A DNA stretch of 64,000 bases from NCBI GenBank assembly GCA_016198685.1, contig JACQID010000004.1, forward strand, positions 1-64,000. The letters run 5' to 3'. Below the pieces are notes generated by a model, which saw nothing but the letters and a program-made list of their open reading frames with translations, had not been told where the DNA came from and did no database searches. Both the position numbers and the translations under genes were made by a program. Positions 1 to 64,000 of this stretch are shown piece by piece (position 1 is the stretch's first letter; the number at the start of each line of letters is the position of its first letter). Source of the DNA: Candidatus Aenigmatarchaeota archaeon. Its GTDB lineage: Archaea; Aenigmatarchaeota; Aenigmatarchaeia; GW2011-AR5.

Positions 1-210
1 AGCGCACGTTTTCGCAAACACGGACGATCCGTCAATCAGGCGGTAATAGCGGTCGTTCCCTAAGCAGTAGTATCCTGAAGACGTGACCATACCTGTCGGG
101 TTGGCGAAATCTGAGACAGCGTCTTTTATATCGTCAAGAAATGATGCGGAAGAGAATGAAATGACGAAAAGAAATGCTATAATCGCTATTTGGCGTTTAT
201 ATACCATCAT
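1..210 (-). CDS. Secreted/surface protein, 5' part only (runs off window start)
   Basis: Hand-translated, not in ORF track: MMVYKRQIAIIAFLFVISFSSASFLDDIKDAVSDFANPTGMVTSSGYYC..., open to position 1; signal-peptide-like N-terminus. Confidence 0.6.
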   Translation of the reverse strand, partial: MMVYKRQIAIIAFLFVISFSSASFLDDIKDAVSDFANPTGMVTSSGYYCLGNDRYYRLIDGSSVFAKTCA

Positions 211-235
211 TTCATTTGTTTAGGTGAATATATAT

Positions 236-1498
236 CTATTCAAGATGCGTATCTTCCGCTCGTGCAATTTCTACCTCTACAACTTCACCCGCTAAATGCG
301 GGCCACGCAATACTACTGGTTTATAGGCATAGTTTCTGCCGAGCCATGTGCCTTTATCCGGCTTGTATTCGTCAACAAGAACGGTGCCCTTCCAGCCTAT
401 CCATTTCTGATTGCTTTCAAGCATGAGATCTTTGACTACTCGGCTCAGAATCCGGGTTCGTTCTTTCTTTATGTCAGAAGCCACCTGCTTCATCTTAGCT
501 GCAGGGGTATTCGGTCTCCACCCGTAAGCGGAAATATTCACGAAGTCTGGCCTAGTTTCTTCTATAAACCTTACGGTTTCTGCAAATTCCTCCTCTGTCT
601 CTGCCGGATGCCCGACAATGATATCCGTCCATACGGTCATTTCCGGAAATGCCGCCTTGAATTTTTTGATGACTATTTTGTATTCATCGGTGGAATTTTT
701 CCTGTTCATTTTCTTGAGCATGGAATTGCTGCCCGATTGCTGCGGCACATGCAGGAACTTGAATACCTTTTCGTTTTTGTATGCTTCAATCAGTTCATCG
801 ATTATCGGCAGTACTGATGCCGGATGAAGCATGCCTATGCGAATGAAAAAATCACCTTGCAGTCCAGTTATCTTGTTTATCAGATCTGGAAGAAGGATTC
901 CATTGTCGTTGTAACCCGCAACTTCCTGCCCTGTTATCCAAAATTCGCGTACTCCTTCAACCAGTGAAAGTTCGATCTCCTTGACGATGTCCCTTGCGGG
1001 ATAAGGATACTGTCCGCCCTTGGCAAATTTTGTTGAGCAGAATGAGCAGAAATAACCGCAGCCTGACTGGACCTCCATTATGCGTATCGTGCCGTTTTGT
1101 ATCTTGGGCATGAGAACCTTCGGCGTCTTGCTCTTGCCTAATAATACGGTCTTTTCGCCGGCTAGTGTATTGTCGACCACGGTTTCTATTTCCGCAACCC
1201 TGTTGGTTCCTATCTGGCTCAATTCAGGATAATCCTTTCCAAGATTGACAGCCTCAGGCAGGCATCCCGCAAGCACGAGTTTCTTTCCTTTGTTCCGTAG
1301 CTGCTCTATGCGGTGCCGTTCTTTATTCTCGGTCTTCTGCTTGACCGAGCACAGATTAAGAATGACGAGGTCGGCTTTTTCATCGTTCTCTACAAGCTCA
1401 TATCCTTTCTGCTTCAATGTTCCGCCCATTATCTGGGAATCCATCTGGTTGCTGCTGCAGCCATATGTTTCTATATAGACTTTCTTTTTGTCGCTCAC
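236..1498 (-). CDS. mtaB: MiaB-family radical SAM tRNA methylthiotransferase (archaeal t6A methylthiotransferase, MtaB/CDKAL1-like)
   Basis: UPF0004 N-terminus ETYGCSSNQMDS...LNLCSVK...AGC; radical SAM CGYFCSFC; C-terminal TRAM-like region. Confidence 0.9.
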   Translation of the reverse strand: MSDKKKVYIETYGCSSNQMDSQIMGGTLKQKGYELVENDEKADLVILNLCSVKQKTENKERHRIEQLRNKGKKLVLAGCLPEAVNLGKDYPELSQIGTNRVAEIETVVDNTLAGEKTVLLGKSKTPKVLMPKIQNGTIRIMEVQSGCGYFCSFCSTKFAKGGQYPYPARDIVKEIELSLVEGVREFWITGQEVAGYNDNGILLPDLINKITGLQGDFFIRIGMLHPASVLPIIDELIEAYKNEKVFKFLHVPQQSGSNSMLKKMNRKNSTDEYKIVIKKFKAAFPEMTVWTDIIVGHPAETEEEFAETVRFIEETRPDFVNISAYGWRPNTPAAKMKQVASDIKKERTRILSRVVKDLMLESNQKWIGWKGTVLVDEYKPDKGTWLGRNYAYKPVVLRGPHLAGEVVEVEIARAEDTHLE

Positions 1499-1548
1499 GT
1501 TACCAGTTTTTTGGTTAACTATATATGCTTTTGCTACAATGTTCGCCT

Positions 1549-1806
1549 ATGGGTATGGTTGCAGTTACGCTTAACATAATGCCCGCATCAGTAGATACTG
1601 ATCTTGCAAAAATCAAGGATGAGATAAAGAAGCTGCAGATAAACGTGAAAACCATCGAAGAGAAACCCGTGGCCTTTGGTCTTAGGAAACTTGAGGTCCT
1701 ATTCACTATGGAAGACGCCGATGGTGGCATTGACAGGATTGAAGAAGCTATCGGCAAGATTGAAGGCGTAGAAAGTGTGGAAGCCGGCGACATCAGTTTG
1801 GTCTGA
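1549..1806 (+). CDS. ef1b: Elongation factor 1-beta
   Basis: MGMVAVTLNIMP...EEKPVAFGLRKLEV...IEGVESVE, typical aEF-1beta; start set at ATG 1549. Confidence 0.92.
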   Translation: MGMVAVTLNIMPASVDTDLAKIKDEIKKLQINVKTIEEKPVAFGLRKLEVLFTMEDADGGIDRIEEAIGKIEGVESVEAGDISLV

Positions 1807-1812
1807 TTTTAT

Positions 1813-2193
1813 CTATAAAAAATACCCCATTACATCTTTTGGCCAAAGAGCCACTGCTTCATTGTCGCATTTATACGGAACTTCTTTTCTTGGAACCCAT
1901 AATGCCTCGATCAAGTCACTGCCGGGATGCAGATTCACATCGTCCGGAATGCATAGATACCATGCAACTGAATTTCTGTCATTAATCATAGTGCAAATAT
2001 ATCGGGCAAGGCTGACATCTATTCCTGCCTCTTCGTAGGCGCATCGTATAATGCCGTCAAGCTCGTTTTCTCTTGGCTGAAGCTTTTCGCCTGGCAGATG
2101 CCATTTATCTGCAAGAAATCCATAGGGAACTTTCTTTCCTATAAGGACATGGTCACGGTGCAGGTCATGAACAATTAGGGCTACGGCGTTCAT
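1813..2193 (-). CDS. NUDIX hydrolase
   Basis: Nudix box variant WHLPGEKLQPRENELDGIIRCAYEEAGI (RE replaced by RC); start set at MNAVA. Confidence 0.8.
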   Translation of the reverse strand: MNAVALIVHDLHRDHVLIGKKVPYGFLADKWHLPGEKLQPRENELDGIIRCAYEEAGIDVSLARYICTMINDRNSVAWYLCIPDDVNLHPGSDLIEALWVPRKEVPYKCDNEAVALWPKDVMGYFL

Positions 2194-2224
2194 AATAATA
2201 ACTTTTTTGTTGCTCAAGACGAAA

Positions 2225-2764
2225 TCAGACAGAGGCGCTCTTTCCACAGCCGCAGGTCGCCTTGGCGTTTGGATTGTTCACTTTAAAGCCAGAAGCCTGA
2301 AGGCTTTCAATATAGTCTATGGTAGAGCCGTCTACTTTTCCGGCTTCTTTTTTATTCATGTATATTTTTATGCCCCTGTCTTGTGCTATAACATCGTCAT
2401 TCTTGGGCATGTCAAATTCCATTGTGTAGCTATATCCTGCACAGCCGCCAGGTCTCACGCCGAACCGGAGGCCCTGGCCGGGCTTGGATTCTATTCCAAG
2501 TTCCTTCATCTTCTTCGCTGCGACGTCAGTAAGCGACACAGATGCCCTATCAGAACCATTGCCATCCTGCTTCAGATCATTTAGTTTTTTCAGAAGCAGA
2601 TTCGTCTCAACGCCCTGCATTTTCGCCGCAGTTTCTATCGTATCTGACATATCGGCGCCGCAGCCGAGCTTCATGTCAAAGGATCTTAAAACTTCAACCG
2701 CGCCAGGATAGTTCTCAAGGACTTCCCCAAGCGGCATCTGAGCCGTTATTGCCATAAAAATCAC
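2225..2764 (-). CDS. DUF1858-like domain fused to A-type Fe-S carrier (IscA/HesB family)
   Basis: N-terminal ITAQMPLGEVLENYPGAVEVL (DUF1858-like); C-terminal VSLTDVAAKK...GGCAGYSY...NPNAKATCGCGKS with the three A-type carrier Cys. Confidence 0.85.
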   Translation of the reverse strand: MIFMAITAQMPLGEVLENYPGAVEVLRSFDMKLGCGADMSDTIETAAKMQGVETNLLLKKLNDLKQDGNGSDRASVSLTDVAAKKMKELGIESKPGQGLRFGVRPGGCAGYSYTMEFDMPKNDDVIAQDRGIKIYMNKKEAGKVDGSTIDYIESLQASGFKVNNPNAKATCGCGKSASV

Positions 2765-3015
2765 TAGATTATCTTCTTGCCCGTTTCCTTGTCTATTATG
2801 TGTATTATATTCGCCGGGCAGCCTTCAGCAGCCTGCTTGTTGCATTCAAGGTCAATCTCATCTACCTCGAGAATGTGAAGATCGCCTTCCTTATGTGAGC
2901 CGACAAGGTCGGCCTTGCCATCATCCGCCATGACCCAGTGCTTGTCAGCAAGTGCCGCGCAGACACCTGCGCCTATGCATCCGGATCTCTGGTATTCTAT
3001 TCGGTATTTGCCCAT
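2764..3015 (-). CDS. Ferredoxin (mono-cluster type)
   Basis: CIGAGVC...AAEGCPANII motifs; start set at MGKYRIEY. Confidence 0.85.
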   Translation of the reverse strand: MGKYRIEYQRSGCIGAGVCAALADKHWVMADDGKADLVGSHKEGDLHILEVDEIDLECNKQAAEGCPANIIHIIDKETGKKII

Positions 3016-3250
3016 AATTATCTCATCATGATTAAATTCAAAGTTTAAAAATCTACTGTTTTCAGACAGTATATCTGCATATAGGCGGCTATTAATCATC
3101 TGTATTTTTCTTGCGTATTTTCGGATAAATTTTGTCCCAGACCATCCTGAAGTCTTTTTCTAATAATTCAAACGCTTTCGTATGGGCTTCATCTCTCATG
3201 CAATAAAAATCATCTTACAGTTATTTAAACGGCAAGGGGAAAATTACATT

Positions 3251-4246
3251 ATGGGCATACAGCTAACGCCCCTGGCAAAAGGAAGGCAGATAGAAATAAG
3301 CGAGCTTTCGGGAAGGATCATTGCAGTTGATGCCCTGAACTGGATTTATCAATTCCTGTCAATAATACGGCAAAGAGATGGACAGCCATTGATGGATTCT
3401 TCCGGCAATATTACTTCCCATCTCTCAGGGATATTTTACCGCTCCCTGAATCTTATGGAAGCCGGAGTAAAGCTTGTCTATGTTTTTGACGGCAAACCAC
3501 CTAAATTGAAGGAAAAAACCGCAGAACTGCGTCGGGAAGCAAGAAAAGAAGCTGCTGAGAAATGGCAAGCTGCAAGGGAACGCGGAGATGACGAAGAAGC
3601 AAAAAAGTACGCAATGCGTTCTTCAGTCATAACGAATCAGATGCTTGAGGAATCTCGTTTGCTGCTTGACGCTATGGGGATTCCTTGGATAATCGCTCCT
3701 TCTGAAGGCGAAGCTCTTTGTTCTGTCATGGTTGCCAAGGGTGATGCATATGCCGCGGCAACGCAGGACTATGATGCTTTCCTTTTCGGGTGCTCGCGGG
3801 TCGTAAGGAACCTCTCGATCTCAAACAATAAGCGCAACATATTTCCGGAGATGCTGACGGTCAAGGACTTGACAGAATCACTGGGCATAACGCGGGAGCA
3901 ACTTATCTTATTAGGCATCCTTGTCGGGACAGACTATAACCCAGGGGGAATTAACGGCATAGGCCCGAAGAAGGCATTGGCGCTAGTGAAAAAATATCCG
4001 ACACTCAATGAGATTCTTCCTAACATCCAATGGCCGTTTGAAGTACCTATGCAGGAAATATTTGACTTCTTCTACACGCCCATAGAAGCCGCTTACGAGA
4101 TAAAATTCAAGCCCCTTGACACTGAAAAAGTCAAAGAGATACTGTGTAACCGGCATGAGTTTTCTATTGAACGCATAGAGAGCGGTCTTGCAAGAATCCA
4201 GGAAACAAAGGCCGCCGGCCAGAAATCATTGAATAAGTGGTTTTAG
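3251..4246 (+). CDS. fen: Flap endonuclease 1
   Basis: AVDALNWIYQFL, VFDGKPP, APSEGEA, TQDYDAFLFG, GTDYNPGG; C-terminal PIP box QKSLNKWF. Confidence 0.96.
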   Translation: MGIQLTPLAKGRQIEISELSGRIIAVDALNWIYQFLSIIRQRDGQPLMDSSGNITSHLSGIFYRSLNLMEAGVKLVYVFDGKPPKLKEKTAELRREARKEAAEKWQAARERGDDEEAKKYAMRSSVITNQMLEESRLLLDAMGIPWIIAPSEGEALCSVMVAKGDAYAAATQDYDAFLFGCSRVVRNLSISNNKRNIFPEMLTVKDLTESLGITREQLILLGILVGTDYNPGGINGIGPKKALALVKKYPTLNEILPNIQWPFEVPMQEIFDFFYTPIEAAYEIKFKPLDTEKVKEILCNRHEFSIERIESGLARIQETKAAGQKSLNKWF

Positions 4247-4340
4247 ATAAAATTAAAATGAAAAAAAGAAATCGATAATTTATCGTGGCAATGCGCAGTA
4301 TGTGTTGCCAGAGGTAGCAGTTCTATTAATGGTCGTGGTA

Positions 4341-4685
4341 TCAACCAGTGTCAGATGCACTCGGCAAACTGCATCCGCATTTTGCGACTATACATGTTTG
4401 AGTATCTGCAAATTTAGCCTCTTGGCATAATTCCGCAATATCTAAAGTGCTTGCCTCTGCATCGCCGGGTTTTCTATATTGTGCTTTTGATAAGGGCACC
4501 CTGTCTATATCGCAATTATATGCATTAACAAAAGTGGCGCATGCCGTAGATATGGCATTATTGAGTTCTATTGAATTCTGCCCCTGCCCTACATTCACGG
4601 CGAAGAAGCCGCCTATGACCATGAGAACAAGGACAGCTATCGCAACGATAACAATTGTGTTTATGGGGAGAGAAACGCCCTTCAT
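4341..4685 (-). CDS. Type IV pilin-like protein (class III signal peptide)
   Basis: MKG|VSLPINTIVIVAIAVLVLMVIGGFF; small Cys-rich C-domain. Confidence 0.75.
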   Translation of the reverse strand: MKGVSLPINTIVIVAIAVLVLMVIGGFFAVNVGQGQNSIELNNAISTACATFVNAYNCDIDRVPLSKAQYRKPGDAEASTLDIAELCQEAKFADTQTCIVAKCGCSLPSASDTG

Positions 4686-4718
4686 GTTTTCATATTGGGA
4701 TCGGGATTATATAAAGAT

Positions 4719-5129
4719 TCATTCTTCAGCAGAAGGCGGGCAGAATGCAGCGCAGCATATTCGGGCGCATGAAAAATCAAGGCTCCCGCTCCCTGAGCAT
4801 TCTACAATGCCGGTCCTCTGGCAAGCGGCTTTGAGGTTTTGTGCTTTTTCTGAGAGTTGCGCCTGTGTTTCCGAAGCCTTGGTTATATCTTCTGAATCGG
4901 CTCCCGGCGGAAGCGATACGGATGTAAAATCAAGATGGCGGCTCTGTTCACATTGCGTTCTTGCGATGTATTCGCCGCACACGCTCACTATCGTCTGCCT
5001 TGCTTTTAGCTCTTCGGTCGCTGGAGTGAAAGAGCCAAAGAAAAACATCAACACCGCCCCAAGAACGATGATGGACAGTATGACTATGACAATTGTTTCT
5101 ACCGGCAGTGCCGAGCCTTTCATTGTCAT
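4719..5129 (-). CDS. Type IV pilin-like protein (class III signal peptide)
   Basis: MTMKG|SALPVETIVIVILSIIVLGAVLMFFF; Cys-rich C-terminus; N-terminus resembles that of the neighbour at 4341. Confidence 0.75.
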   Translation of the reverse strand: MTMKGSALPVETIVIVILSIIVLGAVLMFFFGSFTPATEELKARQTIVSVCGEYIARTQCEQSRHLDFTSVSLPPGADSEDITKASETQAQLSEKAQNLKAACQRTGIVECSGSGSLDFSCARICCAAFCPPSAEE

Positions 5130-5155
5130 ATATTTGCCGTTTAGTATATATTACT

Positions 5156-6298
5156 TTAGAATCCGCCTTGACATTCGTATCCTATCCGCGTGGCGGTGCA
5201 TTCAGGGTTGGCGCATATTTCAATCTCTGCCCATGTCCCGCCGAATGCATGGCAGCAAGTCTGGCTCCCTTCTTTTTCCGAGCGGTCGCAGAAATATGAG
5301 CCTGTGCATGCATAATTTCCGTAAATGCCGCCGCTTACCATGTTTTCTCCAATTGCCGCAAGCGAGGTGCCGCAGGTATATATTTGTCCCCCGGAGCATA
5401 TCGCATCCCCTATACGTTGTATATTGTATCTTCCTGCACTCGATGCGCAATTCAGCGCAATTGATGTGCCTGTGGATCTTACGGGAAGCGTGAAGCGTGC
5501 TTCCACGAATTGAATATCGTCGAAATGCCGGTTGAGAACGCCTTTATCCGTTACTACAGAATCAACGGCATAACGAAGATCGATGCCCTTCTGTCCTTCT
5601 GCGGCTTCTATTGACGTAGAGATGCTTTCTACGTTTGTATCGACGTTTCCGCCGGACAGCCTTGCGATTGCTGAAATTATCCTGTTGCGCACCTCATCTT
5701 CGTAAGCTCTTGAACTCATATCGGACGTTGAATATTGGCGTGCCGCAATCGTTTCGGTTACTGTGCGCTCAACGGTATTGCCTTTCTCTATCATGAGCGG
5801 AAGAAGCACGGCAACTGAATACTCCCTCAAGAAAGACGCGCGTGCGCTTGACTCAAAGAAATTTATTCCTATTGTGCCTTTAGCGTGCAGATTGACTCTG
5901 TCATCTAGTATCTCAAACTCGGGATTTATCCCGTTCAAGTTGAGAATAATCCTGTTTATGTCAAGGCTCCTTTCAGGAAGAAGGCTCTTGGCATTCTGTG
6001 ACAGCCGCTCTTGCACGAATTCCTTTGTCACGCCGGACTTCCAATCCCAGCTTGCGGATTCTTTGGCAAGCAAGAACACCGATTCAGGAGCGGCGATCTT
6101 CCAGAACGCGTCAAGGCTTCTGTTTGCTGCCCAATAAACATTGTTTACGGTGTAAAGCTTTGCTTCTTCCTGTGCCATGAATATCTGTCTTCCTGTGGAT
6201 GTTATTATGAACACTACAAGTATTACGGAAAATCCAACGACCATGATGGTCATGAACAGGGATTGTATTGCCCCTCCTTGCCCTTTCAGGTCAGTCAC
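5156..6298 (-). CDS. Large pilin-like protein (class III signal peptide)
   Basis: MTDLKG|QGGAIQSLF followed by a hydrophobic helix; Cys-rich tail. Confidence 0.6.
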   Translation of the reverse strand: MTDLKGQGGAIQSLFMTIMVVGFSVILVVFIITSTGRQIFMAQEEAKLYTVNNVYWAANRSLDAFWKIAAPESVFLLAKESASWDWKSGVTKEFVQERLSQNAKSLLPERSLDINRIILNLNGINPEFEILDDRVNLHAKGTIGINFFESSARASFLREYSVAVLLPLMIEKGNTVERTVTETIAARQYSTSDMSSRAYEDEVRNRIISAIARLSGGNVDTNVESISTSIEAAEGQKGIDLRYAVDSVVTDKGVLNRHFDDIQFVEARFTLPVRSTGTSIALNCASSAGRYNIQRIGDAICSGGQIYTCGTSLAAIGENMVSGGIYGNYACTGSYFCDRSEKEGSQTCCHAFGGTWAEIEICANPECTATRIGYECQGGF

Positions 6299-7154
6299 TT
6301 GTTGTCACCTTCACGTAGCCTGTTCTGTCCTTATAGAAAAGCGGTATCTTTGCTTCGGCAATCTTGCCCTGTATCTCCAGAACTTTAGGGTCGATGGAGC
6401 AGCAATAAGGCGTCTTGCCGGCATTTGCAAGTTTGCATGATTCTTCGTACTCCGGCAGTCGTATCGTGCCGCCGCATCCTCCGCCGGAACATATGCCTTT
6501 TTCCAGGGGACCGCACTTTACAACCCCGATTCTTTCCTTCTCAGGTCGGTCATATTTATGATCAAGCCACTTATTGTAATCTTCTTCGCTCGCAGCGATG
6601 CAGCATATCTTTCGTGCTTCCGTGAATGAACGGCTGCAAGAGTTTGCGCCGCCTTCTATTTCAATCTTGCCGGCATTGCAGTCTCCCATGAGAACCCCGC
6701 TGCTGAACCCGCCGGAAACTTGCTGGACACAGACGCCCTGCAGGTCGCTACCGCATTTCTGAAGGCTGCCGGACTGAAGGATCGGCATATCTTCCCCGTC
6801 GGTCTCAAGGCTTATCTCATAATAGTTCAGGTCATATTCTCCCAGGAATCTTGACATCTCTATTCCGAGCCTTTCTTTCTTTGCAGGATCCATGCCCTTT
6901 TGGATGAAAGCCTCATACATATGAGTCATTATCGATCTTCCTTCAACCGTGGCGTTCGTAAGTATGCTCGCAACTGTGTAAGGCGTGTTTATCACGTCCA
7001 GATAATTTACTGCGTATACTGCTTGACCCGGATTCAGAGGGCAGAATGGCAATTCAACGCATATGAGCATGAATAACAGAACTATGAGAGATATCACTAT
7101 AGCTATAATCAGGATTTTTGTCCCAAGAACGCTGTCTATGAATCCTTTCTGCAT
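6291..7154 (-). CDS. Pilin-like protein with Cys-rich domain
   Basis: MQKG|FIDSVLG followed by hydrophobic helix; many Cys. Confidence 0.6.
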   Translation of the reverse strand: MQKGFIDSVLGTKILIIAIVISLIVLLFMLICVELPFCPLNPGQAVYAVNYLDVINTPYTVASILTNATVEGRSIMTHMYEAFIQKGMDPAKKERLGIEMSRFLGEYDLNYYEISLETDGEDMPILQSGSLQKCGSDLQGVCVQQVSGGFSSGVLMGDCNAGKIEIEGGANSCSRSFTEARKICCIAASEEDYNKWLDHKYDRPEKERIGVVKCGPLEKGICSGGGCGGTIRLPEYEESCKLANAGKTPYCCSIDPKVLEIQGKIAEAKIPLFYKDRTGYVKVTTSD

Positions 7155-7155
7155 T

Positions 7156-8079
7156 TTACGACCCCTCGTCTATGCAAAGATAAATTTGCCCGATCTCTTC
7201 GCGGGTTTCTGCGACCTTGCTCTCGTAATCACCGCACTCGGCATTGGAGGCTTCAAGCGTTTCGCCCTTCCGCAGGGGAACGGCCTTGAGCGCGAACTGC
7301 GGAGAGGTATATGTCACTATATGAGTATCTAGCGAATAGTAAAAGTCATCAGGAAGCTTGAATGACTCAAACGGTAGCATTTCGTCAATAGTGCGGCATC
7401 CGCGTGTTTCTTCCTTGCCGTCTTCAACTTTAATGTAGCAAAGCTGGCCGGATTCTTTTTTCAAATATAAATTGCAATATTCGCCTCTTATCCGTGAGCC
7501 CGCAAGTCCCGGCACGGCGGTTTCTCGGGTCTCTACGCACGCAATCGAAGTAGCCAGCGTTTGCGCCTGGCCCGTTGCATAAGCTTCTGCAAGCATGCAC
7601 GATACATCCGTGAGCCATGTTCTATAGACCTTTATAGTGAGCTTTGCAGGACCTGCATATTCATCGCGCCTGACTGCAACTACAAATTCTTTTTCGGCAT
7701 CGTTCGAGTATTCTTTGCTTACATCCGACGGTTCAAACCCAAATTCCCATATGTTTCCTCCGTCGGCATTTTTTATTTTTGGATCAAGGCTTTCTATTTT
7801 CATGTGATATGCCATGCTGCAGTGGCGGCCTATAGGCTCTTGCAGCGGACTTGCCATATATTCATCGAGTTTTTCGGCGAGGAATATCCCCCTTTGCTCG
7901 GTAGCGGGACCGGATAGCAGCGTGTTTCCTATCTCACGCGAGGCCTTCTGCGTGAAATCGAGTCCGGTAGTCGTGTACACGTTGGTCATAAACAGTACCA
8001 TAGCTACTATGAAAATGCCGAATGCTACCATACGAATGACTGCAAGAATCTCGTCGGGAACTGGAAATTCTTCTGACAA
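7156..8079 (-). CDS. N-terminally anchored exported protein (pilin array member)
   Basis: TTG start, in-frame stop just upstream; single N-terminal TM helix; no KG leader. Confidence 0.6.
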   Translation of the reverse strand: MSEEFPVPDEILAVIRMVAFGIFIVAMVLFMTNVYTTTGLDFTQKASREIGNTLLSGPATEQRGIFLAEKLDEYMASPLQEPIGRHCSMAYHMKIESLDPKIKNADGGNIWEFGFEPSDVSKEYSNDAEKEFVVAVRRDEYAGPAKLTIKVYRTWLTDVSCMLAEAYATGQAQTLATSIACVETRETAVPGLAGSRIRGEYCNLYLKKESGQLCYIKVEDGKEETRGCRTIDEMLPFESFKLPDDFYYSLDTHIVTYTSPQFALKAVPLRKGETLEASNAECGDYESKVAETREEIGQIYLCIDEGS

Positions 8080-8083
8080 ATTA

Positions 8084-8485
8084 TCAGCCTCTCACAATTA
8101 TTATGTTTTCATTTCTTTCAAATACAATTTGGTCGTGCTCGGAACAGTCAAAGCTTGCAGGCACGACGGGGGCCGCATACTGTATCGTCCCGACAGATGC
8201 CTTGGCTTCTTTTTCTCCGGGACTAAGAGTCATAGTCACGCGGTCGCCCAAGGTAAGTATGCATTCCTTGTCCGGAAGCTCATAAGAATGGCTCGTGCCT
8301 GCCGGCGATTGTTGCATTATGTTAATAATTCCGGATATTTCCGAGGCATATCTTTCCGCAGAGAGTTGTCCTGCTTGGGCCGCGCCCTGATATAGCGGGC
8401 TGTATGCCGCGATTGTGACTATGGCGGTTACCAGAAGCAGGATAGTAAAGAACATCATCATGCCTTTCATGACGATACTTGTCAT
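8084..8485 (-). CDS. Minor pilin-like protein
   Basis: MKG|MMMFFTILLLVTAIV...; helix ERYASEISGIINIM followed by beta-rich domain. Confidence 0.6.
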   Translation of the reverse strand: MTSIVMKGMMMFFTILLLVTAIVTIAAYSPLYQGAAQAGQLSAERYASEISGIINIMQQSPAGTSHSYELPDKECILTLGDRVTMTLSPGEKEAKASVGTIQYAAPVVPASFDCSEHDQIVFERNENIIIVRG

Positions 8486-8501
8486 GATGCTCTAATATCC
8501 T

Positions 8502-9860
8502 TTAGCGCGGGGCACTCCACGGCCACTGCCATGTTACGCCGCCTACTTTGCCTCTGACTCTATCCCATATGGCGGCGATCTCCGAGGGTTTGACCGTCGG
8601 CACCGTATAAATGAAGATATTCTTCTCAATAGCTATTACGTTATTTTTGACGGGCGTGGGGCGGTCGTTTATCACAGGGGTTTCGGGTATGAAACCGAAG
8701 GGAGGATTGTAGGTGTAGCAGCCCCCGTTTCGTCTCTCCTGAGTTTCCACGATGACGCAGCTGGAGGGCTTTTCATTTGCCGCCTCGTCAGCCGCTTTTT
8801 CACGCTTCATGCCGTCCATGCAGATATAGCTATAATCGGAATTCTCCTGCAATCTCAAGAATTTCTCGCCATCGTATGAATAAAGCGGGTATTTCGCATA
8901 TTTGTCGCAAGTGCATTCCCCCACGCGCACGGTTATCTCGTCTATTTGGCAGGGACTGTTCAGATAAAAATTGCTCTGGTCCTTGTCATCGAGGGCATAT
9001 ATGTCCGCCGGAAGAACGGGCGTAATAATGCCTGCAGGGCGGGATGTTATGACATCTTTGACTGCGTCATAAAGGCCGATGGCTTTGGCATTCAGCTCTA
9101 TGTGCGTAGGGCTGGCAACTTCCGGATCGCCGGTTGTCGCGGCACAATTCTTGAGAGGCAGCGTGTACACGGCCGCAGGCGTCTTTACGCAAAGCGAACC
9201 TGCGCCGCATGCCATATATTTGACCAGCGTCCTGTTGAAATCCGAAGGATTGTAGCTCAGAACGAATGTTCCGTCAGGATTGCGTTTTCCTGCGCCTGCG
9301 TTCTGCCTGATGCCGCCCGTTCTTGCAGTTTCCATGCTCAAAAGGTCAGTGGATTCGGGAAGTATTATGTTATTGACGACTATTTCGTAATTTTCTATGC
9401 CGAGTTCCTGAAGCTTCGGGAGGGCTTTCGCGCGGACGTCTTCCTTGAATTGGAGAAACTGCTTGCGCGTGAAAGCCTCTCCGTAATCTATCTGGGCGAA
9501 TACGATAGCCTGCGGCAAACCGTCATGCAGATAGGTCTCCCAGCTCACCGCCTCCCCTATAGGGAATGCTTCATAATATAATAGGTATTCGGGATCTATG
9601 TTCATCTTTATCTTTGCCGCTGCCTGCAGGGCATACGTTGTGCTTCCCTGGGGCATCCCGAATTTGGTAACCTCGACTTCCTTTCCCGGTCCGATGAAGC
9701 AGGCTTCCTCTATGGCGCTTCTCAGCTTTTCTGTATTTGCAAAGGAGATCTGCTCATACGGTTTTAGATCAGCAAACAATGCTACAATGAATACTATGAC
9801 TATCATAGCCACAAGCAGGCTTGTCAGCGTGTTAAGTATGAGAATTGTGGTCTGGCTCAT
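8502..9860 (-). CDS. Large N-terminally anchored exported protein (pilin array member)
   Basis: N-terminal TM helix, ANTEKLRSAIEEAC helix; start overlaps upstream stop (ATGA). Confidence 0.65.
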   Translation of the reverse strand: MSQTTILILNTLTSLLVAMIVIVFIVALFADLKPYEQISFANTEKLRSAIEEACFIGPGKEVEVTKFGMPQGSTTYALQAAAKIKMNIDPEYLLYYEAFPIGEAVSWETYLHDGLPQAIVFAQIDYGEAFTRKQFLQFKEDVRAKALPKLQELGIENYEIVVNNIILPESTDLLSMETARTGGIRQNAGAGKRNPDGTFVLSYNPSDFNRTLVKYMACGAGSLCVKTPAAVYTLPLKNCAATTGDPEVASPTHIELNAKAIGLYDAVKDVITSRPAGIITPVLPADIYALDDKDQSNFYLNSPCQIDEITVRVGECTCDKYAKYPLYSYDGEKFLRLQENSDYSYICMDGMKREKAADEAANEKPSSCVIVETQERRNGGCYTYNPPFGFIPETPVINDRPTPVKNNVIAIEKNIFIYTVPTVKPSEIAAIWDRVRGKVGGVTWQWPWSAPR

Positions 9861-9979
9861 GAAAGATACCCCTTTATGATGCTCCAGAGGTCTATATTCG
9901 CGTTTGAAATGTAAGCCAAGAGCACTGCCAGAAGTATGAGCATTGCGGCCATTGCAACGACAACTTCAACGGGTTTCAT
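9857..9979 (-). CDS. 40-aa single-TM microprotein (pilin-like)
   Basis: Hand-translated MKPVEVVVAMAAMLILLAVLLAYISNANIDLWSIIKGYLS*; TGA overlaps next ATG (ATGA coupling). Confidence 0.65.
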   Translation of the reverse strand: MKPVEVVVAMAAMLILLAVLLAYISNANIDLWSIIKGYLS

Positions 9980-9980
9980 T

Positions 9981-10133
9981 CTATCTGCCTATAATTCTGA
10001 ATAAGCTTGTTACCTTGTCTGCAAGGAAATCTGAGTTGGGAAGGAATATACTCATAGCCAGTCCCATTACCAATAGGATTATAAGCATGGACCAGCCGGC
10101 CCTTACCAATGTTTCTATGTTCAGAGATAGCAT
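9981..10133 (-). CDS. 50-aa single-TM microprotein (pilin-like)
   Basis: Hand-translated MLSLNIETLVRAGWSMLIILLVMGLAMSIFLPNSDFLADKVTSLFRIIGR*; stop is 1 nt before next ATG. Confidence 0.6.
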   Translation of the reverse strand: MLSLNIETLVRAGWSMLIILLVMGLAMSIFLPNSDFLADKVTSLFRIIGR

Positions 10134-10185
10134 TCTCTCGTTGAATATTATGGCAATGACGGCATTTATGCTTTCTTTGCCGTGT

Positions 10186-11058
10186 TTATGCCAATTTGTC
10201 CCTGCATTCGTTGCCCGACCATTTGCAGTTCGCCCGTGCCCATGCGCATCCCGTGCACTTATCGCTCCCGGAGTCGTCGAACAGAGGCGTGTAGTGTGAG
10301 CATATCTCGGTCACGGGACACGCAAAGCACTGCCCCCCGGATTTAGCGCCCGCAAGGAAGGATCTTTCATAGTAACATACATCGTAAGGCGGTTCTATGC
10401 TATTGCACTGCACTTCATCCCTTGCATCCTCGCATACAACACTCCCAGCGCATGTTCCTTGCAGCATGAGGCCTATACTTGCAGAATTTAGGTAGCTCTC
10501 AGGGCATTGATCCAAAAGATAGGACGAGTCCGCGATTTTATTTGTCCCTTCTTCCACTATGATATTTTCAGTTCCTATCTTCCTCTTTATGCAGTCGCTG
10601 TTTCTCCATGCGGTCAGACGAACGAACGCGGTCCTGTCGTCTATCTCTCGCACCTCGCCCTGAAGTTCTCCGTAAAGATTTACGGAAAGAAATGTTTCCC
10701 CATCGAGTGAAAGGACGCGGTTTTTCTCTGTATTCCATTCCGGCAACTGTCCCAATACTATGAGATTTTTGCGCAATTCTGCCACGACTATGAAACTTAA
10801 CTCCGGATCCTTCTGCGTGGCAAAGCCTGTTCCAGAAAGACTGATGGCATAGTCATAACTGCCTTTTGTAAGTTTGCAAAACAGGGGAGCCTGATCGGGA
10901 AGTTTTTCTATTGTGAGAAGCCCGGGCTCGAACGTTTTTATGTATCGTTCCGCTTCAGCTTGCGAGTTTTTCTGGTATTCGTCGATAATCATCATGATGA
11001 CCATGAAAGCAGTAAAGATTACAACGACCATAAGCAAAGTGCGTTTCATATCTTCCAT
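10186..11058 (-). CDS. N-terminally anchored exported protein with Cys-rich tail
   Basis: TM helix at about residues 7-25; Cys-rich C-terminal region; abuts upstream gene. Confidence 0.65.
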   Translation of the reverse strand: MEDMKRTLLMVVVIFTAFMVIMMIIDEYQKNSQAEAERYIKTFEPGLLTIEKLPDQAPLFCKLTKGSYDYAISLSGTGFATQKDPELSFIVVAELRKNLIVLGQLPEWNTEKNRVLSLDGETFLSVNLYGELQGEVREIDDRTAFVRLTAWRNSDCIKRKIGTENIIVEEGTNKIADSSYLLDQCPESYLNSASIGLMLQGTCAGSVVCEDARDEVQCNSIEPPYDVCYYERSFLAGAKSGGQCFACPVTEICSHYTPLFDDSGSDKCTGCAWARANCKWSGNECRDKLA

Positions 11059-11949
11059 TTATGCCACCTCAAGTAATTCTTTTTCGGTCTCGTGTTCTCC
11101 AAGAAACGCATTATAGCATTCCGGGCGCGATATCAAATCCGCGTAAGTTATCGCATTTTCAACGCATGAGCCTGGCGGGCCCTTGTTCCAAAAGCTAATG
11201 CGCATGGTTTCTAATATTTCCTTGCCGTTCCCCTCTTTTACCATTATTTTGGCCTCAGCAGTTTTACCGCATTCAATTTTCCCTATAGATATTTCGATTT
11301 CGCCGTTGCACAGCCCGACAATCCTGTTGCATTCCGAAGGCAAATCGCTTTCTTTGCATTCTCTGAGTTGCACGGTTTTTGCGTCATTTTCGCACAAAAT
11401 ATTGAAGAACGCTATGCAATCGCCGGCGATAAGGAATTTTTTTCTCAGTTCCGAAAGCTTAATTTGATAGCTTCCTGCGTCTTTCAGCACGATAGATTCT
11501 TCAGGCGATACGGCACCCTCGAATTTGTTTGACCGCAAATCACGTATAGGAGGCTCGTTGCTGACTATATGGGCAGTCACAATACCCCTGAATTCGCTGC
11601 TTTCCGGCGAAAAGGAAAAGTAATCATTGCCTGTTTCACTAATGACCATCTTAGCGCTTTTCCCTTTGAATTCTACGACAGGGACTGCATCAATTCTGGC
11701 CACACTTTCCTCGTTAATGTTGCCTGAATATTTGGCTATAATGTCCATGGAAATTGAATATTCGTAGCCGGATCCTAATTTTCTGTAGGTTATATCGGGT
11801 TCAGATGCGAATGCCACGACTATGTCGTTATCGCTATTTGCATCCGCAGCGGCCTCCTTGACGTTAGAGGGGAAAATATATAGCATTAGCATGAAGGCCA
11901 CGAAAATGAGTATTATTGATAGAATAACTTCCCTCGGGACAACAATCAT
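11059..11949 (-). CDS. N-terminally anchored exported protein
   Basis: MIVVPREVILSIILIFVAFMLMLYIF TM helix; paired Cys. Confidence 0.65.
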   Translation of the reverse strand: MIVVPREVILSIILIFVAFMLMLYIFPSNVKEAAADANSDNDIVVAFASEPDITYRKLGSGYEYSISMDIIAKYSGNINEESVARIDAVPVVEFKGKSAKMVISETGNDYFSFSPESSEFRGIVTAHIVSNEPPIRDLRSNKFEGAVSPEESIVLKDAGSYQIKLSELRKKFLIAGDCIAFFNILCENDAKTVQLRECKESDLPSECNRIVGLCNGEIEISIGKIECGKTAEAKIMVKEGNGKEILETMRISFWNKGPPGSCVENAITYADLISRPECYNAFLGEHETEKELLEVA

Positions 11950-11961
11950 AGATCATGCACT

Positions 11962-12111
11962 TCAGAACGGAATTCCTATCGCCGCGAGAAAATTCGACTT
12001 GTCAAGTGCTCCAGAAAGCACCATGATTACTATCGCGGCCCCCACTAAAAATAAGATGAGTACTGGCATTAGCTCCATCACAAGGGAGCTTACGCCTTTT
12101 TTAGCCGTCAT
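11962..12111 (-). CDS. 49-aa minimal pilin with class III signal peptide (first gene of the array)
   Basis: Hand-translated MTAKKG|VSSLVMELMPVLILFLVGAAIVIMVLSGALDKSNFLAAIGIPF*; GGAGGT Shine-Dalgarno 4-9 nt upstream of ATG. Confidence 0.75.
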   Translation of the reverse strand: MTAKKGVSSLVMELMPVLILFLVGAAIVIMVLSGALDKSNFLAAIGIPF

Positions 12112-12287
12112 AAGAACCTCCCGAATATCCAAGCTGCCATGCCCACAAGTATAAGTCCCGTTATAAGAAATATGAAAATCTTAAGAAGTAAGGTCATGTC
12201 AAAGGATGCTTTCATGCTTATCTATTGGCGTTAGAACGGATAAAGATTCCGCTGCAACCATTAAAACTTTCCCGTTCAAAGAAAACC

Positions 12288-12800
12288 ATGGTACTGCCAC
12301 TCTTAGCACAGTCCCTGTGGTTTATACTTCCCGCGTATTCTGCAAACGCGTTTCCTGTCATAGCTAAAGGCAAGCATCCTCTGGACATGGGTCGCAATTT
12401 CATGGGAAGCCGGCTTTTAGGAGACGGAAAGACTTTGGAAGGCTCGGTTACAGGCATCGCGTTCGGCACGCTTGCCGGTACTTTACAGGTCTTCGCTCAG
12501 CCATACATGCCGGCAAATTTTGTATTCATGACAACTGAACTCGCTTTTGTTCTCAGTTTTGGTGCAATACTAGGTGACATAGTCGGCGCTTTCATCAAGA
12601 GGCGCATTGGCATACCACGCGGAGGCTCGGCACCGCTGCTTGACCAGCTGGATTTCCTTGCAATGGCCCTGCTTCTCAGCGCGCCGCTGCAAGTTCTGGA
12701 TGCCTCTATCTATGCGACACTGATCATAATGACGCCTGTAGTACATCTTTCTGCAAATAGGATTGGTCATTACTTGAAGCTCAAAGAAGTGCCTTGGTAA
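12288..12800 (+). CDS. carS: CDP-archaeol synthase
   Basis: LWFILPAYSANAFP...PLDMG...LGDGKTLEG...GAILGDIVGAFIKRRIG...PLLDQLDF. Confidence 0.92.
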   Translation: MVLPLLAQSLWFILPAYSANAFPVIAKGKHPLDMGRNFMGSRLLGDGKTLEGSVTGIAFGTLAGTLQVFAQPYMPANFVFMTTELAFVLSFGAILGDIVGAFIKRRIGIPRGGSAPLLDQLDFLAMALLLSAPLQVLDASIYATLIIMTPVVHLSANRIGHYLKLKEVPW

Positions 12801-12801
12801 A

Positions 12802-13287
12802 TCAATGCAAAAGGCCTGCAATAGCGTCTATGCCAAACGCCGTCGCATAAGCAAGCGTAACATAACGGATTATCTTTCCGCTGACTGTAGCGAGAAAGAA
12901 TTTTCTTGCGTCATACTTTATTGCCCCGCAAAAGAGCCCCAGTGCATCAAAAGGAAGAGGCAGAGCGGAAAATATGAATATGATGGCAAAATCGTTGTAT
13001 TTGGCGAACCATCCGTTGAGTCTTTCAAACCAAACATCAATATCTTTTTTTGCCTTGCCTGAAAGTTTTCTGCCTCCTAGCCCGACGCCATAGCTGACCA
13101 TTTCTCCGACTCCGGAACCTATGCCTGCAACGATGCCGACTAGCAGGGGGTTTAGAGTGGTAGCTGCAATAGGAATTACAAGGTATCCTGGCAGAGGCAG
13201 AAAGATCGTGGCGCTGGATATTGCCGAGACCAAAAAAAGCCCCAGATATCCGAATTCCTCAAGAAGCGTGAGCGCAAGATCCTCCAT
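12802..13287 (-). CDS. VTT/DedA (SNARE-associated, YqaA-like) membrane protein
   Basis: GYLGLFLVSAISSATIFLPLP...GSGVGEMVSYGVG...LPLPFDALG...GKIIRY. Confidence 0.85.
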   Translation of the reverse strand: MEDLALTLLEEFGYLGLFLVSAISSATIFLPLPGYLVIPIAATTLNPLLVGIVAGIGSGVGEMVSYGVGLGGRKLSGKAKKDIDVWFERLNGWFAKYNDFAIIFIFSALPLPFDALGLFCGAIKYDARKFFLATVSGKIIRYVTLAYATAFGIDAIAGLLH

Positions 13288-13336
13288 TCGGATAATTTGC
13301 CGGCGAACTTAAAAAGGTTCTGGGATATCTAGGTTT

Positions 13337-13918
13337 ATGCTGGCGGGCAACAGGGACAGGTTCGCGTTCCTTGAAAGGAGATTAGGGCCTCTTCTTTCGT
13401 TCCTGCCGGCAAATGCATGGACTATCATTGGAGTCATTTTTTCCATAGGAACTGCATACTTCCTTTCGGTGGACGGGTTTGTATACGCCGGAATAGCCTT
13501 GTCAATCACCGGTCTTCTTGATATAATTGATGGCGCTGTTGCAAGAGCCACGAAAAAAGCCGGGCCAAAAGGAGCCTACCTTGATACCATTGCCGATAGA
13601 TACGCAGAAGGAATAATAATATTCGGTCTTCTTCTGTCGGGTCTTCCTTCAATAGGCTTGCCTGCATATTACTGGATATTCATTTTCTTCTTTGGCGCGT
13701 CTCTGACGACTTACGCTAAAGCGGCATTCAAGGAAAAAATGGGCAAGAATTTAAACGGGGGCCTCGTTGAAAGGGCAGAAAGGCTTGTTCTCCTTGCAAT
13801 AGGGGTCTTCATGGCAGCTATTAATCCGGACTATCTCATGTATATTATCATGCTCCTTGCGGTTCTGACTAACCTGACAGCCGTTCAGAGGATAATGGCA
13901 GGGCTTAAAAATGTATAA
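13337..13918 (+). CDS. CDP-alcohol phosphatidyltransferase (archaetidylinositol-phosphate synthase-like)
   Basis: Signature DIIDGAVARATKKAGPKGAYLDTIADR; GLVERAER. Confidence 0.88.
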   Translation: MLAGNRDRFAFLERRLGPLLSFLPANAWTIIGVIFSIGTAYFLSVDGFVYAGIALSITGLLDIIDGAVARATKKAGPKGAYLDTIADRYAEGIIIFGLLLSGLPSIGLPAYYWIFIFFFGASLTTYAKAAFKEKMGKNLNGGLVERAERLVLLAIGVFMAAINPDYLMYIIMLLAVLTNLTAVQRIMAGLKNV

Positions 13919-14255
13919 ACAAGTAATTATCATACGAACAGACCTTAAAATGGGCAAAGGCAAACTAGCCGCCCAGTCTTCTCATGCATCTTATTCTTCA
14001 GCAAAAAAAGCGGCAAAGAAGATGCTGGATGCATGGGAGAATGAAGGCCAGAAAAAAATAGTTCTCAAAGTTGCAGGAGAGAAAGAACTGCTTGATCTGG
14101 AAAAGAGATGCGCTAAAGCCGGAATTCCGTGCGCGTTGATCATGGATGCCGGCAAAACCCAGCTTGAGCCGGGTACTGTAACTGCTTTGGGAATAGGGCC
14201 TGAAAGGGATGATAAAATTGACCAAATCACAGGAAACCTTGCGTTACTTGGGTGA
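13911..14255 (+). CDS. pth2: Peptidyl-tRNA hydrolase, archaeal type
   Basis: YKQVIIIRTDLKMGKGKLAAQSSHA...GQKKIVLKV...DAGKTQLEPGTVTALGIGP. Confidence 0.95.
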   Translation: MYKQVIIIRTDLKMGKGKLAAQSSHASYSSAKKAAKKMLDAWENEGQKKIVLKVAGEKELLDLEKRCAKAGIPCALIMDAGKTQLEPGTVTALGIGPERDDKIDQITGNLALLG

Positions 14256-15180
14256 GTCGCCCGGAACAGGCGGACAGGTCAAAAGTCCTGAAGATTTTAT
14301 CGTGGAAGAGATTGTCGAGCCAAAATTCTTGCGCAAATATCGCATCTTAGGCGGCAAAGTGCAGCCGATAGATGGAAAATATACTTTAGCAATAATGAGA
14401 AAGAGGCTACTCACAACCGAGCAGGCCGTAAGAAGGCTTTCTTTCCATCTTAAGGTCAATATCGGCTATGCAGGACTGAAAGACAAGTTTGCGGTTACTT
14501 CGCAGTATGTGACATTTTCATCGAATTACGAAACGCTTCTCCAGACGTTCCGAGATGATTCCATGAGCGTGGAAAAAATTGGTCGCACAGACCGTGAGAT
14601 AGCTCCGGGTGATCTAGCAAGCAACCGGTTCACTATAACACTGCATAATGCAAAACCTACTAGGATACTTGAAGAGCTTCAGGTCTTCCCAAACTATTAC
14701 GGCCCGCAGCGATTTGGGAAGGATGGAAGCAACGCAGAATTAGGAAGGCTCATAATTCAGCGGCGTTTTGATGATGCTTTAAAAAAAATAAATGATATGT
14801 ATAAACTGAGATTTACTGATATACGGCAGATAGACAAGAAGCGCTTGAAGTTCTTTGTGCACGCGTACCAGAGCCTTCTCTTTAACGAGATGCTTGCTGC
14901 AGGCAAGGCTGCTATTATTCCAGGGTATTCATTCGTGCCGCCATCTGTAAGGAAAACCGAGGGTATTCGGGAACAGGATTTCAAGATAAGGGAGCTTTCC
15001 ATGTCTTTCCGAGGGGGACCAAGAGACATGTTTGTTCAGCCAAAGATAGAACATTCTTTTAGCAAGGGCAAGCTTGTGCTCAAGTTCACTCTGCCCAGAG
15101 GCGCATACGCGACATCAATACTACGCGAGATAACAAAGAGAGAAGATTACATATGCAGAACGAAAACAGATACCTCGTAG
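14209..15180 (+). CDS. truD: tRNA pseudouridine(13) synthase (compact)
   Basis: PEDFIVEE, YAGLKDKFAVTSQY (catalytic Asp), FPNYYGPQRFG, FTLPRGAYATSILRE; start uncertain (TTG near 14239 possible). Confidence 0.88.
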   Translation: MIKLTKSQETLRYLGESPGTGGQVKSPEDFIVEEIVEPKFLRKYRILGGKVQPIDGKYTLAIMRKRLLTTEQAVRRLSFHLKVNIGYAGLKDKFAVTSQYVTFSSNYETLLQTFRDDSMSVEKIGRTDREIAPGDLASNRFTITLHNAKPTRILEELQVFPNYYGPQRFGKDGSNAELGRLIIQRRFDDALKKINDMYKLRFTDIRQIDKKRLKFFVHAYQSLLFNEMLAAGKAAIIPGYSFVPPSVRKTEGIREQDFKIRELSMSFRGGPRDMFVQPKIEHSFSKGKLVLKFTLPRGAYATSILREITKREDYICRTKTDTS

Positions 15181-16532
15181 GCCTCCTTATTTTTTCATTT
15201 CTTTTTTATCTACTCGCGAGCCAAGCAAGTCCGATACGTTGGTGGGATGAGACAATTTATCTCAACCTTGGCGAAACGCTAAGCAGCGATGCGTTCAATT
15301 ATCGGTTCACAGGTTATGGCGATTATAATCCCGTGGAACAATGGTATAGTGCAGGATTCAGGCCTCCCCTGCTTCCGTATTTGCTTGCAGCTATGAGTAT
15401 ACTCACCGGTACCAAGGCCCTTCTCTTTGTTGCAGTGCCACTTTTGGGAGCATGGGGGATTGTAGTGATTTATCTTCTTGCTAAAGAATTCCTGGGCAAG
15501 AATGCCTTGATAGCCGCCGCTCTTATGGGGCTTGCGCCTCTTTACGTGACATTTTCAGGCAAGGTCATGAATGATGTTCCCGCTACAATGCTTATGGTAG
15601 CGTCTATACTTGCATTCTGGAAGGGGTTCGAAAAAGGAGAAACAAAATGGAAGATAGCCGCAGGCGTCTTCTCGGCACTTGCGTTTCTCATGCGATATAC
15701 CTCAGGCATGCTAATTTTTATCTTCGGAATTTACATATTTGTGAGAAGGCGCGATTTGTTGCGCGATAAGTTCCTGTATATTTCAGCAGGCATATCTCTT
15801 TTATTACTTTCGCCTTTGTTCCTTTACAGCAATTCCGAATATGGCACTCCGCTTGGAGCCATAATGCATGGCATAGAGGCATCTACCTTCTGGGGCGGCA
15901 CGCAGCCCTGGCATTTCTTCTTGAATGTGATACCGTGGTTTTCCGCCGTGGCAATTCTTGGAGCGTTGGATATGTTGAGGCATATCAAAGACAGGAAAGC
16001 CGGAAATAAAGGATGGTTACTTTTCATCTGGGGCGCAGTTGTACTGATTAGCATAACGCTTTTGGCCCACAAGGAAGAGCGTTTTTATCTGCCCTTGCTT
16101 CCTGCATTTTCATTGCTTTCGGTTGCATCATTGCAGAGAACCGGCAAGGACTTCCGCAAATTTGCGTTAGTTTCAGTCATTCTGATGATAGCTTCTTCTT
16201 TGTTTTTCGTGTCCGCCGAGTATTGGAATGGGTACATCATCCATGGCGATGAAAACAGTTGTTTCTCGGAGTCTATGAATTTTGCGAAGGAAAATATGCG
16301 AAAGAACTTGCCGATCTACTCTGACCAAAGCCCTCAAGTTTTCTTCTACTCGGGTCATGAATCGCCATTTGTTCCGGATAATCTCAAAGTTCCGAATAAT
16401 TCTCTTATTTTATGGCATTCCGGGGATAAAACAGGAGGTTTCAAGGACATGCTTGAAGAGTCTTTTGAAAAAATTTATGCGTGTCCTGAAGGCAACGAAA
16501 TGTATGCTCTGTTTAGGACGCGAGAGACATGA
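15153..16532 (+). CDS. GT39/ArnT-like polytopic membrane glycosyltransferase
   Basis: WWDETIY, RPPLLP, DVPA, RY, HKEERFYLPLLP motifs; multiple TM helices. Confidence 0.82.
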   Translation: MQNENRYLVGLLIFSFLFYLLASQASPIRWWDETIYLNLGETLSSDAFNYRFTGYGDYNPVEQWYSAGFRPPLLPYLLAAMSILTGTKALLFVAVPLLGAWGIVVIYLLAKEFLGKNALIAAALMGLAPLYVTFSGKVMNDVPATMLMVASILAFWKGFEKGETKWKIAAGVFSALAFLMRYTSGMLIFIFGIYIFVRRRDLLRDKFLYISAGISLLLLSPLFLYSNSEYGTPLGAIMHGIEASTFWGGTQPWHFFLNVIPWFSAVAILGALDMLRHIKDRKAGNKGWLLFIWGAVVLISITLLAHKEERFYLPLLPAFSLLSVASLQRTGKDFRKFALVSVILMIASSLFFVSAEYWNGYIIHGDENSCFSESMNFAKENMRKNLPIYSDQSPQVFFYSGHESPFVPDNLKVPNNSLILWHSGDKTGGFKDMLEESFEKIYACPEGNEMYALFRTRET

Positions 16533-16537
16533 TAGTA

Positions 16538-17194
16538 TTAACAATTCACCTGATTTTCAAGATTTTTTATGCCTTGCACCCCATGCATAGGCGTTTTTTC
16601 GTTGATGAGAACGGCCGGAGCTGATTCTATTTTATATTGATATTTGACTGTATCCACCGAAGTGATATTCATGTCAAGGGGGATGGGAATCAGCATGATA
16701 TTCCCGCCGCACTTTTCCTTAAGATCCTGTAGCACGTCAGATTGCACGCGCTGATCGGCTTTTTGATCGGGCGTTTCTTCATTATTGTAGAAATAAACTA
16801 CAGTATCATAATTTGCGCCGCATTTATTTCTTATCTGAACTGCATTGAGCCAGAACTGCATCTGGAGCATGGCATATCTTTTTTTCTTGAGTATGGTGTC
16901 CGGGCCGAGCTTATTGACGGCTTCAAGACGATCTAAATTCTTCCCTTCCTCATAGATGCGGGAATTGAAATCCATGTTACTTTTTATTGCCGCATCGCAA
17001 AAAGCTGAGGCATTAGACTGGGTCTTGTATAGAGAGTCTAAGAGAAGAATATCCGTCAGTTCGAGTGCAGTTTCTGCCAGCTTGCGATCGGCTTCATCGG
17101 ATCTTGTGATATCCAGCCACAATCCGGCGGCAACGCCGAGGCTGAAGACGACCAGCGTTATGACAAAAGTCTTGAGAAAAACGTTCATTACCAT
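16538..17194 (-). CDS. Conserved hypothetical membrane-anchored protein with thioredoxin-like C-terminus
   Basis: N-terminal TM; VVYFY...YKIESAPAVLINEK resembles a thioredoxin fold lacking CxxC. Confidence 0.55.
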   Translation of the reverse strand: MVMNVFLKTFVITLVVFSLGVAAGLWLDITRSDEADRKLAETALELTDILLLDSLYKTQSNASAFCDAAIKSNMDFNSRIYEEGKNLDRLEAVNKLGPDTILKKKRYAMLQMQFWLNAVQIRNKCGANYDTVVYFYNNEETPDQKADQRVQSDVLQDLKEKCGGNIMLIPIPLDMNITSVDTVKYQYKIESAPAVLINEKTPMHGVQGIKNLENQVNC

Positions 17195-18408
17195 TCCCTC
17201 TTCCCCATGAGCATCTTAATTATCGAATGAACCAGCAGCAGCGGAAATACGGATATGTAAAATGCCAGATAAATAAACATCACGAGATAATCTTTCTTTT
17301 GGGTGAATTTACGGTTATAGAACGAGAAATTCATCTTTGAATATATGAGTGAAAGAATGAAAATCCCTATGCCAAACACCGCGAAAATGTTGGGCAGGAT
17401 AACAAATTCCATGTTTCTCGTTATGTCGGCTCCAACGCCGTATGCCGTAGTCATATAGCGCATAGTGCTTAGAGCCCAATCGGCCGTAAGCAGGACCCCT
17501 ACGCTCAGGCCAGTCACGCTTATCAGCAAAGAGAAGACAAAGAATGGTATGACGAACATGGAAAAGCTTCCTGGCCTCCTAAACATATCCATCTTGTATT
17601 TGTTGAGGGTCTGAAGCCCTCCTATGTTCCATCTAGTCCTCTGCCTCCACCAGTATCTGATTTGAGTGGGCACTTGCGTATAGACTATGGCGTCATTAGC
17701 CATGCGTATCTTGTAGCCGTTCTTGAGTATGCGCCATGCTATCTCTATGTCTTCGGTGAGGTTCTTTTCATCAAACCCGCCCAGTTTATTCAATATGTTC
17801 TTCTTGTATATGCTCATTGGTCCGGGAGTAACAAATACGCCTTCAACGTGTTCAAGATTTTTTCTTGCCCATCCTATCATTATGTATTCAAACTCCTGAA
17901 GCCTCGCCAAAAGGCCTTTTCTGTTGTCGGCCAATATGGATGCCGTAACTGCTGCAACTTCTTTATCGCGGAAATATCGCATGGCTTCTCTTACGCATCC
18001 TGCGGTAAGCTTAGAATCTGCGTCAACGGAAACGACGAATTCGCCGCCCGCTTTTTTTAGGCCGAAATTGAGAGCAGCCGCCTTTCCGCGGTTGGATATG
18101 CTATAGACTTTGGCTCCTGCTTTGCGTGCGAGTGATGCAGTCTTATCCCTTGAGCCGTCATCTATGACTATGATTTCCTTTAGTTTTGCCGGATAGTCGG
18201 TTTCAAGGATGCTCCTTACCGTTGTGGTTATAGATTCTTCCTCGTTATGGGCGGGTATCAGGAAGCTTATGCTGCGAAGCATGTCCTCTTTAGGCGCGGA
18301 TTTGTCCCTTGAAAAATTCACAAGCATGAAGAATATCATGAAGTATAGCGTAATGAACGCGAAAACAAGAAATATGGTATCTGAAACGTAGAGCATATAT
18401 TTATTCAC
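17188..18408 (-). CDS. Processive-type GT2 glycosyltransferase (PgaC/cellulose-synthase-like)
   Basis: IPAHNEE, DDGS, GKAAALN, VDAD, TEDIE, QRTRW (D,D,D,QxxRW). Confidence 0.9.
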   Translation of the reverse strand: MNKYMLYVSDTIFLVFAFITLYFMIFFMLVNFSRDKSAPKEDMLRSISFLIPAHNEEESITTTVRSILETDYPAKLKEIIVIDDGSRDKTASLARKAGAKVYSISNRGKAAALNFGLKKAGGEFVVSVDADSKLTAGCVREAMRYFRDKEVAAVTASILADNRKGLLARLQEFEYIMIGWARKNLEHVEGVFVTPGPMSIYKKNILNKLGGFDEKNLTEDIEIAWRILKNGYKIRMANDAIVYTQVPTQIRYWWRQRTRWNIGGLQTLNKYKMDMFRRPGSFSMFVIPFFVFSLLISVTGLSVGVLLTADWALSTMRYMTTAYGVGADITRNMEFVILPNIFAVFGIGIFILSLIYSKMNFSFYNRKFTQKKDYLVMFIYLAFYISVFPLLLVHSIIKMLMGKREW

Positions 18409-18430
18409 GGCGCAGCCTATTTAATCGTGG

Positions 18431-18997
18431 TTATTTCTCGGATATGGTGCTGCTGTCCACATTCATGAATATGAGGGCTAGCTTGTCTGAGGCGCGGACC
18501 ATGTTTTCATAATTGTCGCCTCTCACATATATTATGCCGTTTTCAAAGTCTACGGATGTGCGTCCGGCATTGGACTCCATCCAGATGACCGCATCGCCGA
18601 ATGATGGCTCAATTTCCCCGGATGTGGAGTTAAGCCACATATGCTTCTGGTTATCATATACGAAGACCGAATAATTATTGAGTATTTTGCCGCTATAGAG
18701 CTGGTAAGTCTTGAGTTTCTGCACTATATTCACAACAGACTTGGAGTAATACCCGGGAATCGTAGTTTCGTTCGTGGCATTTATGACAAAGCTTATGCTC
18801 TCCGCACCTAAGAGGGCATTTCTGGTATCGTGAGCGTTTTGAGAGTCTATATTCACTGTTTCGCGCACGTCATATGAAAAACGATATACATCCGCATGGC
18901 CAGGAACCCGTATCAATACAAGAGGCTCTTCGGCTTGAATGCAGCCGCTCATAGACAGAACGGCAAGTAAAATGGCGAAATATTTCATGATTATCAA
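18431..18997 (-). CDS. Hypothetical lipoprotein-like secreted protein
   Basis: Signal peptide ending LSMSGC. Confidence 0.6.
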   Translation of the reverse strand: MIIMKYFAILLAVLSMSGCIQAEEPLVLIRVPGHADVYRFSYDVRETVNIDSQNAHDTRNALLGAESISFVINATNETTIPGYYSKSVVNIVQKLKTYQLYSGKILNNYSVFVYDNQKHMWLNSTSGEIEPSFGDAVIWMESNAGRTSVDFENGIIYVRGDNYENMVRASDKLALIFMNVDSSTISEK

Positions 18998-19043
18998 TTG
19001 AAAATAAACAATTAAAACTTAACCATTTATCCGGGTATTGCGC

Positions 19044-21641
19044 CTACTCCTTCTTTTTTGTGTTTTTGCCTTCAAGCTTGTGCCGGTAAGCATATACCGC
19101 GAGTGCTGCTATGAGGAATCCTGCCATGGCGAGAAGCGGGTAATTAGGCGGAAGTGGAGGTTCGTCAGGCAGAGTAGTTGTGGTTGTCGTAGTTACGACA
19201 TCCGGCATCGTAGTCGTCGTTGTGGCCGTTGTGGTCGCTCTGCTAGTGTTCCTTGCGGCTATTGCAAATGTTGAGAAGCCCGGCGATTGTGCAGTGAGCT
19301 CTACTTCAGACGAACTCTCACTTATTATTGTCGGGGTAAGCTCATCCCAAGCCGTGGTATATCTCATGAGTACAACATCTTCTTTCCTATAGACGTTGTC
19401 GGCGAGCCATGACTTGCTGACATTGAATTTTATGGTGGCGCTTTGTATATTGCTGTCATTGATATTCTCCTTTGTTATTTCAATATATTGGAACACCGAC
19501 CCGGCTATCTCTTTGGCTATACTTGAGGGCTTTGCAGCAAGCTTTTCTATGTTTATTCTTACGTTACTGACCTGATTAGCTACTTGAATATCAATTGATT
19601 TCATGCCTATTCCAGCATCGTCTATATTCAGTTTTGTCACGCCTGATGGCAGGCTTGTCCAGCTTTTGCTGGTTTTAGGATTAAGCTTGCTGCCTCCTCC
19701 GCCGGAACTGGAGCTTGAGCTGCTTGAACTGTCGGATGATGTTGAGGGTATCACATAACTCACAGAGATCGTATGCGTTCCGGAAGGCACGTTGTTAAGC
19801 ACAAGCGAACCGAACGTGTAATTGTTTGAAGTATATGGCATACCGTCTATAGTGACGCTGAGGCCGCAGTCCGCGCCTGTAGAACCGCAATTTGCGCTGT
19901 TAAGGCCGTCAAGCTTGGTTGTAAGATTTATCGGGGCGCTTGATGATAATTGCGTAGTTACATTGTAAGAATTATTTCCTTCAGCGCCTGCAGCGCCGTC
20001 CGATTCGCTCATTATCGGGAACGTTATTTGTGCAGAGAAATTTATGCGTGCCCAAGGCTGTTGAGCGCTATTGCTCGTGGGAGTCCAGTTCCTTAGCGTT
20101 GCATGGGTATTGTTGCTTGTAAGTACTACATCCCAAGTCGTTACATGGATAATTATTATCTTGTCGGTTCCGCCGAAGGCTTCTGTGAAGTTGACCACGC
20201 TTTCTCTCTTCACAATGGATACGCCCGAGTCGGTCGCGTTTCTCCATGTTGTGCCGTTCCATAATGTAATATTGGCATCCTGAGTCATGTTGAACTGCTT
20301 GAATGTGCTGTAATCCGTGTTAAGCATGGTGACATTCATCGGAACCATGAAGCTTACCGAGGCATTGTCCAAGGTATAATTCCATAGGACATTAGTCACA
20401 TTGACAACGGTTGACATGGTCTTGGTTTCGCCAAAGGCAGGAGGCTCGTTCATGCCCCAGCCTGTCTGCTCCTGGCTGAGGACATAGACAGGAGAAACCA
20501 TCCTGCTGTTGGAGGTATCCATAACCGTGAAGAATACGGTTATTTGAGTATTATTGGTGTCATTGAGGAGAGTTTGGTTGATTGTTGATAAGTTGATTGT
20601 AAGTAGCTGTATGCTCTGGTCGATGCCGCTCATTCCGGTATTGAATGTTATGTTTATTGCTTTCTGCTGCAAAAGCTGCGATGTTGTATAATTTGTTCCA
20701 TTGAAGAAGACTGTGAAGTCGCTGGGATTGGGTATTCCCATGGTGAAGTTTCTTGTGGCGTTGCTATGGAAGTCCTCTACGACTTGAGTATGGATTAAAA
20801 GCGGGTAAAGCGTTTGGTTCGTGAATGCGGAATTATTTATGGGTGATTTCAGTGTGAAAGAAGCATTCGTTACGCTTCCTGTATATACTAACGTGAAAGT
20901 TAAATTGTATGAATAAAGTCTCATGTAACTTGGGAATTCGAAGAATGACTTGTCAAAATACATTATTTCAGCGAAGGTATTGTTGGCCAATACAGGTCTT
21001 TTCAACGTATCGTTATATGTTTCAAGCGGCGCCATAAGTTGGTAGCCCTTGTCAGTCTGGTTCCACTGGAGTATTCTTAATGTAGCATTGTTTGATGCGA
21101 AAGATGTGACTGAAGGTCTTGGGTTCCTGAAATAATTGCCTGCATAGAATTCAACAATTGTGCTGTTGATTCCTGAACAATTACCGCAGTTAACAGTGTA
21201 ATTGAATATATTTGTGCCGTACATGGCGAATGCCGACATGTTTGTCGTAACATTAAGGGCGTAGAGGCGGTGGCCTATCGTGTCAGTTATGTTTTCTCTG
21301 GCCGTATGAGTATAATTTATCTCGCAAACCATATGCGTCGCGTTGTGAAGAGAAAAATTGGCAGCGCCTGTGCATGTATTAACTATATTCAATGCGCCTG
21401 TTGAGTTCAATGGAACAACGCCGTAAGGCATTATGAATTTTATTGAGATGTTGATCGCAGGCTCGACTGTCGGGGAATTGGCAGACACATTGGCATAGAG
21501 TGTGTATGTCCTGTTCAATTCGCCTACGGTGAAATTAATTCCGCTAAAAGTAGTGTTGCTAACATTGAGGCTCGCTGCGCTGGATATTGCGAAGCTTGCC
21601 ATGATCAATACTGAAATTATAAATATAGTTTTTTCATTCAT
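19044..21641 (-). CDS. Large surface glycoprotein with PGF-pre-PGF domain
   Basis: Signal peptide; very dense N-x-S/T sequons; Ser-rich linker; FQYIEI...F.VSKSWL...V.LMRY...FSTFAIAA domain; Thr-rich linker, TM helix and basic tail. Confidence 0.8.
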   Translation of the reverse strand: MNEKTIFIISVLIMASFAISSAASLNVSNTTFSGINFTVGELNRTYTLYANVSANSPTVEPAINISIKFIMPYGVVPLNSTGALNIVNTCTGAANFSLHNATHMVCEINYTHTARENITDTIGHRLYALNVTTNMSAFAMYGTNIFNYTVNCGNCSGINSTIVEFYAGNYFRNPRPSVTSFASNNATLRILQWNQTDKGYQLMAPLETYNDTLKRPVLANNTFAEIMYFDKSFFEFPSYMRLYSYNLTFTLVYTGSVTNASFTLKSPINNSAFTNQTLYPLLIHTQVVEDFHSNATRNFTMGIPNPSDFTVFFNGTNYTTSQLLQQKAINITFNTGMSGIDQSIQLLTINLSTINQTLLNDTNNTQITVFFTVMDTSNSRMVSPVYVLSQEQTGWGMNEPPAFGETKTMSTVVNVTNVLWNYTLDNASVSFMVPMNVTMLNTDYSTFKQFNMTQDANITLWNGTTWRNATDSGVSIVKRESVVNFTEAFGGTDKIIIIHVTTWDVVLTSNNTHATLRNWTPTSNSAQQPWARINFSAQITFPIMSESDGAAGAEGNNSYNVTTQLSSSAPINLTTKLDGLNSANCGSTGADCGLSVTIDGMPYTSNNYTFGSLVLNNVPSGTHTISVSYVIPSTSSDSSSSSSSSSGGGGSKLNPKTSKSWTSLPSGVTKLNIDDAGIGMKSIDIQVANQVSNVRINIEKLAAKPSSIAKEIAGSVFQYIEITKENINDSNIQSATIKFNVSKSWLADNVYRKEDVVLMRYTTAWDELTPTIISESSSEVELTAQSPGFSTFAIAARNTSRATTTATTTTTMPDVVTTTTTTTLPDEPPLPPNYPLLAMAGFLIAALAVYAYRHKLEGKNTKKKE

Positions 21642-21751
21642 ATGCTTACTTTGATACCATGTTAAAGTTTGATATATAAACTTTTCTATATTTCACTGTC
21701 TAATTTCACGCAATTTCGTCAATATTTTTATTATTGAAAGGATATAGAAAT

Positions 21752-23665
21752 TTATTCCTTCTTTTTTGGCGCCTTGCCTTGAAAGTTGTGCCGGTAAGCA
21801 TATGATGCTAAAGCTGCTAATAGAAGCCCGGCTATTGCTATCGCAGTATAATCTGCAGGCGGCGCTGGAATTTTGGCTTCTTCGATCGTAGTCGTTGTAG
21901 TGGTATCAGCCGGCGGCATGGTTGTCGATGTCGTCGTTGTTGCAGCCGGAATTATTTCAGCTGCCGCTATTGCAAACGTGGAGAAGCCCGGCGTATCTGC
22001 GGCAAATTGTATTTGGGATGCGCTTTCGCTTACTACGGATGTAGGCAATCTTTCCCATGCTGTCGTATATCTCATGAGAACTACATTTTCCTTACTATAA
22101 TTGTTGTCTGCCAGCCAGCTCTTAGGCACTTCGAACGTTATTCTTGCGCCATTAATGTCTTCATCCTTGATCTTTTCTTTGGTGATCTCAATATATTGGT
22201 AAGCCTTCCCACTTATGGAGGAGCTGAGAATATCAGAGACACCGGACAGCTTTTCTACGGTTATCTTGGCATTGCTGACTGTATTTTTGACATCAAGTTC
22301 TATACTCTTAACATCAAGATTGCTTTTGTCTATTTCTATCTCGGATTTCCCCGGGCCGAGAACGTTCCAGCTCTGGACCGCCTTCTGGCTGATGGGCGAG
22401 CTGCCGCCTGAAGATGATGTCGAAGTTGTCGTACTGGTCGTTTCATTAACTATGTAAAGATACAGTGCTGTGGAATTGGCCGCGTTCCCGGAGGGATCCG
22501 TACCCTCTATGCGTATTAGATATGCACCTATGTCCAGCGAGCTGAAATTATAAGCTACATTGGTGTTATTGGTCGTTTCGCCCGCTGCCTTGAACGTGCT
22601 ACCAAGGTATATCCTGTAAGTAAGGTTTGTCGCATGAACGTTATCCGTTATATTAAAGTATATCTGGGGAGTGTCATCGCTTGTACTGGTTTCATTCGGC
22701 GGCGATACCGTTCTGGGAGTTGGATTCACATTATCCACTGTTATCGTCAGTAAGGTTGAGTTGAATACATTGCCTGCAGGATCGGTTATTTCAACCCTGA
22801 ATCTGTGAGTGCCATTCGTCAATGCGGTTAGATTGTAGGCTATGATAGTATTATTGTTGGTATCATTTGCGGTCTGGACAGAATCATCGACATAAACCCT
22901 GTAGCTAAGGTTAGTTGCGAATACGTTATCGCTTACATTAAATCTTATTTCAGGAGTGCTGTCCGTGCTATTTGTAGAATTTGCAGGCGATGTTATAGTA
23001 ACCGCGGGATTGATGTTATCTATCGTGATATTGAAAAGAGTTGTGTTGTATCCATTTCCTGACGGGTCATTTATTTCCACTCTAAAGTTGTGGGTTCCGT
23101 TTGTTAAGGCTGTAAAATTGTAAGCAATATTCGTGTTGTTATTGGTGTCGTTAGCTGTCACAACGGTTCCATCTACATATATTCTATATGTAAGATTCGT
23201 GGCATGGACATTGTCTGAAACATTAAATCTTATTTCAGGAGTGCTATCCGTTGTGTTAGTAGAGTTGCCTGGGGAAGTTATCGTCACGCCAGGATTCACA
23301 TTGTCAACTTTGAACGTGATGTTGGTTGAGTTCACAGACACAATGGCATCGCCTGCGGCGGAAGAGTTTCTTCCTTCTATGACGACCCAGTGTGTCCCGT
23401 TAATCAGCGCTGAAAGGTTGACGTGATGCTGGGTGTTATTGTCTATCCTTTGCGTGACGGCAGCATGGTCTATGGCACCGTCAACGATTACGCTGTAGTT
23501 GTAAGTTGTATTGTCTCCGGTTATCGTGAATGCGATTTGGGGCGTGCTATCCGATGTATTGGAAAAATTCGCCGGTGAATTTATCGTGACTGTGAAAGCT
23601 GCGTTTGAAACTGACGCGATGAAAATGAAAGATAATGCTAATAATACAGAGAATGATAATTTCAT
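21752..23665 (-). CDS. Surface glycoprotein with four Ig-like repeats and PGF-pre-PGF domain
   Basis: Signal peptide; repeats TITSPxNxT..DSTPEIRFNVSDN; C-terminal domain paralogous to 19044..21641. Confidence 0.82.
   Translation of the reverse strand: MKLSFSVLLALSFIFIASVSNAAFTVTINSPANFSNTSDSTPQIAFTITGDNTTYNYSVIVDGAIDHAAVTQRIDNNTQHHVNLSALINGTHWVVIEGRNSSAAGDAIVSVNSTNITFKVDNVNPGVTITSPGNSTNTTDSTPEIRFNVSDNVHATNLTYRIYVDGTVVTANDTNNNTNIAYNFTALTNGTHNFRVEINDPSGNGYNTTLFNITIDNINPAVTITSPANSTNSTDSTPEIRFNVSDNVFATNLSYRVYVDDSVQTANDTNNNTIIAYNLTALTNGTHRFRVEITDPAGNVFNSTLLTITVDNVNPTPRTVSPPNETSTSDDTPQIYFNITDNVHATNLTYRIYLGSTFKAAGETTNNTNVAYNFSSLDIGAYLIRIEGTDPSGNAANSTALYLYIVNETTSTTTSTSSSGGSSPISQKAVQSWNVLGPGKSEIEIDKSNLDVKSIELDVKNTVSNAKITVEKLSGVSDILSSSISGKAYQYIEITKEKIKDEDINGARITFEVPKSWLADNNYSKENVVLMRYTTAWERLPTSVVSESASQIQFAADTPGFSTFAIAAAEIIPAATTTTSTTMPPADTTTTTTIEEAKIPAPPADYTAIAIAGLLLAALASYAYRHNFQGKAPKKKE
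22450..23599 (-). repeat. Four tandem ~95-aa Ig-like coding repeats
   Basis: aatcttatttcaggagtgct occurs at 22941 and 23226 (285 nt apart, 95 codons); protein repeats begin DNVNP/DNINP/DNVNP. Confidence 0.85.
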
Positions 23666-23805
23666 TTTAGAGTTATGCCGAGAGATAGTATATATAGTTT
23701 TCTAGTATTGCGCTTCAAGAAGCGATATTCAACGGTCATTTTCCAGATATTTTACATAAAATTATAATGATACTGCTTTGAGCAGTTGAATAAAATGATA
23801 AAGGG

Positions 23806-23834
23806 AAAAAAGAAAAAAGAAAATAGTTTTTTTC
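23806..23834 (-). terminator. Oligo-T archaeal terminator of S-layer gene
   Basis: Minus strand reads T-tracts (ttttcttttttctttttt) directly after the stop codon. Confidence 0.6.
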
Positions 23835-26546
23835 TTAGACTGCGTCAGCGAGCACTACGCCGTTCTTCCACGCCATCCTCATACCTGTCAATCCTGTTGG
23901 GTTGACGAGCATCTTGGACGATGCGCGGCTGTCGGCTGCGCTGTGACCTGCGACAACCAGTGCCGCCTTTCCACCGCCGAAGGCGTTGTCGACGTAGTCG
24001 AGAACGTATGTTCCTTCGCCGTTGTCAAGGTACATCTGTCTGTCCCATGTCTTGGCTGCGGATGCGAGCTCAGCAACGAGTGAGTTGACTACAGGGCCAC
24101 CGACAAGGATCAAGTTCTTTGTCGTCTTGGCTGCCTGGTCTGCCTGCACTTCGCTGTCAAGTCTTGCAACTGCGGTCGTTATCGGTACAGACTCCTGCAC
24201 TGTGCTTCCGCCTGTAGAGCCTGTTGTAGATGTCGTTGCACCTTCTGCAAGGACAAGTACTCTTGCTGTTACCTGGTCATCAGGATAGTAGACTTTTATT
24301 GTGTCCTGGCCGTTGGAGTTTCTTTCAGCAAATGTACCCCAGAGGTCTACATATTGTGTTATGTCGGAGTTGCTTCCCAGTGTAGAGCTGTCTTCGTCGG
24401 CTGTGAATGTAGGTGCGTCAGCCTTGGCTACGTTGTTTGAACCGCTTGCTTCTGTCGTGACCGGCAGGATTACGCTGTATTCGTTACCGGCATCGTCCTT
24501 CTCTTCAACGAGAAGGATTGCAGGCTGCGTAACATTCGTGCCAGCTGCAGAGTTTACGGTTATGTTCAACGCAACGGACTGGTTTGGCAGTACGTAGCCG
24601 CTTGCTTGTAATGTATATGCCAAGCCTCCGGTTGAAGTTCTGCCTAGTGTTAGTGTTGCAAGGGTTGCATTGTCGGAGATGTTGAAATTGCTTACACTTC
24701 CAGATGACGTTGTTCCGTCTTCTCTATTGGCAGCCGTCAAGTTCAGGTAGGCATGCGGACCGTCTGTCCAGATGTTTGCCTGTACTGCGCCTGTAGGTAA
24801 GCTGAGGTTCTGTCCATCTCTTAAGACAACAGACTGGTTAGGTGCTACAAGAGCCAGACGTCCACCCTTCTGTGTCTTTATTGTCGGGAATGCCGTCACA
24901 TAAGAGCCTGTATTGTTCAGTGCAGCTCCTGTACCCCACGTTACCGTGAACGTCGAAGAGCTCTGTGCCTGGAAGTAATAAGACTGTCCGTCTATTACTT
25001 TCTGGTCAGCGTTGTCTGTTCCGAGCGTTACAGTAAGCGTTGTACCTGACATGACATCTGTCAATCCGATGGATGCAGAGCTTGTTCCGTCTGCGTTGAC
25101 ACTGGTTACCTTGTATATGTGTCCGAACTGGCCGGCATCAGTCACGAAGTACTGGTCCTGTGATATAGTGGCGTTTTCCACTATGTTTATTGCCTTCGCG
25201 CTTCCGTCCTGCAGGCTGAATCCGCCAGCAGAGGATGTTGCCTTGTGGGCGAACGTGAATGTGTTCTTGCTTCCTCTGTAGTCAGTGAACGTAACCTGCA
25301 CGTCGTTGTCACCGGAGTTCTGGAGGGATAACATGTCTCTTCCAGCATCCTTGGTGTCTGAAGACAAACCAGAGAAGCTCAAACCAAAGCTTTTCCATGT
25401 CGGGTCTGTCAGCTTGCCACCTTGTTTGATGAAGTCTTCGGATGTGGACTTTGCGGACGTGTATATCGTGAACGAAGATATCTGGTCGCCGGATGTCGTC
25501 AATGAAACGGACGTTCCATCTACAGAGTCTTCATTGTCTCCAATCTTTACTTTGGCGCTGTTCTGCAGTATCAGCTTGTCTGCGCCTATGAGCAGTGTAC
25601 CGGAGTTCTGCGTCTGGTCTGTTGTGGACAGGTAGAATACATCATCCATGTATATGGACAGGTCGCCGAACTTCTGGGACGCACCCTTTGTTATACTCTT
25701 CTGTTCACCGTCAACGTTGACGATACCTACGGTTGTGCTGCTTGCACCGACAAAGTTGATGCTGTACGTCTTGCCGGCAATTGTGATCTGCTTGCTTTCG
25801 CCGCCTTTCATGACAGTCTTGTCAGAGCCACCAGCCAAAACGAGCTTAGGAGAGGTTGCGAACGTTGTGTCGCTGTGTACTGTATATTCCTTTCCGAAGA
25901 GCGTTATCTTCTGGCCTATTGCCGTGGACTTAGGCAATGACTTGTCGAAAGTTACTGTTGTTCTATAGAGATAGTTAGAGCTGCTTGGCGATGTCGTTAT
26001 GTCAGAGCCTATAGTGTATGCTGGGTCTTCAGTACCGCCTGCGCCAGGCTTGGCGAACTGCAATCTGTAGCTGCTTGTAGATGCTGTGTCGCTTGGGGTC
26101 AGATAGATGAACTGCTGGTACTTGTAAGACGTACCGTTCGTGTCAACTACTGTACCGTCTGCGAGCAGAGTGGGTAGTTCGTCTTTTGTCATCGTGTTTC
26201 TAACACCAGACTTTCCGAGCGTGTCGTCAAGGAATATCTGTGTGTTGGCTGTTGCTACTTCTTTTCCTTCTCCGTTAACGGAGACTCCTCCAGTGGATCC
26301 GCCTACTGAAGTCGGCTTGCTGGCTCTGCTTCCGAGAGACGCTGCGATGTCAACTGCACCTGCAACGTCGCTGGCCAAACCTTGTGCATCTGTGCCCTGG
26401 GAACCGACAACGATAAGGAAGTCGGCTGTGCCCTGAGCAGATACGAAAGGCTGTGGGTAGTCAGCAAGGCCGGCTGCAAATCCTAGGCTAGAACCTGCCA
26501 TGAGCGCAGATATTGCGCCTGCGGCAACGAGTTTCTTTAGCTGCAT
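23835..26546 (-). CDS. S-layer protein (Methanococcales/Thermococcales-type N- and C-domains)
   Basis: MQLKKLVAAGAISALMAGSSLGFAA signal; ADYPQPFV...IVVG...SDVAGAVDIAASL; C-terminal KNLILVGGPVVNSL...LVVAG. Confidence 0.88.
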   Translation of the reverse strand: MQLKKLVAAGAISALMAGSSLGFAAGLADYPQPFVSAQGTADFLIVVGSQGTDAQGLASDVAGAVDIAASLGSRASKPTSVGGSTGGVSVNGEGKEVATANTQIFLDDTLGKSGVRNTMTKDELPTLLADGTVVDTNGTSYKYQQFIYLTPSDTASTSSYRLQFAKPGAGGTEDPAYTIGSDITTSPSSSNYLYRTTVTFDKSLPKSTAIGQKITLFGKEYTVHSDTTFATSPKLVLAGGSDKTVMKGGESKQITIAGKTYSINFVGASSTTVGIVNVDGEQKSITKGASQKFGDLSIYMDDVFYLSTTDQTQNSGTLLIGADKLILQNSAKVKIGDNEDSVDGTSVSLTTSGDQISSFTIYTSAKSTSEDFIKQGGKLTDPTWKSFGLSFSGLSSDTKDAGRDMLSLQNSGDNDVQVTFTDYRGSKNTFTFAHKATSSAGGFSLQDGSAKAINIVENATISQDQYFVTDAGQFGHIYKVTSVNADGTSSASIGLTDVMSGTTLTVTLGTDNADQKVIDGQSYYFQAQSSSTFTVTWGTGAALNNTGSYVTAFPTIKTQKGGRLALVAPNQSVVLRDGQNLSLPTGAVQANIWTDGPHAYLNLTAANREDGTTSSGSVSNFNISDNATLATLTLGRTSTGGLAYTLQASGYVLPNQSVALNITVNSAAGTNVTQPAILLVEEKDDAGNEYSVILPVTTEASGSNNVAKADAPTFTADEDSSTLGSNSDITQYVDLWGTFAERNSNGQDTIKVYYPDDQVTARVLVLAEGATTSTTGSTGGSTVQESVPITTAVARLDSEVQADQAAKTTKNLILVGGPVVNSLVAELASAAKTWDRQMYLDNGEGTYVLDYVDNAFGGGKAALVVAGHSAADSRASSKMLVNPTGLTGMRMAWKNGVVLADAV

Positions 26547-26553
26547 TTACATG

Positions 26554-26655
26554 CCACCTTGTTTGTTTACAAGCCCGTTAGGGCCGTTCTAAACGAGTCG
26601 ATATTGAGGTTTAGCCTCGCTTATTAAATCAATAATGGACAAGGTATATATATAA
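26554..26655 (-). promoter_or_regulatory. S-layer promoter, long 5' leader and RBS
   Basis: TATA run 26645-26655; hairpins GAGG-CTAAA-CCTC (26606-26618) and GCCC-TAAC-GGGC (26573-26584); AAGGTGG RBS at 26554-26560. Confidence 0.6.
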
Positions 26656-26779
26656 GCCTGACTTGAAACAGTTTCGGCATACGAATGAGGCATAATAAAT
26701 ATACATTTTAAACGTTTATATAGTAAATATTTATGATTTAAAAGTTCTAAAGCTTATATTTTATCTATATGCATCATTT

Positions 26780-27712
26780 TTAGTCTTTTTTAGACTCTAT
26801 TACTCCGCCAGTCTTTCGTTCGGTTTTCTTGAGCTTTAGAAGGTTATTTCGCCCCTTTCTTTCCAATTCTATGAGTCCTCTTTCTTGCAGATCATGTACA
26901 AGTCTTGAAACCTTAGGCTTAGAGTAATCTAATTCCTTTATTATTGTTCTCTGGTCAACGGATTTGCCCTCCCTAAGCAATATTTCCATGGTTTTTCTTT
27001 CAGGTTCTGTGAGAATCGGCAGGACGTGCTTGTAGTTCTTCCTTCTTATCAAGAAGGCGGCGGCACCTATAATTATAACAATGATGAGGATCATGATAAA
27101 GGCAAGAGCCTGAAGCCCGCCATCAAAGCTTTCGTAGATGACCCTAGCGTCTATGCCTTCGCCTACTTTGGCATTGTCGATGGACCAGGAGACGTATATG
27201 GTTCTCCCATCCGAGCCTCTCGAGGATGTTTTATTGTCTTCCCCTGTCCAGACAGGCTCAAAAGGTAAAAGTCCTGTGCCTTGTAATTTTTCTTCTGAAA
27301 CAAGCGCTGCGCCTACGGGAAGCTCTATTTTTGCAGTGTAGTGCTTGGCAGGCACAGGCACGTTGAACCTGTGGCTAAACAAGCTTAAGCTTCCCTGCCT
27401 TGAGATCATGTCACTGGCCTTGAATATATACGTGAAATTAGACGCCTTTACATTGCATTTTATGGACGTTCCAACACCTACAGTTTCGGTCATGCATTTT
27501 ATAGGGTTGTGATCTGCCGTAACCTGAAGATCGCTGACTGAAGAAACTATATAGTAGACATTCTCGACATTGCTGTCAAAGCTTATTTTCACGGTCCATT
27601 GGGCATTCCCGTCGTCAGCAAGGGAAACCGTGGTCTCCCAGTCATTTATAACGACTGAATAAGAAACAGGAACAAGAAGAGCAAGAATTAGGGCAAAAAG
27701 GGCCTTCATCAT
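26780..27712 (-). CDS. Membrane protein with extracellular domain and cytoplasmic winged-HTH
   Basis: Signal peptide; TM helix near residue 200-222; LTEPERKTMEILLREGKSVDQRTIIKELDYSKPKVSRLVHDLQERGLIE MarR-like HTH. Confidence 0.8.
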   Translation of the reverse strand: MMKALFALILALLVPVSYSVVINDWETTVSLADDGNAQWTVKISFDSNVENVYYIVSSVSDLQVTADHNPIKCMTETVGVGTSIKCNVKASNFTYIFKASDMISRQGSLSLFSHRFNVPVPAKHYTAKIELPVGAALVSEEKLQGTGLLPFEPVWTGEDNKTSSRGSDGRTIYVSWSIDNAKVGEGIDARVIYESFDGGLQALAFIMILIIVIIIGAAAFLIRRKNYKHVLPILTEPERKTMEILLREGKSVDQRTIIKELDYSKPKVSRLVHDLQERGLIELERKGRNNLLKLKKTERKTGGVIESKKD

Positions 27713-27740
27713 ACTTCATATGATTCAAGGTTTAAAAGCT

Positions 27741-28163
27741 CTACTTTGTTGGCGTAATTACCATGCCGCCCACGCCTGCCGAGGCAAATTGATGCATGAC
27801 ACCTGCAATGTTGTTGGAAATATTTTGCATTTCTTCCATGCTGACGGCTTTTTTCTTTGGGCCCAGTATCTCTACTGCGGCAGGCCCGTAAAGCATGACA
27901 AGCCTGACCAAGGATTCGATGTCCTTGGTGAAAAGCTTGACTTCGCATATTCTCGAATAAGCTTCTTTTATCCTTGGGGTCGGATTCTCGACTTTAACCG
28001 GCTCCTGGACTAATTTTTCATAAATGAACGCTTCTTTGCCTAGTTTCTCGATATGCTTTTCCAGAGCTTCTGTAGCTACTTTTTCGTCAACTGCCATGAC
28101 TTCAATCATGAACCAGGATTCTATCCATTCTTCCTTGCGTTTCTTGTCTATCTCTTCTTTCAT
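27741..28163 (-). CDS. Conserved hypothetical protein
   Basis: Compact ORF with natural composition (LVRLVMLYGPAAVEILGP); no function recognised. Confidence 0.65.
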   Translation of the reverse strand: MKEEIDKKRKEEWIESWFMIEVMAVDEKVATEALEKHIEKLGKEAFIYEKLVQEPVKVENPTPRIKEAYSRICEVKLFTKDIESLVRLVMLYGPAAVEILGPKKKAVSMEEMQNISNNIAGVMHQFASAGVGGMVITPTK

Positions 28164-28248
28164 AGCTAAATCTTGGGCAGAGCTTTTTTATCCTTATTTC
28201 TTGCTTCCTGATGGAACATATTTATATTGTCCGGCTGCAAATATAGAA

Positions 28249-28815
28249 ATGTCGCTCGAGATAATAAATGACCCCGCAGGATCCATAAAGCGCGCGGCAA
28301 AGAGAAAGGACATCAATAACACCGCAAGAATCATAGCTATAAATTCCTTCATCATTGCCTTTTCCGTGTCTTTTGCGGTCTTCATGCCGGTCGTATTTAC
28401 TGCAACGCCCCTTATGGCAGCAAGCCTAGTAGTAATAGCCTTTTTCACGGTCACGTTGATATCAGTTGTGTTCGGCTGGACCGTTCAGGTTGTCGCTAAT
28501 GCCCTTGGCGGCAAGGGCAGATATTTCCACGGACTTACCGCTGTAAGTTACGGAATGGTTGCGCCGTCTATAGGAATGTTTATCGCATCCCTTCTGACGG
28601 CTGTCAGTATGCTGCAGCCTTTCTCATTTGTCATTCTCGTGCCTTCCTTGGGACTGGGGCTTGCAACGCTCTACAGGGGCATACGCGATATGTTCGGACT
28701 GGAAATGCATACTGCCGCAATAACTGTTTTCATATGTGCGGCCAGTTTTTTCCTTGCCATATACCTTACACTCACCTTAGGAATATTGAGTTCAGGCGCC
28801 CTTCTGCGAATTTAA
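28249..28815 (+). CDS. Yip1-family membrane protein
   Basis: EIINDP.GSI; ANALGGKGRYFHGLTAVSYG; about five TM helices; start set at MSLEII. Confidence 0.7.
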   Translation: MSLEIINDPAGSIKRAAKRKDINNTARIIAINSFIIAFSVSFAVFMPVVFTATPLMAASLVVIAFFTVTLISVVFGWTVQVVANALGGKGRYFHGLTAVSYGMVAPSIGMFIASLLTAVSMLQPFSFVILVPSLGLGLATLYRGIRDMFGLEMHTAAITVFICAASFFLAIYLTLTLGILSSGALLRI

Positions 28816-28863
28816 TTCTTTCTCCCTAAGAAATAGACTGAAAGAATGCATCTTTAAGCCAGC

Positions 28864-28936
28864 GCCTCGGTAGCTCAGCTGGTAGAGCGGCAGTTTCGTA
28901 AACTGCAGGTCGGGGGTTCGATCCCCTCCCGGGGCT
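28864..28936 (+). tRNA. tRNA-Thr(CGT)
   Basis: GCCTCGG/CCGGGGC acceptor stem; GCAGT-TT CGT AA-ACTGC anticodon arm; GGTTCGATCCC T-arm. Confidence 0.93.
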
Positions 28937-29084
28937 TATGCATTAAAATACTGTTTATACCCTTCAAATGACTGCATGCGCTGGTTACCGCAGAAAAATA
29001 TTTTTTGTATTGGACTTTTTATCCACTTTTATTATCGTATACATGATGCATGGGCGTCCAGAAATTTTGATATTGCGATAAAGG

Positions 29085-29321
29085 TTAATTATATTTATTG
29101 TAAGCCCAAGCGAATGCGTAACCAAGGGCGTAAGCTCCTGCAACAGTGGTTATTAATCCTGCCGCCAGCGATGCAGGGTCGCCCCAGAAGCCGGGGTAGA
29201 TAATATTTATCAGCGAAGGCTGCTGTAGAATTCCGTGCCACACATACCCGGTCGCATCAAATATCAGCGTGATGAATACCGATGCCGCTCCGAAAGATTT
29301 CGGTTTTAATTCGTTGCGCAT
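29085..29321 (-). CDS. Small 2-TM membrane protein (DUF5676-like)
   Basis: Two hydrophobic helices; ends LGYAFAWAYN, shared with the adjacent paralog. Confidence 0.65.
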   Translation of the reverse strand: MRNELKPKSFGAASVFITLIFDATGYVWHGILQQPSLINIIYPGFWGDPASLAAGLITTVAGAYALGYAFAWAYNKYN

Positions 29322-29566
29322 TATTTTGCCTTGAACATGTTATAGAGCCATGCAAACGCGTATCCTAGCACGCCTCCTATTATCCCCGCTTCTATTGCCC
29401 AGAGTATTATACCGAAAGACCCTGCCGAAGGGAACATCCAGCGCATCATGCCCCACGAATACATTCCCATTCCGGCACCCATGAAAAGGGACGCAGCTGC
29501 CGATACGGCGCCTGCGGCCATCGCGAACGCTTTTTCATCCAGCTCATTGTTTGCTTGTCTTGCCAT
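29321..29566 (-). CDS. Small 2-TM membrane protein, paralog of neighbour
   Basis: Ends LGYAFAWLYN. Confidence 0.65.
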   Translation of the reverse strand: MARQANNELDEKAFAMAAGAVSAAASLFMGAGMGMYSWGMMRWMFPSAGSFGIILWAIEAGIIGGVLGYAFAWLYNMFKAK

Positions 29567-29616
29567 ATTCTCACCATTTATACAGAATATGTTTTTAGCG
29601 GTATTTATAGTCTAAG

Positions 29617-29931
29617 TTATTCCTCGCTTCGGATTATGTCGCCGAAAGCGCGGCAGAAATACTGAACGGCGTATTTCATTGTAGTCTTGCCTTCAGGCGT
29701 CAGCGAATAAATGACTGAAGTGCCGCTCCTTTCGCCTTTTATCAGCCCTTTATTGCGCAAATCTTTCAGCGCGGGATAAATAGTGCCTGCCTTGGGCTTC
29801 TCCCCTCTTCGTTTTTCCAATTCCGTAGCTAATTCCTCGCCATTCATGTTCTTTCTTGAGAGCAACCATAAGACGTGGAACGACAACATGCCCCGCATGT
29901 CGCATTTGCCATCCATGTGTATATAGGGCAT
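29617..29931 (-). CDS. PadR-family transcriptional regulator
   Basis: LSFHVLWLLSRKNMNGEELA...PKAGTIYPALKDLRNKGLI...YSLTPEG. Confidence 0.9.
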   Translation of the reverse strand: MPYIHMDGKCDMRGMLSFHVLWLLSRKNMNGEELATELEKRRGEKPKAGTIYPALKDLRNKGLIKGERSGTSVIYSLTPEGKTTMKYAVQYFCRAFGDIIRSEE

Positions 29932-29990
29932 CCTATGTATTTAAATATCTCCACGACCGTATATATGACATCCTATATAGGGCATCCAAT
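29920..29990. promoter_or_regulatory. Three ATAGG-N4-CCTAT palindromic operator-like sites
   Basis: tatATAGGgcatCCTAT-type 17-mers at 29920-29936, 29960-29976 and 29974-29990. Confidence 0.7.
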
Positions 29991-30017
29991 AGGAGCCCTG
30001 CGGGTGGAGGAATAAAA

Positions 30018-30281
30018 ATGAGATACGAAGTTTGCGAGGCAAATTGCGACAATTTCTACGATGCCATGGAAGGCGAGCTTATGCGAATGACTTTCCTGGC
30101 ACACAAGGCAGCGCTTTTCGAAAAAGTAAAGCAGAAGATAGAACAGGAAGAGGGCGAAAAACTTGATAAAATAGCGACGCTTCTTGTAGGAGAATCGCGC
30201 ACTCGTATGCAGGAAGACCGAGAAGCGGAAAGAGAATATGATGATTTCCGCTCTAAATTAAGGGAGGCGTTTGGGGACTAA
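30018..30281 (+). CDS. Small helical hypothetical protein divergent from PadR
   Basis: GGAGG RBS at 30006-30010; MRYEVCEANCD...GEKLDKIA. Confidence 0.7.
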   Translation: MRYEVCEANCDNFYDAMEGELMRMTFLAHKAALFEKVKQKIEQEEGEKLDKIATLLVGESRTRMQEDREAEREYDDFRSKLREAFGD

Positions 30282-30314
30282 TTTTTTATTTTTCCTCTTC
30301 TTTACGGTGATAAT

Positions 30315-30896
30315 ATGGATCTTCCATGGGGTCATGAAGCAAGAACCAAGTTCATAACAAATGTAGGCCTGATTACGACTGCCGGTCCTAACGGCCCTAA
30401 CATAATGGCGGCAGAATGGACTTATCAGCTTTCCTATTCGCCCGGCTTACTCGCCGTATCCATAGGCCACGGAAAAGCCACTGCCGAGAACATAAGGGCT
30501 ACGGGAAATTTCGGCGTTAGCATGGCGTCTGTGAAACAAACCGGGCTTGCAAGCATTGCAGGAAATTATTCTGGAAAGGAGTATGATAAGATCGGCGCGC
30601 TAAAAGAACTGGGATTCGGGTTTTACGATGGGAAAAAAATAAATGTCCTGATGGTCAAAGGCGCGTCCCTGAATGTTGAATGCAAGCTTGTTGGGGAAAT
30701 ACCTGCCGGGGATCATACATTGTTTGTCGGGGAAGTCCTGGACTTCGTTGTATCGTCTGAGCAATCTATTGGATATAGCGGCGGGCGTTATATCTTGCCC
30801 GGGCCTGACGCAGAAAAGCCTTCGGAAAAGGAGCGCAAAAGAATAAAGACCGTCATAGAACGCCACAAGAAGACTCTGGCCGTCAAATCTTCTTGA
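30315..30896 (+). CDS. Flavin reductase-like (DIM6/NTAB family) FMN-binding protein
   Basis: VGLITT...NIMAAEW...SPGLLAVSI...NVECKLV...GDHTLFVGEV. Confidence 0.88.
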   Translation: MDLPWGHEARTKFITNVGLITTAGPNGPNIMAAEWTYQLSYSPGLLAVSIGHGKATAENIRATGNFGVSMASVKQTGLASIAGNYSGKEYDKIGALKELGFGFYDGKKINVLMVKGASLNVECKLVGEIPAGDHTLFVGEVLDFVVSSEQSIGYSGGRYILPGPDAEKPSEKERKRIKTVIERHKKTLAVKSS

Positions 30897-31863
30897 AAAT
30901 AGCAACAACCTTCCCAAGTATATTTTCTTTTTTGAGGTATATAACATCAGTCAAAGGATTATTATCGCCTTTAGTTATGTAGGCGCCGTTTTCATCTATT
31001 CTGTATATCCTGTGCATTATGTATTGGGTCTTGTCGGATTGCGGCAAATAGCCTGAACTTTCGTTTGGTTCTATTTTGAATGATATTATATCCCCGGGTT
31101 TCAGTGTCCCGTATTCTGCTTCTTCAAGAACGAGGTCACCGCATTCTACCGCAGGCTTCATGCTATTGGTCGCACAGGAGATTGACGCCGGTGCCAAATC
31201 TTTAACATAATAAAGCGGCAGGCCGTTGGGAAGCTTATCCTTATAGACGGATGATGCAAAATTATTCCATACATTCAGAAGCTGCTCCCGGCTTTCCACG
31301 ACGGGCTTGAATGGCAAGGCTTCTAAGCTCTCTGTCGTCTTAGCATCCGAAAGAATCCCTACCATTTTTTTTGTCATTCTTGATTCGTTGACAAAAACCG
31401 CATGGGTAGAGTCAAATATGTCTGCTTTCATGACATAACCTTCTGCACTTATTCTTGCGATTCTTCTCCAGATTTCACCTCCATGAGATTCAGTGAACGC
31501 CTGAGCTTCGGAATCCTTTATCGTAAAGGAAACGACATCGTCTTTCTTCAGCTCTGCAGGCGCGGATGCGATTATAATGTCCCCGCATTCTATGACAGGC
31601 GACATCTTTCGGTCGCAAGGCGCTTCGTGAATTGAGAGTTCATGGGGAAAGTATAATGTATGGCCGCTGGCATTGATGGCATGATAATTCGCTATATCGT
31701 TCCATTCGTTTAGAAGGTTTGCATATTGTGTTAATGCATCGCCCTGAAGAGCGGGTTCAGAAGGCACTGATACGCATCCGACAATAGCCAAAATTACGGC
31801 AACGAAAATAGCTTTCATGGCGTATATAACACTTGCTAGAGCATTATAAATAAATTTCTCCAA
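30883..31863 (-). CDS. Signal peptidase I (S26B)-like protein with two tandem domains
   Basis: C-domain TNSMKP...GD...IMHRI...TKGDNN intact; N-domain RKMSP...GD...IWRRI...MKADIF degenerate. Confidence 0.75.
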   Translation of the reverse strand: MEKFIYNALASVIYAMKAIFVAVILAIVGCVSVPSEPALQGDALTQYANLLNEWNDIANYHAINASGHTLYFPHELSIHEAPCDRKMSPVIECGDIIIASAPAELKKDDVVSFTIKDSEAQAFTESHGGEIWRRIARISAEGYVMKADIFDSTHAVFVNESRMTKKMVGILSDAKTTESLEALPFKPVVESREQLLNVWNNFASSVYKDKLPNGLPLYYVKDLAPASISCATNSMKPAVECGDLVLEEAEYGTLKPGDIISFKIEPNESSGYLPQSDKTQYIMHRIYRIDENGAYITKGDNNPLTDVIYLKKENILGKVVAIFKKI

Positions 31864-31875
31864 CGATTATTCCTT

Positions 31876-32166
31876 ATGAAAGAGGTTTTTCTCGTCAGAT
31901 CAGAAGACAAGCTCAAGGCCGAGGATGCCTTGAAAAAGGACGATATGATAAATAGAGGCAGTATTATGCTTCGAGCCGCGGGATCCTTGGACATTAAGGA
32001 AGAAGGCTATTTCATCATAGTAGACTGCTCTGCAGAAGGAATTGCAAAGGCACGTGAAATTCTGAAGGATATGATGTTGAAGCATGATAAAAAAGAGATT
32101 GTATTGCAGAAAATCGAGGAGCAGGAGAATGCGGCTCTCCAAGGGTTCGGCAGCTTTATGGGATAA
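31876..32166 (+). CDS. Conserved hypothetical protein
   Basis: Compact 96-aa ORF abutting next gene; ends with ALQGFGSFMG. Confidence 0.6.
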   Translation: MKEVFLVRSEDKLKAEDALKKDDMINRGSIMLRAAGSLDIKEEGYFIIVDCSAEGIAKAREILKDMMLKHDKKEIVLQKIEEQENAALQGFGSFMG

Positions 32167-32168
32167 AT

Positions 32169-32729
32169 ATGGAATCTACTTCTCCTATTACTGACAGAGG
32201 GGTAGGCGATTTAGACGATTTTGATGCCTTTCGCGAAAAGAAGTATAATTTTCTTTATCTATGTGAAAATTGCGCAAGAAGTTTTGATTCCATATTGCGT
32301 ATGGATATATGCAAGTTTTGCTCATCGCCTCTAAAGCAGCTTTCGGCAAAGCAAAAGCATCCTTTGATCAACGGGGGTTATTTCAGGTATTACTGTCCCA
32401 AGTGCGAGAAAAACTTTCTTTCCCCTGTCAAGCATGACGAGTGCCAGATATGCGGGTTTAGAATAATTCATTTCCACAAGTGGGATGATATGCCGCTCAA
32501 AGACAAGCTTGCTGTAAAGTTGTTCAAGTTTGTTAATACCACGAAAACAGACAATGATAAAGAATCAGCTATTAAAAAGGCCGCAGAGGCGAAGCCTGAA
32601 AACAAGAACCGTCCGATAAACCTCAAATTCCCCGATTTTTCAATGATTCTGGAAAAAGTCAAATCTATGATCCCTGAAAAAAGCCCCGAAACACGCGCGC
32701 GCTCGGAAGAAGAATTGCCTACTTTTTGA
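32169..32729 (+). CDS. Double zinc-ribbon protein
   Basis: CENC..CKFC and CPKC..CQIC pairs; charged low-complexity tail. Confidence 0.65.
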   Translation: MESTSPITDRGVGDLDDFDAFREKKYNFLYLCENCARSFDSILRMDICKFCSSPLKQLSAKQKHPLINGGYFRYYCPKCEKNFLSPVKHDECQICGFRIIHFHKWDDMPLKDKLAVKLFKFVNTTKTDNDKESAIKKAAEAKPENKNRPINLKFPDFSMILEKVKSMIPEKSPETRARSEEELPTF

Positions 32730-33501
32730 CACGCTTCAGGGAAGCGTACATGAACGTAAGAGATGAAATTCCGAAGACTGTAGCGTATGAAAGCATGGTG
32801 CTCATGGCAAGGATGCCCAATGATATTACTGTTGCATTGGCCTGAATGGCCTGCGCGGCTGGTATGCCTCCTATCGCCGCCGCTATCGCGGGCCATGAAA
32901 ATATTGCGAGGGGAATAAGCGAGACGGCGAAAATTGCCAGTTGTATTCCGGTCAGAACCCACCAGTAGGTGAAGAGGTCAAATTTGTTTCGCATGAAGAT
33001 GCCGTAACTCTCCTTCATGGACTCTATAAGCCCCTTGCTTTCAAGCACGATTATGGGCGTATACATCAGGAACACAAGACCCACGATTATATCAACCGCT
33101 ATGCTTATGAAAGGAAGGCCTACGGCCATGCTTATGGCAGCGCTTATAGTACCCACAAGAATCGTGGCGCCCAGCATCTTGAGATATTTGCTTCTTGCAT
33201 ACTTGTATGAATGATAGATATCAAGATTCTTGCCTTTCCAGTAGTCGTTCGCGTCATGGATATATGCAGTGACAAAGAATATGGCGGCAATGGTCGTGAT
33301 TATCAGTATTATCACGAAAGTCCCTATTGCGGAAAATAACGCGCCCAAGGAGCCGCCTGCAACGCTCACAAGTATGCTCTGAGTTATCATAAGGGCCGCG
33401 AGCAGCATGGCTGCGTTTATTGCGAGCATGGGCACGATCCTGTGTGCTGAGAAGCTGTAGGCCGCCGCCCTGCCGAAAATTTTTCCGTAATCTATTTCCA
33501 T
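32719..33501 (-). CDS. Polytopic membrane protein (GDPD membrane-domain/DUF7544-like)
   Basis: About six TM helices; IIVLESKGLIESMKES motif. Confidence 0.65.
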   Translation of the reverse strand: MEIDYGKIFGRAAAYSFSAHRIVPMLAINAAMLLAALMITQSILVSVAGGSLGALFSAIGTFVIILIITTIAAIFFVTAYIHDANDYWKGKNLDIYHSYKYARSKYLKMLGATILVGTISAAISMAVGLPFISIAVDIIVGLVFLMYTPIIVLESKGLIESMKESYGIFMRNKFDLFTYWWVLTGIQLAIFAVSLIPLAIFSWPAIAAAIGGIPAAQAIQANATVISLGILAMSTMLSYATVFGISSLTFMYASLKRVKK

Positions 33502-33502
33502 A

Positions 33503-34366
33503 TTATCGCCTTGGGTGCCTCAACTGGGCATACAGATACGATACCGACGCCATATAAAATACCTGTATATATGCCATGATAGCGGCGATAACAAGCATAA
33601 GGAAGGCAAACATATGCATGGCGGCTTTTACGGTTGTAACAAGAGACTGGATATCTGTCACGCCCGGCGCGAGGGTGATTATGGCAATCAACACTATGAG
33701 CATAAGCGGAACGATTAATATCATGGCCATGACAATCCATATCAACGAGTAGATGACTATCGCTTTGATGTTTTTACGGAACGTGCCGAAGCTTTCCTTG
33801 AGCGAGTCTATCAGGCCCTTGCTCTCCAGAACTATTATGGGCAAATAGAGGAGCAGGGCCAATGAGATTGCGATGTTCACTGCATTTTCTATTATAACCC
33901 TTGCTATCAGGAGGCCGATAGAATCGTCGAATATGCTGGCGATAGAAAGAGGATAGAGGACAATACTGGCAGCAAATGTGACCACATATGTGATCACGAT
34001 GGCTCCCAACGTCTTCAGATACTTGGTTTTGGCATAATGATACGAAGCAGAGAGCTTCTCATAGCGGCCTTTCGAGTGCTGGAATGCATTATGAATGTAG
34101 GCTATGACCAGAAATGTGGAAACAAGGAGAATCGCCACGAAAACGGGGACAAACAGCACAATGCTCCCTATTAGGGAGAGTGCAAAGGTCGTTGTCGCGC
34201 CATAGGAATCCAATATTATGCTTCCCATAAACAGGATGAAAAGGAGCATCGCGGCGTATAGCGTAAACATCGGCAGAATCTTATCGACGGAAAATGCGTA
34301 TTTCAGAGCGCCGCCGAATATTTTGCCGTAATCAACACCCATAAGGACTATATCATCGGATAGCAT
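33503..34366 (-). CDS. Polytopic membrane protein, tandem paralog of 32719..33501
   Basis: Shared DYGKIFG, KYLK.LGA and PIIVLESKGLI.S.KES motifs. Confidence 0.65.
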   Translation of the reverse strand: MLSDDIVLMGVDYGKIFGGALKYAFSVDKILPMFTLYAAMLLFILFMGSIILDSYGATTTFALSLIGSIVLFVPVFVAILLVSTFLVIAYIHNAFQHSKGRYEKLSASYHYAKTKYLKTLGAIVITYVVTFAASIVLYPLSIASIFDDSIGLLIARVIIENAVNIAISLALLLYLPIIVLESKGLIDSLKESFGTFRKNIKAIVIYSLIWIVMAMILIVPLMLIVLIAIITLAPGVTDIQSLVTTVKAAMHMFAFLMLVIAAIMAYIQVFYMASVSYLYAQLRHPRR

Positions 34367-34400
34367 ATTTAAAGGTGGCTATTCGTATCAATACTTCGTC

Positions 34401-35348
34401 TTAGTAAGGCGACCAACTTATAACATAATTCTCGTAAACGTTGGCCACATCGTAATAGTTATATTCTTTGCCGAACTTTTCCTTGAAATTGTTGAGTATT
34501 TGCCTTAGCACGATTTTATTTTCCACGTGAAGTTCGATGCACAAATCATATCTTCCCAGAACTTCAAAAATGAAGATCACTTTATTCGTCTGGTAGAAAA
34601 ACTGGATTACGTTTGGTATGGAACTATGACTCTTCATATTTATCATTATTTCTATAAATTCAAGCCCAAGCTTGTCAAAATTAGGCATTGCCGAATAAGC
34701 AAATATAATTCCCGTCTGTTCCAGTTTTTTCATCCGATATTTTACTACTCCAGATTCAATCTTTATCATCTTCGCCAACTCTACAAGCTTAAGCCTTCCG
34801 TTAGTGGCCAATGCCTTCATTATAGCTGTGTCAGTTTCATCTGCCCGGTAATGACCAATATCAGTATTGTCAAAAGAACGCCGAGTGCCGGCGCCATTAT
34901 GAAGAAAATGATTGCCGAATTTATGTGTTCTTGCTATGATATGCATATCTTTGGTTGAAAAATACTTTCCGAAATTATTTTTAATGCCAAAAAGAAACTG
35001 TTTGAAGTCTTTCAGTTCCTTCACGGCGATAATAAAATCCAGATCATGCGCCCCGTCACATATCCTCAATTGTAAGCAATTTTTGCTCTCCTTTACGTAA
35101 GATATCAGTTTTTTCTCTATATCCGGCGTTGTATCTACGAAAACCATTGAAAGCTTGTAAAATTTATATGCCATTTTAGCGGCATTGAAAATTGTGTAGA
35201 ATTCTTTTATGTACTCTTGTTCCATGAGTTTGTTTATCCTGAAATTTACCGTTTCCTTGGAACTTCTCAGCTTTTTTGCGATTCGGGTTACAGGAGCTCT
35301 TGCGTTCAAGTCTAACTCATAGATGATCTTTTTGTCAAGAACATCCAT
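34401..35348 (-). CDS. Lrp/AsnC-family regulator with internally duplicated HTH+RAM units
   Basis: LDKKIIYELDLNARAPVTRIAKKL and DETDTAIMKALATNGRLKLVELAKMI. Confidence 0.85.
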   Translation of the reverse strand: MDVLDKKIIYELDLNARAPVTRIAKKLRSSKETVNFRINKLMEQEYIKEFYTIFNAAKMAYKFYKLSMVFVDTTPDIEKKLISYVKESKNCLQLRICDGAHDLDFIIAVKELKDFKQFLFGIKNNFGKYFSTKDMHIIARTHKFGNHFLHNGAGTRRSFDNTDIGHYRADETDTAIMKALATNGRLKLVELAKMIKIESGVVKYRMKKLEQTGIIFAYSAMPNFDKLGLEFIEIMINMKSHSSIPNVIQFFYQTNKVIFIFEVLGRYDLCIELHVENKIVLRQILNNFKEKFGKEYNYYDVANVYENYVISWSPY

Positions 35349-35602
35349 GTAATAATAACACGAAAAAAACTTATAAAAACATTTTTTTGTGCAATAATTG
35401 AAATGATATTTTTATATGAAACGAAAGGCAATTAGAAATATAAGACAAAAATTCAAATGCTATATTTGTTCATTTGATCTGCATCAAGGCTCAATTTCGC
35501 AGATTAAGAGATTTTCATACGGCCTATATGAAATTATGCGGCGGGCGCATCGGGCGTTCGCTAAGCCAGATAAAGGCCTATAATGCCGCAGGGGTGAAGA
35601 TT

Positions 35603-35680
35603 ATGGCAACAGAGGCGCAGGATGATGCGAGGAGACGCAATATAAGAAAGGCGCAGGAAGCTAGAAAGAGACAAGACTAG
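35603..35680 (+). CDS. 25-aa basic peptide resembling the N-terminus of 36419..36856
   Basis: MATEAQDDARRRNIRKAQEARKRQD; GGGGTGA RBS upstream. Confidence 0.5.
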   Translation: MATEAQDDARRRNIRKAQEARKRQD

Positions 35681-35870
35681 GGCGAAAGCCTTTCCCAAAG
35701 CTTACATCATTTCAGCTTCCCTTATCGGGGGCTTTGGGATTTTGCGGGCAATCAGGGACTTATTTTAGATCATAGTTCCAAATAGTATTTTTCATAAAAG
35801 TCTTTAATGCAAAATATGCATAGGTTTGAATATACAGGATTTCTCGAAGAACGAAAATTTCCTGCCTAAA

Positions 35871-36260
35871 TCACTCTGATTTTTGATGGCCTTGCCGTCT
35901 CTCTTGCTTCGCTTGCGTTCTATCTTCAGTCTCTTCATCGTCGGTCATTTCTGGATTCTCGCCCATTCCTTTTTTTGCACTACTCTGATTGGACTCTTCA
36001 GCGCTCGTTTGCTCACTTTCTTGATCTGCTGCTTGCATCTTTTCTCCGACTTCATCGTCGCGTTGATTTTTATTTATGTATTGTTCTGGGCTCTGGGCAA
36101 ACATATCCCTCGATTTCTCGTTGGAGAAATAATATGTTTTGCCATTGTGCGTTGCCGTAATGTCTTCTTTTCCTTCCATGCCGTTTACAGGATCTTTATC
36201 TACCACAGCCTTCACCTCGTTTTGTTTAGAATGCACGACTGAGAAATTTTTGGTGTGCAA
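35871..36260 (-). CDS. YHS-domain protein with acidic low-complexity tail
   Basis: DKDPVNGM...HNGKTYYFSNEKSRDMFAQSPEQY; start uncertain. Confidence 0.75.
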   Translation of the reverse strand: MHTKNFSVVHSKQNEVKAVVDKDPVNGMEGKEDITATHNGKTYYFSNEKSRDMFAQSPEQYINKNQRDDEVGEKMQAADQESEQTSAEESNQSSAKKGMGENPEMTDDEETEDRTQAKQERRQGHQKSE

Positions 36261-36418
36261 ACAAAATGTATGATGGATAGAACTCTCTTAGGAATATTAC
36301 GCTTGCAATTTATAAATAATTATTCTATTTTCTGGGTTCCCAACCTTAATCTTCTATAAAAAGTTTGAAGATAAAGTAGTTATATTCCTTTTCACCCTCT
36401 TCGAATAGAGGTAATTTA

Positions 36419-36856
36419 ATGACTACGGAATCACAAAGGCGTGCGGCTAAAGAAAATATAAAGAAGGCCCAACGCAGATGGCGTGAAATGAGCAAAAATG
36501 CTAGGTCAATGAAACAGCCAGAGGACCCTAGCCGAAAGCGGCCCGGACAAGAGGGACGCGGCGATTACTACAGGATCATCATACTGCCAAAGACGCGTTT
36601 TACGACGTTCAGAATACATGATGTTGGTCGCCCCAACCATAGTAAACGGCTTTCTGGCATGAAAAAGGACGGCACATGGGAAACGCAGGCTTGGTTGATC
36701 AATAAGCAAGACGGGCATATAGAAAGAGGTAAATTAGTTGCGCATGATCCATCGGCCAGGAGGATATTAAATCAGATAGGAGATGTAAGAAGGAAAAAAG
36801 GTGATATTTTCTATATAAAATCCAAAAGAAAGGATCGCCGCAAATCTTCGCGTTAG
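36419..36856 (+). CDS. Conserved basic hypothetical protein
   Basis: SQRRAAKENIKKAQ N-terminus; FRIHDVG...H...G.WETQAWLI core. Confidence 0.7.
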   Translation: MTTESQRRAAKENIKKAQRRWREMSKNARSMKQPEDPSRKRPGQEGRGDYYRIIILPKTRFTTFRIHDVGRPNHSKRLSGMKKDGTWETQAWLINKQDGHIERGKLVAHDPSARRILNQIGDVRRKKGDIFYIKSKRKDRRKSSR

Positions 36857-36927
36857 TGAAAATAAACAATACATACCGTTCATTCTGTATTTTTGACTGC
36901 TTTGCTGCCTTGCATCTCTAAATTATA

Positions 36928-37458
36928 ATGAATTTGCTACTGCTGATACCGTTGAGTCTGGTTATTGGCATCTTTATTTACTTCTTGATCGGCGGCTATA
37001 TTCTTGCCATTGTATTTTTCCTGATATGGCTTGATAATCTTGTTCTTAGGTTTCTGATTCCCGGCATGACAGGGATAGAATTCATAACACTCGGCACCGT
37101 ATTAGCGGGCATTGTAGCGGGTCCTACTGTCGGTGCTATTCTGATGTTCATTACAATCCCGCTTATTGGAGGCATTCGTTCGGTCATTTTACCTTCCATG
37201 TCGGATATTCCACCTTTTGTTCCTGCGCCCGCCAATATAATTGATGCTCTTGTAGCGTTTACTGCCGGTTATCTTTCTCATGCGCCTTTGACTCTTCTTT
37301 TGCCGTTACTCCTTCTTTTGAAAATTTTAGCCAATGCCCGGATAGAGAAAACGATTTACGATAAACCCATCAATATAACGGAAGCCGTAGCTAAATTCAT
37401 TTTTAATGTGATTTTTATTTACTTCTTCGGAAATCAAATAAACGCGCTTGTGAGTTGA
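36928..37458 (+). CDS. Polytopic membrane protein (ECF S-component-like hydrophobicity pattern)
   Basis: About six TM helices; IEFITLGTVLAGIVAGP. Confidence 0.55.
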   Translation: MNLLLLIPLSLVIGIFIYFLIGGYILAIVFFLIWLDNLVLRFLIPGMTGIEFITLGTVLAGIVAGPTVGAILMFITIPLIGGIRSVILPSMSDIPPFVPAPANIIDALVAFTAGYLSHAPLTLLLPLLLLLKILANARIEKTIYDKPINITEAVAKFIFNVIFIYFFGNQINALVS

Positions 37459-37569
37459 TGTAAGGCTAATGCGGAGATTAGTTAGGTGTTTTGAATCATT
37501 CAACTGTTGTAGTATTGGATCCTGCGGCTCTTAAAAATTGAATATAAAAAAGAAAGAAAATACTCGCAC

Positions 37570-37977
37570 TCAAGATCTTTCATGTGTAAGGCTATGAAAA
37601 TGTTTTTCCCTTGCAACCTGAATGAACAGAGTATTCACAGCTGCTATATGTTCTGGCAGTAAGGCAGTCGTTGCATAGATACTTTCAATTGCCGTTTTGC
37701 ATTTGCTGTATACATCGGCAAATTCGGCTATTGTCGGATCTATCTTTGTTGTTTCTGCGCCTTGGGGTTGTGGCTGCTGTTCTGGTTGTTCTTCTGCACT
37801 CCAGCCGCATTTTGTATGTCGCTGCCATGATTTAGGTATCCATCCTTCACATTTTGGGCAGTTCTTCCATTTCTGCTTCTGCTGAGGTGCTAGTGTTTGT
37901 TGCGGCATTGTTTCATCTCTTCTTACACTCCGGAAAAGAAGTAAATTTTGGAGCTGGTAAACATATTCACTCATCAA
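37570..37977 (-). CDS. Hypothetical protein with CxxC...HxxC zinc-binding motif
   Basis: WKNCPKCEGWIPKSWQRHTKCGW, Gln/Pro linker, helical tail. Confidence 0.55.
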   Translation of the reverse strand: MMSEYVYQLQNLLLFRSVRRDETMPQQTLAPQQKQKWKNCPKCEGWIPKSWQRHTKCGWSAEEQPEQQPQPQGAETTKIDPTIAEFADVYSKCKTAIESIYATTALLPEHIAAVNTLFIQVAREKHFHSLTHERS

Positions 37978-38089
37978 AATATTTAAAATTATAGAGATTT
38001 TGCGAAGAAAATACCATGGAATGCAGGCGAAGAAACGTGATGACGGGAATTTTGGCGGGGTTAGTGAATATTTTTGTTTTCAGGCGCGT

Positions 38090-38611
38090 TCAGGCTCTGC
38101 ATTCGCTGCAGAGGAACTTGCTGTCCAGTTCTTCGACGTCGTCAGAGTAGTTCCCGCACGACTCGCATTCCGAGAACTCCATCCGCTCCTGTTCCGCTTC
38201 CGGCTCGGAAATAGTCTGCATTTTTTCAAGGAGGATCTCAAAGAGCGAAGGCTGAACCTTCAGTATATCCGTAGCGGTCACGATCCCCACTATCTTGTCG
38301 CCGTCCAGCACCGGGAGCTTTTCTATGTTTTTCTCGGCAAGCAGCTTGGCAGCCTGTTCAATCGTCTTGTTGGGCGATATCGTTATCACGGGAGAAGTGG
38401 CTATGTCCTTTACATGGCTTCCCTTTCCTTCAGCGACATGTTTGTATATTATGTCCGTGGCCGTAATGATGCCTATCGGATAACCTTTTATGAGCAGTGA
38501 CCCTATTTTTTTATCCTTCATTACCTTTGCCGCATGGGTTATCGTGTCTTCTAATGCGACCGTTTCCACGCCCTTGTTCATGATTTCCCGTACTGTTGGA
38601 TATAATTTCAT
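38090..38611 (-). CDS. CBS-pair protein with C-terminal zinc ribbon
   Basis: TVREIM...two CBS domains...CESCG...LCSECR; start set at MKLYPTV. Confidence 0.88.
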   Translation of the reverse strand: MKLYPTVREIMNKGVETVALEDTITHAAKVMKDKKIGSLLIKGYPIGIITATDIIYKHVAEGKGSHVKDIATSPVITISPNKTIEQAAKLLAEKNIEKLPVLDGDKIVGIVTATDILKVQPSLFEILLEKMQTISEPEAEQERMEFSECESCGNYSDDVEELDSKFLCSECRA

Positions 38612-38879
38612 ACTGACCCTTGTGTAAAACATGGCGAGATTCTTCTTAAAGCTGAATTCCTTGCGTTGTCGCGGAGCTATTGCGCTCACGAAGTGGAGGA
38701 GCCCCGTAAATCGTGCAGGACCTGAGTTTTCTTGATGGATACCTTTCGACGGGAAAGGAAACATTCTGTTTGGCGCACTTGATGTCCCATTATTACGTAT
38801 TCATGCGGCACGGCGAAACGGAGTTCTGCAGAAGGTGCACGGCGCGAGGGATAGCTTAGTACTCCCCGTATATTAATTG

Positions 38880-39740
38880 TTATATGTTTCCGTACAAGGC
38901 GTCAAAATTTTTAGAGATGCTGTCCAATATATAGCCAAGTTTAGCCGCGGGTATCTGCGGCACGTACATCTCCATTACGGCGTCGTCTGGCATATGGTTT
39001 AAAAGCCGTCTAGATTCCCTTTTCGTAAGCATATCTCCTCTTTCATTTACTATCTGAATAATGCCTTCCCGAATCGCGTTTTTCAATTTCTTGTCCCTTT
39101 GAAGAAATACGCGTCTTGTAAGACGATCTCTTGTGGTTGATGAACTATCATCCCTTTTCCCCATATATACTAATGCAGAACGAACACGCGGCTTAGGATA
39201 GAAGGATTCTGGGGGAATTGATTCATGAATGCGCACATCATAAATTGAACGAAGCATCATAGCAAGTTTTGTATAGTCGTTGTCTTCAGAAGACGATATA
39301 ATACGGGTGACAAAATCTAGTGGCAAGATAAGACTGGAGGCAGCAGGCTCCTGAACAAAAAGTTTCTGTAAAAGTGGTTCAGAAATCCGGTATGGCACAT
39401 TCGACATGAATTTGTGGGCGGCTGGCCACGGGACGCGAAGAGCATCTCCTGTTATAAGATAGAAATTGTGATAGGATGCCAACTCTTTCGACAACAATTC
39501 ACTAAATCTTGGATCTTTTTCTATTGCATATAATGAATGTGGCATGTCGTTAAGGGCCAATCTTGCAAGATTTCCGTATCCCGGTCCCACTTCGAGAACA
39601 TTATCATAGGAAGTTATCCCGAGTAAATAGACAGTTTCTCTGGATACCGCCGAATCAATAAGGAAGTGCTGGTCCAGATTGACCGTGTCTTGCGATATGC
39701 GATTGTATGCTATTTTATCGGAACCGTCTGGAATTGTCAT
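38880..39740 (-). CDS. rsmA: RsmA/KsgA-family rRNA adenine methyltransferase paralog B
   Basis: LDQHFLID, VLEVGPGYG, AIEKD, GDAL, SNVPYRIS, FYPKPRVRSALV. Confidence 0.75.
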   Translation of the reverse strand: MTIPDGSDKIAYNRISQDTVNLDQHFLIDSAVSRETVYLLGITSYDNVLEVGPGYGNLARLALNDMPHSLYAIEKDPRFSELLSKELASYHNFYLITGDALRVPWPAAHKFMSNVPYRISEPLLQKLFVQEPAASSLILPLDFVTRIISSSEDNDYTKLAMMLRSIYDVRIHESIPPESFYPKPRVRSALVYMGKRDDSSSTTRDRLTRRVFLQRDKKLKNAIREGIIQIVNERGDMLTKRESRRLLNHMPDDAVMEMYVPQIPAAKLGYILDSISKNFDALYGNI

Positions 39741-39757
39741 TTGTACACCGTATTATT

Positions 39758-40663
39758 CTAAAACATGGCATCGCCATAGCGACTCTGCCAGCTTCGCCCG
39801 CCGCCTCTTGGTTTGTGACTGCCGCCCCATATCCTTTTGGGCTTGGCAGAAGACAAATATTCGAAAAATCTGGTAAATTCATAGCTTGTCAGGGCATCTA
39901 CCCTTTTGTCCATATAGGGGTTTTCAGCTCGCGTTTCCTGAACATATCTATCTATTCCGGCGTCCTGTTCTTCGGTATACTGACTCAAAGCCGCACGAAA
40001 GGCATCTTGAAGGGGCCGTTTATTCTGGTCCCAAACGCACCTCAAAGTGAATAGTGGGAAATCCTTCTTCATAGACATTTTTTCCCGGGGATATAGTCCG
40101 ACTAATACAGCGTTTGTTGAAGGTTCAGGATCGAAGCTTTCGCTCCCGACGTCCATTAAATGTTCGGGACTGAAGTAGGCATTGGTGAGAAGTCCCAGTC
40201 TTGTATCTTTTCTTCTGCAGGCGGAATTCGCGAAATTTTCCCCTACCAACAGGAAGGAAGGAGCAGGTTTTCCGTTAAATAACTTCATCATTAGCGGCTC
40301 CGTTATGTTGAACGGGATATTGCCGACCATCTTATCGTGTTTCGGAAACCTTGCAGTTATGGCATCTCCGTAAATCACGGAAACATTGGGGTGTTCCCTC
40401 TGCACATCTTCGAGGTATTGACGCATTCGAGCGTCCTTTTCTATAGCCACTACCCGGCCTGCGAACAAGGCAATTTCACGAGTAATTGACCCCTTTCCCG
40501 GGCCGATTTCTAATGCAGTTTCATAGGAATCTACATCGGCATGAAGAACCATCTGCCTCGGAATTTCACTATCTACTAGGAAGTGCTGATTTAGGACTTC
40601 TGTCTGGTTAGACGTTGTCATATGATAACCGCAATTAACATCCAGACAAACTTTATAAACCAT
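39758..40663 (-). CDS. rsmA: RsmA/KsgA-family rRNA adenine methyltransferase paralog A
   Basis: LNQHFLVD, LEIGPGKG, AIEKD, GDAI, GNIPFNIT, FDPEPSTNAVLV. Confidence 0.72.
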   Translation of the reverse strand: MVYKVCLDVNCGYHMTTSNQTEVLNQHFLVDSEIPRQMVLHADVDSYETALEIGPGKGSITREIALFAGRVVAIEKDARMRQYLEDVQREHPNVSVIYGDAITARFPKHDKMVGNIPFNITEPLMMKLFNGKPAPSFLLVGENFANSACRRKDTRLGLLTNAYFSPEHLMDVGSESFDPEPSTNAVLVGLYPREKMSMKKDFPLFTLRCVWDQNKRPLQDAFRAALSQYTEEQDAGIDRYVQETRAENPYMDKRVDALTSYEFTRFFEYLSSAKPKRIWGGSHKPRGGGRSWQSRYGDAMF

Positions 40664-40722
40664 AGTCTGGTATCTGCCTTCTGACCGCAGAGTCTTTTTA
40701 TTTTTTCGGGATAACCAATTAT

Positions 40723-41409
40723 ATGCAAAAAATCGTTTCTCTCGTTTCCGGTGGCATGGATTCCTGCACTACAATGGCGAAAGCAGCGATGGATGGAAAT
40801 CATATATATCCATTATTTTTTAATTATGGCCAAAAATCCGCCAAAATGGAGGTTACAGCGGCCCAGAATTACATCAACGAATTGAGAAAACGGTCAGTGA
40901 ATATAAATACGCTTCAAATAGTGACGATTTCGATGCCGTTTCTGAGAGTTGCGCTCACGGGAACAGGAAACATTACAAAGGCGGCGGACAAAGACTTTCA
41001 TTCCATGGAATCGAAGAAGATAGATTGGGTGCCGGCCAGAAATGTAATTTTCCTTACTATTGCCAGTTCATACTGCGAAATTGTAAAGGCGCGATGCATT
41101 ACCATAGGCGCTTATAAGGAGGACGAAATGCCGCCGTATCCAGATTCGTCCCGGGAGTTTTTCGATTCCATGGAAATATCGTTGAGTAGAGGCATTTATG
41201 GCGACAAATTTGAAATAAGAACTCCGTTTTTGCATAATTTCAAATGGGATATGATAACATTTTCGAAGGCTAACGGGCTTCCGGTTGATGTGACGTGGTC
41301 GTGCTATGAATCCGGAGAGAAGCATTGTGGGGCATGCAGAAATTGTCTCGACAGAAAGAACGCCTTTGAAAAGGTCATGGCGCCGGACGTCACAGAGTAT
41401 GTCGTCTGA
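40723..41409 (+). CDS. queC: 7-cyano-7-deazaguanine synthase
   Basis: SGGMDS PP-loop, FNYGQ, VPARN, YPD, TWSCY...HCGACRNC zinc site. Confidence 0.93.
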   Translation: MQKIVSLVSGGMDSCTTMAKAAMDGNHIYPLFFNYGQKSAKMEVTAAQNYINELRKRSVNINTLQIVTISMPFLRVALTGTGNITKAADKDFHSMESKKIDWVPARNVIFLTIASSYCEIVKARCITIGAYKEDEMPPYPDSSREFFDSMEISLSRGIYGDKFEIRTPFLHNFKWDMITFSKANGLPVDVTWSCYESGEKHCGACRNCLDRKNAFEKVMAPDVTEYVV

Positions 41410-42207
41410 TCAGTTTCTAAATTTTTTCCTGACAGAATAGACATCAAAGAGTGCTTGGGATACCCATCCGAGAGTATATGCCGAGTTCCATGCAAGCATG
41501 TAGGCCGCTACATCTAAGCCTTTTTTTGATGCTATGTCGATTTCCTTATCGTAAAACGCACCCAGACCCTTCATCAGGTTTTTTTCCACGCCAATGCGTT
41601 TTCCTACGCCATATCTCCATGCGCTCCGTAAATCTGTACAGGGTGTTAGTGGCGGATGATTTATGGTAGCCTCTACTATGTAGTTTATAGGTATATCATT
41701 TATCTGAACCCGGCGATCGAATTCGGCATCTTCCACCCAGTGGATATCCCTGTCGTACAGATAGCCCCCTATATCACTTTTTATAGATCTTCGCATGGCC
41801 AGTGGAGGTTTATAGGCGGTGATTCTGTCCGATGTTGTGTATTCTCTCGCTCTGGCTATTACATGACTAGGGTAACCCTTGGTTTGGAAAAGAACCCTGC
41901 CTTTTGCGAGTTTATAACCCTCGAGACCCTCGTAGAGCATCCGTATTGTTCCGGGATTGAATGTGCAATCCGAGTCTATAAGCAGAACCCTTTCGTTCGA
42001 TGCCGCATGTATACCTTCATCAAGAGCCGCGCCCAAGTTCCTCTCGGCAAGTTCACATGAATCCCTGCCAGATTCTTTAACTATCCGTTTTATGTCTGGA
42101 GTGGGGCCATTCATAGAAACGATTACTTCCACATCTTCATCGATGCTCTGGAGACAGTCCCTTAAGCGCAGATCGTTGGCGACAGGAATTATGATCGATA
42201 TGTCCAT
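41410..42207 (-). CDS. Soluble GT2 glycosyltransferase
   Basis: SIIIPV, IDSDC (DxD), WVEDAEF; no TM helices apparent. Confidence 0.82.
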   Translation of the reverse strand: MDISIIIPVANDLRLRDCLQSIDEDVEVIVSMNGPTPDIKRIVKESGRDSCELAERNLGAALDEGIHAASNERVLLIDSDCTFNPGTIRMLYEGLEGYKLAKGRVLFQTKGYPSHVIARAREYTTSDRITAYKPPLAMRRSIKSDIGGYLYDRDIHWVEDAEFDRRVQINDIPINYIVEATINHPPLTPCTDLRSAWRYGVGKRIGVEKNLMKGLGAFYDKEIDIASKKGLDVAAYMLAWNSAYTLGWVSQALFDVYSVRKKFRN

Positions 42208-42220
42208 TTAAAATTACTAT

Positions 42221-42898
42221 ATGTCAATGATTATATGCATGGTATTTAACAATACTGTTATGGTTTTTGCCGCTCACCCGGACGACGAATCTATAGGATG
42301 CGGGGGTAGTATGGCCAAGTATGCTAGTCAGGGACGTCGACTGTTTCTGACATGCATGACATCATCGAATTCGCAAGACGCGAGAGAGATACGCGAAACG
42401 GAAGCCCATAATGCTGCCAAAAAATTGGGTGTGGAAGAGTTGTTCTTTCTTCGAGAACCCGATAGATTTCTTGAGTATAATAGAAATGCATTGATACCCA
42501 CAATCAACCTCCTAAGGCGAACGCGACCGGATTATATATTCATTCCGCATCCCGATGAGCATGATCGTGACCATAGGTCTGCATACGACATAAGTAGCGA
42601 AGCCGCATGGTTGTCTTCAAGTCCTTATATGCCGGAATTGGGCAAGCCCTGCGATATCAAAGGCATATTTATGTATGAAGTATGGACACCAATACAACAC
42701 CCTCAATATTTTGAAGATATTACAGGATTTGTCCAACAAAAGAGGAGTGCCATAGAGTGCTATGGGTCGCAGATATCGCATGTCAATTATGCGGATGCGG
42801 CTATCGGCCTGAATAAATTTCGGGGCATAATGAGTGGTACAGGTGATTTTTCCGAGGCATTTCTGATAAAGCGTTTAAGAGATGTCTGTATGAAATGA
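42221..42898 (+). CDS. PIG-L/LmbE-family de-N-acetylase
   Basis: AAHPDDESIGCGG, R..E...AA..LG, HPDEHDRDH. Confidence 0.9.
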   Translation: MSMIICMVFNNTVMVFAAHPDDESIGCGGSMAKYASQGRRLFLTCMTSSNSQDAREIRETEAHNAAKKLGVEELFFLREPDRFLEYNRNALIPTINLLRRTRPDYIFIPHPDEHDRDHRSAYDISSEAAWLSSSPYMPELGKPCDIKGIFMYEVWTPIQHPQYFEDITGFVQQKRSAIECYGSQISHVNYADAAIGLNKFRGIMSGTGDFSEAFLIKRLRDVCMK

Positions 42899-42902
42899 TG
42901 CC

Positions 42903-43604
42903 ATGAATGGCGTTACCTGGGTGAAGAATATACTGCATACGACATATACCAAAATTTCCAATGATTTTATAAGGTCGGACCTTTCGACAAACAAATACGC
43001 TCCTGCGGAGAATGTTATAAAGACCCTGAGAGAGTCTATACCCAGAATTTCGGCGTATCCCGACAGGAATTGGTCGTTATTGACGAAGAAAATAGAAAGT
43101 TATACGGGAATTTCGGACGATCATATGTTGACGACCAATGGTCTCAAAAAGGCAATAATCTCATTGTAATGAGAAATTTCTCAAATCTTTTGGTCTGGCC
43201 GGTATGCGGCTGGGATACATCATAGCGCATCCTGAAACGGTAGACATGTTGCTGCGGTTGAGGCGCCATCGAGAGTCAATATGATGGTGCAACGCGCGGC
43301 CATAGCTTGCAATGATAGCGTTGATTATTATGCAAGCACATGGGTAAAAGCGAAAAAGACGGTAAAGAGACTTGTAGATGAATTGACCGTTATTGGACTA
43401 TATGCCGAACCTTCTGCAACGAATTTTGTGTATATCAGAACTTCTCGCGCGGAGGCAATATTTTACCATCTCTGGAAAAATAAAATCTCGGTGTTCCCTT
43501 CATGGGACTCCGAATTTATAGATGCGGATCGCGATGGGCTCAGAATAGTCGCTGGCCTGCCGGACGAGAATATCGCATTATTGAAAGCATTGAAAACCAT
43601 GTAA
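42903..43604 (+). pseudogene. Decayed PLP-dependent class I/II aminotransferase (HisC/CobD-like)
   Basis: N-part LSTNKY...YPD...TNG; after frame change NNLIVMRNFS[K]SFGLAGMRLGYII; second shift to APSRVNMMVQRAA...PSATNFV; central region missing. Confidence 0.8.
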
Positions 43605-43616
43605 GGCGGCATGATT

Positions 43617-45317
43617 CTATTTCTCAATCATGAAATCACCGATGAAAAGGTAATCCATGCCGCTTCCATACATAGTGCGTAGTGCATCTCTGGGACTACA
43701 TACAAGCGCCTCTCCTTTTACATTAAGGGAAGTGTTGACGACTACCGGAACACCCGTGATTTCGCCCACATTTTCTATGAGTTTCCTATATCTGGGATTG
43801 CTTTTTTTATCAACCGTCTGAGGCCTAGTTGTACCATCTACGTGAACTACCGCAGGTATATCTCCGGCCCGATCTTTGCGGACATCAAATCCTAATATCA
43901 TATATGGTGAAGAATGCGGTTGTTCCAGATAATTGGCCGCCGCTTCATCGAGCATCGAAGGGCCAAATGGCCTGTACCACTCTCTGTATTTTACTGCTTC
44001 ATTCAGTCTGTTTTTCATATCAGGATTTCTTGGGTCGGCAAGTATGCTTCTGTTGCCCAATGCTCTGGGTCCCCATTCCATGCCACCTTGAAACCAGCCT
44101 ACTATTTTTCCGTTTGTGATAAGCTGCGCGGCCATGCCTTCGGGATCATCTTGGTATTTGAATGGTATCTTGAGCGATAGTAGCTCCCTTTCAATGGCTT
44201 CTTCTGAGAATGCCGGCCCCAGATAGACATTCGGAATAATTGTTCTGGCGTTGTATCCCAGTCGGGAATAGAGCTCTAGAGCGGCGCCCATACTGCATCC
44301 CGCGTCATTGGCAGCCGGTTGGATAAATATATCATCCACAATACCGGAACGCAATATCTTGCCGTTGGCGACGCAATTCAATCCCACACCCCCGGATAGT
44401 GACAGGTTCTTAGAGCCAGTTTCTTCAACAGCAATTTTGGCAAGATATAACATCATATCTTCGACTATGGCTTGTGCCGAAGCGGCGGCATCCATATAAA
44501 CCGGGGTCATGATAGTTTCACGCGCGAATTTTTTCGCATCTTGGTCATAGATGAATGAAGGCGCATTGGCCCTTCCAAATCGGCTGGAGAATAATTTTAC
44601 CCATTGCTCGCGTATTTGGGTTTCTTCATCGCTGACTCCGTCTTTTCCAAGTACTATTCCCGACCTGTTTATATTGGACCTATAGCTTTTGCCGTTAGTT
44701 GTGAAAGCGTCTGACAGTGACATTCTTCGTCTGCCGTATGCTGCAAGCCCCATAGTCTTGCCAGGTTCGTTGGGTTCTAAGCCCACGAATCCCGTCGAGG
44801 CCTCGTAAAAATATCCCAATGAATCAGGTATGCCTATTTTTCTGACTAATTTTATTTGGTTTCCGTCTCCATACCACAAGGAAGTGGAGACGTCTTCGCC
44901 CTGCCCGTCCGCCACTACAATGGCGCTTTTGTCGTAGCCCGAGACTCGGAATGCGCTTGAAGCATGCGACAAATGATGCTCGATGAAAGAAATCCGCGGA
45001 GATTTACCATAATCAAACATTGTTCTGGGGAATATTTGTTCTGGGAGAGTACTTTCATCTAGGCGGTCCGTCATGCCTCTAATTTTATAATGATACGGCC
45101 AGTCCCAGTAAACCGCTACATGATCTATTTCGTTGACTCCTATGCCGGCGACATCAAGGCAGTACTTGATGGAATTATGAGGCAATGTGTCGTATGAATA
45201 CTTTTTTCTGATCAGTTTTTCCTCTTCTACCGCAGCTACAATTTTGCCGTCTTTTAGAAGCGTTGCCGACGCATCATGACCTCTATCGTTCCAGCCTGCA
45301 ATACCAAGTATGTACAT
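43617..45317 (-). CDS. Carbamoyltransferase (NodU/CmcH/TobZ family)
   Basis: ILGIAG..HDASA..EEEK; HHLSHA; DGQGE; GKTMGLAAYG; GGVGLNC; PAANDAG; EWGPRALGNRS; RPFGPS; VHVDGTTRPQTV; NTSLN. Confidence 0.93.
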   Translation of the reverse strand: MYILGIAGWNDRGHDASATLLKDGKIVAAVEEEKLIRKKYSYDTLPHNSIKYCLDVAGIGVNEIDHVAVYWDWPYHYKIRGMTDRLDESTLPEQIFPRTMFDYGKSPRISFIEHHLSHASSAFRVSGYDKSAIVVADGQGEDVSTSLWYGDGNQIKLVRKIGIPDSLGYFYEASTGFVGLEPNEPGKTMGLAAYGRRRMSLSDAFTTNGKSYRSNINRSGIVLGKDGVSDEETQIREQWVKLFSSRFGRANAPSFIYDQDAKKFARETIMTPVYMDAAASAQAIVEDMMLYLAKIAVEETGSKNLSLSGGVGLNCVANGKILRSGIVDDIFIQPAANDAGCSMGAALELYSRLGYNARTIIPNVYLGPAFSEEAIERELLSLKIPFKYQDDPEGMAAQLITNGKIVGWFQGGMEWGPRALGNRSILADPRNPDMKNRLNEAVKYREWYRPFGPSMLDEAAANYLEQPHSSPYMILGFDVRKDRAGDIPAVVHVDGTTRPQTVDKKSNPRYRKLIENVGEITGVPVVVNTSLNVKGEALVCSPRDALRTMYGSGMDYLFIGDFMIEK

Positions 45318-45365
45318 ACAAATAACACGATTTTTTATTCTTAAACATCTTCGCATATTGTCATT

Positions 45366-46139
45366 ATGGGGAAAGGTGTTGATGCATCGTTTTGGGATAA
45401 AGTGGGTTCGGAGATAGGATACGACTTTACATCATTGCGCTTATACCGCGAAGGCGAAAATTGTGAGGAAAAATTCAGGCGACTTGTCACGAATAATATC
45501 TGCCAAAACAGCGTAGCAATTGACATAGGGGTCGCTGACGGCTCGTTTGATATTAGTTTATCCGATAAGCTGAAATTTATCGTAGGCATTGACACTTCTA
45601 CAAAAATGATTGAAAAAGCGCGCCAAAAACTCGCGATTTCCGGATCAAGAAACGTATTCTTATCCATCTCGGACGGTAGGGAATTACCGTTTGCTGATGC
45701 ACAATTTGACATTTCGATTAGTAGGAGAGGACCCAGTACTTCCAGCATGGAATTTCTTCTGGAAACCAAGCGTATTTTGAACAGGGGCGGGATATTTCTA
45801 GAGATAACTATAGGTGAGAAAGACAAAGAAAATATAAAGAGAATATTCGGAAGAGGGCAGAATTATACGGCGCTGATGGCAGGCAGAAGCGAAATGTTAA
45901 GAAAAAAGGCCATGCTGCAAAAAGCGGGTTTCGTGGACATAGAAGTGAGTGAAATGAATTCGGCGGAATTCTACGAGTCCGTGGAGGATATTATGTTTCT
46001 CCTTCGCAACACCCCGATAATTCCCGACTTTAACAGGATTAATGACATGGAGTATATTCATAAACTGATGAAAGACGCAAAAACGGAGAGGGGAATACGC
46101 ACGAATAGCCATCGAATTATCATATCGGCAAGGAAATGA
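45366..46139 (+). CDS. Class I SAM-dependent methyltransferase
   Basis: AIDIGVADG, GIDTSTKMIEKA, DGRELPFADAQFDISISRRGP. Confidence 0.85.
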   Translation: MGKGVDASFWDKVGSEIGYDFTSLRLYREGENCEEKFRRLVTNNICQNSVAIDIGVADGSFDISLSDKLKFIVGIDTSTKMIEKARQKLAISGSRNVFLSISDGRELPFADAQFDISISRRGPSTSSMEFLLETKRILNRGGIFLEITIGEKDKENIKRIFGRGQNYTALMAGRSEMLRKKAMLQKAGFVDIEVSEMNSAEFYESVEDIMFLLRNTPIIPDFNRINDMEYIHKLMKDAKTERGIRTNSHRIIISARK

Positions 46140-46140
46140 T

Positions 46141-46920
46141 TCATCTGCCCCTATCCGACCCCCATAGAAGAATATGTAATCTCGGCGTGAATCCGTATCC
46201 AGATGCTTTGCACGTCTCCACGATGAACCGGGATCTGCGGAGTACATCCTCACGTGTCGTGCCCTCCGGCATTAATAGGACCTTGTTTTTTTGGATTTTG
46301 TAACGCGCGACAATATCGTTGATTCCGTAGATATCGTTCTCAGAGCAAACTACAAATTTAAACCATGCGGTATTAGCATTTGAAAAAAAGGACAGAGCTG
46401 CGGCATTTTCTCTCATAATAGCCCTGTTTCCAGAGGATTCGAGTTTGGGCGAAACATTCCATTGTTTTATGCTGGCAGAAAAGAGCTCATTTGGGACTAT
46501 GGTGCCGTTCGTTTCCGTTTCGATATAGTAGCCTAATTCATTAACACAGTTTAGGAATTTCAAGAGCTCCGGATCTTTTTGCTGCAGCAATGGTTCCCCG
46601 CCTGTAAGTACTATGCGTTTACAGTCAAATTTCTCTATAGTTTGTATTAACTCTTCGGATAGCATATCGATACTTTCTTTGAAGGGGTGATAGAGTTTGG
46701 TATCCTCTCTGGGGGCGGAAGAATTGTCCGTAGTAGCCTTCTCAACGTTCTTTAGCATTTGTTTGCTGAAAAGCCATGTATATTTTGTGTCGCACCACCA
46801 GCAATGTAAATTGCATGAAGAAAGCCGGATAAAAATCGAAGGAATGCCGAGAGAGCGACCTTCGCCTTGCACGGAATAGAATACTTCATTTACCTTCATT
46901 GTCTTTCCAGTATTCCGCAT
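46141..46920 (-). CDS. queE: 7-carboxy-7-deazaguanine synthase (radical SAM)
   Basis: EVFYSVQGEG, FIRLSSCNLHCWWCDT, LTGGEPLLQ, IETNGT, VSPKL, PRLHILLW. Confidence 0.92.
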   Translation of the reverse strand: MRNTGKTMKVNEVFYSVQGEGRSLGIPSIFIRLSSCNLHCWWCDTKYTWLFSKQMLKNVEKATTDNSSAPREDTKLYHPFKESIDMLSEELIQTIEKFDCKRIVLTGGEPLLQQKDPELLKFLNCVNELGYYIETETNGTIVPNELFSASIKQWNVSPKLESSGNRAIMRENAAALSFFSNANTAWFKFVVCSENDIYGINDIVARYKIQKNKVLLMPEGTTREDVLRRSRFIVETCKASGYGFTPRLHILLWGSDRGR

Positions 46921-47275
46921 ATTGATTTTGGGATTCCCAAACCCTTACCCTCTCCAGATTTTTGATGCCCTTGTCCTCCAGTTTATGGAATAATATTTTC
47001 GAGACATTCTCGGCCGTAGCATTGTTTCCCAGAATGTTATTAAGATGATTGTGGTCAAATTCGCTCAGACATGATCGAAGCCCACTTTTTAATTCTATGA
47101 AGTCAGAATTTTCTAAAATCCCATTGGAATCTGTAGTTTGACCTGTTACGAACACTTCCACTTTATACGTATGTCCGTGGAGGTTTCTGCATTTCCCAGC
47201 ATGCCCAGGTATGCTATGTGACGCGTCAAAATGGTCCTCTATGCGCAATCGAAACATTATAACGTCCCCTCCCAT
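46886..47275 (-). CDS. queD: 6-carboxy-5,6,7,8-tetrahydropterin synthase
   Basis: FDASH...CRNLHGHTY...FDHNHLN...TAEN...VWES. Confidence 0.93.
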   Translation of the reverse strand: MGGDVIMFRLRIEDHFDASHSIPGHAGKCRNLHGHTYKVEVFVTGQTTDSNGILENSDFIELKSGLRSCLSEFDHNHLNNILGNNATAENVSKILFHKLEDKGIKNLERVRVWESQNQYAEYWKDNEGK

Positions 47276-48021
47276 TGCGAAGAGATGTTATGATCATGGA
47301 TTGACTCGAAGCTTATGCACTTGATATGACATTGCCTTCGCGGATATTCGGCCTTCAGTTCAGCCGCGCATTTACGTACAACGTCCTCCACAAACATGGG
47401 GTTTTGGTGGATTTTTTCCACAACCGATTTTTCTTGCGGGCGTTTCAGCAAACTATATGTCGGTGAACTAAAGCACGAATTGCATATATCAATAAGATAA
47501 GCGTGATTTATTGGGGCCCCCGTAGTGTCCAATCGTAGTTGCAATTCACCGCGTTGGTTATGCGTCAGCCCACCAGTCAATTCTTTTGAACATGGGCATG
47601 CTAAGATGCCTTTCAATGAAAGCTCTATGGTTCTTTGCTTTGTTCTCGTATCATAAGTAGCGCAAACGTTTACTATAGCAGTTTCCTTTCCCCCAGAAAC
47701 GTTTCTTTTATGAAATGGCATTATGCCAGAAACCTTCGTTTCGCAATGATAGTGGTGTTTTTCCAGTATGCTCTTTGCAAGGGTCTCCGCGACGTCTTCA
47801 ATGGAATGCATATTTGAACTCAGGTTGTGTATAGATTCAATGAACCTGCTCATGTGGGCACCCCTTTGATGAGCCGGCAAAGTGACGTATGCGTCAATGG
47901 ACATTACGCATTGATATGCATCTGAGTCACTGCCTACAATTATGAGTTTTTTTACGTTTTCTACCCCCACGCGGGATAGCTCTAATGGATTTGCGGGTAC
48001 AGAATTTTGAACATCTATCAT
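47257..48021 (-). CDS. folE2: GTP cyclohydrolase type IB (FolE2/MptA)
   Basis: DVQ...VG, RGAHMSRF, ACPCS, HNQRG, LLKRPQE..V....NPMFVEDVVR, ESIHDH. Confidence 0.9.
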   Translation of the reverse strand: MIDVQNSVPANPLELSRVGVENVKKLIIVGSDSDAYQCVMSIDAYVTLPAHQRGAHMSRFIESIHNLSSNMHSIEDVAETLAKSILEKHHYHCETKVSGIMPFHKRNVSGGKETAIVNVCATYDTRTKQRTIELSLKGILACPCSKELTGGLTHNQRGELQLRLDTTGAPINHAYLIDICNSCFSSPTYSLLKRPQEKSVVEKIHQNPMFVEDVVRKCAAELKAEYPRRQCHIKCISFESIHDHNISSQWEGTL

Positions 48022-48143
48022 TCTTTATCTATGTAGTTCAACAATTAAAATCTTCTATTCAGCAATATATTGCAAATTCGAGAAAATAACCACTTCGGCA
48101 TCAATGATAAGTTTCGAGAGGTACTTTTTGGCGGGGTGACTCA

Positions 48144-48264
48144 TGCACCATCCGGGATTTGAACCCGGATCACGAGCTGTTTCCATGCTATTTTAATACA
48201 GCATACGATGCAGCGAAGTTGCGGGCATTGGGAAGCTCGAATCCTGCCATTAGACTAATGGTGC
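48144..48264 (-). tRNA. tRNA-Gly(CCC) with 50-nt intron at 37/38
   Basis: GCACCAT/ATGGTGC acceptor; CGAGC-TT CCC A|intron|A-GCTCG; CCGGG-TTCAAAT-CCCGG T-arm; TTCC/GGAA central helix with ACA bulge. Confidence 0.9.
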
Positions 48265-48291
48265 TTTTCTGATAAGTTTTCTAGAAAATAC

Positions 48292-48615
48292 TTAAGTGTG
48301 ATTTCTAGTCCTAAGCAGGCGGATCCTTTTCGAGAATAAAATTTTTTCAAGAACTTTTGCATTATAATCCGGCTGGCCATCAGAGTTGAAAATGCCAGAA
48401 TAAAAAGCTCTTACGGTCCTATATTGCTCATGTCTTGGAACTTTGGCATTCGATGCCATAGGCTCGATCTCCAATGTATAGCCTATATGGTCCTTAGGCA
48501 TTTCCCTTGACACTACAAAATAATAGACAGCTATTTTGTTTTCTCCTTCGCTTGTCCATACTACTTCATGAACGGTACCCCTGCGTCTGACATAGATCGG
48601 CCCATCCGTAGACAA
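48292..48615 (-). CDS. Hypothetical protein
   Basis: 107-aa ORF with TTG start; no motif recognised. Confidence 0.45.
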   Translation of the reverse strand: MSTDGPIYVRRRGTVHEVVWTSEGENKIAVYYFVVSREMPKDHIGYTLEIEPMASNAKVPRHEQYRTVRAFYSGIFNSDGQPDYNAKVLEKILFSKRIRLLRTRNHT

Positions 48616-48796
48616 GAAATATGATTCATGGTTGTCTATGACAGTATAGAAATCGGAGCTATAGGCTCTTGCCCGAAAGCCGTTACGCCTGAGTCTTCAT
48701 GCAAATTCAGACGGCATTATGAAGGTAACTTTTAGAATAATGCATATTCCAGGAGAATAAAATAATATCATATGCGATTAGTTCCTTAAGAAAGAA

Positions 48797-48919
48797 TCAG
48801 CCTTTGCCGTATTCTGCGGCGCATTTTTTGCAGACATACGTCTTCGTGCCGTAAAATCTGTGCTCATTCATATCCTTTTCGTCAAATTCGCCGCCGCAGG
48901 AATCGCATTCTTTGCGCAT
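48797..48919 (-). CDS. 40-aa zinc-finger microprotein
   Basis: Hand-translated MRKECDSCGGEFDEKDMNEHRFYGTKTYVCKKCAAEYGKG*. Confidence 0.6.
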   Translation of the reverse strand: MRKECDSCGGEFDEKDMNEHRFYGTKTYVCKKCAAEYGKG

Positions 48920-48950
48920 CCTACAAAATTAGCCTTGCCGCTTTATATTC

Positions 48951-50321
48951 TTGTCGCCCGCTTGCAACATTATAAACGGATATGCGGATAGTAGGCCTAT
49001 GCGGCTCAGAAGAACTGTGGGTGTCTGGGGCGCGACATCCGTAGGAATTGCTAATATCATTGGCGCAGGCATATTCGTACTGAGCGGTGTCGCCGCAGGC
49101 ATTGCCGGGCCATCCGTTATATTATCATTCTTTATCGCAGGCTTCATAGCGTTGATGACCGCGCTCTCGGCAGCCGAACTTTCATCGCTAATAACCGAAA
49201 CAGGTGCCAGTTATGCCTTTACCAAGAAAGCTTTCGGCAGGTTTTGGAGTTTCCTCGTAGGCTGGTTCAAGTATTTTGATTATACTGTCGGTGCCGCCGC
49301 TGTATCCGTAGGCTTTGCAGCGTATTTTGCCGCGTTTTTCGGAATGAACGGGCCCACTGCCTTGGCATTATCGGCCGTTGGCTTGCCGGTCGCGCTTACT
49401 ATTCTGAATCTGATTGGCGTACGTGAAACCGCCCGGGCTACTGCAGCGATGGTTTTTGTTAAAGTCTTTGCGCTAGTCCTGCTTGTGATGCTCGGGATTT
49501 TTTATCTTGGGCAGAATTTCAATGCCTCTCATTATACGCCGTTTTTTGTCAATGGCTTGGGCGGCACACTTGAAGCTGCTGCTGTAGTATTCTTCGCGTT
49601 CCTTGGGTTCAATACCGTGAGCATGATGTCCGAGGAAACGAAAAATCCTGAGAAGACTATTCCGCGTGCATTAATGATAGCTTTTTTCGTCTCATTCATA
49701 CTTTATATGGCAATAGCGGTGGTGGAAATCGGAGTTCTGGACTGGAACACCATGGGATCAACAGCATCTCCCTTGATAGAACTTGCGGCAGCGTTGACGT
49801 CTAACCGGATGTTCATGGACTTTATTGCATTCTCTGCCATGGTAGCAACAGGTTCTGTAGCCCTGAGCTCAATGATAGGTGGCACGAGAACGAGCTATGT
49901 GATGGGGCGCGATGGCCTTCTTCCGCGCCAGTTCGAATCTGTCAGCAAACGGTTCGGAACGCCTTATATTTCCATACTTGTCAGCGGCATGATAATTACA
50001 GTACTTGCAGGACTTTTCGCTGATAATATAGCACTCATAGTTTCAATCGTGAATTTCGGAAGCCTCTTCACTTACATGTTTACTCATTTATCGTTAATAA
50101 GATTGCGCCACCTCATGCCTAAGGCAAAGCGTCATTTCAGAGTTCCCGCTTATCCAGTCGTGCCTATTATCGGAATAATAAGTTGCCTTTTTTTCATGTT
50201 TTATCTCAGTGTTGATGCCAAGGTGGCAGCAATGTTATGGGCAGCTATAGGGATTGTTGCATATGCGGTTTTTCACACTAAAAGAAGCAAAGTTCCTCTA
50301 GGATTTTTAGTCAAGGATTAG
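48951..50321 (+). CDS. APC-family amino acid permease
   Basis: IIGAGIFVLSG..AGIAGP, AELSS, FFAFLGF, EETKNPEKTIPRA, GLLPR, GTPY. Confidence 0.92.
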   Translation: MSPACNIINGYADSRPMRLRRTVGVWGATSVGIANIIGAGIFVLSGVAAGIAGPSVILSFFIAGFIALMTALSAAELSSLITETGASYAFTKKAFGRFWSFLVGWFKYFDYTVGAAAVSVGFAAYFAAFFGMNGPTALALSAVGLPVALTILNLIGVRETARATAAMVFVKVFALVLLVMLGIFYLGQNFNASHYTPFFVNGLGGTLEAAAVVFFAFLGFNTVSMMSEETKNPEKTIPRALMIAFFVSFILYMAIAVVEIGVLDWNTMGSTASPLIELAAALTSNRMFMDFIAFSAMVATGSVALSSMIGGTRTSYVMGRDGLLPRQFESVSKRFGTPYISILVSGMIITVLAGLFADNIALIVSIVNFGSLFTYMFTHLSLIRLRHLMPKAKRHFRVPAYPVVPIIGIISCLFFMFYLSVDAKVAAMLWAAIGIVAYAVFHTKRSKVPLGFLVKD

Positions 50322-50347
50322 GGTATTGTTTCTTAGAATAAATTTAA

Positions 50348-50420
50348 TGGGCCCGCTGTGATTTGAACACAGGCCTCGGCCACCCCAAGGCCGGATCCTA
50401 CCAAGCTAGACTACAGGCCC
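50348..50420 (-). tRNA. tRNA-Pro(GGG)
   Basis: GGGCCTG/CGGGCCC acceptor; CGGCC-TT GGG GT-GGCCG anticodon arm; CTGTG-TTCAAAT-CACAG T-arm. Confidence 0.88.
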
Positions 50421-50458
50421 CGCATTTTGTATAATTAGTCCGGCAGCAAAATATAAGT

Positions 50459-50694
50459 ATGGATGAAATAACCTGCGTACTTGGGAGGAAGATAGGATTC
50501 ACGAAGGAAAATGGCTACATATCGTGATGCGCCATCCTGAGATGGAAGGCAAGGAGACGGAAATAGCGGAAACTCTCAAGAATGCCGATTTTGTGCAGAG
50601 AAGCGCGTACAGCAGTGATGCGCTTCTCTATTACAGAGGCATCCAAATCAAACGGTATTTTGTGGTTGTGGTGGCTTTGTTTAAATACTTTTAG
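50459..50694 (+). pseudogene. Frameshifted small nuclease/toxin-like gene (PBECR/RelE-like)
   Basis: MDEITCVLGRKIGFTKE, frameshift at gaaaatgg (about 50507-50514), then WLHIVMRHPEME...ETLKNADFVQRS...LLYYR...YFVVVV. Confidence 0.55.
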
Positions 50695-51508
50695 AAAATT
50701 GAGTATAAGGGTGTTAAATGTGCCTTTAGGTCATGGCGAAATTATTATTCCAAATATGATGGATATGCAATTACTCATGGATATTTATAATGTATCTCCA
50801 AGTAGCCGTAGAGGCCTAGATAGCGGAGAGTTGTCTGCATTGAGAGTAATTTCAAACGCCCCAAAAACGAGTAATGTATTCTACGGAATTGAGATCGGGC
50901 CGTTTGGCGGGCAGACCCGCCCATATACTGCGCATTTTGCGGATCTTCAGCCGCATGACAAGCCCCTTACAATGAGAGAATTAGTGGGGCTGTTCTATGG
51001 ACTTTATGGTGTTGCACCTTCAAATGATGTGATAGACAGTATTGTCCGTATTCAAGATTTGGTGGATCAAGATCGTGCAAATCCGCCATTTTTCCGCAAA
51101 GGATTAACTCCGCATGAATACGCAGATTCTTTAATTGTGGACGGAAGAACATGCATACAAAGACCTATAATACAAATGACTGGTGCTGATAGGATAGACT
51201 ATGCAGGAGGAGATAAATCAAGAATAAAACTCCCGCCCTCGGGATGGGTAGGTGAATTTGATGAGACGGGTCTTCCCTACAAAACTTTCCGTAATAGGCG
51301 TGATGCTGAACAAGCCTTAGGTAATCACGCGCCTTATTTTGACGGCAACTTTCGCAAGAACGGCGCAAATGTTTTAGTGCGAGCTTATAACATGAAAAGA
51401 AAAGCGCCGTTCACAATAACCGCCGTGCCTTTGAATCAACGAGATCCGGAGATAGGCGTACGGAAAACAGCCCTATACATAGCACCTTCTGCAGTTAACG
51501 CTGTTTGA
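50582..51508 (+). CDS. Hypothetical protein (true start probably GTG 50720 or ATG 50756)
   Basis: Long open frame; the 5' part overlaps the pseudogene and looks non-coding; no family recognised. Confidence 0.6.
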   Translation: MPILCREARTAVMRFSITEASKSNGILWLWWLCLNTFRKLSIRVLNVPLGHGEIIIPNMMDMQLLMDIYNVSPSSRRGLDSGELSALRVISNAPKTSNVFYGIEIGPFGGQTRPYTAHFADLQPHDKPLTMRELVGLFYGLYGVAPSNDVIDSIVRIQDLVDQDRANPPFFRKGLTPHEYADSLIVDGRTCIQRPIIQMTGADRIDYAGGDKSRIKLPPSGWVGEFDETGLPYKTFRNRRDAEQALGNHAPYFDGNFRKNGANVLVRAYNMKRKAPFTITAVPLNQRDPEIGVRKTALYIAPSAVNAV

Positions 51509-51674
51509 AACGTTGCAGTTTAGCCCTTTTCGTGTTTTAGCGGAAAAGATAGTGCAGGCGTTTGCGATTGATATAATTGATTTACAATAATTAAGTTAGG
51601 CGCCCTTGCGTGCTTTGTTGCCGGATCTTAGCGATAATGCCGATATTCATAAACTCAACGTGACAAAGTATGAT

Positions 51675-52907
51675 ATGACAAATTTGCCGAAGCGTGAATT
51701 ACCTGCCAACAGCGGCTTCTCCGAAGAATTCCGAATCATGGGGACTTTTTACATTATAAACTTCCTTGAAGGGGCGGCAGCTCTCATACTGCCTTATTGG
51801 GTGCTTTATTTCTCGGAAATCGGGCTTTCATTTACCCAGATTTCCCTCTTAATCTCTGCATCATTTATGGCATCGCTTTTCTTTGAGGTTCCTACAGGCA
51901 TCATAGCTGATGTATATGGGCGCAAGGTTTCCGTTGTGCTAAGCTTCTTTCTTTGCGGCTTTGCGTTGATGGCAATATCATTTACGCGAGAATTCGGGAT
52001 TATCGCGGCATTGTTCTTCTTCATGCAGGCATCGAATACATTATCTACAGGAGCATGGGATGCATGGCTGGTTGATTATGCGAAGCGCGAAGGGGGGCGA
52101 AAGCTAGTGAATACGGCAATCTCAAAAGCCCATGCATTCACCCTTGCAGGCACATTTTTAGGGTTTCTAGTTTCCGGCCTCCTCGTTACGGCTATCGGAC
52201 TTTCAATGCTTTGGGTTATTACAGGGTTGCTTACCATGGCAGGAGGAATCTATGCTCTTCTATACGGGAAAGAATATTTCGTTCGGCGCAGAGTAAAGAT
52301 GTCCGATTTACTGAATCATGCTGTTCGGCAAAGTGTAAAGGGCAGCAAATACATGGCATCGCATAATGTGATTTTGTATCTCGTGCTAGGAACCGCATTC
52401 TTAGGTTTTTTCACGGCAGGTGAGATAGCATGGCAGCCCTTCCTCAAAGACATAGGCATGCCAATAGCTTATTTAGGCCCGCTTTTCGCCGTAGCATCGC
52501 TCATAGGAATCATATTCTCTGCATTGAGCCCTACGTTTGTTCGTTTGGTTGGCTCCCAGAGGAATGCTCTCATAATTTCCATTGTCATGATGAGCATATT
52601 ATTCCTAATTATCAGCGTTGTTTCCGATTATTTGCTTGCAGCCGCCATATATGTTGCTTTGGCATCCATAGGGGCTCTATACTATCCTTTGCGCGAGGCG
52701 TATTTCCATAAATTTGTTCCTTCGCATAGCAGGGCAACTATGGGCTCGATAAAGAATGTGGTTTACAGCATCGTGGGCATAATCGCATTATTCATAGGAG
52801 GGGTGATAGCCGATTCCTACGGGCCTCAGGCAGCTTTGGTCGCATGTTCGATATTGATATTGCCTGCGATATTTTTCTATGGAATGATAAAGGAATCAAG
52901 GAAGTGA
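51675..52907 (+). CDS. MFS transporter
   Basis: FEVPTGIIADVYGRKVS motif A; 12-TM pattern; start 51675 or 51738. Confidence 0.92.
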   Translation: MTNLPKRELPANSGFSEEFRIMGTFYIINFLEGAAALILPYWVLYFSEIGLSFTQISLLISASFMASLFFEVPTGIIADVYGRKVSVVLSFFLCGFALMAISFTREFGIIAALFFFMQASNTLSTGAWDAWLVDYAKREGGRKLVNTAISKAHAFTLAGTFLGFLVSGLLVTAIGLSMLWVITGLLTMAGGIYALLYGKEYFVRRRVKMSDLLNHAVRQSVKGSKYMASHNVILYLVLGTAFLGFFTAGEIAWQPFLKDIGMPIAYLGPLFAVASLIGIIFSALSPTFVRLVGSQRNALIISIVMMSILFLIISVVSDYLLAAAIYVALASIGALYYPLREAYFHKFVPSHSRATMGSIKNVVYSIVGIIALFIGGVIADSYGPQAALVACSILILPAIFFYGMIKESRK

Positions 52908-52917
52908 TATACGCGGC

Positions 52918-53349
52918 TTATTCTCTGCCCTTTATTTTCATTGCTTCAGGCATTTTATTCTCATCCATGTAGAAAATTTCCCATATATGACCGTCAAGAT
53001 CTTCGAATGCTCCTCCATACATCCATCCACTATCCTCAATCGGCCTGAATTCTCGGCCGCCTGCCTCGATAACTTTCTTCATCATTTCATCGACTGCCTT
53101 TTTGCTATCGAGAGTCAGAGCGTTGAGAACTTCTGTACTTCTTTTCGCATCAGAAATTTCTTTGCCCGGAATAAATGTCTTGAAGAATTTCTCAGCTAAA
53201 AGCATGGCATATATGCCTTTTCCAAGGATAAGACAACCGGCATTTTCATCTGTAAATTCAGGTCTAAAGGTAAATCCAAGTGCGGAGAAAAACTGCTTTG
53301 TTTTGTTAATGTCTTTTACTGGCAGATTGACAAAAATTTCTTTTACCAT
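52918..53349 (-). CDS. VOC/glyoxalase-family protein
   Basis: IFVNLPVKDINKTKQFFSALGF...GWMYGGAFEDLDGHIWE. Confidence 0.9.
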   Translation of the reverse strand: MVKEIFVNLPVKDINKTKQFFSALGFTFRPEFTDENAGCLILGKGIYAMLLAEKFFKTFIPGKEISDAKRSTEVLNALTLDSKKAVDEMMKKVIEAGGREFRPIEDSGWMYGGAFEDLDGHIWEIFYMDENKMPEAMKIKGRE

Positions 53350-53395
53350 ATTGATACAACACTTTGAATCTTATTAAAGTTTTATTCTCGAAATA

Positions 53396-53953
53396 TTATT
53401 TACTATTATTTCTGAAACAGGTCTTTAGATGGTCGTTCGTCATGCCTGTTGCCTGCATGAAAGCATAACATATGGTCGAGCCGACAAAGCGAAAACCTCT
53501 TTTTCGCAGTTCTTTGCTGATGGCATCGGATTCATCGCTTGTTGCCGGTATCTGGGAAACCGAAGTAGGAGTTCTATGTTTTTTGTTTGCGAATTTCCAT
53601 ATATATTTGTCAAATGAGCCGAATTCTTTTTGGACGGCAAGAAATGCTCTTGCATTTGTTATTGCAGCCTTGATTTTGAGTTTGTTCCGTATTATCCCGG
53701 GGTTGGAAATAAGCTTCTGAACTTTCTTTTCATTATACTTGGCTATTGTGTTAGCGTCAAAATTATCAAATGCCATGCGGAAATTCTCCCGCTTTTTGAG
53801 TACAGTCGACCAGCTAAGGCCGGCTTGGAAAGCTTCCAGAATAAGGAACTCGAAGAGCTTCTGGTCATTATGCACAGGAACGCCCCACTCCTTGTCGTGA
53901 TAATCTACCATTAAAGTATCCGTGCCGGCCCATTCGCACCTTTGCATGTACAA
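53396..53953 (-). CDS. tag: DNA-3-methyladenine glycosylase I
   Basis: RCEWA...YHDKEWG...LFEFLILEAFQAGLSW...IIRNKLKI...FVGSTICYAFMQATGMTNDH...C. Confidence 0.95.
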   Translation of the reverse strand: MYMQRCEWAGTDTLMVDYHDKEWGVPVHNDQKLFEFLILEAFQAGLSWSTVLKKRENFRMAFDNFDANTIAKYNEKKVQKLISNPGIIRNKLKIKAAITNARAFLAVQKEFGSFDKYIWKFANKKHRTPTSVSQIPATSDESDAISKELRKRGFRFVGSTICYAFMQATGMTNDHLKTCFRNNSK

Positions 53954-53994
53954 TCTTAGGTGAGAAATTTAAAAAACAAGCGCCAATACATCAT

Positions 53995-54417
53995 ATGAAA
54001 TGGTTTATTATGACTTTGACAGCCGTTATATTGATTATTTTTATCCTGGCGCCCCTTGACGGCAGCGAAGCGGAATTGAGTTCGGTAAGAGTGGGAAACA
54101 TGGAGTACAAAGTGGAAATTGCAGATTCCTATGACGAAAGAACAGCGGGTCTGATGCATAGGCCTTTGCTTGAAGAGGATCATGGAATGTTGTTTGTATT
54201 TCCGAACGAAGATTATCATCCTTTCTGGATGAGGAATACTCTGATACCGTTGGATATAATATTTATATCGGCCGATCTTCGCGTCGTGGATACAGTTTCG
54301 CTCCGGCCATGTGTTGAAACCTGTGAAGCCTATGTGCCTAAAGAGAAGGCCTTATTCGTGCTTGAAGTTAATAGTGGCTCAGGAATAGCGAAAGAAGAAA
54401 ATGTTGTTATAGGATAA
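53995..54417 (+). CDS. DUF192-family protein
   Basis: VEIAD...RTAGLMHR...GMLFVF...FWMRNTLIPLDIIF...VLEVNSG. Confidence 0.9.
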   Translation: MKWFIMTLTAVILIIFILAPLDGSEAELSSVRVGNMEYKVEIADSYDERTAGLMHRPLLEEDHGMLFVFPNEDYHPFWMRNTLIPLDIIFISADLRVVDTVSLRPCVETCEAYVPKEKALFVLEVNSGSGIAKEENVVIG

Positions 54418-54429
54418 GAGAGCGGATAA

Positions 54430-55032
54430 TTACCCGAGGGCCTTTTGTATGTCACTGAAAACTACGTCAACCGCCCGCATAGCATCTATTGTCTTCAGGA
54501 TTTTCTTTTTCTTGTAATAATCAATGAGCGGTTTCGTTTCTGTGTGATAGATTTCCAGCCTTTTTTCCATTGCCGCTGGCTTGTCATCGTCCCTCTGGTA
54601 TAATTCCCCGCCGCAGGCGCCGCATTTTTTCCTCCCTTCAGAATATATCTTGCCGCAATCCCTGCATTGGCGTCTTTTGGACATCCTCTCGATAGCTATT
54701 CTATCGTCCAATTCAAGAAGTATGGCGGCATCAAATTTTTCATTGAGCATCTCTGCCTGGCGCGTATTGCGGGGAAATCCGTCAAGTACTACGCCTTTGG
54801 AAGAATCTCCCTTTGAAAGCCTTTGCTTGAGTATGCCAACCGTCAATTCATCCGGCACGAGCTTGCCTGCATTCATTATTTCTTTCATTTTCTTGCCGAT
54901 ATCGGTGTTGTTTTTTACTTCTTCCCTCAGAAGATCTCCCATGGAAATGTGAGGGAGTCCGTATTTTTCAGAAAGCATGGACGCTTGAGTTCCTTTGCCA
55001 GAGCCAGGAGGGCCTAGAAGCACGATTTTCAT
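54430..55032 (-). CDS. adk: Adenylate kinase (bacterial-type, zinc LID)
   Basis: GPPGSGKGTQA, HISMGDLLR, GKLVPDE, LDGFPRN, CRDC...CGAC, RDDD. Confidence 0.94.
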   Translation of the reverse strand: MKIVLLGPPGSGKGTQASMLSEKYGLPHISMGDLLREEVKNNTDIGKKMKEIMNAGKLVPDELTVGILKQRLSKGDSSKGVVLDGFPRNTRQAEMLNEKFDAAILLELDDRIAIERMSKRRQCRDCGKIYSEGRKKCGACGGELYQRDDDKPAAMEKRLEIYHTETKPLIDYYKKKKILKTIDAMRAVDVVFSDIQKALG

Positions 55033-55041
55033 TGTTCCACC

Positions 55042-55593
55042 TTATTCATCGTATTGAGTTGTTTTGAAAAGTTTATCAACCTTTTCATACAATTCTCCAA
55101 GAGTTCCGTTGTTATTTATCTTGAAATCATCATATTGCAAAGCCTGGGTATATCCCAATTCCTCCTCCCGTTTCTCCTGCCCTTCAAATTCTTCAAGAGT
55201 CTGCGGGTCTCCGGCTCTGCCGCGCGCAAACATCCTTTCAAATCTTTTTTCTGCGTCGGCTTCTATCAGAATTATTTTCATCTTGCGAAACATATTCTTC
55301 AGCGGAAGCACATCACCTTCTGTTCGCATTTCCTTGATAATGATTTTTGGGCCGCTTTCCGCCACTTTTTTCATGATTATGTTCGTAAAATAGTCGCCCC
55401 CGTACCGATCGCGATATTTCTTGCTTACTGCCTGCATGTTAGCCCTGGTTAGTTCAAGGCCCTCTTTTTCGGTCACTTCTTTCACGGCATCCCGGAATGC
55501 GACCACCGCATAGCCGTACTTTCTTGCGATGTATTCGGCAACAGTATCCTTGCCAGCGCCTATTCTCCCGATAATGCCGATTATTTTCTGCAT
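55042..55593 (-). CDS. P-loop nucleoside/dephospho-CoA kinase-like protein (UPF0200-like)
   Basis: IIGIIGRIGAGKDTVA...RFERMFARGR.GDP...INNNGTL. Confidence 0.75.
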   Translation of the reverse strand: MQKIIGIIGRIGAGKDTVAEYIARKYGYAVVAFRDAVKEVTEKEGLELTRANMQAVSKKYRDRYGGDYFTNIIMKKVAESGPKIIIKEMRTEGDVLPLKNMFRKMKIILIEADAEKRFERMFARGRAGDPQTLEEFEGQEKREEELGYTQALQYDDFKINNNGTLGELYEKVDKLFKTTQYDE

Positions 55594-55620
55594 TAGATCA
55601 TTTGCCCTTTAACCCTTAAA

Positions 55621-56480
55621 TCAGAACGAAAGCGCGATTATGCCTGCTACTATGAAAAACAGCGCAAGATATTGATGGCTATCGAGCTTCTCTTTGAGGA
55701 AGAACCGCGCGTAAAGAACGCTGATTACGGGAGCCGCAAATGCAAGCGGCCCTACTATACTGACATCGGCTGCGACAATGCCTGCGTTATATGCTCCCAC
55801 ACCTACAGCCGCAAGAAGGCTTACTATGACTATGCTCTTTGCAGCTTTTCCGTTTATAGGCTTCAATTTACCCGTTCCGACCGCAATCAACGCCGCAAAA
55901 CCCCCTACACCTGCCTGCGTCACAATTGCGGTAAACATCGGCCCCATTCCGGAAGCAGGATACTTCAAAAGAAAGAAATATGCGCCCCACAAGATAGATG
56001 TGATAAGAGCGTAATGCACGCCTGCGTGACCGTTCTTCAGGTCGCCGGGCTTAAGAGACACAAGTATTACTCCAAAAATTATGGCAGCTACTGAAAGAAG
56101 CTGCAGCCCGGCAAGGACTTCTCCAAGAATCAGACCGAAAATATCGCAGTAAACACACCGGCAGAATTTGCAACAGGCACGATGACGCCTATTTTACCAG
56201 CTTCCAACGCCTTATAGAATGTGAACAATGGCGCAACGCCAAGAAGGGCTATTCCCATGGCTATGATTATATGCTCTATTGACAATATGAAACCTGCAGG
56301 ATATAGCAGAAATGCTGGGACAAGCAACGCTGCGCTTATCAATGACTGGTATACGATGAGGTTCAGTTCGCCGGTCTTTTTTACGACGTTTTGAACCAAT
56401 GCATTGTTAAGGCCGAACCCTATCATGGCAAGAATACCAAGCAGTATTCCGGTCTCGGCAGCCATCTTATGAAATGGCAT
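55621..56480 (-). pseudogene. EamA/DMT transporter split by a single-base frameshift
   Basis: Frame 1 ends ...FTAIFSV*; the shifted frame continues LILGEVLAGLQLLSVAAIIFGVILVSLKPG into the second EamA domain; break near 56130. Confidence 0.8.
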
Positions 56481-56515
56481 CGTGGCGTTTTAAAGCATCG
56501 CTGGTAATTAGGATA

Positions 56516-57337
56516 ATGTCGCTGCGCGACCTTTTGATAAAGAAATTGGGAAAAAGCGAAGTTGCGTTGGTGCCTTCTTCTTTTGACGTTATCGGCAACC
56601 GTGATAAGGCAGTTGCTATAATAGAGATTCCTGAAGAATTGCGGAAAAAGAAAAAGATCATAGCAGAAGCTCTGATGGAACAGCATCCTAATGTGAAAAC
56701 AGTTCTTGAGAAGGCGTCCCCAAGAAAGGGGGTCTATCGCACCCGCACGCTAAAAATCATCGCGGGCTCGCGCAAGACTGAAGTCATGCATATTGAGAAT
56801 GGGTGCCGTTTCTTTGTAGATCCTCGCAAGGCATATTTCTCCCAGAGAGAAGCAACTGAACGGGCGCGGGTTGCAAGTGAAATCCATGAAGGCGATGCAA
56901 TAATGGTATTTTTTGCCGGCGTAGGTGCTCTGCCTATCTTAATGGCAAAAAAGGCGCGGCTAGCGCGTTGCGTCGGAATAGAGATAAATCCAGATGCCGT
57001 GGAATCTTTCAGGAAAAATATGATCCTGAATAAGACTGCCAATATTGAAGCCGTGTTAGGGGACGTCAGGGAGAAGCACATGGCATATAAGGATAGTTTT
57101 GACAGGGTTCTTATGCCGCTTCCGGAAACAAGCGAAGAGTTCCTGGCCGAGGCATTGTCTGTTCTGAAGCGGGGCGGCATTGCAAGCGTTTATTTTTTCG
57201 CAGCCGAAACAGAATTAAAGGAGCGGGAGAAAGATATTGCAGGCAAGCTCAACGGGACAGTATTCAAAACAGTCCGGGTCTTGCCATATGGGCCGAGGAT
57301 ATGGAAATACCGGACTGATGTGGTAGTGAAAAAATGA
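56516..57337 (+). CDS. Trm5/Taw2 (Met-10+-like) tRNA methyltransferase
   Basis: PSSFDVIG, HIENGCRF.VD...YFS, FFAGVG, IEINPDA, DRVLMPLP. Confidence 0.8.
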   Translation: MSLRDLLIKKLGKSEVALVPSSFDVIGNRDKAVAIIEIPEELRKKKKIIAEALMEQHPNVKTVLEKASPRKGVYRTRTLKIIAGSRKTEVMHIENGCRFFVDPRKAYFSQREATERARVASEIHEGDAIMVFFAGVGALPILMAKKARLARCVGIEINPDAVESFRKNMILNKTANIEAVLGDVREKHMAYKDSFDRVLMPLPETSEEFLAEALSVLKRGGIASVYFFAAETELKEREKDIAGKLNGTVFKTVRVLPYGPRIWKYRTDVVVKK

Positions 57338-57921
57338 AATTCTATCTTGTCACGGGCATTGTAGCGGGGTTTCTTGCTATATATGCGCTTTCCATCGTTA
57401 CCGGCAATGCAGTTGCGGAAGCTCAAACGCATTCTTTGCCCCGAATACCAGAACCTGTAATCGAAGAAAGATTTTATCATGCGCATGCCGATTTCAAGGT
57501 TTTCATTGACGGCAATGAAATGGATTTTGCAAGAAAGAAATATGACTACAAGGACCATAATATCCACCTGCACATCAACAATCCCTATGGCGGCTATGTC
57601 ATGCATCTTGAAGGTGGCGGCGCTGAGCTTGCAAATTTCTTTGCGTCGCTGGGGATGATATTCAATTCAACATGTTTTGCGACCGAAACGGAAAGCTACT
57701 GCAATACTGGATTCTCCAAGTTGCGGATGCTCGTGAACGGCAAGGAGAACCAGGATTACGGCAGTTACATACCCCAGGATCTTGACAGAATTCTGGTAAC
57801 TTACGGTAACCAGACTGAAGAGGAAATAAGCTCTCAGAAAAACTCGATAACTTCTGTTTCCTGCGCCTTTTCGGGCGTTTGCGCGATACCTGAGGAACTT
57901 GTAGGGGTGGAGCTTCTTTAG
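57334..57921 (+). CDS. Conserved membrane-anchored protein with His-rich motifs
   Basis: N-terminal TM; HAHADF...IHLH...VMHLEG. Confidence 0.6.
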   Translation: MKFYLVTGIVAGFLAIYALSIVTGNAVAEAQTHSLPRIPEPVIEERFYHAHADFKVFIDGNEMDFARKKYDYKDHNIHLHINNPYGGYVMHLEGGGAELANFFASLGMIFNSTCFATETESYCNTGFSKLRMLVNGKENQDYGSYIPQDLDRILVTYGNQTEEEISSQKNSITSVSCAFSGVCAIPEELVGVELL

Positions 57922-57977
57922 ATATTTTTAAATATTTGCAGGCCGAAGGTATGAGAAAGTATGAAAGAGGTGTTTAA

Positions 57978-58862
57978 ATGGAACTTTTGATTTTGGCGTT
58001 CGACCACAGAGGCTCATTCCTCGAAAAGATGTTCGGTATAAAGGCAAGGGAGCCGACTCAGGAGGAGACAGAAACAATCTGTGATTACAAGAGGATGATT
58101 TACGAAGGCTTTGTTGAGTCCGTGAGAGACAAAAAAGAGGGCAGAGGCATACTAGTCGATGAGCAGTTCGGGTCGGGGATACTTGAGGATGCCAAGAAAA
58201 ACGGCATAATATTTGCCATGCCTTGCGAAAAATCCGGTCAGGACGAGTTCGATTTTGACTATGGCTCAGCTTTCCCGGTGCATATACAGAAATTCAATCC
58301 GGACTATGTGAAAGTGCTTGTCAGATTCAATCCGGAAGGAAACGACGAGATAAATTTCAGGCAGATGGAGAAATTAAAGAAGCTGGATAATTACCTCAAA
58401 CTTTCCGGAAGAAAATTACTTTTTGAGCTGCTTGTCCCTGCAACAGAAAGGCAGCTTGCAGGCGGCAAAGAAAAATATGATGCAGAAATAAGACCAAAGC
58501 TCATGGTAAGGGCCATGAAGATGATACAAGATTATGCAATCGAACCTGATATATGGAAACTTGAAGGTGTTGACAAGGCTGAAGATTCTCAAGCTCTTGT
58601 GACCCAGGCTCAAGCGAGCGGCAGGAATGCGGGCGTTGTGACGCTCGGCCGCGGCGAAAGCAAGGAGAAAGTAGCAGAGTGGCTGAAGGTTGGTGCCAAG
58701 ATTCCCGGCATAATCGGGTTTGCTGTCGGCCGGACGATATTCTGGGAACCGCTTGAAGGGTACAAAAATAATAAATTCTCACGAGACGATGCTGTGCGTA
58801 TGATAGCTGACAATTATTCCGGATTTGTGAAACTTTGGCAGGATGAAAAGAATGGACAATGA
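57978..58862 (+). CDS. DUF2090 (IolC C-terminal-like) TIM-barrel protein, putative class I aldolase
   Basis: LAFDHR, GILVDEQFG, EKSG, YVKVLV, LFELLVP, DIWKLEG, LGRG, GFAVGRTIF. Confidence 0.82.
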   Translation: MELLILAFDHRGSFLEKMFGIKAREPTQEETETICDYKRMIYEGFVESVRDKKEGRGILVDEQFGSGILEDAKKNGIIFAMPCEKSGQDEFDFDYGSAFPVHIQKFNPDYVKVLVRFNPEGNDEINFRQMEKLKKLDNYLKLSGRKLLFELLVPATERQLAGGKEKYDAEIRPKLMVRAMKMIQDYAIEPDIWKLEGVDKAEDSQALVTQAQASGRNAGVVTLGRGESKEKVAEWLKVGAKIPGIIGFAVGRTIFWEPLEGYKNNKFSRDDAVRMIADNYSGFVKLWQDEKNGQ

Positions 58863-59790
58863 AATACTGCATGGTCTTCTGAATGCAACTCAAAGGGCCG
58901 CCATAGCTTCGTATGACTGGATAGGCAGGGGTGACTCGAAGGCAGCGGACGCTGCGGCAGTCAAGGCGATGCGTGAGGCCATGAACGCCATGGATTTTGA
59001 CGGAAGAATAGTCATAGGCGAGGGTGAGCGGGACGAAGCGCCCATGCTCTATATAGGCGAGAAACTCGGCAAGGGCGGAAATCCTGTGGATATTGCAGTA
59101 GACCCGCTCGAAGGGACGGATATAACAGCGCGCGGCGATTATGGATCTTTATCAGTTCTGGCGGTCGCATCGCGCGGCATGCTGCTGGAGGCGCCTGATA
59201 CTTACATGGAGAAAATAGTTGCCGGCCCTTCTGTCGGCAAGAACGTTTCATTATCAATGAGCGTTGAAGAAAACGTGAAAGCTGCGGCTCATGCACTGCA
59301 AAAACCCGTAAGCGACCTTCGAGTTACGGTTCTTGACAGGGAACGGCACAAGGAATTGATAGCATCATTAAGGAAAACCGGATGCCGTGTCATATTGATA
59401 AGAGACGGGGATGTGCATGGCGCAATCGGGACTTGCATGGGAACATCCGATTTACTGATCGGGACAGGCGGAGCCCCGGAAGGGGTGCTTGCCGCATCGG
59501 CAATCAAATCGATGGGAGGATACATGGAAGGAAGGCTGGTATTCCGCAATGACGACGAAATCAAGCGTGCAAGAAAGCACGGAACATCGGAGGCAATAAT
59601 CAACGGCAAGATAATGCCCATGGACGAGATGATAAGAGACAACAGGTCGGTATTTATTGCATCCGGCGTGACCGAGGGCACTTTCCTTAAGGGAGTGAAG
59701 AAGCACGGCAGTGCCGCAGAAGTCCATTCCGTCATAATAAGAGGTGGAAGCACGATGTTCGTGAAAAATTCTTTGAGGGATGCTATATGA
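58843..59790 (+). CDS. glpX: Fructose-1,6-bisphosphatase class II
   Basis: GRGDSKAADAAAV, VIGEGERDEAPML, DIAVDPLEGT, APDTYMEK, DGDV, GGAPEGV, ASGVT. Confidence 0.95.
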   Translation: MKRMDNEILHGLLNATQRAAIASYDWIGRGDSKAADAAAVKAMREAMNAMDFDGRIVIGEGERDEAPMLYIGEKLGKGGNPVDIAVDPLEGTDITARGDYGSLSVLAVASRGMLLEAPDTYMEKIVAGPSVGKNVSLSMSVEENVKAAAHALQKPVSDLRVTVLDRERHKELIASLRKTGCRVILIRDGDVHGAIGTCMGTSDLLIGTGGAPEGVLAASAIKSMGGYMEGRLVFRNDDEIKRARKHGTSEAIINGKIMPMDEMIRDNRSVFIASGVTEGTFLKGVKKHGSAAEVHSVIIRGGSTMFVKNSLRDAI

Positions 59791-61115
59791 ATGAGCTGAT
59801 GTGCGTAGATGATCTGAAAGAGCATCAGGTCAAAGGAAAGAATGCGCTTGTCCGCGTTTCATTTGACGCATTTGACAAGGAAGGCAACATACAGGACAGC
59901 CTGCGAATAGAGGCATCGGAAGGCACTATCAGGACCCTGAAGAAGCTGGGCGCCAAAAGAATCATACTGATGTGCTATGCAGGAAGGCCCGAAGGCTATG
60001 ACGCATCGCTTTCCATGAGGCCTGCGGCCAACTTTCTTTACGGATTATTCAGGGAACGGATGCATTTCCTTCCTTCGGCCGGCAAGGACGGAAAACTCAT
60101 GGCATACAAGGATTATATTCAGCATGTGAAACAATATATGGAGAAGGACATGGAAGACGGTGAAGCGGTGCTTCTTGAGAATCTTCGTTTCTGGCCCGAA
60201 GAGAACAAGGGCGATGAGGAATTCGCAAAATATATCGCTTCGCTCGGCGAGATTTATGTCCAGGACGGCTTTGCCCAGGCACACAGGCTTGGGAACGCTA
60301 CTGTAGGAGCGATAACGAAATATGTAAAGACAAGAGTCATGGGCGTACAGTTCAAGAAGGAAGTCACTTACCTCAAGGCAGTTTCTGAAAATCTGCTCAA
60401 GGAGGGGAGGAAGCCTTTCATTTTTATAATAGCAGGCAAAAAGGTTGAAACCAAGCCTGGAATAGTCTCCAAGATAACGGTTGCAAGCAAACTCATGGAT
60501 AACATGAAGCGTGGCGATAAAATAATGATAGGTGGGGCAATAGCATATCCTTTCATAATCGCCAAGGAGTTTACAGGCAAAGCGCCGTCTATAAGGGACA
60601 TGCGTAACGCGATAGGAGAATCCTTCATAGAGGAGAATCAGGTATATGATCACATGAAAATGGCCGAGGAGATATTCTCTAAAGCCAGCAAGAATGGCAT
60701 AGAAGTCATGCTTCCTGTGGATCATGTTGTCAAATGCAGAGATGGTATAAAGACCGTTGCGCATATAGAGCAAGGCATGATGGCAGCGGACATAGGCGAA
60801 AAGACCGTAAATGAATGGAAAAATAATCTTTCCGATGCAGGTACTATAATCCTGTCCGGCCCTGTGGGATGGTACGAAAATCCTCTATTTTCATCGGGCA
60901 GCCTCGAAATAACCAAGGCGATGGCCAAGGCAACTTCAGGCGGCACGGTGACGGTTGCCGCAGGCGGCGACACGTCTTCCATGGTAAGGAAGTTCGGCTA
61001 CGAGAGGAATTTCTCGCTGCTTTCCATAGGTGGCGGGGCAACTCTTGAGTTCCTCATGCACGGAAAGCTTCCAGTAATGGATGTTCTTGATACAAAAGAA
61101 ATGATCAAAGTCTGA
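59787..61115 (+). CDS. pgk: Phosphoglycerate kinase (divergent substrate site)
   Basis: LLENLRF, AHR, GGAIA, DIGEKT, GPVG.YE, AGGDT, SIGGGATLE. Confidence 0.85.
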   Translation: MNELMCVDDLKEHQVKGKNALVRVSFDAFDKEGNIQDSLRIEASEGTIRTLKKLGAKRIILMCYAGRPEGYDASLSMRPAANFLYGLFRERMHFLPSAGKDGKLMAYKDYIQHVKQYMEKDMEDGEAVLLENLRFWPEENKGDEEFAKYIASLGEIYVQDGFAQAHRLGNATVGAITKYVKTRVMGVQFKKEVTYLKAVSENLLKEGRKPFIFIIAGKKVETKPGIVSKITVASKLMDNMKRGDKIMIGGAIAYPFIIAKEFTGKAPSIRDMRNAIGESFIEENQVYDHMKMAEEIFSKASKNGIEVMLPVDHVVKCRDGIKTVAHIEQGMMAADIGEKTVNEWKNNLSDAGTIILSGPVGWYENPLFSSGSLEITKAMAKATSGGTVTVAAGGDTSSMVRKFGYERNFSLLSIGGGATLEFLMHGKLPVMDVLDTKEMIKV

Positions 61116-61116
61116 G

Positions 61117-62136
61117 GTGGAGAAAATGAAAGTGTGCGTTAATGGTTACGGAACCATAGGAAAGAGAGTGGCTGATGCCGTAGCAATGCATCCGAAACTC
61201 GAGTTGGTCGGAATTTCAAAATACACCCCTGATAATCACGCCAAGATGGCCGAAAGACTCGGCTACGGCATTTACGTTCCTGCGGAAAAGAAAGCGGATT
61301 TCGAGAAAAAAGGAATCAACATTAGAGGCACAGTTGAAGAAATGATAAAGGCTTCTGACATAGTTGTGGACGCTTCTGCAGACGGAAAGGGAGGAGAAAA
61401 CAGGAAGCTTTATGAAAAGCTCGGCAAGCCTGCCATATTTCAGGGAGGCGAAGATGACTCTGTAGGTAGGAGTTTCAATGCACGCAGCAACTTTGATTCT
61501 GTGAAGGGCGAAAAATTCATACGCGTAGTGAGCTGCAACACGACAAGCTTCTGCCGTATTCTGAAGCCGCTGCAGGAAAAATTCAAAATCAAGCGCGTGA
61601 ACGGATTTCTCATCAGGCGAGGGGCTGACCCTGACGATGTCAAAGGTTCTCAGATTAATTCCATAGATTGGAAGGCCAACAGCCACCATTCTCATGACGT
61701 GAACACGATAATCGATGTGCCTATGACAAGCCTTGCTTTCAAGGCTCCCCATACGCTGGCCCACGTCAATTCGCTCTATATTCATTTCGACGGCGAGCCG
61801 TCTAAAGAGGAAATAATCAATGTCCTGAAGGCCGAGAACAGGGTAATCGTAGCGAAGGCTGATTCCACATCGCAGATCATCGAGGTCGCAAGGGATCTTG
61901 GACTTAAGAGATACGACCTTTACATGCCTGTCATGATATCCAACAGCGTGATGGCAGAAGGCAATACGGTTTTCTTTAGCATAGTAGTGCCCCAAGAATC
62001 CGTAGTCGTAGCCGAGAACATTGATGCCATCGTGGCGCAGGGAGGCCTGATGGCCAAGGAAGAATCGATGCGCGTCACGGAAAAGATACTCGGTATGGAC
62101 AGGATAAAGAAGGACGTTGAAACGGTGCTCGGTTAA
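61117..62136 (+). CDS. gap: Glyceraldehyde-3-phosphate dehydrogenase, archaeal type II
   Basis: VNGYGTIGKRVADAV, FQGGE, RVVSCNTT, RRGADP, VPQESVVVAENIDAI. Confidence 0.95.
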   Translation: MEKMKVCVNGYGTIGKRVADAVAMHPKLELVGISKYTPDNHAKMAERLGYGIYVPAEKKADFEKKGINIRGTVEEMIKASDIVVDASADGKGGENRKLYEKLGKPAIFQGGEDDSVGRSFNARSNFDSVKGEKFIRVVSCNTTSFCRILKPLQEKFKIKRVNGFLIRRGADPDDVKGSQINSIDWKANSHHSHDVNTIIDVPMTSLAFKAPHTLAHVNSLYIHFDGEPSKEEIINVLKAENRVIVAKADSTSQIIEVARDLGLKRYDLYMPVMISNSVMAEGNTVFFSIVVPQESVVVAENIDAIVAQGGLMAKEESMRVTEKILGMDRIKKDVETVLG

Positions 62137-62137
62137 G

Positions 62138-62803
62138 ATGAACAAGATAATTGCAGCTAACTGGAAGATGAATAAGTCATCGAAGGAGGCGGAGGATTTT
62201 CTCAGGCGTATTGAAATTTCGGATAAGAACACTGTAATAATATTTCCGTCATTCACTGCGCTTCCTGCCGTCAGTTCCATCATTGGCCGTCATCATTCCG
62301 GCGCCCAGAATGTTTTCTATGAGGAGAAGGGCGCATATACAGGCGAGATATCGCCTGTAATGGTCAAGGAATTCGCGGACTATGCACTTATCGGACACTC
62401 AGAAAGGCGGGCGCTCTGGGAGACTGATGAAATAATCAACAAGAAAGTCAAAGCCGCCCAAAACGCGGGATTGAAAATTTTATTGTGCGTTGGCGAAGCC
62501 AAGGGCCAGGATCGAAACAGGACCCTTGAAACCCAGCTTAGAAAAGGTCTCATGGGAGCCAATGAAAAAAATATTGTCATAGCCTACGAGCCTGTATGGG
62601 CCATAGGTACTGGTCTCACCGCGAAAACGGCAGAAATTGCAGAAGCGGTTTCCTTCATAAAAACCCTGCATAAATGCAGCGTTATTTACGGAGGAAGCGT
62701 GAATGCGTCGAACGCAAAAGACATGCTTTCTGTCTGTGATGGTCTTCTCGTAGGCGGCGCGTCTTTAGACGCAGAAGGTTTCCGCAACATTATACAACTG
62801 TGA
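62138..62803 (+). CDS. tpiA: Triosephosphate isomerase (bacterial-type)
   Basis: AANWKMN, GAQN, GAYTGEIS, IGHSERR, AYEPVWAIGTG, YGGSV, LVGGASL; start set at MNKIIA. Confidence 0.93.
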   Translation: MNKIIAANWKMNKSSKEAEDFLRRIEISDKNTVIIFPSFTALPAVSSIIGRHHSGAQNVFYEEKGAYTGEISPVMVKEFADYALIGHSERRALWETDEIINKKVKAAQNAGLKILLCVGEAKGQDRNRTLETQLRKGLMGANEKNIVIAYEPVWAIGTGLTAKTAEIAEAVSFIKTLHKCSVIYGGSVNASNAKDMLSVCDGLLVGGASLDAEGFRNIIQL

Positions 62804-63731
62804 CGCGATAGTTTTTGCCCTTGCCGATCGCCTGTGGCATAGTCAGCAAGCCGTTCTGGGCGCCTATCTTGCGTACAGTACTTTGCGCGTTTGCCGTTGC
62901 TATCTTCAGGGCCTGCTCAATACTTTTGTTTCTTATCAGGGATGCGACAAACCCAGAGAAGAAAGCGTCTCCTGCTCCGGTTCTTTCTGTCGTTCTTGTG
63001 TGCTTAGGCTGTATTTTGTACAGCTTGCCATCATAGCAATACGACGGCTTTGCTCCATCTGTCATGCAGACTATCTTAGGACCCAGTCCATGGATTTTCT
63101 TTATGATCCTTTCCCTATCGTTCTTTATGCCGGAAAGCGCCTCGGCTTCTTCTTTGTTCAGGGAAAGGATATGGCAATTCTTTACTATTTCTAAGATTCC
63201 TTTGCTTATCATATAGAGACTTGGATTATACGCTATCTTTATTCCTTTTTTTTCTGCGGCACCCGCCAGCTTCTTTTGCGTTTTTAAGGATTCGCCAAGC
63301 ATGGAAGAAAAACACAGCCACCTTGCTTTCATAGCGGGATTTGAATTGCGGACTGAAAGGCTGTCATTCATGCCCCTGCTTCCGATTATCGAGCGGTCAA
63401 TTCCGTCGCCGTCAAGAATTATGGAATAGCCGCAGGCTCCATGTTTCACGGCACCCGCAAACTTCACTTTGTGGTCCAGAAGCGAATGCCATATTATATT
63501 TTTGCCGTAATCATCGCCAAGAATCCCGAGAAACGAGGTTTTGATTCCCATCTTGGAAAGGCCTGCGGCAACATTCGCGCCGCCTCCGCCTGCATGAAAC
63601 TCAATTTTTTCAGCAAGCATCTTGCCGCCTGCAGGATACGCAAGATAATTACGAGATCCGTTTTTTATTTTTTTGGCGTTCGCGTAGATGAACATGTCTA
63701 CAAACGCAGAGCCTACGGCAACGGCTTCCAT
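62790..63731 (-). CDS. PfkB/ribokinase-family carbohydrate kinase
   Basis: GGGGANVAAGLSKMG, NKEEA, TDG, ERTGAGDAF. Confidence 0.9.
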   Translation of the reverse strand: MEAVAVGSAFVDMFIYANAKKIKNGSRNYLAYPAGGKMLAEKIEFHAGGGGANVAAGLSKMGIKTSFLGILGDDYGKNIIWHSLLDHKVKFAGAVKHGACGYSIILDGDGIDRSIIGSRGMNDSLSVRNSNPAMKARWLCFSSMLGESLKTQKKLAGAAEKKGIKIAYNPSLYMISKGILEIVKNCHILSLNKEEAEALSGIKNDRERIIKKIHGLGPKIVCMTDGAKPSYCYDGKLYKIQPKHTRTTERTGAGDAFFSGFVASLIRNKSIEQALKIATANAQSTVRKIGAQNGLLTMPQAIGKGKNYRVTVV

Positions 63732-63763
63732 GCAAAGAATATGCCGGGCGGAGTTAATAAACT

Positions 63764-64000
63764 CTACTTCTCAAGCGGGCATCCGGTGAGCGCGCCCAAT
63801 TCTGCTGAACTTAATCTTCCCTGTTTCCTTGTGCCGTCAGCAAATTCCCACGTCGGGTATTTGTTCACGCCTGCATCGCTGCATATTCCAGGATTATTGA
63901 TTTCCATGGCGCAGTCAGTGGCATTGATATTCTGCCAGCTCAGCCCGAATTCCTTCTGCTGTTCTGTGCACTCCTTGCACCAGTATGTTCCGTAGAATTT
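63764..64000 (-). CDS. Thioredoxin-like domain protein, 3' end only
   Basis: Hand-translated KFYGTYWCKECTEQQKEFG...C...C...VNKYPTWEF...GC..*; open to window end. Confidence 0.7.
   Translation of the reverse strand, partial: KFYGTYWCKECTEQQKEFGLSWQNINATDCAMEINNPGICSDAGVNKYPTWEFADGTRKQGRLSSAELGALTGCPLEK

Follow-up and report, generated by a model that had tools for sequence, protein, structure and literature searches.

7-Cyano-7-deazaguanine (preQ0) is best known as a precursor of nucleic-acid modification. FolE2/MptA, QueD, QueE and QueC are common to the archaeosine pathway, which also requires arcTGT and ArcS/RaSEA or QueF-like enzymes, and to the Dpd DNA-modification systems. To our knowledge, only enzymes of the TGT family, of which DpdA is a member, insert 7-deazaguanines. 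A different use of preQ0 is seen in huimycin, whose sugar is attached at N2. The huimycin cluster (huiA-G, Kutzneria albida) and the proposed dapiramicin clusters combine preQ0 genes with a SAM methyltransferase and a glycosyltransferase. Huimycin is a GlcNAc glycoside of O6-methyl-preQ0, and KALB_4074, a carbamoyltransferase gene that adjoins huiG, is dispensable for it (PMC7439116). The huimycin-family glycosyltransferases carry PF13439 (bioRxiv 10.64898/2026.04.15.718813).

In the stn/stt clusters for streptothricin, a sugar module is formed by StnG, a guanidino-N-glycosyltransferase, StnI, an N-acetyl-gulosamine deacetylase, and StnQ, a carbamoyltransferase. StnG glycosylates a guanidine imine nitrogen (PMC7435583), and a passage of PMC10156733 credits this reaction of StnG to Guo et al. 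2015. Streptothricin binds 16S helix 34, where streptolidine mimics guanine on C1054 and the carbamoyl-sugar touches A1196 (PMC10187937).

The window analysed here, a 64,000-nt stretch of contig JACQID010000004.1 of a Candidatus Aenigmatarchaeota archaeon, contains a complete preQ0 pathway and, judged by homology, the sugar module of streptothricin biosynthesis. Its product is most likely an undescribed streptothricin-like small molecule and not a tRNA or DNA modification; we found no published description of the cluster in the literature. The core idea of an earlier note on this DNA, a tailored deazaguanine made independently of TGT, is thereby retained, but of the two forms that it left open the small molecule is favoured and the nucleic-acid modification disfavoured. 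All genes named in that note were located where it places them, the protein families being assigned by Pfam and NCBIfam searches.

An accessory island beside tRNA-Gly

The host is a tiny symbiotic archaeon, with an assembly of 8 contigs (0.93 Mb, 93.7% complete). Contig C11 of a congener, G003, is collinear with the window (blastn), except that window positions 38077-38680 and 48168-48304 are separated there by just 52 bp, leaving the segment 38681..48167 (no strand assigned) without a counterpart. The true edges of this island lie at about 38765 and 48143, which gives a size of 9.4 kb. It abuts the 3′ end of a tRNA-Gly(CCC) gene with a 50-nt intron (48144..48264, minus strand). The tRNA, which had been noted earlier beside the block, is real (Rfam RF00005, 50.4 bits), although ARAGORN calls it only in intron mode (-i) and misses it by default. 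In a second congener, G002, the tRNA-Gly is intact, its 3′ flank is unrelated and the island is absent.

The block amounts to a variable insertion next to a tRNA. It is accessory by several signs: both congeners lack it at the orthologous locus, only 2 of 301 genomes of the phylum encode its StnG-family GT2, it reaches the 95.5th percentile of genome windows in tetranucleotide distance, and TnpB/IS605 genes flank the sister cluster L003. The GC content of the island is 44.0%, against 45.2% for the genome, and no integrase or att repeat was found at it. The G003 site is a deletion scar instead of a clean empty site, so that gain and loss are indistinguishable within the genus.

The preQ0 genes and the sugar module

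The FolE2/MptA-type GTP cyclohydrolase (47257..48021, minus strand; PF02649, 5.7e-62), the enzyme of the first step from GTP, is 48-50% identical to its homologues in the sister clusters L003 and L026. QueD/PTPS, the 6-carboxytetrahydropterin synthase (46886..47275, minus strand; PF01242, 1e-29), has the motif CRNLHGH and scores 88.8 bits against TIGR03367, whose cut-off is 89.25. QueE, the radical SAM 7-carboxy-7-deazaguanine synthase (46141..46920, minus strand; PF04055, and several NCBIfam QueE models at 1e-23 to 1e-29), has the cluster motif CNLHCWWC. The queD gene shares 35 nt with queE and 19 nt with folE2, which fits a coupled operon. QueC, the preQ0 synthase (40723..41409, plus strand; PF06508, 2e-46), keeps both the PP-loop SGGMDS and the C-terminal four-Cys zinc motif, and is 57-61% identical to QueC of the sister clusters L003, L005 and L026.

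The island further encodes a soluble GT2 of the StnG family (41410..42207, minus strand; PF00535, 9e-11), which retains every family-invariant residue, the DSD motif included. The AlphaFold model of this 265-aa protein (pLDDT 94.8) shows a GT-A fold. The PF13439 domain of the huimycin-family enzymes is of GT-B type, and these are, therefore, not homologous to the window GT2. A PIG-L/LmbE-family de-N-acetylase (42221..42898, plus strand; PF02585, 2e-27) contains the zinc motif AHPDD; among solved structures it comes closest to an LmbE-related protein (2ixd) and BshB1 (6p2t), both at about 2e-19. The TobZ/NodU-type O-carbamoyltransferase (43617..45356, minus strand; Carbam_trans_N 3.5e-48, Carbam_trans_C 1.7e-70) can be aligned end to end with TobZ (PDB 3ven, E 2.8e-119); of the 39 non-actinomycete loci with a GT2 of this family, 37 encode such a carbamoyltransferase. 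The closest characterised relatives of these three enzymes, namely TobZ, BshB1 and the streptothricin trio, all act on small-molecule amino-sugar conjugates. A class I SAM-dependent methyltransferase (UbiE/ArsM-like; 45366..46139, plus strand; PF13649, PF08241 and PF13847 at about 1e-11) is 35-49% identical across an archaeal sub-clade of six loci (L003, L005, L026, L027, L057 and L067), and has no solved relative at E 1e-6.

As in the streptothricin system, the GT2, PIG-L and carbamoyltransferase genes of the window are clustered, and over most of their length the proteins are 35-39% (GT2, in its case full length), 32-37% (PIG-L) and 37-39% (carbamoyltransferase) identical to their streptothricin counterparts. 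The loci compared include L105 of Streptomyces sp. TP-A0356, whose streptothricin-type nature we confirmed: it has TauD, epimerase and AMP-binding genes, and an aminotransferase-fold ORF matches PDB 4m2j, which we take to be the streptolidine cyclase OrfR, at E 6e-219. Among 41 Streptomyces loci the GT2 family is accompanied by PIG-L in 40, and in 7 the carbamoyltransferase lies inside the examined stretch; in the GT2 tree the actinomycete branch is nested among que-linked branches. The window, however, is without streptolidine genes (OrfP/OrfR type), beta-lysine/NRPS genes and a gulosamine epimerase, and its aglycone pathway is that of preQ0. The hosts also differ, being DPANN archaea, CPR bacteria and Bacillales for the window type, and actinomycetes for streptothricin.

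The cluster type spans DPANN archaea, CPR bacteria, gammaproteobacterial MAGs and cultured Bacillales, with the gene set kept as a unit. L003 and L026 share the genes of the window cluster and their order, and GT2, PIG-L, carbamoyltransferase and que genes occur together in L005, L027, L006 of Metabacillus and some 30 others. The earlier proposal would have fallen had the que and tailoring genes never been found together elsewhere; they co-occur across phyla.

Two KsgA/Erm-like methyltransferases

RrnaAD-family members are classic self-resistance genes of antibiotic clusters. Such Erm/KsgA genes (ErmE, PikR1/PikR2, TlrA/TlrD) encode PF00398 with an N-[IV]-P-[YF] catalytic motif and are part of the biosynthetic cluster, in some cases with two paralogues; the same is seen in the window. 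Paralogue 1 (286 aa; 38880..39740, minus strand; PF00398, RrnaAD, 1e-34) has motif I VLEVGPGYG and motif IV NVPY, and scores 164 bits against TIGR00755, under the cut-off of 171. It is divergent, with a long branch outside the housekeeping KsgA clade, the entry nearest to it in the tree is a cluster-linked copy of L034, and it falls within the segment missing from G003. Paralogue 2 (301 aa; 39758..40663, minus strand; PF00398, 2e-34) has motif IV NIPF and forms a 100/100 clade with the cluster-linked copies of L003, L026, L052, L054, L057 and L067, apart from the housekeeping clade. The two had been called RsmA paralogs; both belong to the RrnaAD family and lie outside the housekeeping clade.

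Paralogue 2 has just 12 close relatives among 5.8 billion proteins, beyond which scores fall sharply to generic KsgA. On all four further contigs examined it belongs to the same cluster type, lying inside the cluster or, in one case, beside it; every examined member of this subfamily of about 12 is cluster-linked. The host genome contains three strong RrnaAD genes, against one each in five relatives, and both paralogues are island cargo. Unlike the known Erm/KsgA resistance enzymes, they score under both the KsgA and the Erm equivalog cut-offs, and paralogue 2 belongs to a subfamily of its own. The hui clusters have a LuxR regulator and no rRNA methylase, and where streptothricin has an acetyltransferase for resistance, the candidate here is an rRNA-type methylase. 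Among 34 que-linked loci, RrnaAD is found in 19 and an ABC exporter in 9, with both in 1 and neither in 7, several of these last lying on short contigs; L109 and L110 encode MFS exporters. Exporters (ABC or MFS) occur in Bacillales and in some archaeal versions.

Paralogue 2 is a candidate self-resistance rRNA methylase. If the drug binds as streptothricin does, the target of the methylase would be 16S helix 34 and not, as for Erm, 23S A2058. That the island enzymes protect the producer by methylating its own rRNA is a tentative reading, to which we give somewhat less than even weight. They could, alternatively, methylate an amine of the metabolite, and the product might then be a small molecule with no ribosomal target, such as a cofactor, a protective bacillithiol-like compound or a signal. 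The scores under both cut-offs are compatible with this, as are the closeness of PIG-L to BshB1 of bacillithiol synthesis and the Bacillales versions, which have a different methyltransferase and a DUF5591-like protein but no RrnaAD. We, however, consider it rather unlikely, given the established role of the family in antibiotic clusters and the almost mutually exclusive occurrence of RrnaAD and ABC exporters. In addition, paralogue 2 aligns to positions 7-255 of the 256 of the TIGR00755 KsgA model and so retains the RNA-binding C-terminal domain, and the sugar module is common to a known ribosome inhibitor. The product is, in our view, probably aimed at the ribosome, with the methylases for self-protection.

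Predicted pathway and other explanations

We think it likely that the block is a horizontally acquired small-molecule biosynthetic gene cluster, outside any tRNA or DNA modification pathway. The best reading of its product is an N-glycoside of 7-deazaguanine with a carbamoylated glucosamine. The pathway chemistry is derived entirely from homology and gene context, and the acceptor atom of the GT2 is likewise a prediction. According to their family assignments, FolE2, QueD, QueE and QueC would convert GTP to preQ0. With UDP-GlcNAc as donor, the GT2 would attach GlcNAc to the deazaguanine at its guanidine-like 2-amino nitrogen, as suggested by its homology to the streptothricin guanidino-N-glycosyltransferase and by the N2-glycosides huimycin and dapiramicin. 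PIG-L is predicted to strip the acetyl group, converting the GlcNAc conjugate to a GlcN conjugate with a free sugar amine, and the TobZ-type enzyme to O-carbamoylate the sugar with carbamoyl phosphate from host CarB. The substrates would be available, since the genome encodes CarB and several sugar nucleotidyltransferases. The SAM methyltransferase would add a methyl group, to the base or the sugar. The predicted acceptor logic is that of streptothricin, with a guanidine-type N-glycoside formed on a guanine-like heterocycle and then deacetylated and O-carbamoylated, whereas in huimycin the N-acetyl group stays in place and a carbamate is absent. The product would, in effect, be streptothricin-like, with a true 7-deazaguanine replacing streptolidine. 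The two island methyltransferases would methylate the rRNA of the producer, in place of which the Bacillales versions carry an ABC exporter.

An aminotransferase step of the sister clusters has been lost in this organism. The class I/II aminotransferase, intact in L003 and L026, is here a pseudogene (42903..43604, plus strand). A tblastn search with the intact 357-aa L003 protein recovers residues 8-87 and, in different frames, residues 211-240 and 241-352, but nothing of residues 88-210; the two ORF fragments of the pseudogene have no Pfam match. The PLP-enzyme relic suspected earlier is therefore genuine. The PALP gene of L003 is missing as well, and together these losses mean that the cluster could be decaying in this genome. 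In a highly reduced host it might even be a remnant that no longer yields a finished product, irrespective of what the family does in other genomes. We regard this as unlikely, because none of the eight core enzymes is shortened relative to its L003 orthologue, every catalytic motif is intact, and the gene overlaps described above fit a coupled operon. Moreover, most cluster variants (for example L005, L027 and the CPR loci) have no aminotransferase, which makes it an accessory step, and its loss suggests that this organism would make a simpler congener.

Some route other than TGT, as yet unrecognised, might also place a modified deazaguanine in tRNA, rRNA or DNA, with the KsgA/Erm-like enzymes as part of the machinery. 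The usual fate of preQ0, the adjoining tRNA gene and the presence of two rRNA-type methyltransferases would suit such a route, but we hold it to be very improbable. PF01702 (TGT), PF17884 (ArcS) and PF14489 (QueF) had no match in the window or in the whole assembly, so that the absence of tgt, arcS and queF noted earlier for the window extends to the genome; the absence of DpdA rests on the TGT-family searches. In addition, tblastn of the genome with arcTGT from the same order gave a best E of only 0.44, and among 40 relatives TGT was found in one and QueC in none. The insertion and finishing enzymes of the archaeosine and Dpd systems were, thus, not found in the host genome. The nearest relatives of the tailoring enzymes work on small molecules, Bacillales versions have exporters in place of methylases, and the scanned viral contigs yielded no GT2 of this family. 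A small molecule is favoured by this lack of a TGT/DpdA-type enzyme, together with the co-occurrence of que and tailoring genes, the relatives of the sugar enzymes and the exporters.

Chance adjacency of the que genes to tailoring genes for cell-surface glycans, whose pathways also use GT2, PIG-L and carbamoyltransferase families, has a negligible probability and is contradicted by conserved synteny: the GT2 model comprises a catalytic domain only, the block is present or absent as a whole, and the combination recurs, in varied gene orders, in 34 loci of at least five phyla. The arrangement is far from chance, given that dozens of unrelated genomes carry the whole set together.

Gene content of the island and its preQ0 genes

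The analysis supports the view that the island is a 7-deazapurine glycoside cluster that uses a streptothricin sugar module and has dedicated rRNA-type methylases. ORF listing and profile searches of the window place eleven genes within 38880-48021. Two KsgA/Erm-family (RrnaAD) methyltransferase genes on the minus strand, paralogue 1 (38880-39740) and paralogue 2 (39758-40663), each matching PF00398 at about 1e-34 and carrying NVPY and NIPF, respectively, as motif IV, are followed by queC (40723-41409, plus strand), a gene for a 265-residue GT2 glycosyltransferase (41410-42207, minus; PF00535) and one for a PIG-L/LmbE deacetylase (42221-42898, plus). Next come the remains of a class I/II aminotransferase gene in two short ORFs (42903-43604, plus), a two-domain NodU/TobZ carbamoyltransferase gene (43617-45356, minus), a class I SAM methyltransferase gene (45366-46139, plus; assigned by Pfam, with no PDB sequence match at E 1e-6) and an overlapping folE2-queD-queE operon (48021 down to 46141, minus). 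The adjoining tRNA-Gly(CCC) gene (48144-48264, minus; 121 nt with a 50-nt intron) was not called by ARAGORN in its default run, and was detected both by Rfam (50.4 bits) and by ARAGORN in intron mode. The ORF listing, Pfam, NCBIfam and Rfam thus confirm the gene set at 38880-48264, preQ0 genes together with tailoring enzymes, that an earlier note had read from the sequence. Divergent intergenic spacers of 9-13 bp were set aside as a feature, the listed ORF starts being probably over-extended.

The set for preQ0 synthesis is complete: FolE2, QueD, QueE and QueC all have Pfam and NCBIfam matches with catalytic motifs present. The core enzymes keep their signatures (SGGMDS and a four-cysteine zinc site in QueC, CNLHCWWC in QueE, CRNLHGH in QueD, AHPDD in the PIG-L deacetylase), and the GT2 retains its DSD motif and every family-invariant residue. 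The aminotransferase, which the earlier note had called a PLP-enzyme relic, has no Pfam match and is, judging from its sequence, a dead gene; its intact 357-residue orthologue from a sister cluster, L003, matches 42903-43604 by tblastn over residues 8-87 and 211-352, with 88-210 deleted and with frame changes. Since most cluster variants also lack an aminotransferase, we take it that an accessory decoration was lost here and not the pathway itself.

We looked for a route by which preQ0 could enter nucleic acid in the whole genome (934,889 bp in 8 contigs, 93.7% complete). TGT (PF01702) had no match there and was matched in 14 of 14 control genomes; the arcTGT of an archaeon of the same order gave a best tblastn E of 0.44, and neither the ArcS domain PF17884 (DUF5591) nor QueF (PF14489) was matched at E <= 1. 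These searches extend to the genome the earlier statement that tgt, arcS and queF are missing from the window. The PF01702 and arcTGT searches likewise revealed no DpdA, a protein that in a divergent form might escape PF01702. Of the archaeosine and queuosine pathways, then, the preQ0 synthesis genes are present, and TGT and a finishing enzyme (ArcS, QueF or QueF-like) were not found. Among 40 relatives from the same order, QueC was found in none and TGT in one. Together these results indicate that the host lineage appears to do without archaeosine and, therefore, that the que genes of the island are not the remnant of an archaeosine pathway. The earlier note had left two destinations for a tailored deazaguanine, a small molecule and a nucleic-acid modification; with no insertion enzyme found, the second is disfavoured, and the cluster product is better supported as a small molecule.

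A conserved cluster with a streptothricin sugar module

A search of 5.8 billion proteins detected only 34 relatives of the GT2, and their contigs carry the same neighbours; a scan for relatives in IMG/VR viral contigs gave no match. Two sister clusters, L003 (in an NCBI MAG) and L026 (in a Candidatus Aenigmatarchaeota genome from groundwater), hold the genes of the island in the same order with the aminotransferase intact, L003 with an additional PALP enzyme. Loci L005 and L027 read GT2-QueC-MTase-BpsA_C-carbamoyltransferase-QueE, and the locus of Metabacillus idriensis (L006) contains BpsA_C, carbamoyltransferase, a DUF5591-like gene, GT2, methyltransferase, PIG-L, a three-gene ABC exporter, QueC, QueD, QueE and FolE. 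Scanning for GT2 loci with one genome per species found 106, of which 80 were kept; when counted over 84 tabulated loci, the window included (tblastn and phmmer tables), 34 were que-linked. Their hosts are CPR phyla, Woese-, Nano- and Aenigmatarchaeota, gammaproteobacterial MAGs and Bacillales (Bacillus sonorensis, B. mycoides, Paenibacillus thiaminolyticus, P. wenxiniae, Croceifilum and Baia). The earlier note had allowed that the tailoring genes might never accompany que genes in other genomes; at these que-linked loci from other hosts they do. Of 39 non-actinomycete GT2 loci, 37 include a carbamoyltransferase.

The clusters vary in several respects. QueC is long (385-436 residues) in sister clusters L109, L110 and L111 and on the contig of P0044, compared with 228 residues in the island, suggesting a fused extra domain. 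BpsA_C (PF01861, aminopropyltransferase-like) is frequent (L005, L027, L110 and many CPR loci) and absent from the window; its product may extend the freed sugar amine with a polyamine-like tail. In nine Bacillales loci (L006, L045, L046, L049-L051, L053, L059 and L060) a protein of about 250 residues, weakly similar to the C-terminal domain of ArcS (DUF5591), is encoded just upstream of the GT2 and could act on the preQ0 nitrile. In two woesearchaeal loci (L029 and L047) and one of Nocardia sp. CC227C (L035), GT2, PIG-L and carbamoyltransferase are together and the nearest 10 kb is free of que genes; RrnaAD accompanies them in L047 and L035. Such loci may work on a different aglycone or on salvaged preQ0.

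About half of the 80 kept loci are from Streptomyces and are without que genes. The island GT2 is 35-39% identical over residues 4-263 to those of 41 Streptomyces loci; identity to streptothricin-type enzymes is 32-37% for the PIG-L deacetylase, which has a homologue in 40 of the 41, and 37-39% for the carbamoyltransferase, found in 7 of the 41 within the stretch retrieved for each. One of these loci, L105 from Streptomyces sp. TP-A0356, encodes a PLP enzyme matching PDB 4m2j (E 6e-219), which we take to be the streptolidine cyclase OrfR, beside a TauD dioxygenase, an epimerase fusion, PIG-L, an ATP-grasp enzyme and an AMP-binding enzyme. Judged by these genes, L105 is a streptothricin-type cluster; the naming of its GT2 ORF as StnG rests on its being the GT2-family match of that locus and on the literature (PMC7435583). 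StnG attaches its sugar to a guanidine imine nitrogen in streptothricin biosynthesis (PMC7435583), and a deacetylase and a carbamoyltransferase complete the carbamoylated gulosamine (Guo et al. 2015, cited in PMC10156733); the genes stnG, stnI and stnQ are named in PMC13358218. In our tree the GT2s form one family with the actinomycete branch nested among que-linked branches; the tree is unrooted, and we therefore claim no direction of transfer.

The carbamoyltransferase, with both Pfam domains (Kae1-like and YrdC-like) present, aligns over residues 14-579 with residues 7-572 of TobZ (E 2.8e-119), which carbamoylates an aminoglycoside sugar. The nearest matches of the deacetylase are an LmbE-related protein and the GlcNAc-malate deacetylase BshB1. 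AlphaFold models the GT2 confidently (pLDDT 94.8) as a GT-A fold without a close solved relative; the fold search returned generic GT-A matches only (TM about 0.55-0.64), including the nucleoside glycosyltransferase AvpGT, and so does not indicate the acceptor. While the island shares homologues of the GT2, PIG-L and carbamoyltransferase with the streptothricin cluster, its 11 genes include no streptolidine genes (OrfP/OrfR type), no beta-lysine/NRPS genes and no sugar epimerase. Its sole aminotransferase-fold gene is the pseudogene, whose L003 orthologue is about 24% identical to the OrfR-type ORF.

The island can also be compared with the huimycin (hui) cluster of Kutzneria albida. PF13439 is presumably a GT-B type glycosyltransferase domain, and in both huimycin and dapiramicin the glycosylated atom is the 2-amino nitrogen. 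The glycosyltransferases of the huimycin family (HuiG type) carry PF13439 (bioRxiv 10.64898/2026.04.15.718813), whereas the island enzyme is a PF00535 protein with a GT-A fold; the island would work like the hui cluster and, by this criterion, is not a member of the hui family. The composition of huimycin is given in PMC7439116. In huimycin-type clusters a methyltransferase of the HuiC type gives the 6-methoxy base, and the class I SAM methyltransferase of the island is a possible counterpart. In the open-access literature we found no description of a cluster family combining deazaguanine with a streptothricin-type sugar module; a 2026 preprint that mined genomes for 7-deazapurine clusters is confined to bacteria, and the words carbamoyl, PIG-L and deacetylase do not occur in it.

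We infer throughout the pathway steps that follow preQ0. FolE2, QueD, QueE and QueC convert GTP to preQ0, whose 2-amino group is part of a guanidine-like unit. The StnG-type GT2 would attach GlcNAc to this 2-amino group, the PIG-L enzyme would free the sugar amine, the TobZ-type enzyme would place a carbamoyl group on a sugar hydroxyl and the SAM methyltransferase would add a methyl group. The genome encodes CarB and several nucleotidyltransferases, which makes a supply of carbamoyl phosphate and nucleotide sugars plausible. The absence of a detectable insertion enzyme and the co-conservation of que and tailoring genes support the tailored deazaguanine made without TGT that the earlier note had proposed. 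If this reading holds, 7-deazapurine natural-product chemistry is not confined to actinomycetes and extends to ultra-small archaea and bacteria, groups generally considered poor in biosynthetic capacity, and a shared module of N-glycosylation, deacetylation and carbamoylation links the huimycin/dapiramicin family with the streptothricins. Since cultured carriers exist (Bacillus sonorensis NBRC 101234, Bacillus mycoides GOE10, Paenibacillus thiaminolyticus BO5, Metabacillus idriensis, Croceifilum oryzae DSM 46876 and Baia soyae DSM 46831), the product can be looked for directly.

Dedicated methylases and a candidate ribosomal target

Both RrnaAD paralogues have the SAM motif and the N-[LIV]-P-[YF] motif IV of the family, and they match KsgA, Dim1 and ErmC' in PDB. 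Their scores against TIGR00755 (KsgA), 164 and 134 bits, both lie below the cut-off of 171, and the NF000499 (Erm) score of 114 bits lies below its cut-off of 212. Besides the two island genes, the genome has one further strong RrnaAD gene, on contig C1, making three in all; five relatives have one each. In the tree the contig C1 gene groups with the single copies of the relatives (support 100/99), and both island copies fall outside this housekeeping clade; we therefore rejected housekeeping KsgA as the identity of the island genes. Paralogue 2 belongs to a 100/100 clade whose members are only cluster-linked archaeal copies, and its database search gave about 12 close relatives and then a sharp fall to generic KsgA. 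In three of four further contigs these relatives lie between carbamoyltransferase and PIG-L or QueC; in the fourth, much as in the island, the relative is in a tandem RrnaAD pair about 1.7 kb from QueC with two genes between. Paralogue 1 forms a long, unresolved branch, and its nearest neighbour is another cluster-linked copy. Separately, just past the end of the window (64413-64619 of contig C6), a 286-residue frame resembles RrnaAD weakly (32.5 bits). The related genomes G001, G002, G003 and G007 also give weak matches to this part of the profile (about positions 27-94), and the frame probably encodes an unrelated conserved methyltransferase.

Erm-type methylases provide self-resistance in many antibiotic producers. 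Among the 34 que-linked loci, 19 have RrnaAD and 9 an ABC exporter, with 1 having both and 7 having neither (several of these 7 on short contigs); RrnaAD is found in 0 of the 41 Streptomyces loci. This distribution looks like that of alternative self-resistance determinants, and the dedicated methylases would represent a new subfamily and a possible ribosome-protection determinant. Streptothricin F binds 16S helix 34, where streptolidine mimics guanine, forming a hydrogen-bonded contact with C1054, and the carbamoyl-sugar contacts A1196; mutations of A1196 give 16- to 64-fold resistance to the drug (PMC10187937). A true 7-deazaguanine on a streptothricin-like sugar scaffold could bind helix 34 likewise, and the island RrnaAD enzymes, as adenine N6-methylases, could protect the drug-binding site there. 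On this hypothesis the product would carry a true guanine analogue in place of streptolidine, the ribosomal guanine mimic of streptothricin. That the product targets the ribosome and the methylases give immunity is possible, if somewhat short of probable; that the site is specifically helix 34 we hold unlikely. In its fullest form the proposal would be that a mobile cluster, common to DPANN archaea, CPR bacteria and some Bacillales, directs the synthesis of a translation inhibitor of a new class. This would be an analogue of streptothricin in which authentic 7-deazaguanine replaces streptolidine and pairs with C1054 of 16S helix 34, and dedicated KsgA/Erm-like methylases would protect the producer at the A1196-equivalent adenine. 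We regard this as improbable; if true, such a bold reading would give the first antibiotic-plus-immunity system assigned to ultra-small episymbionts.

The variable 3′ side of tRNA-Gly

The island is an accessory part of the genome. We compared the locus with two congeners. A contig of the first (G003, contig C11, L107) is collinear with the window by blastn, except that 38681-48167 is replaced by 52 bp. We rejected this locus as a clean empty site: its tRNA-Gly, homologous to window 48168-48304, retains its 5′ half and intron together with the first part of the 3′ half, is missing the T-arm and the 3′ strand of the acceptor, and is not called by ARAGORN. It is either a deletion scar, which it resembles, or a split tRNA gene with its other half elsewhere, and we therefore claim no precise insertion point. 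The second congener (G002) has an intact intron-bearing tRNA-Gly(CCC) with an unrelated 3′ flank and no island. Given the 52-bp replacement in the one and the unrelated flank in the other, the 3′ side of tRNA-Gly is a variable region, at which gain and loss within the genus are not separable. Across the phylum the GT2 occurs in 2 of 301 sampled genomes, the second of which (G248, the contig being that of L027) carries another variant of the cluster. In composition, the tetranucleotide distance of the island from the genome mean is at the 95.5th percentile, and its GC content is ordinary. A direct-repeat search at the island ends gave no convincing att sites and the island flanks contain no integrase; the sister locus L003 is flanked by TnpB/IS605 genes.

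Two further stretches of the window, 48305-48795 and 48959-50346, are also missing from G003, where they are replaced by 35 and 160 bp. They correspond to a 107-residue ORF (48292-48615) and an amino-acid permease gene (48951-50321), both between tRNA-Gly and tRNA-Pro, making this interval an indel hotspot. Upstream of the island, the low-GC (39-40%) stretch 34376-37594 contains a double-HTH Lrp/AsnC-type regulator (34401-35348), a YHS-domain ORF and three ORFs without a family; its flanks are only about 800 bp apart in G003 and in another relative (G001), and it appears to be another insertion.
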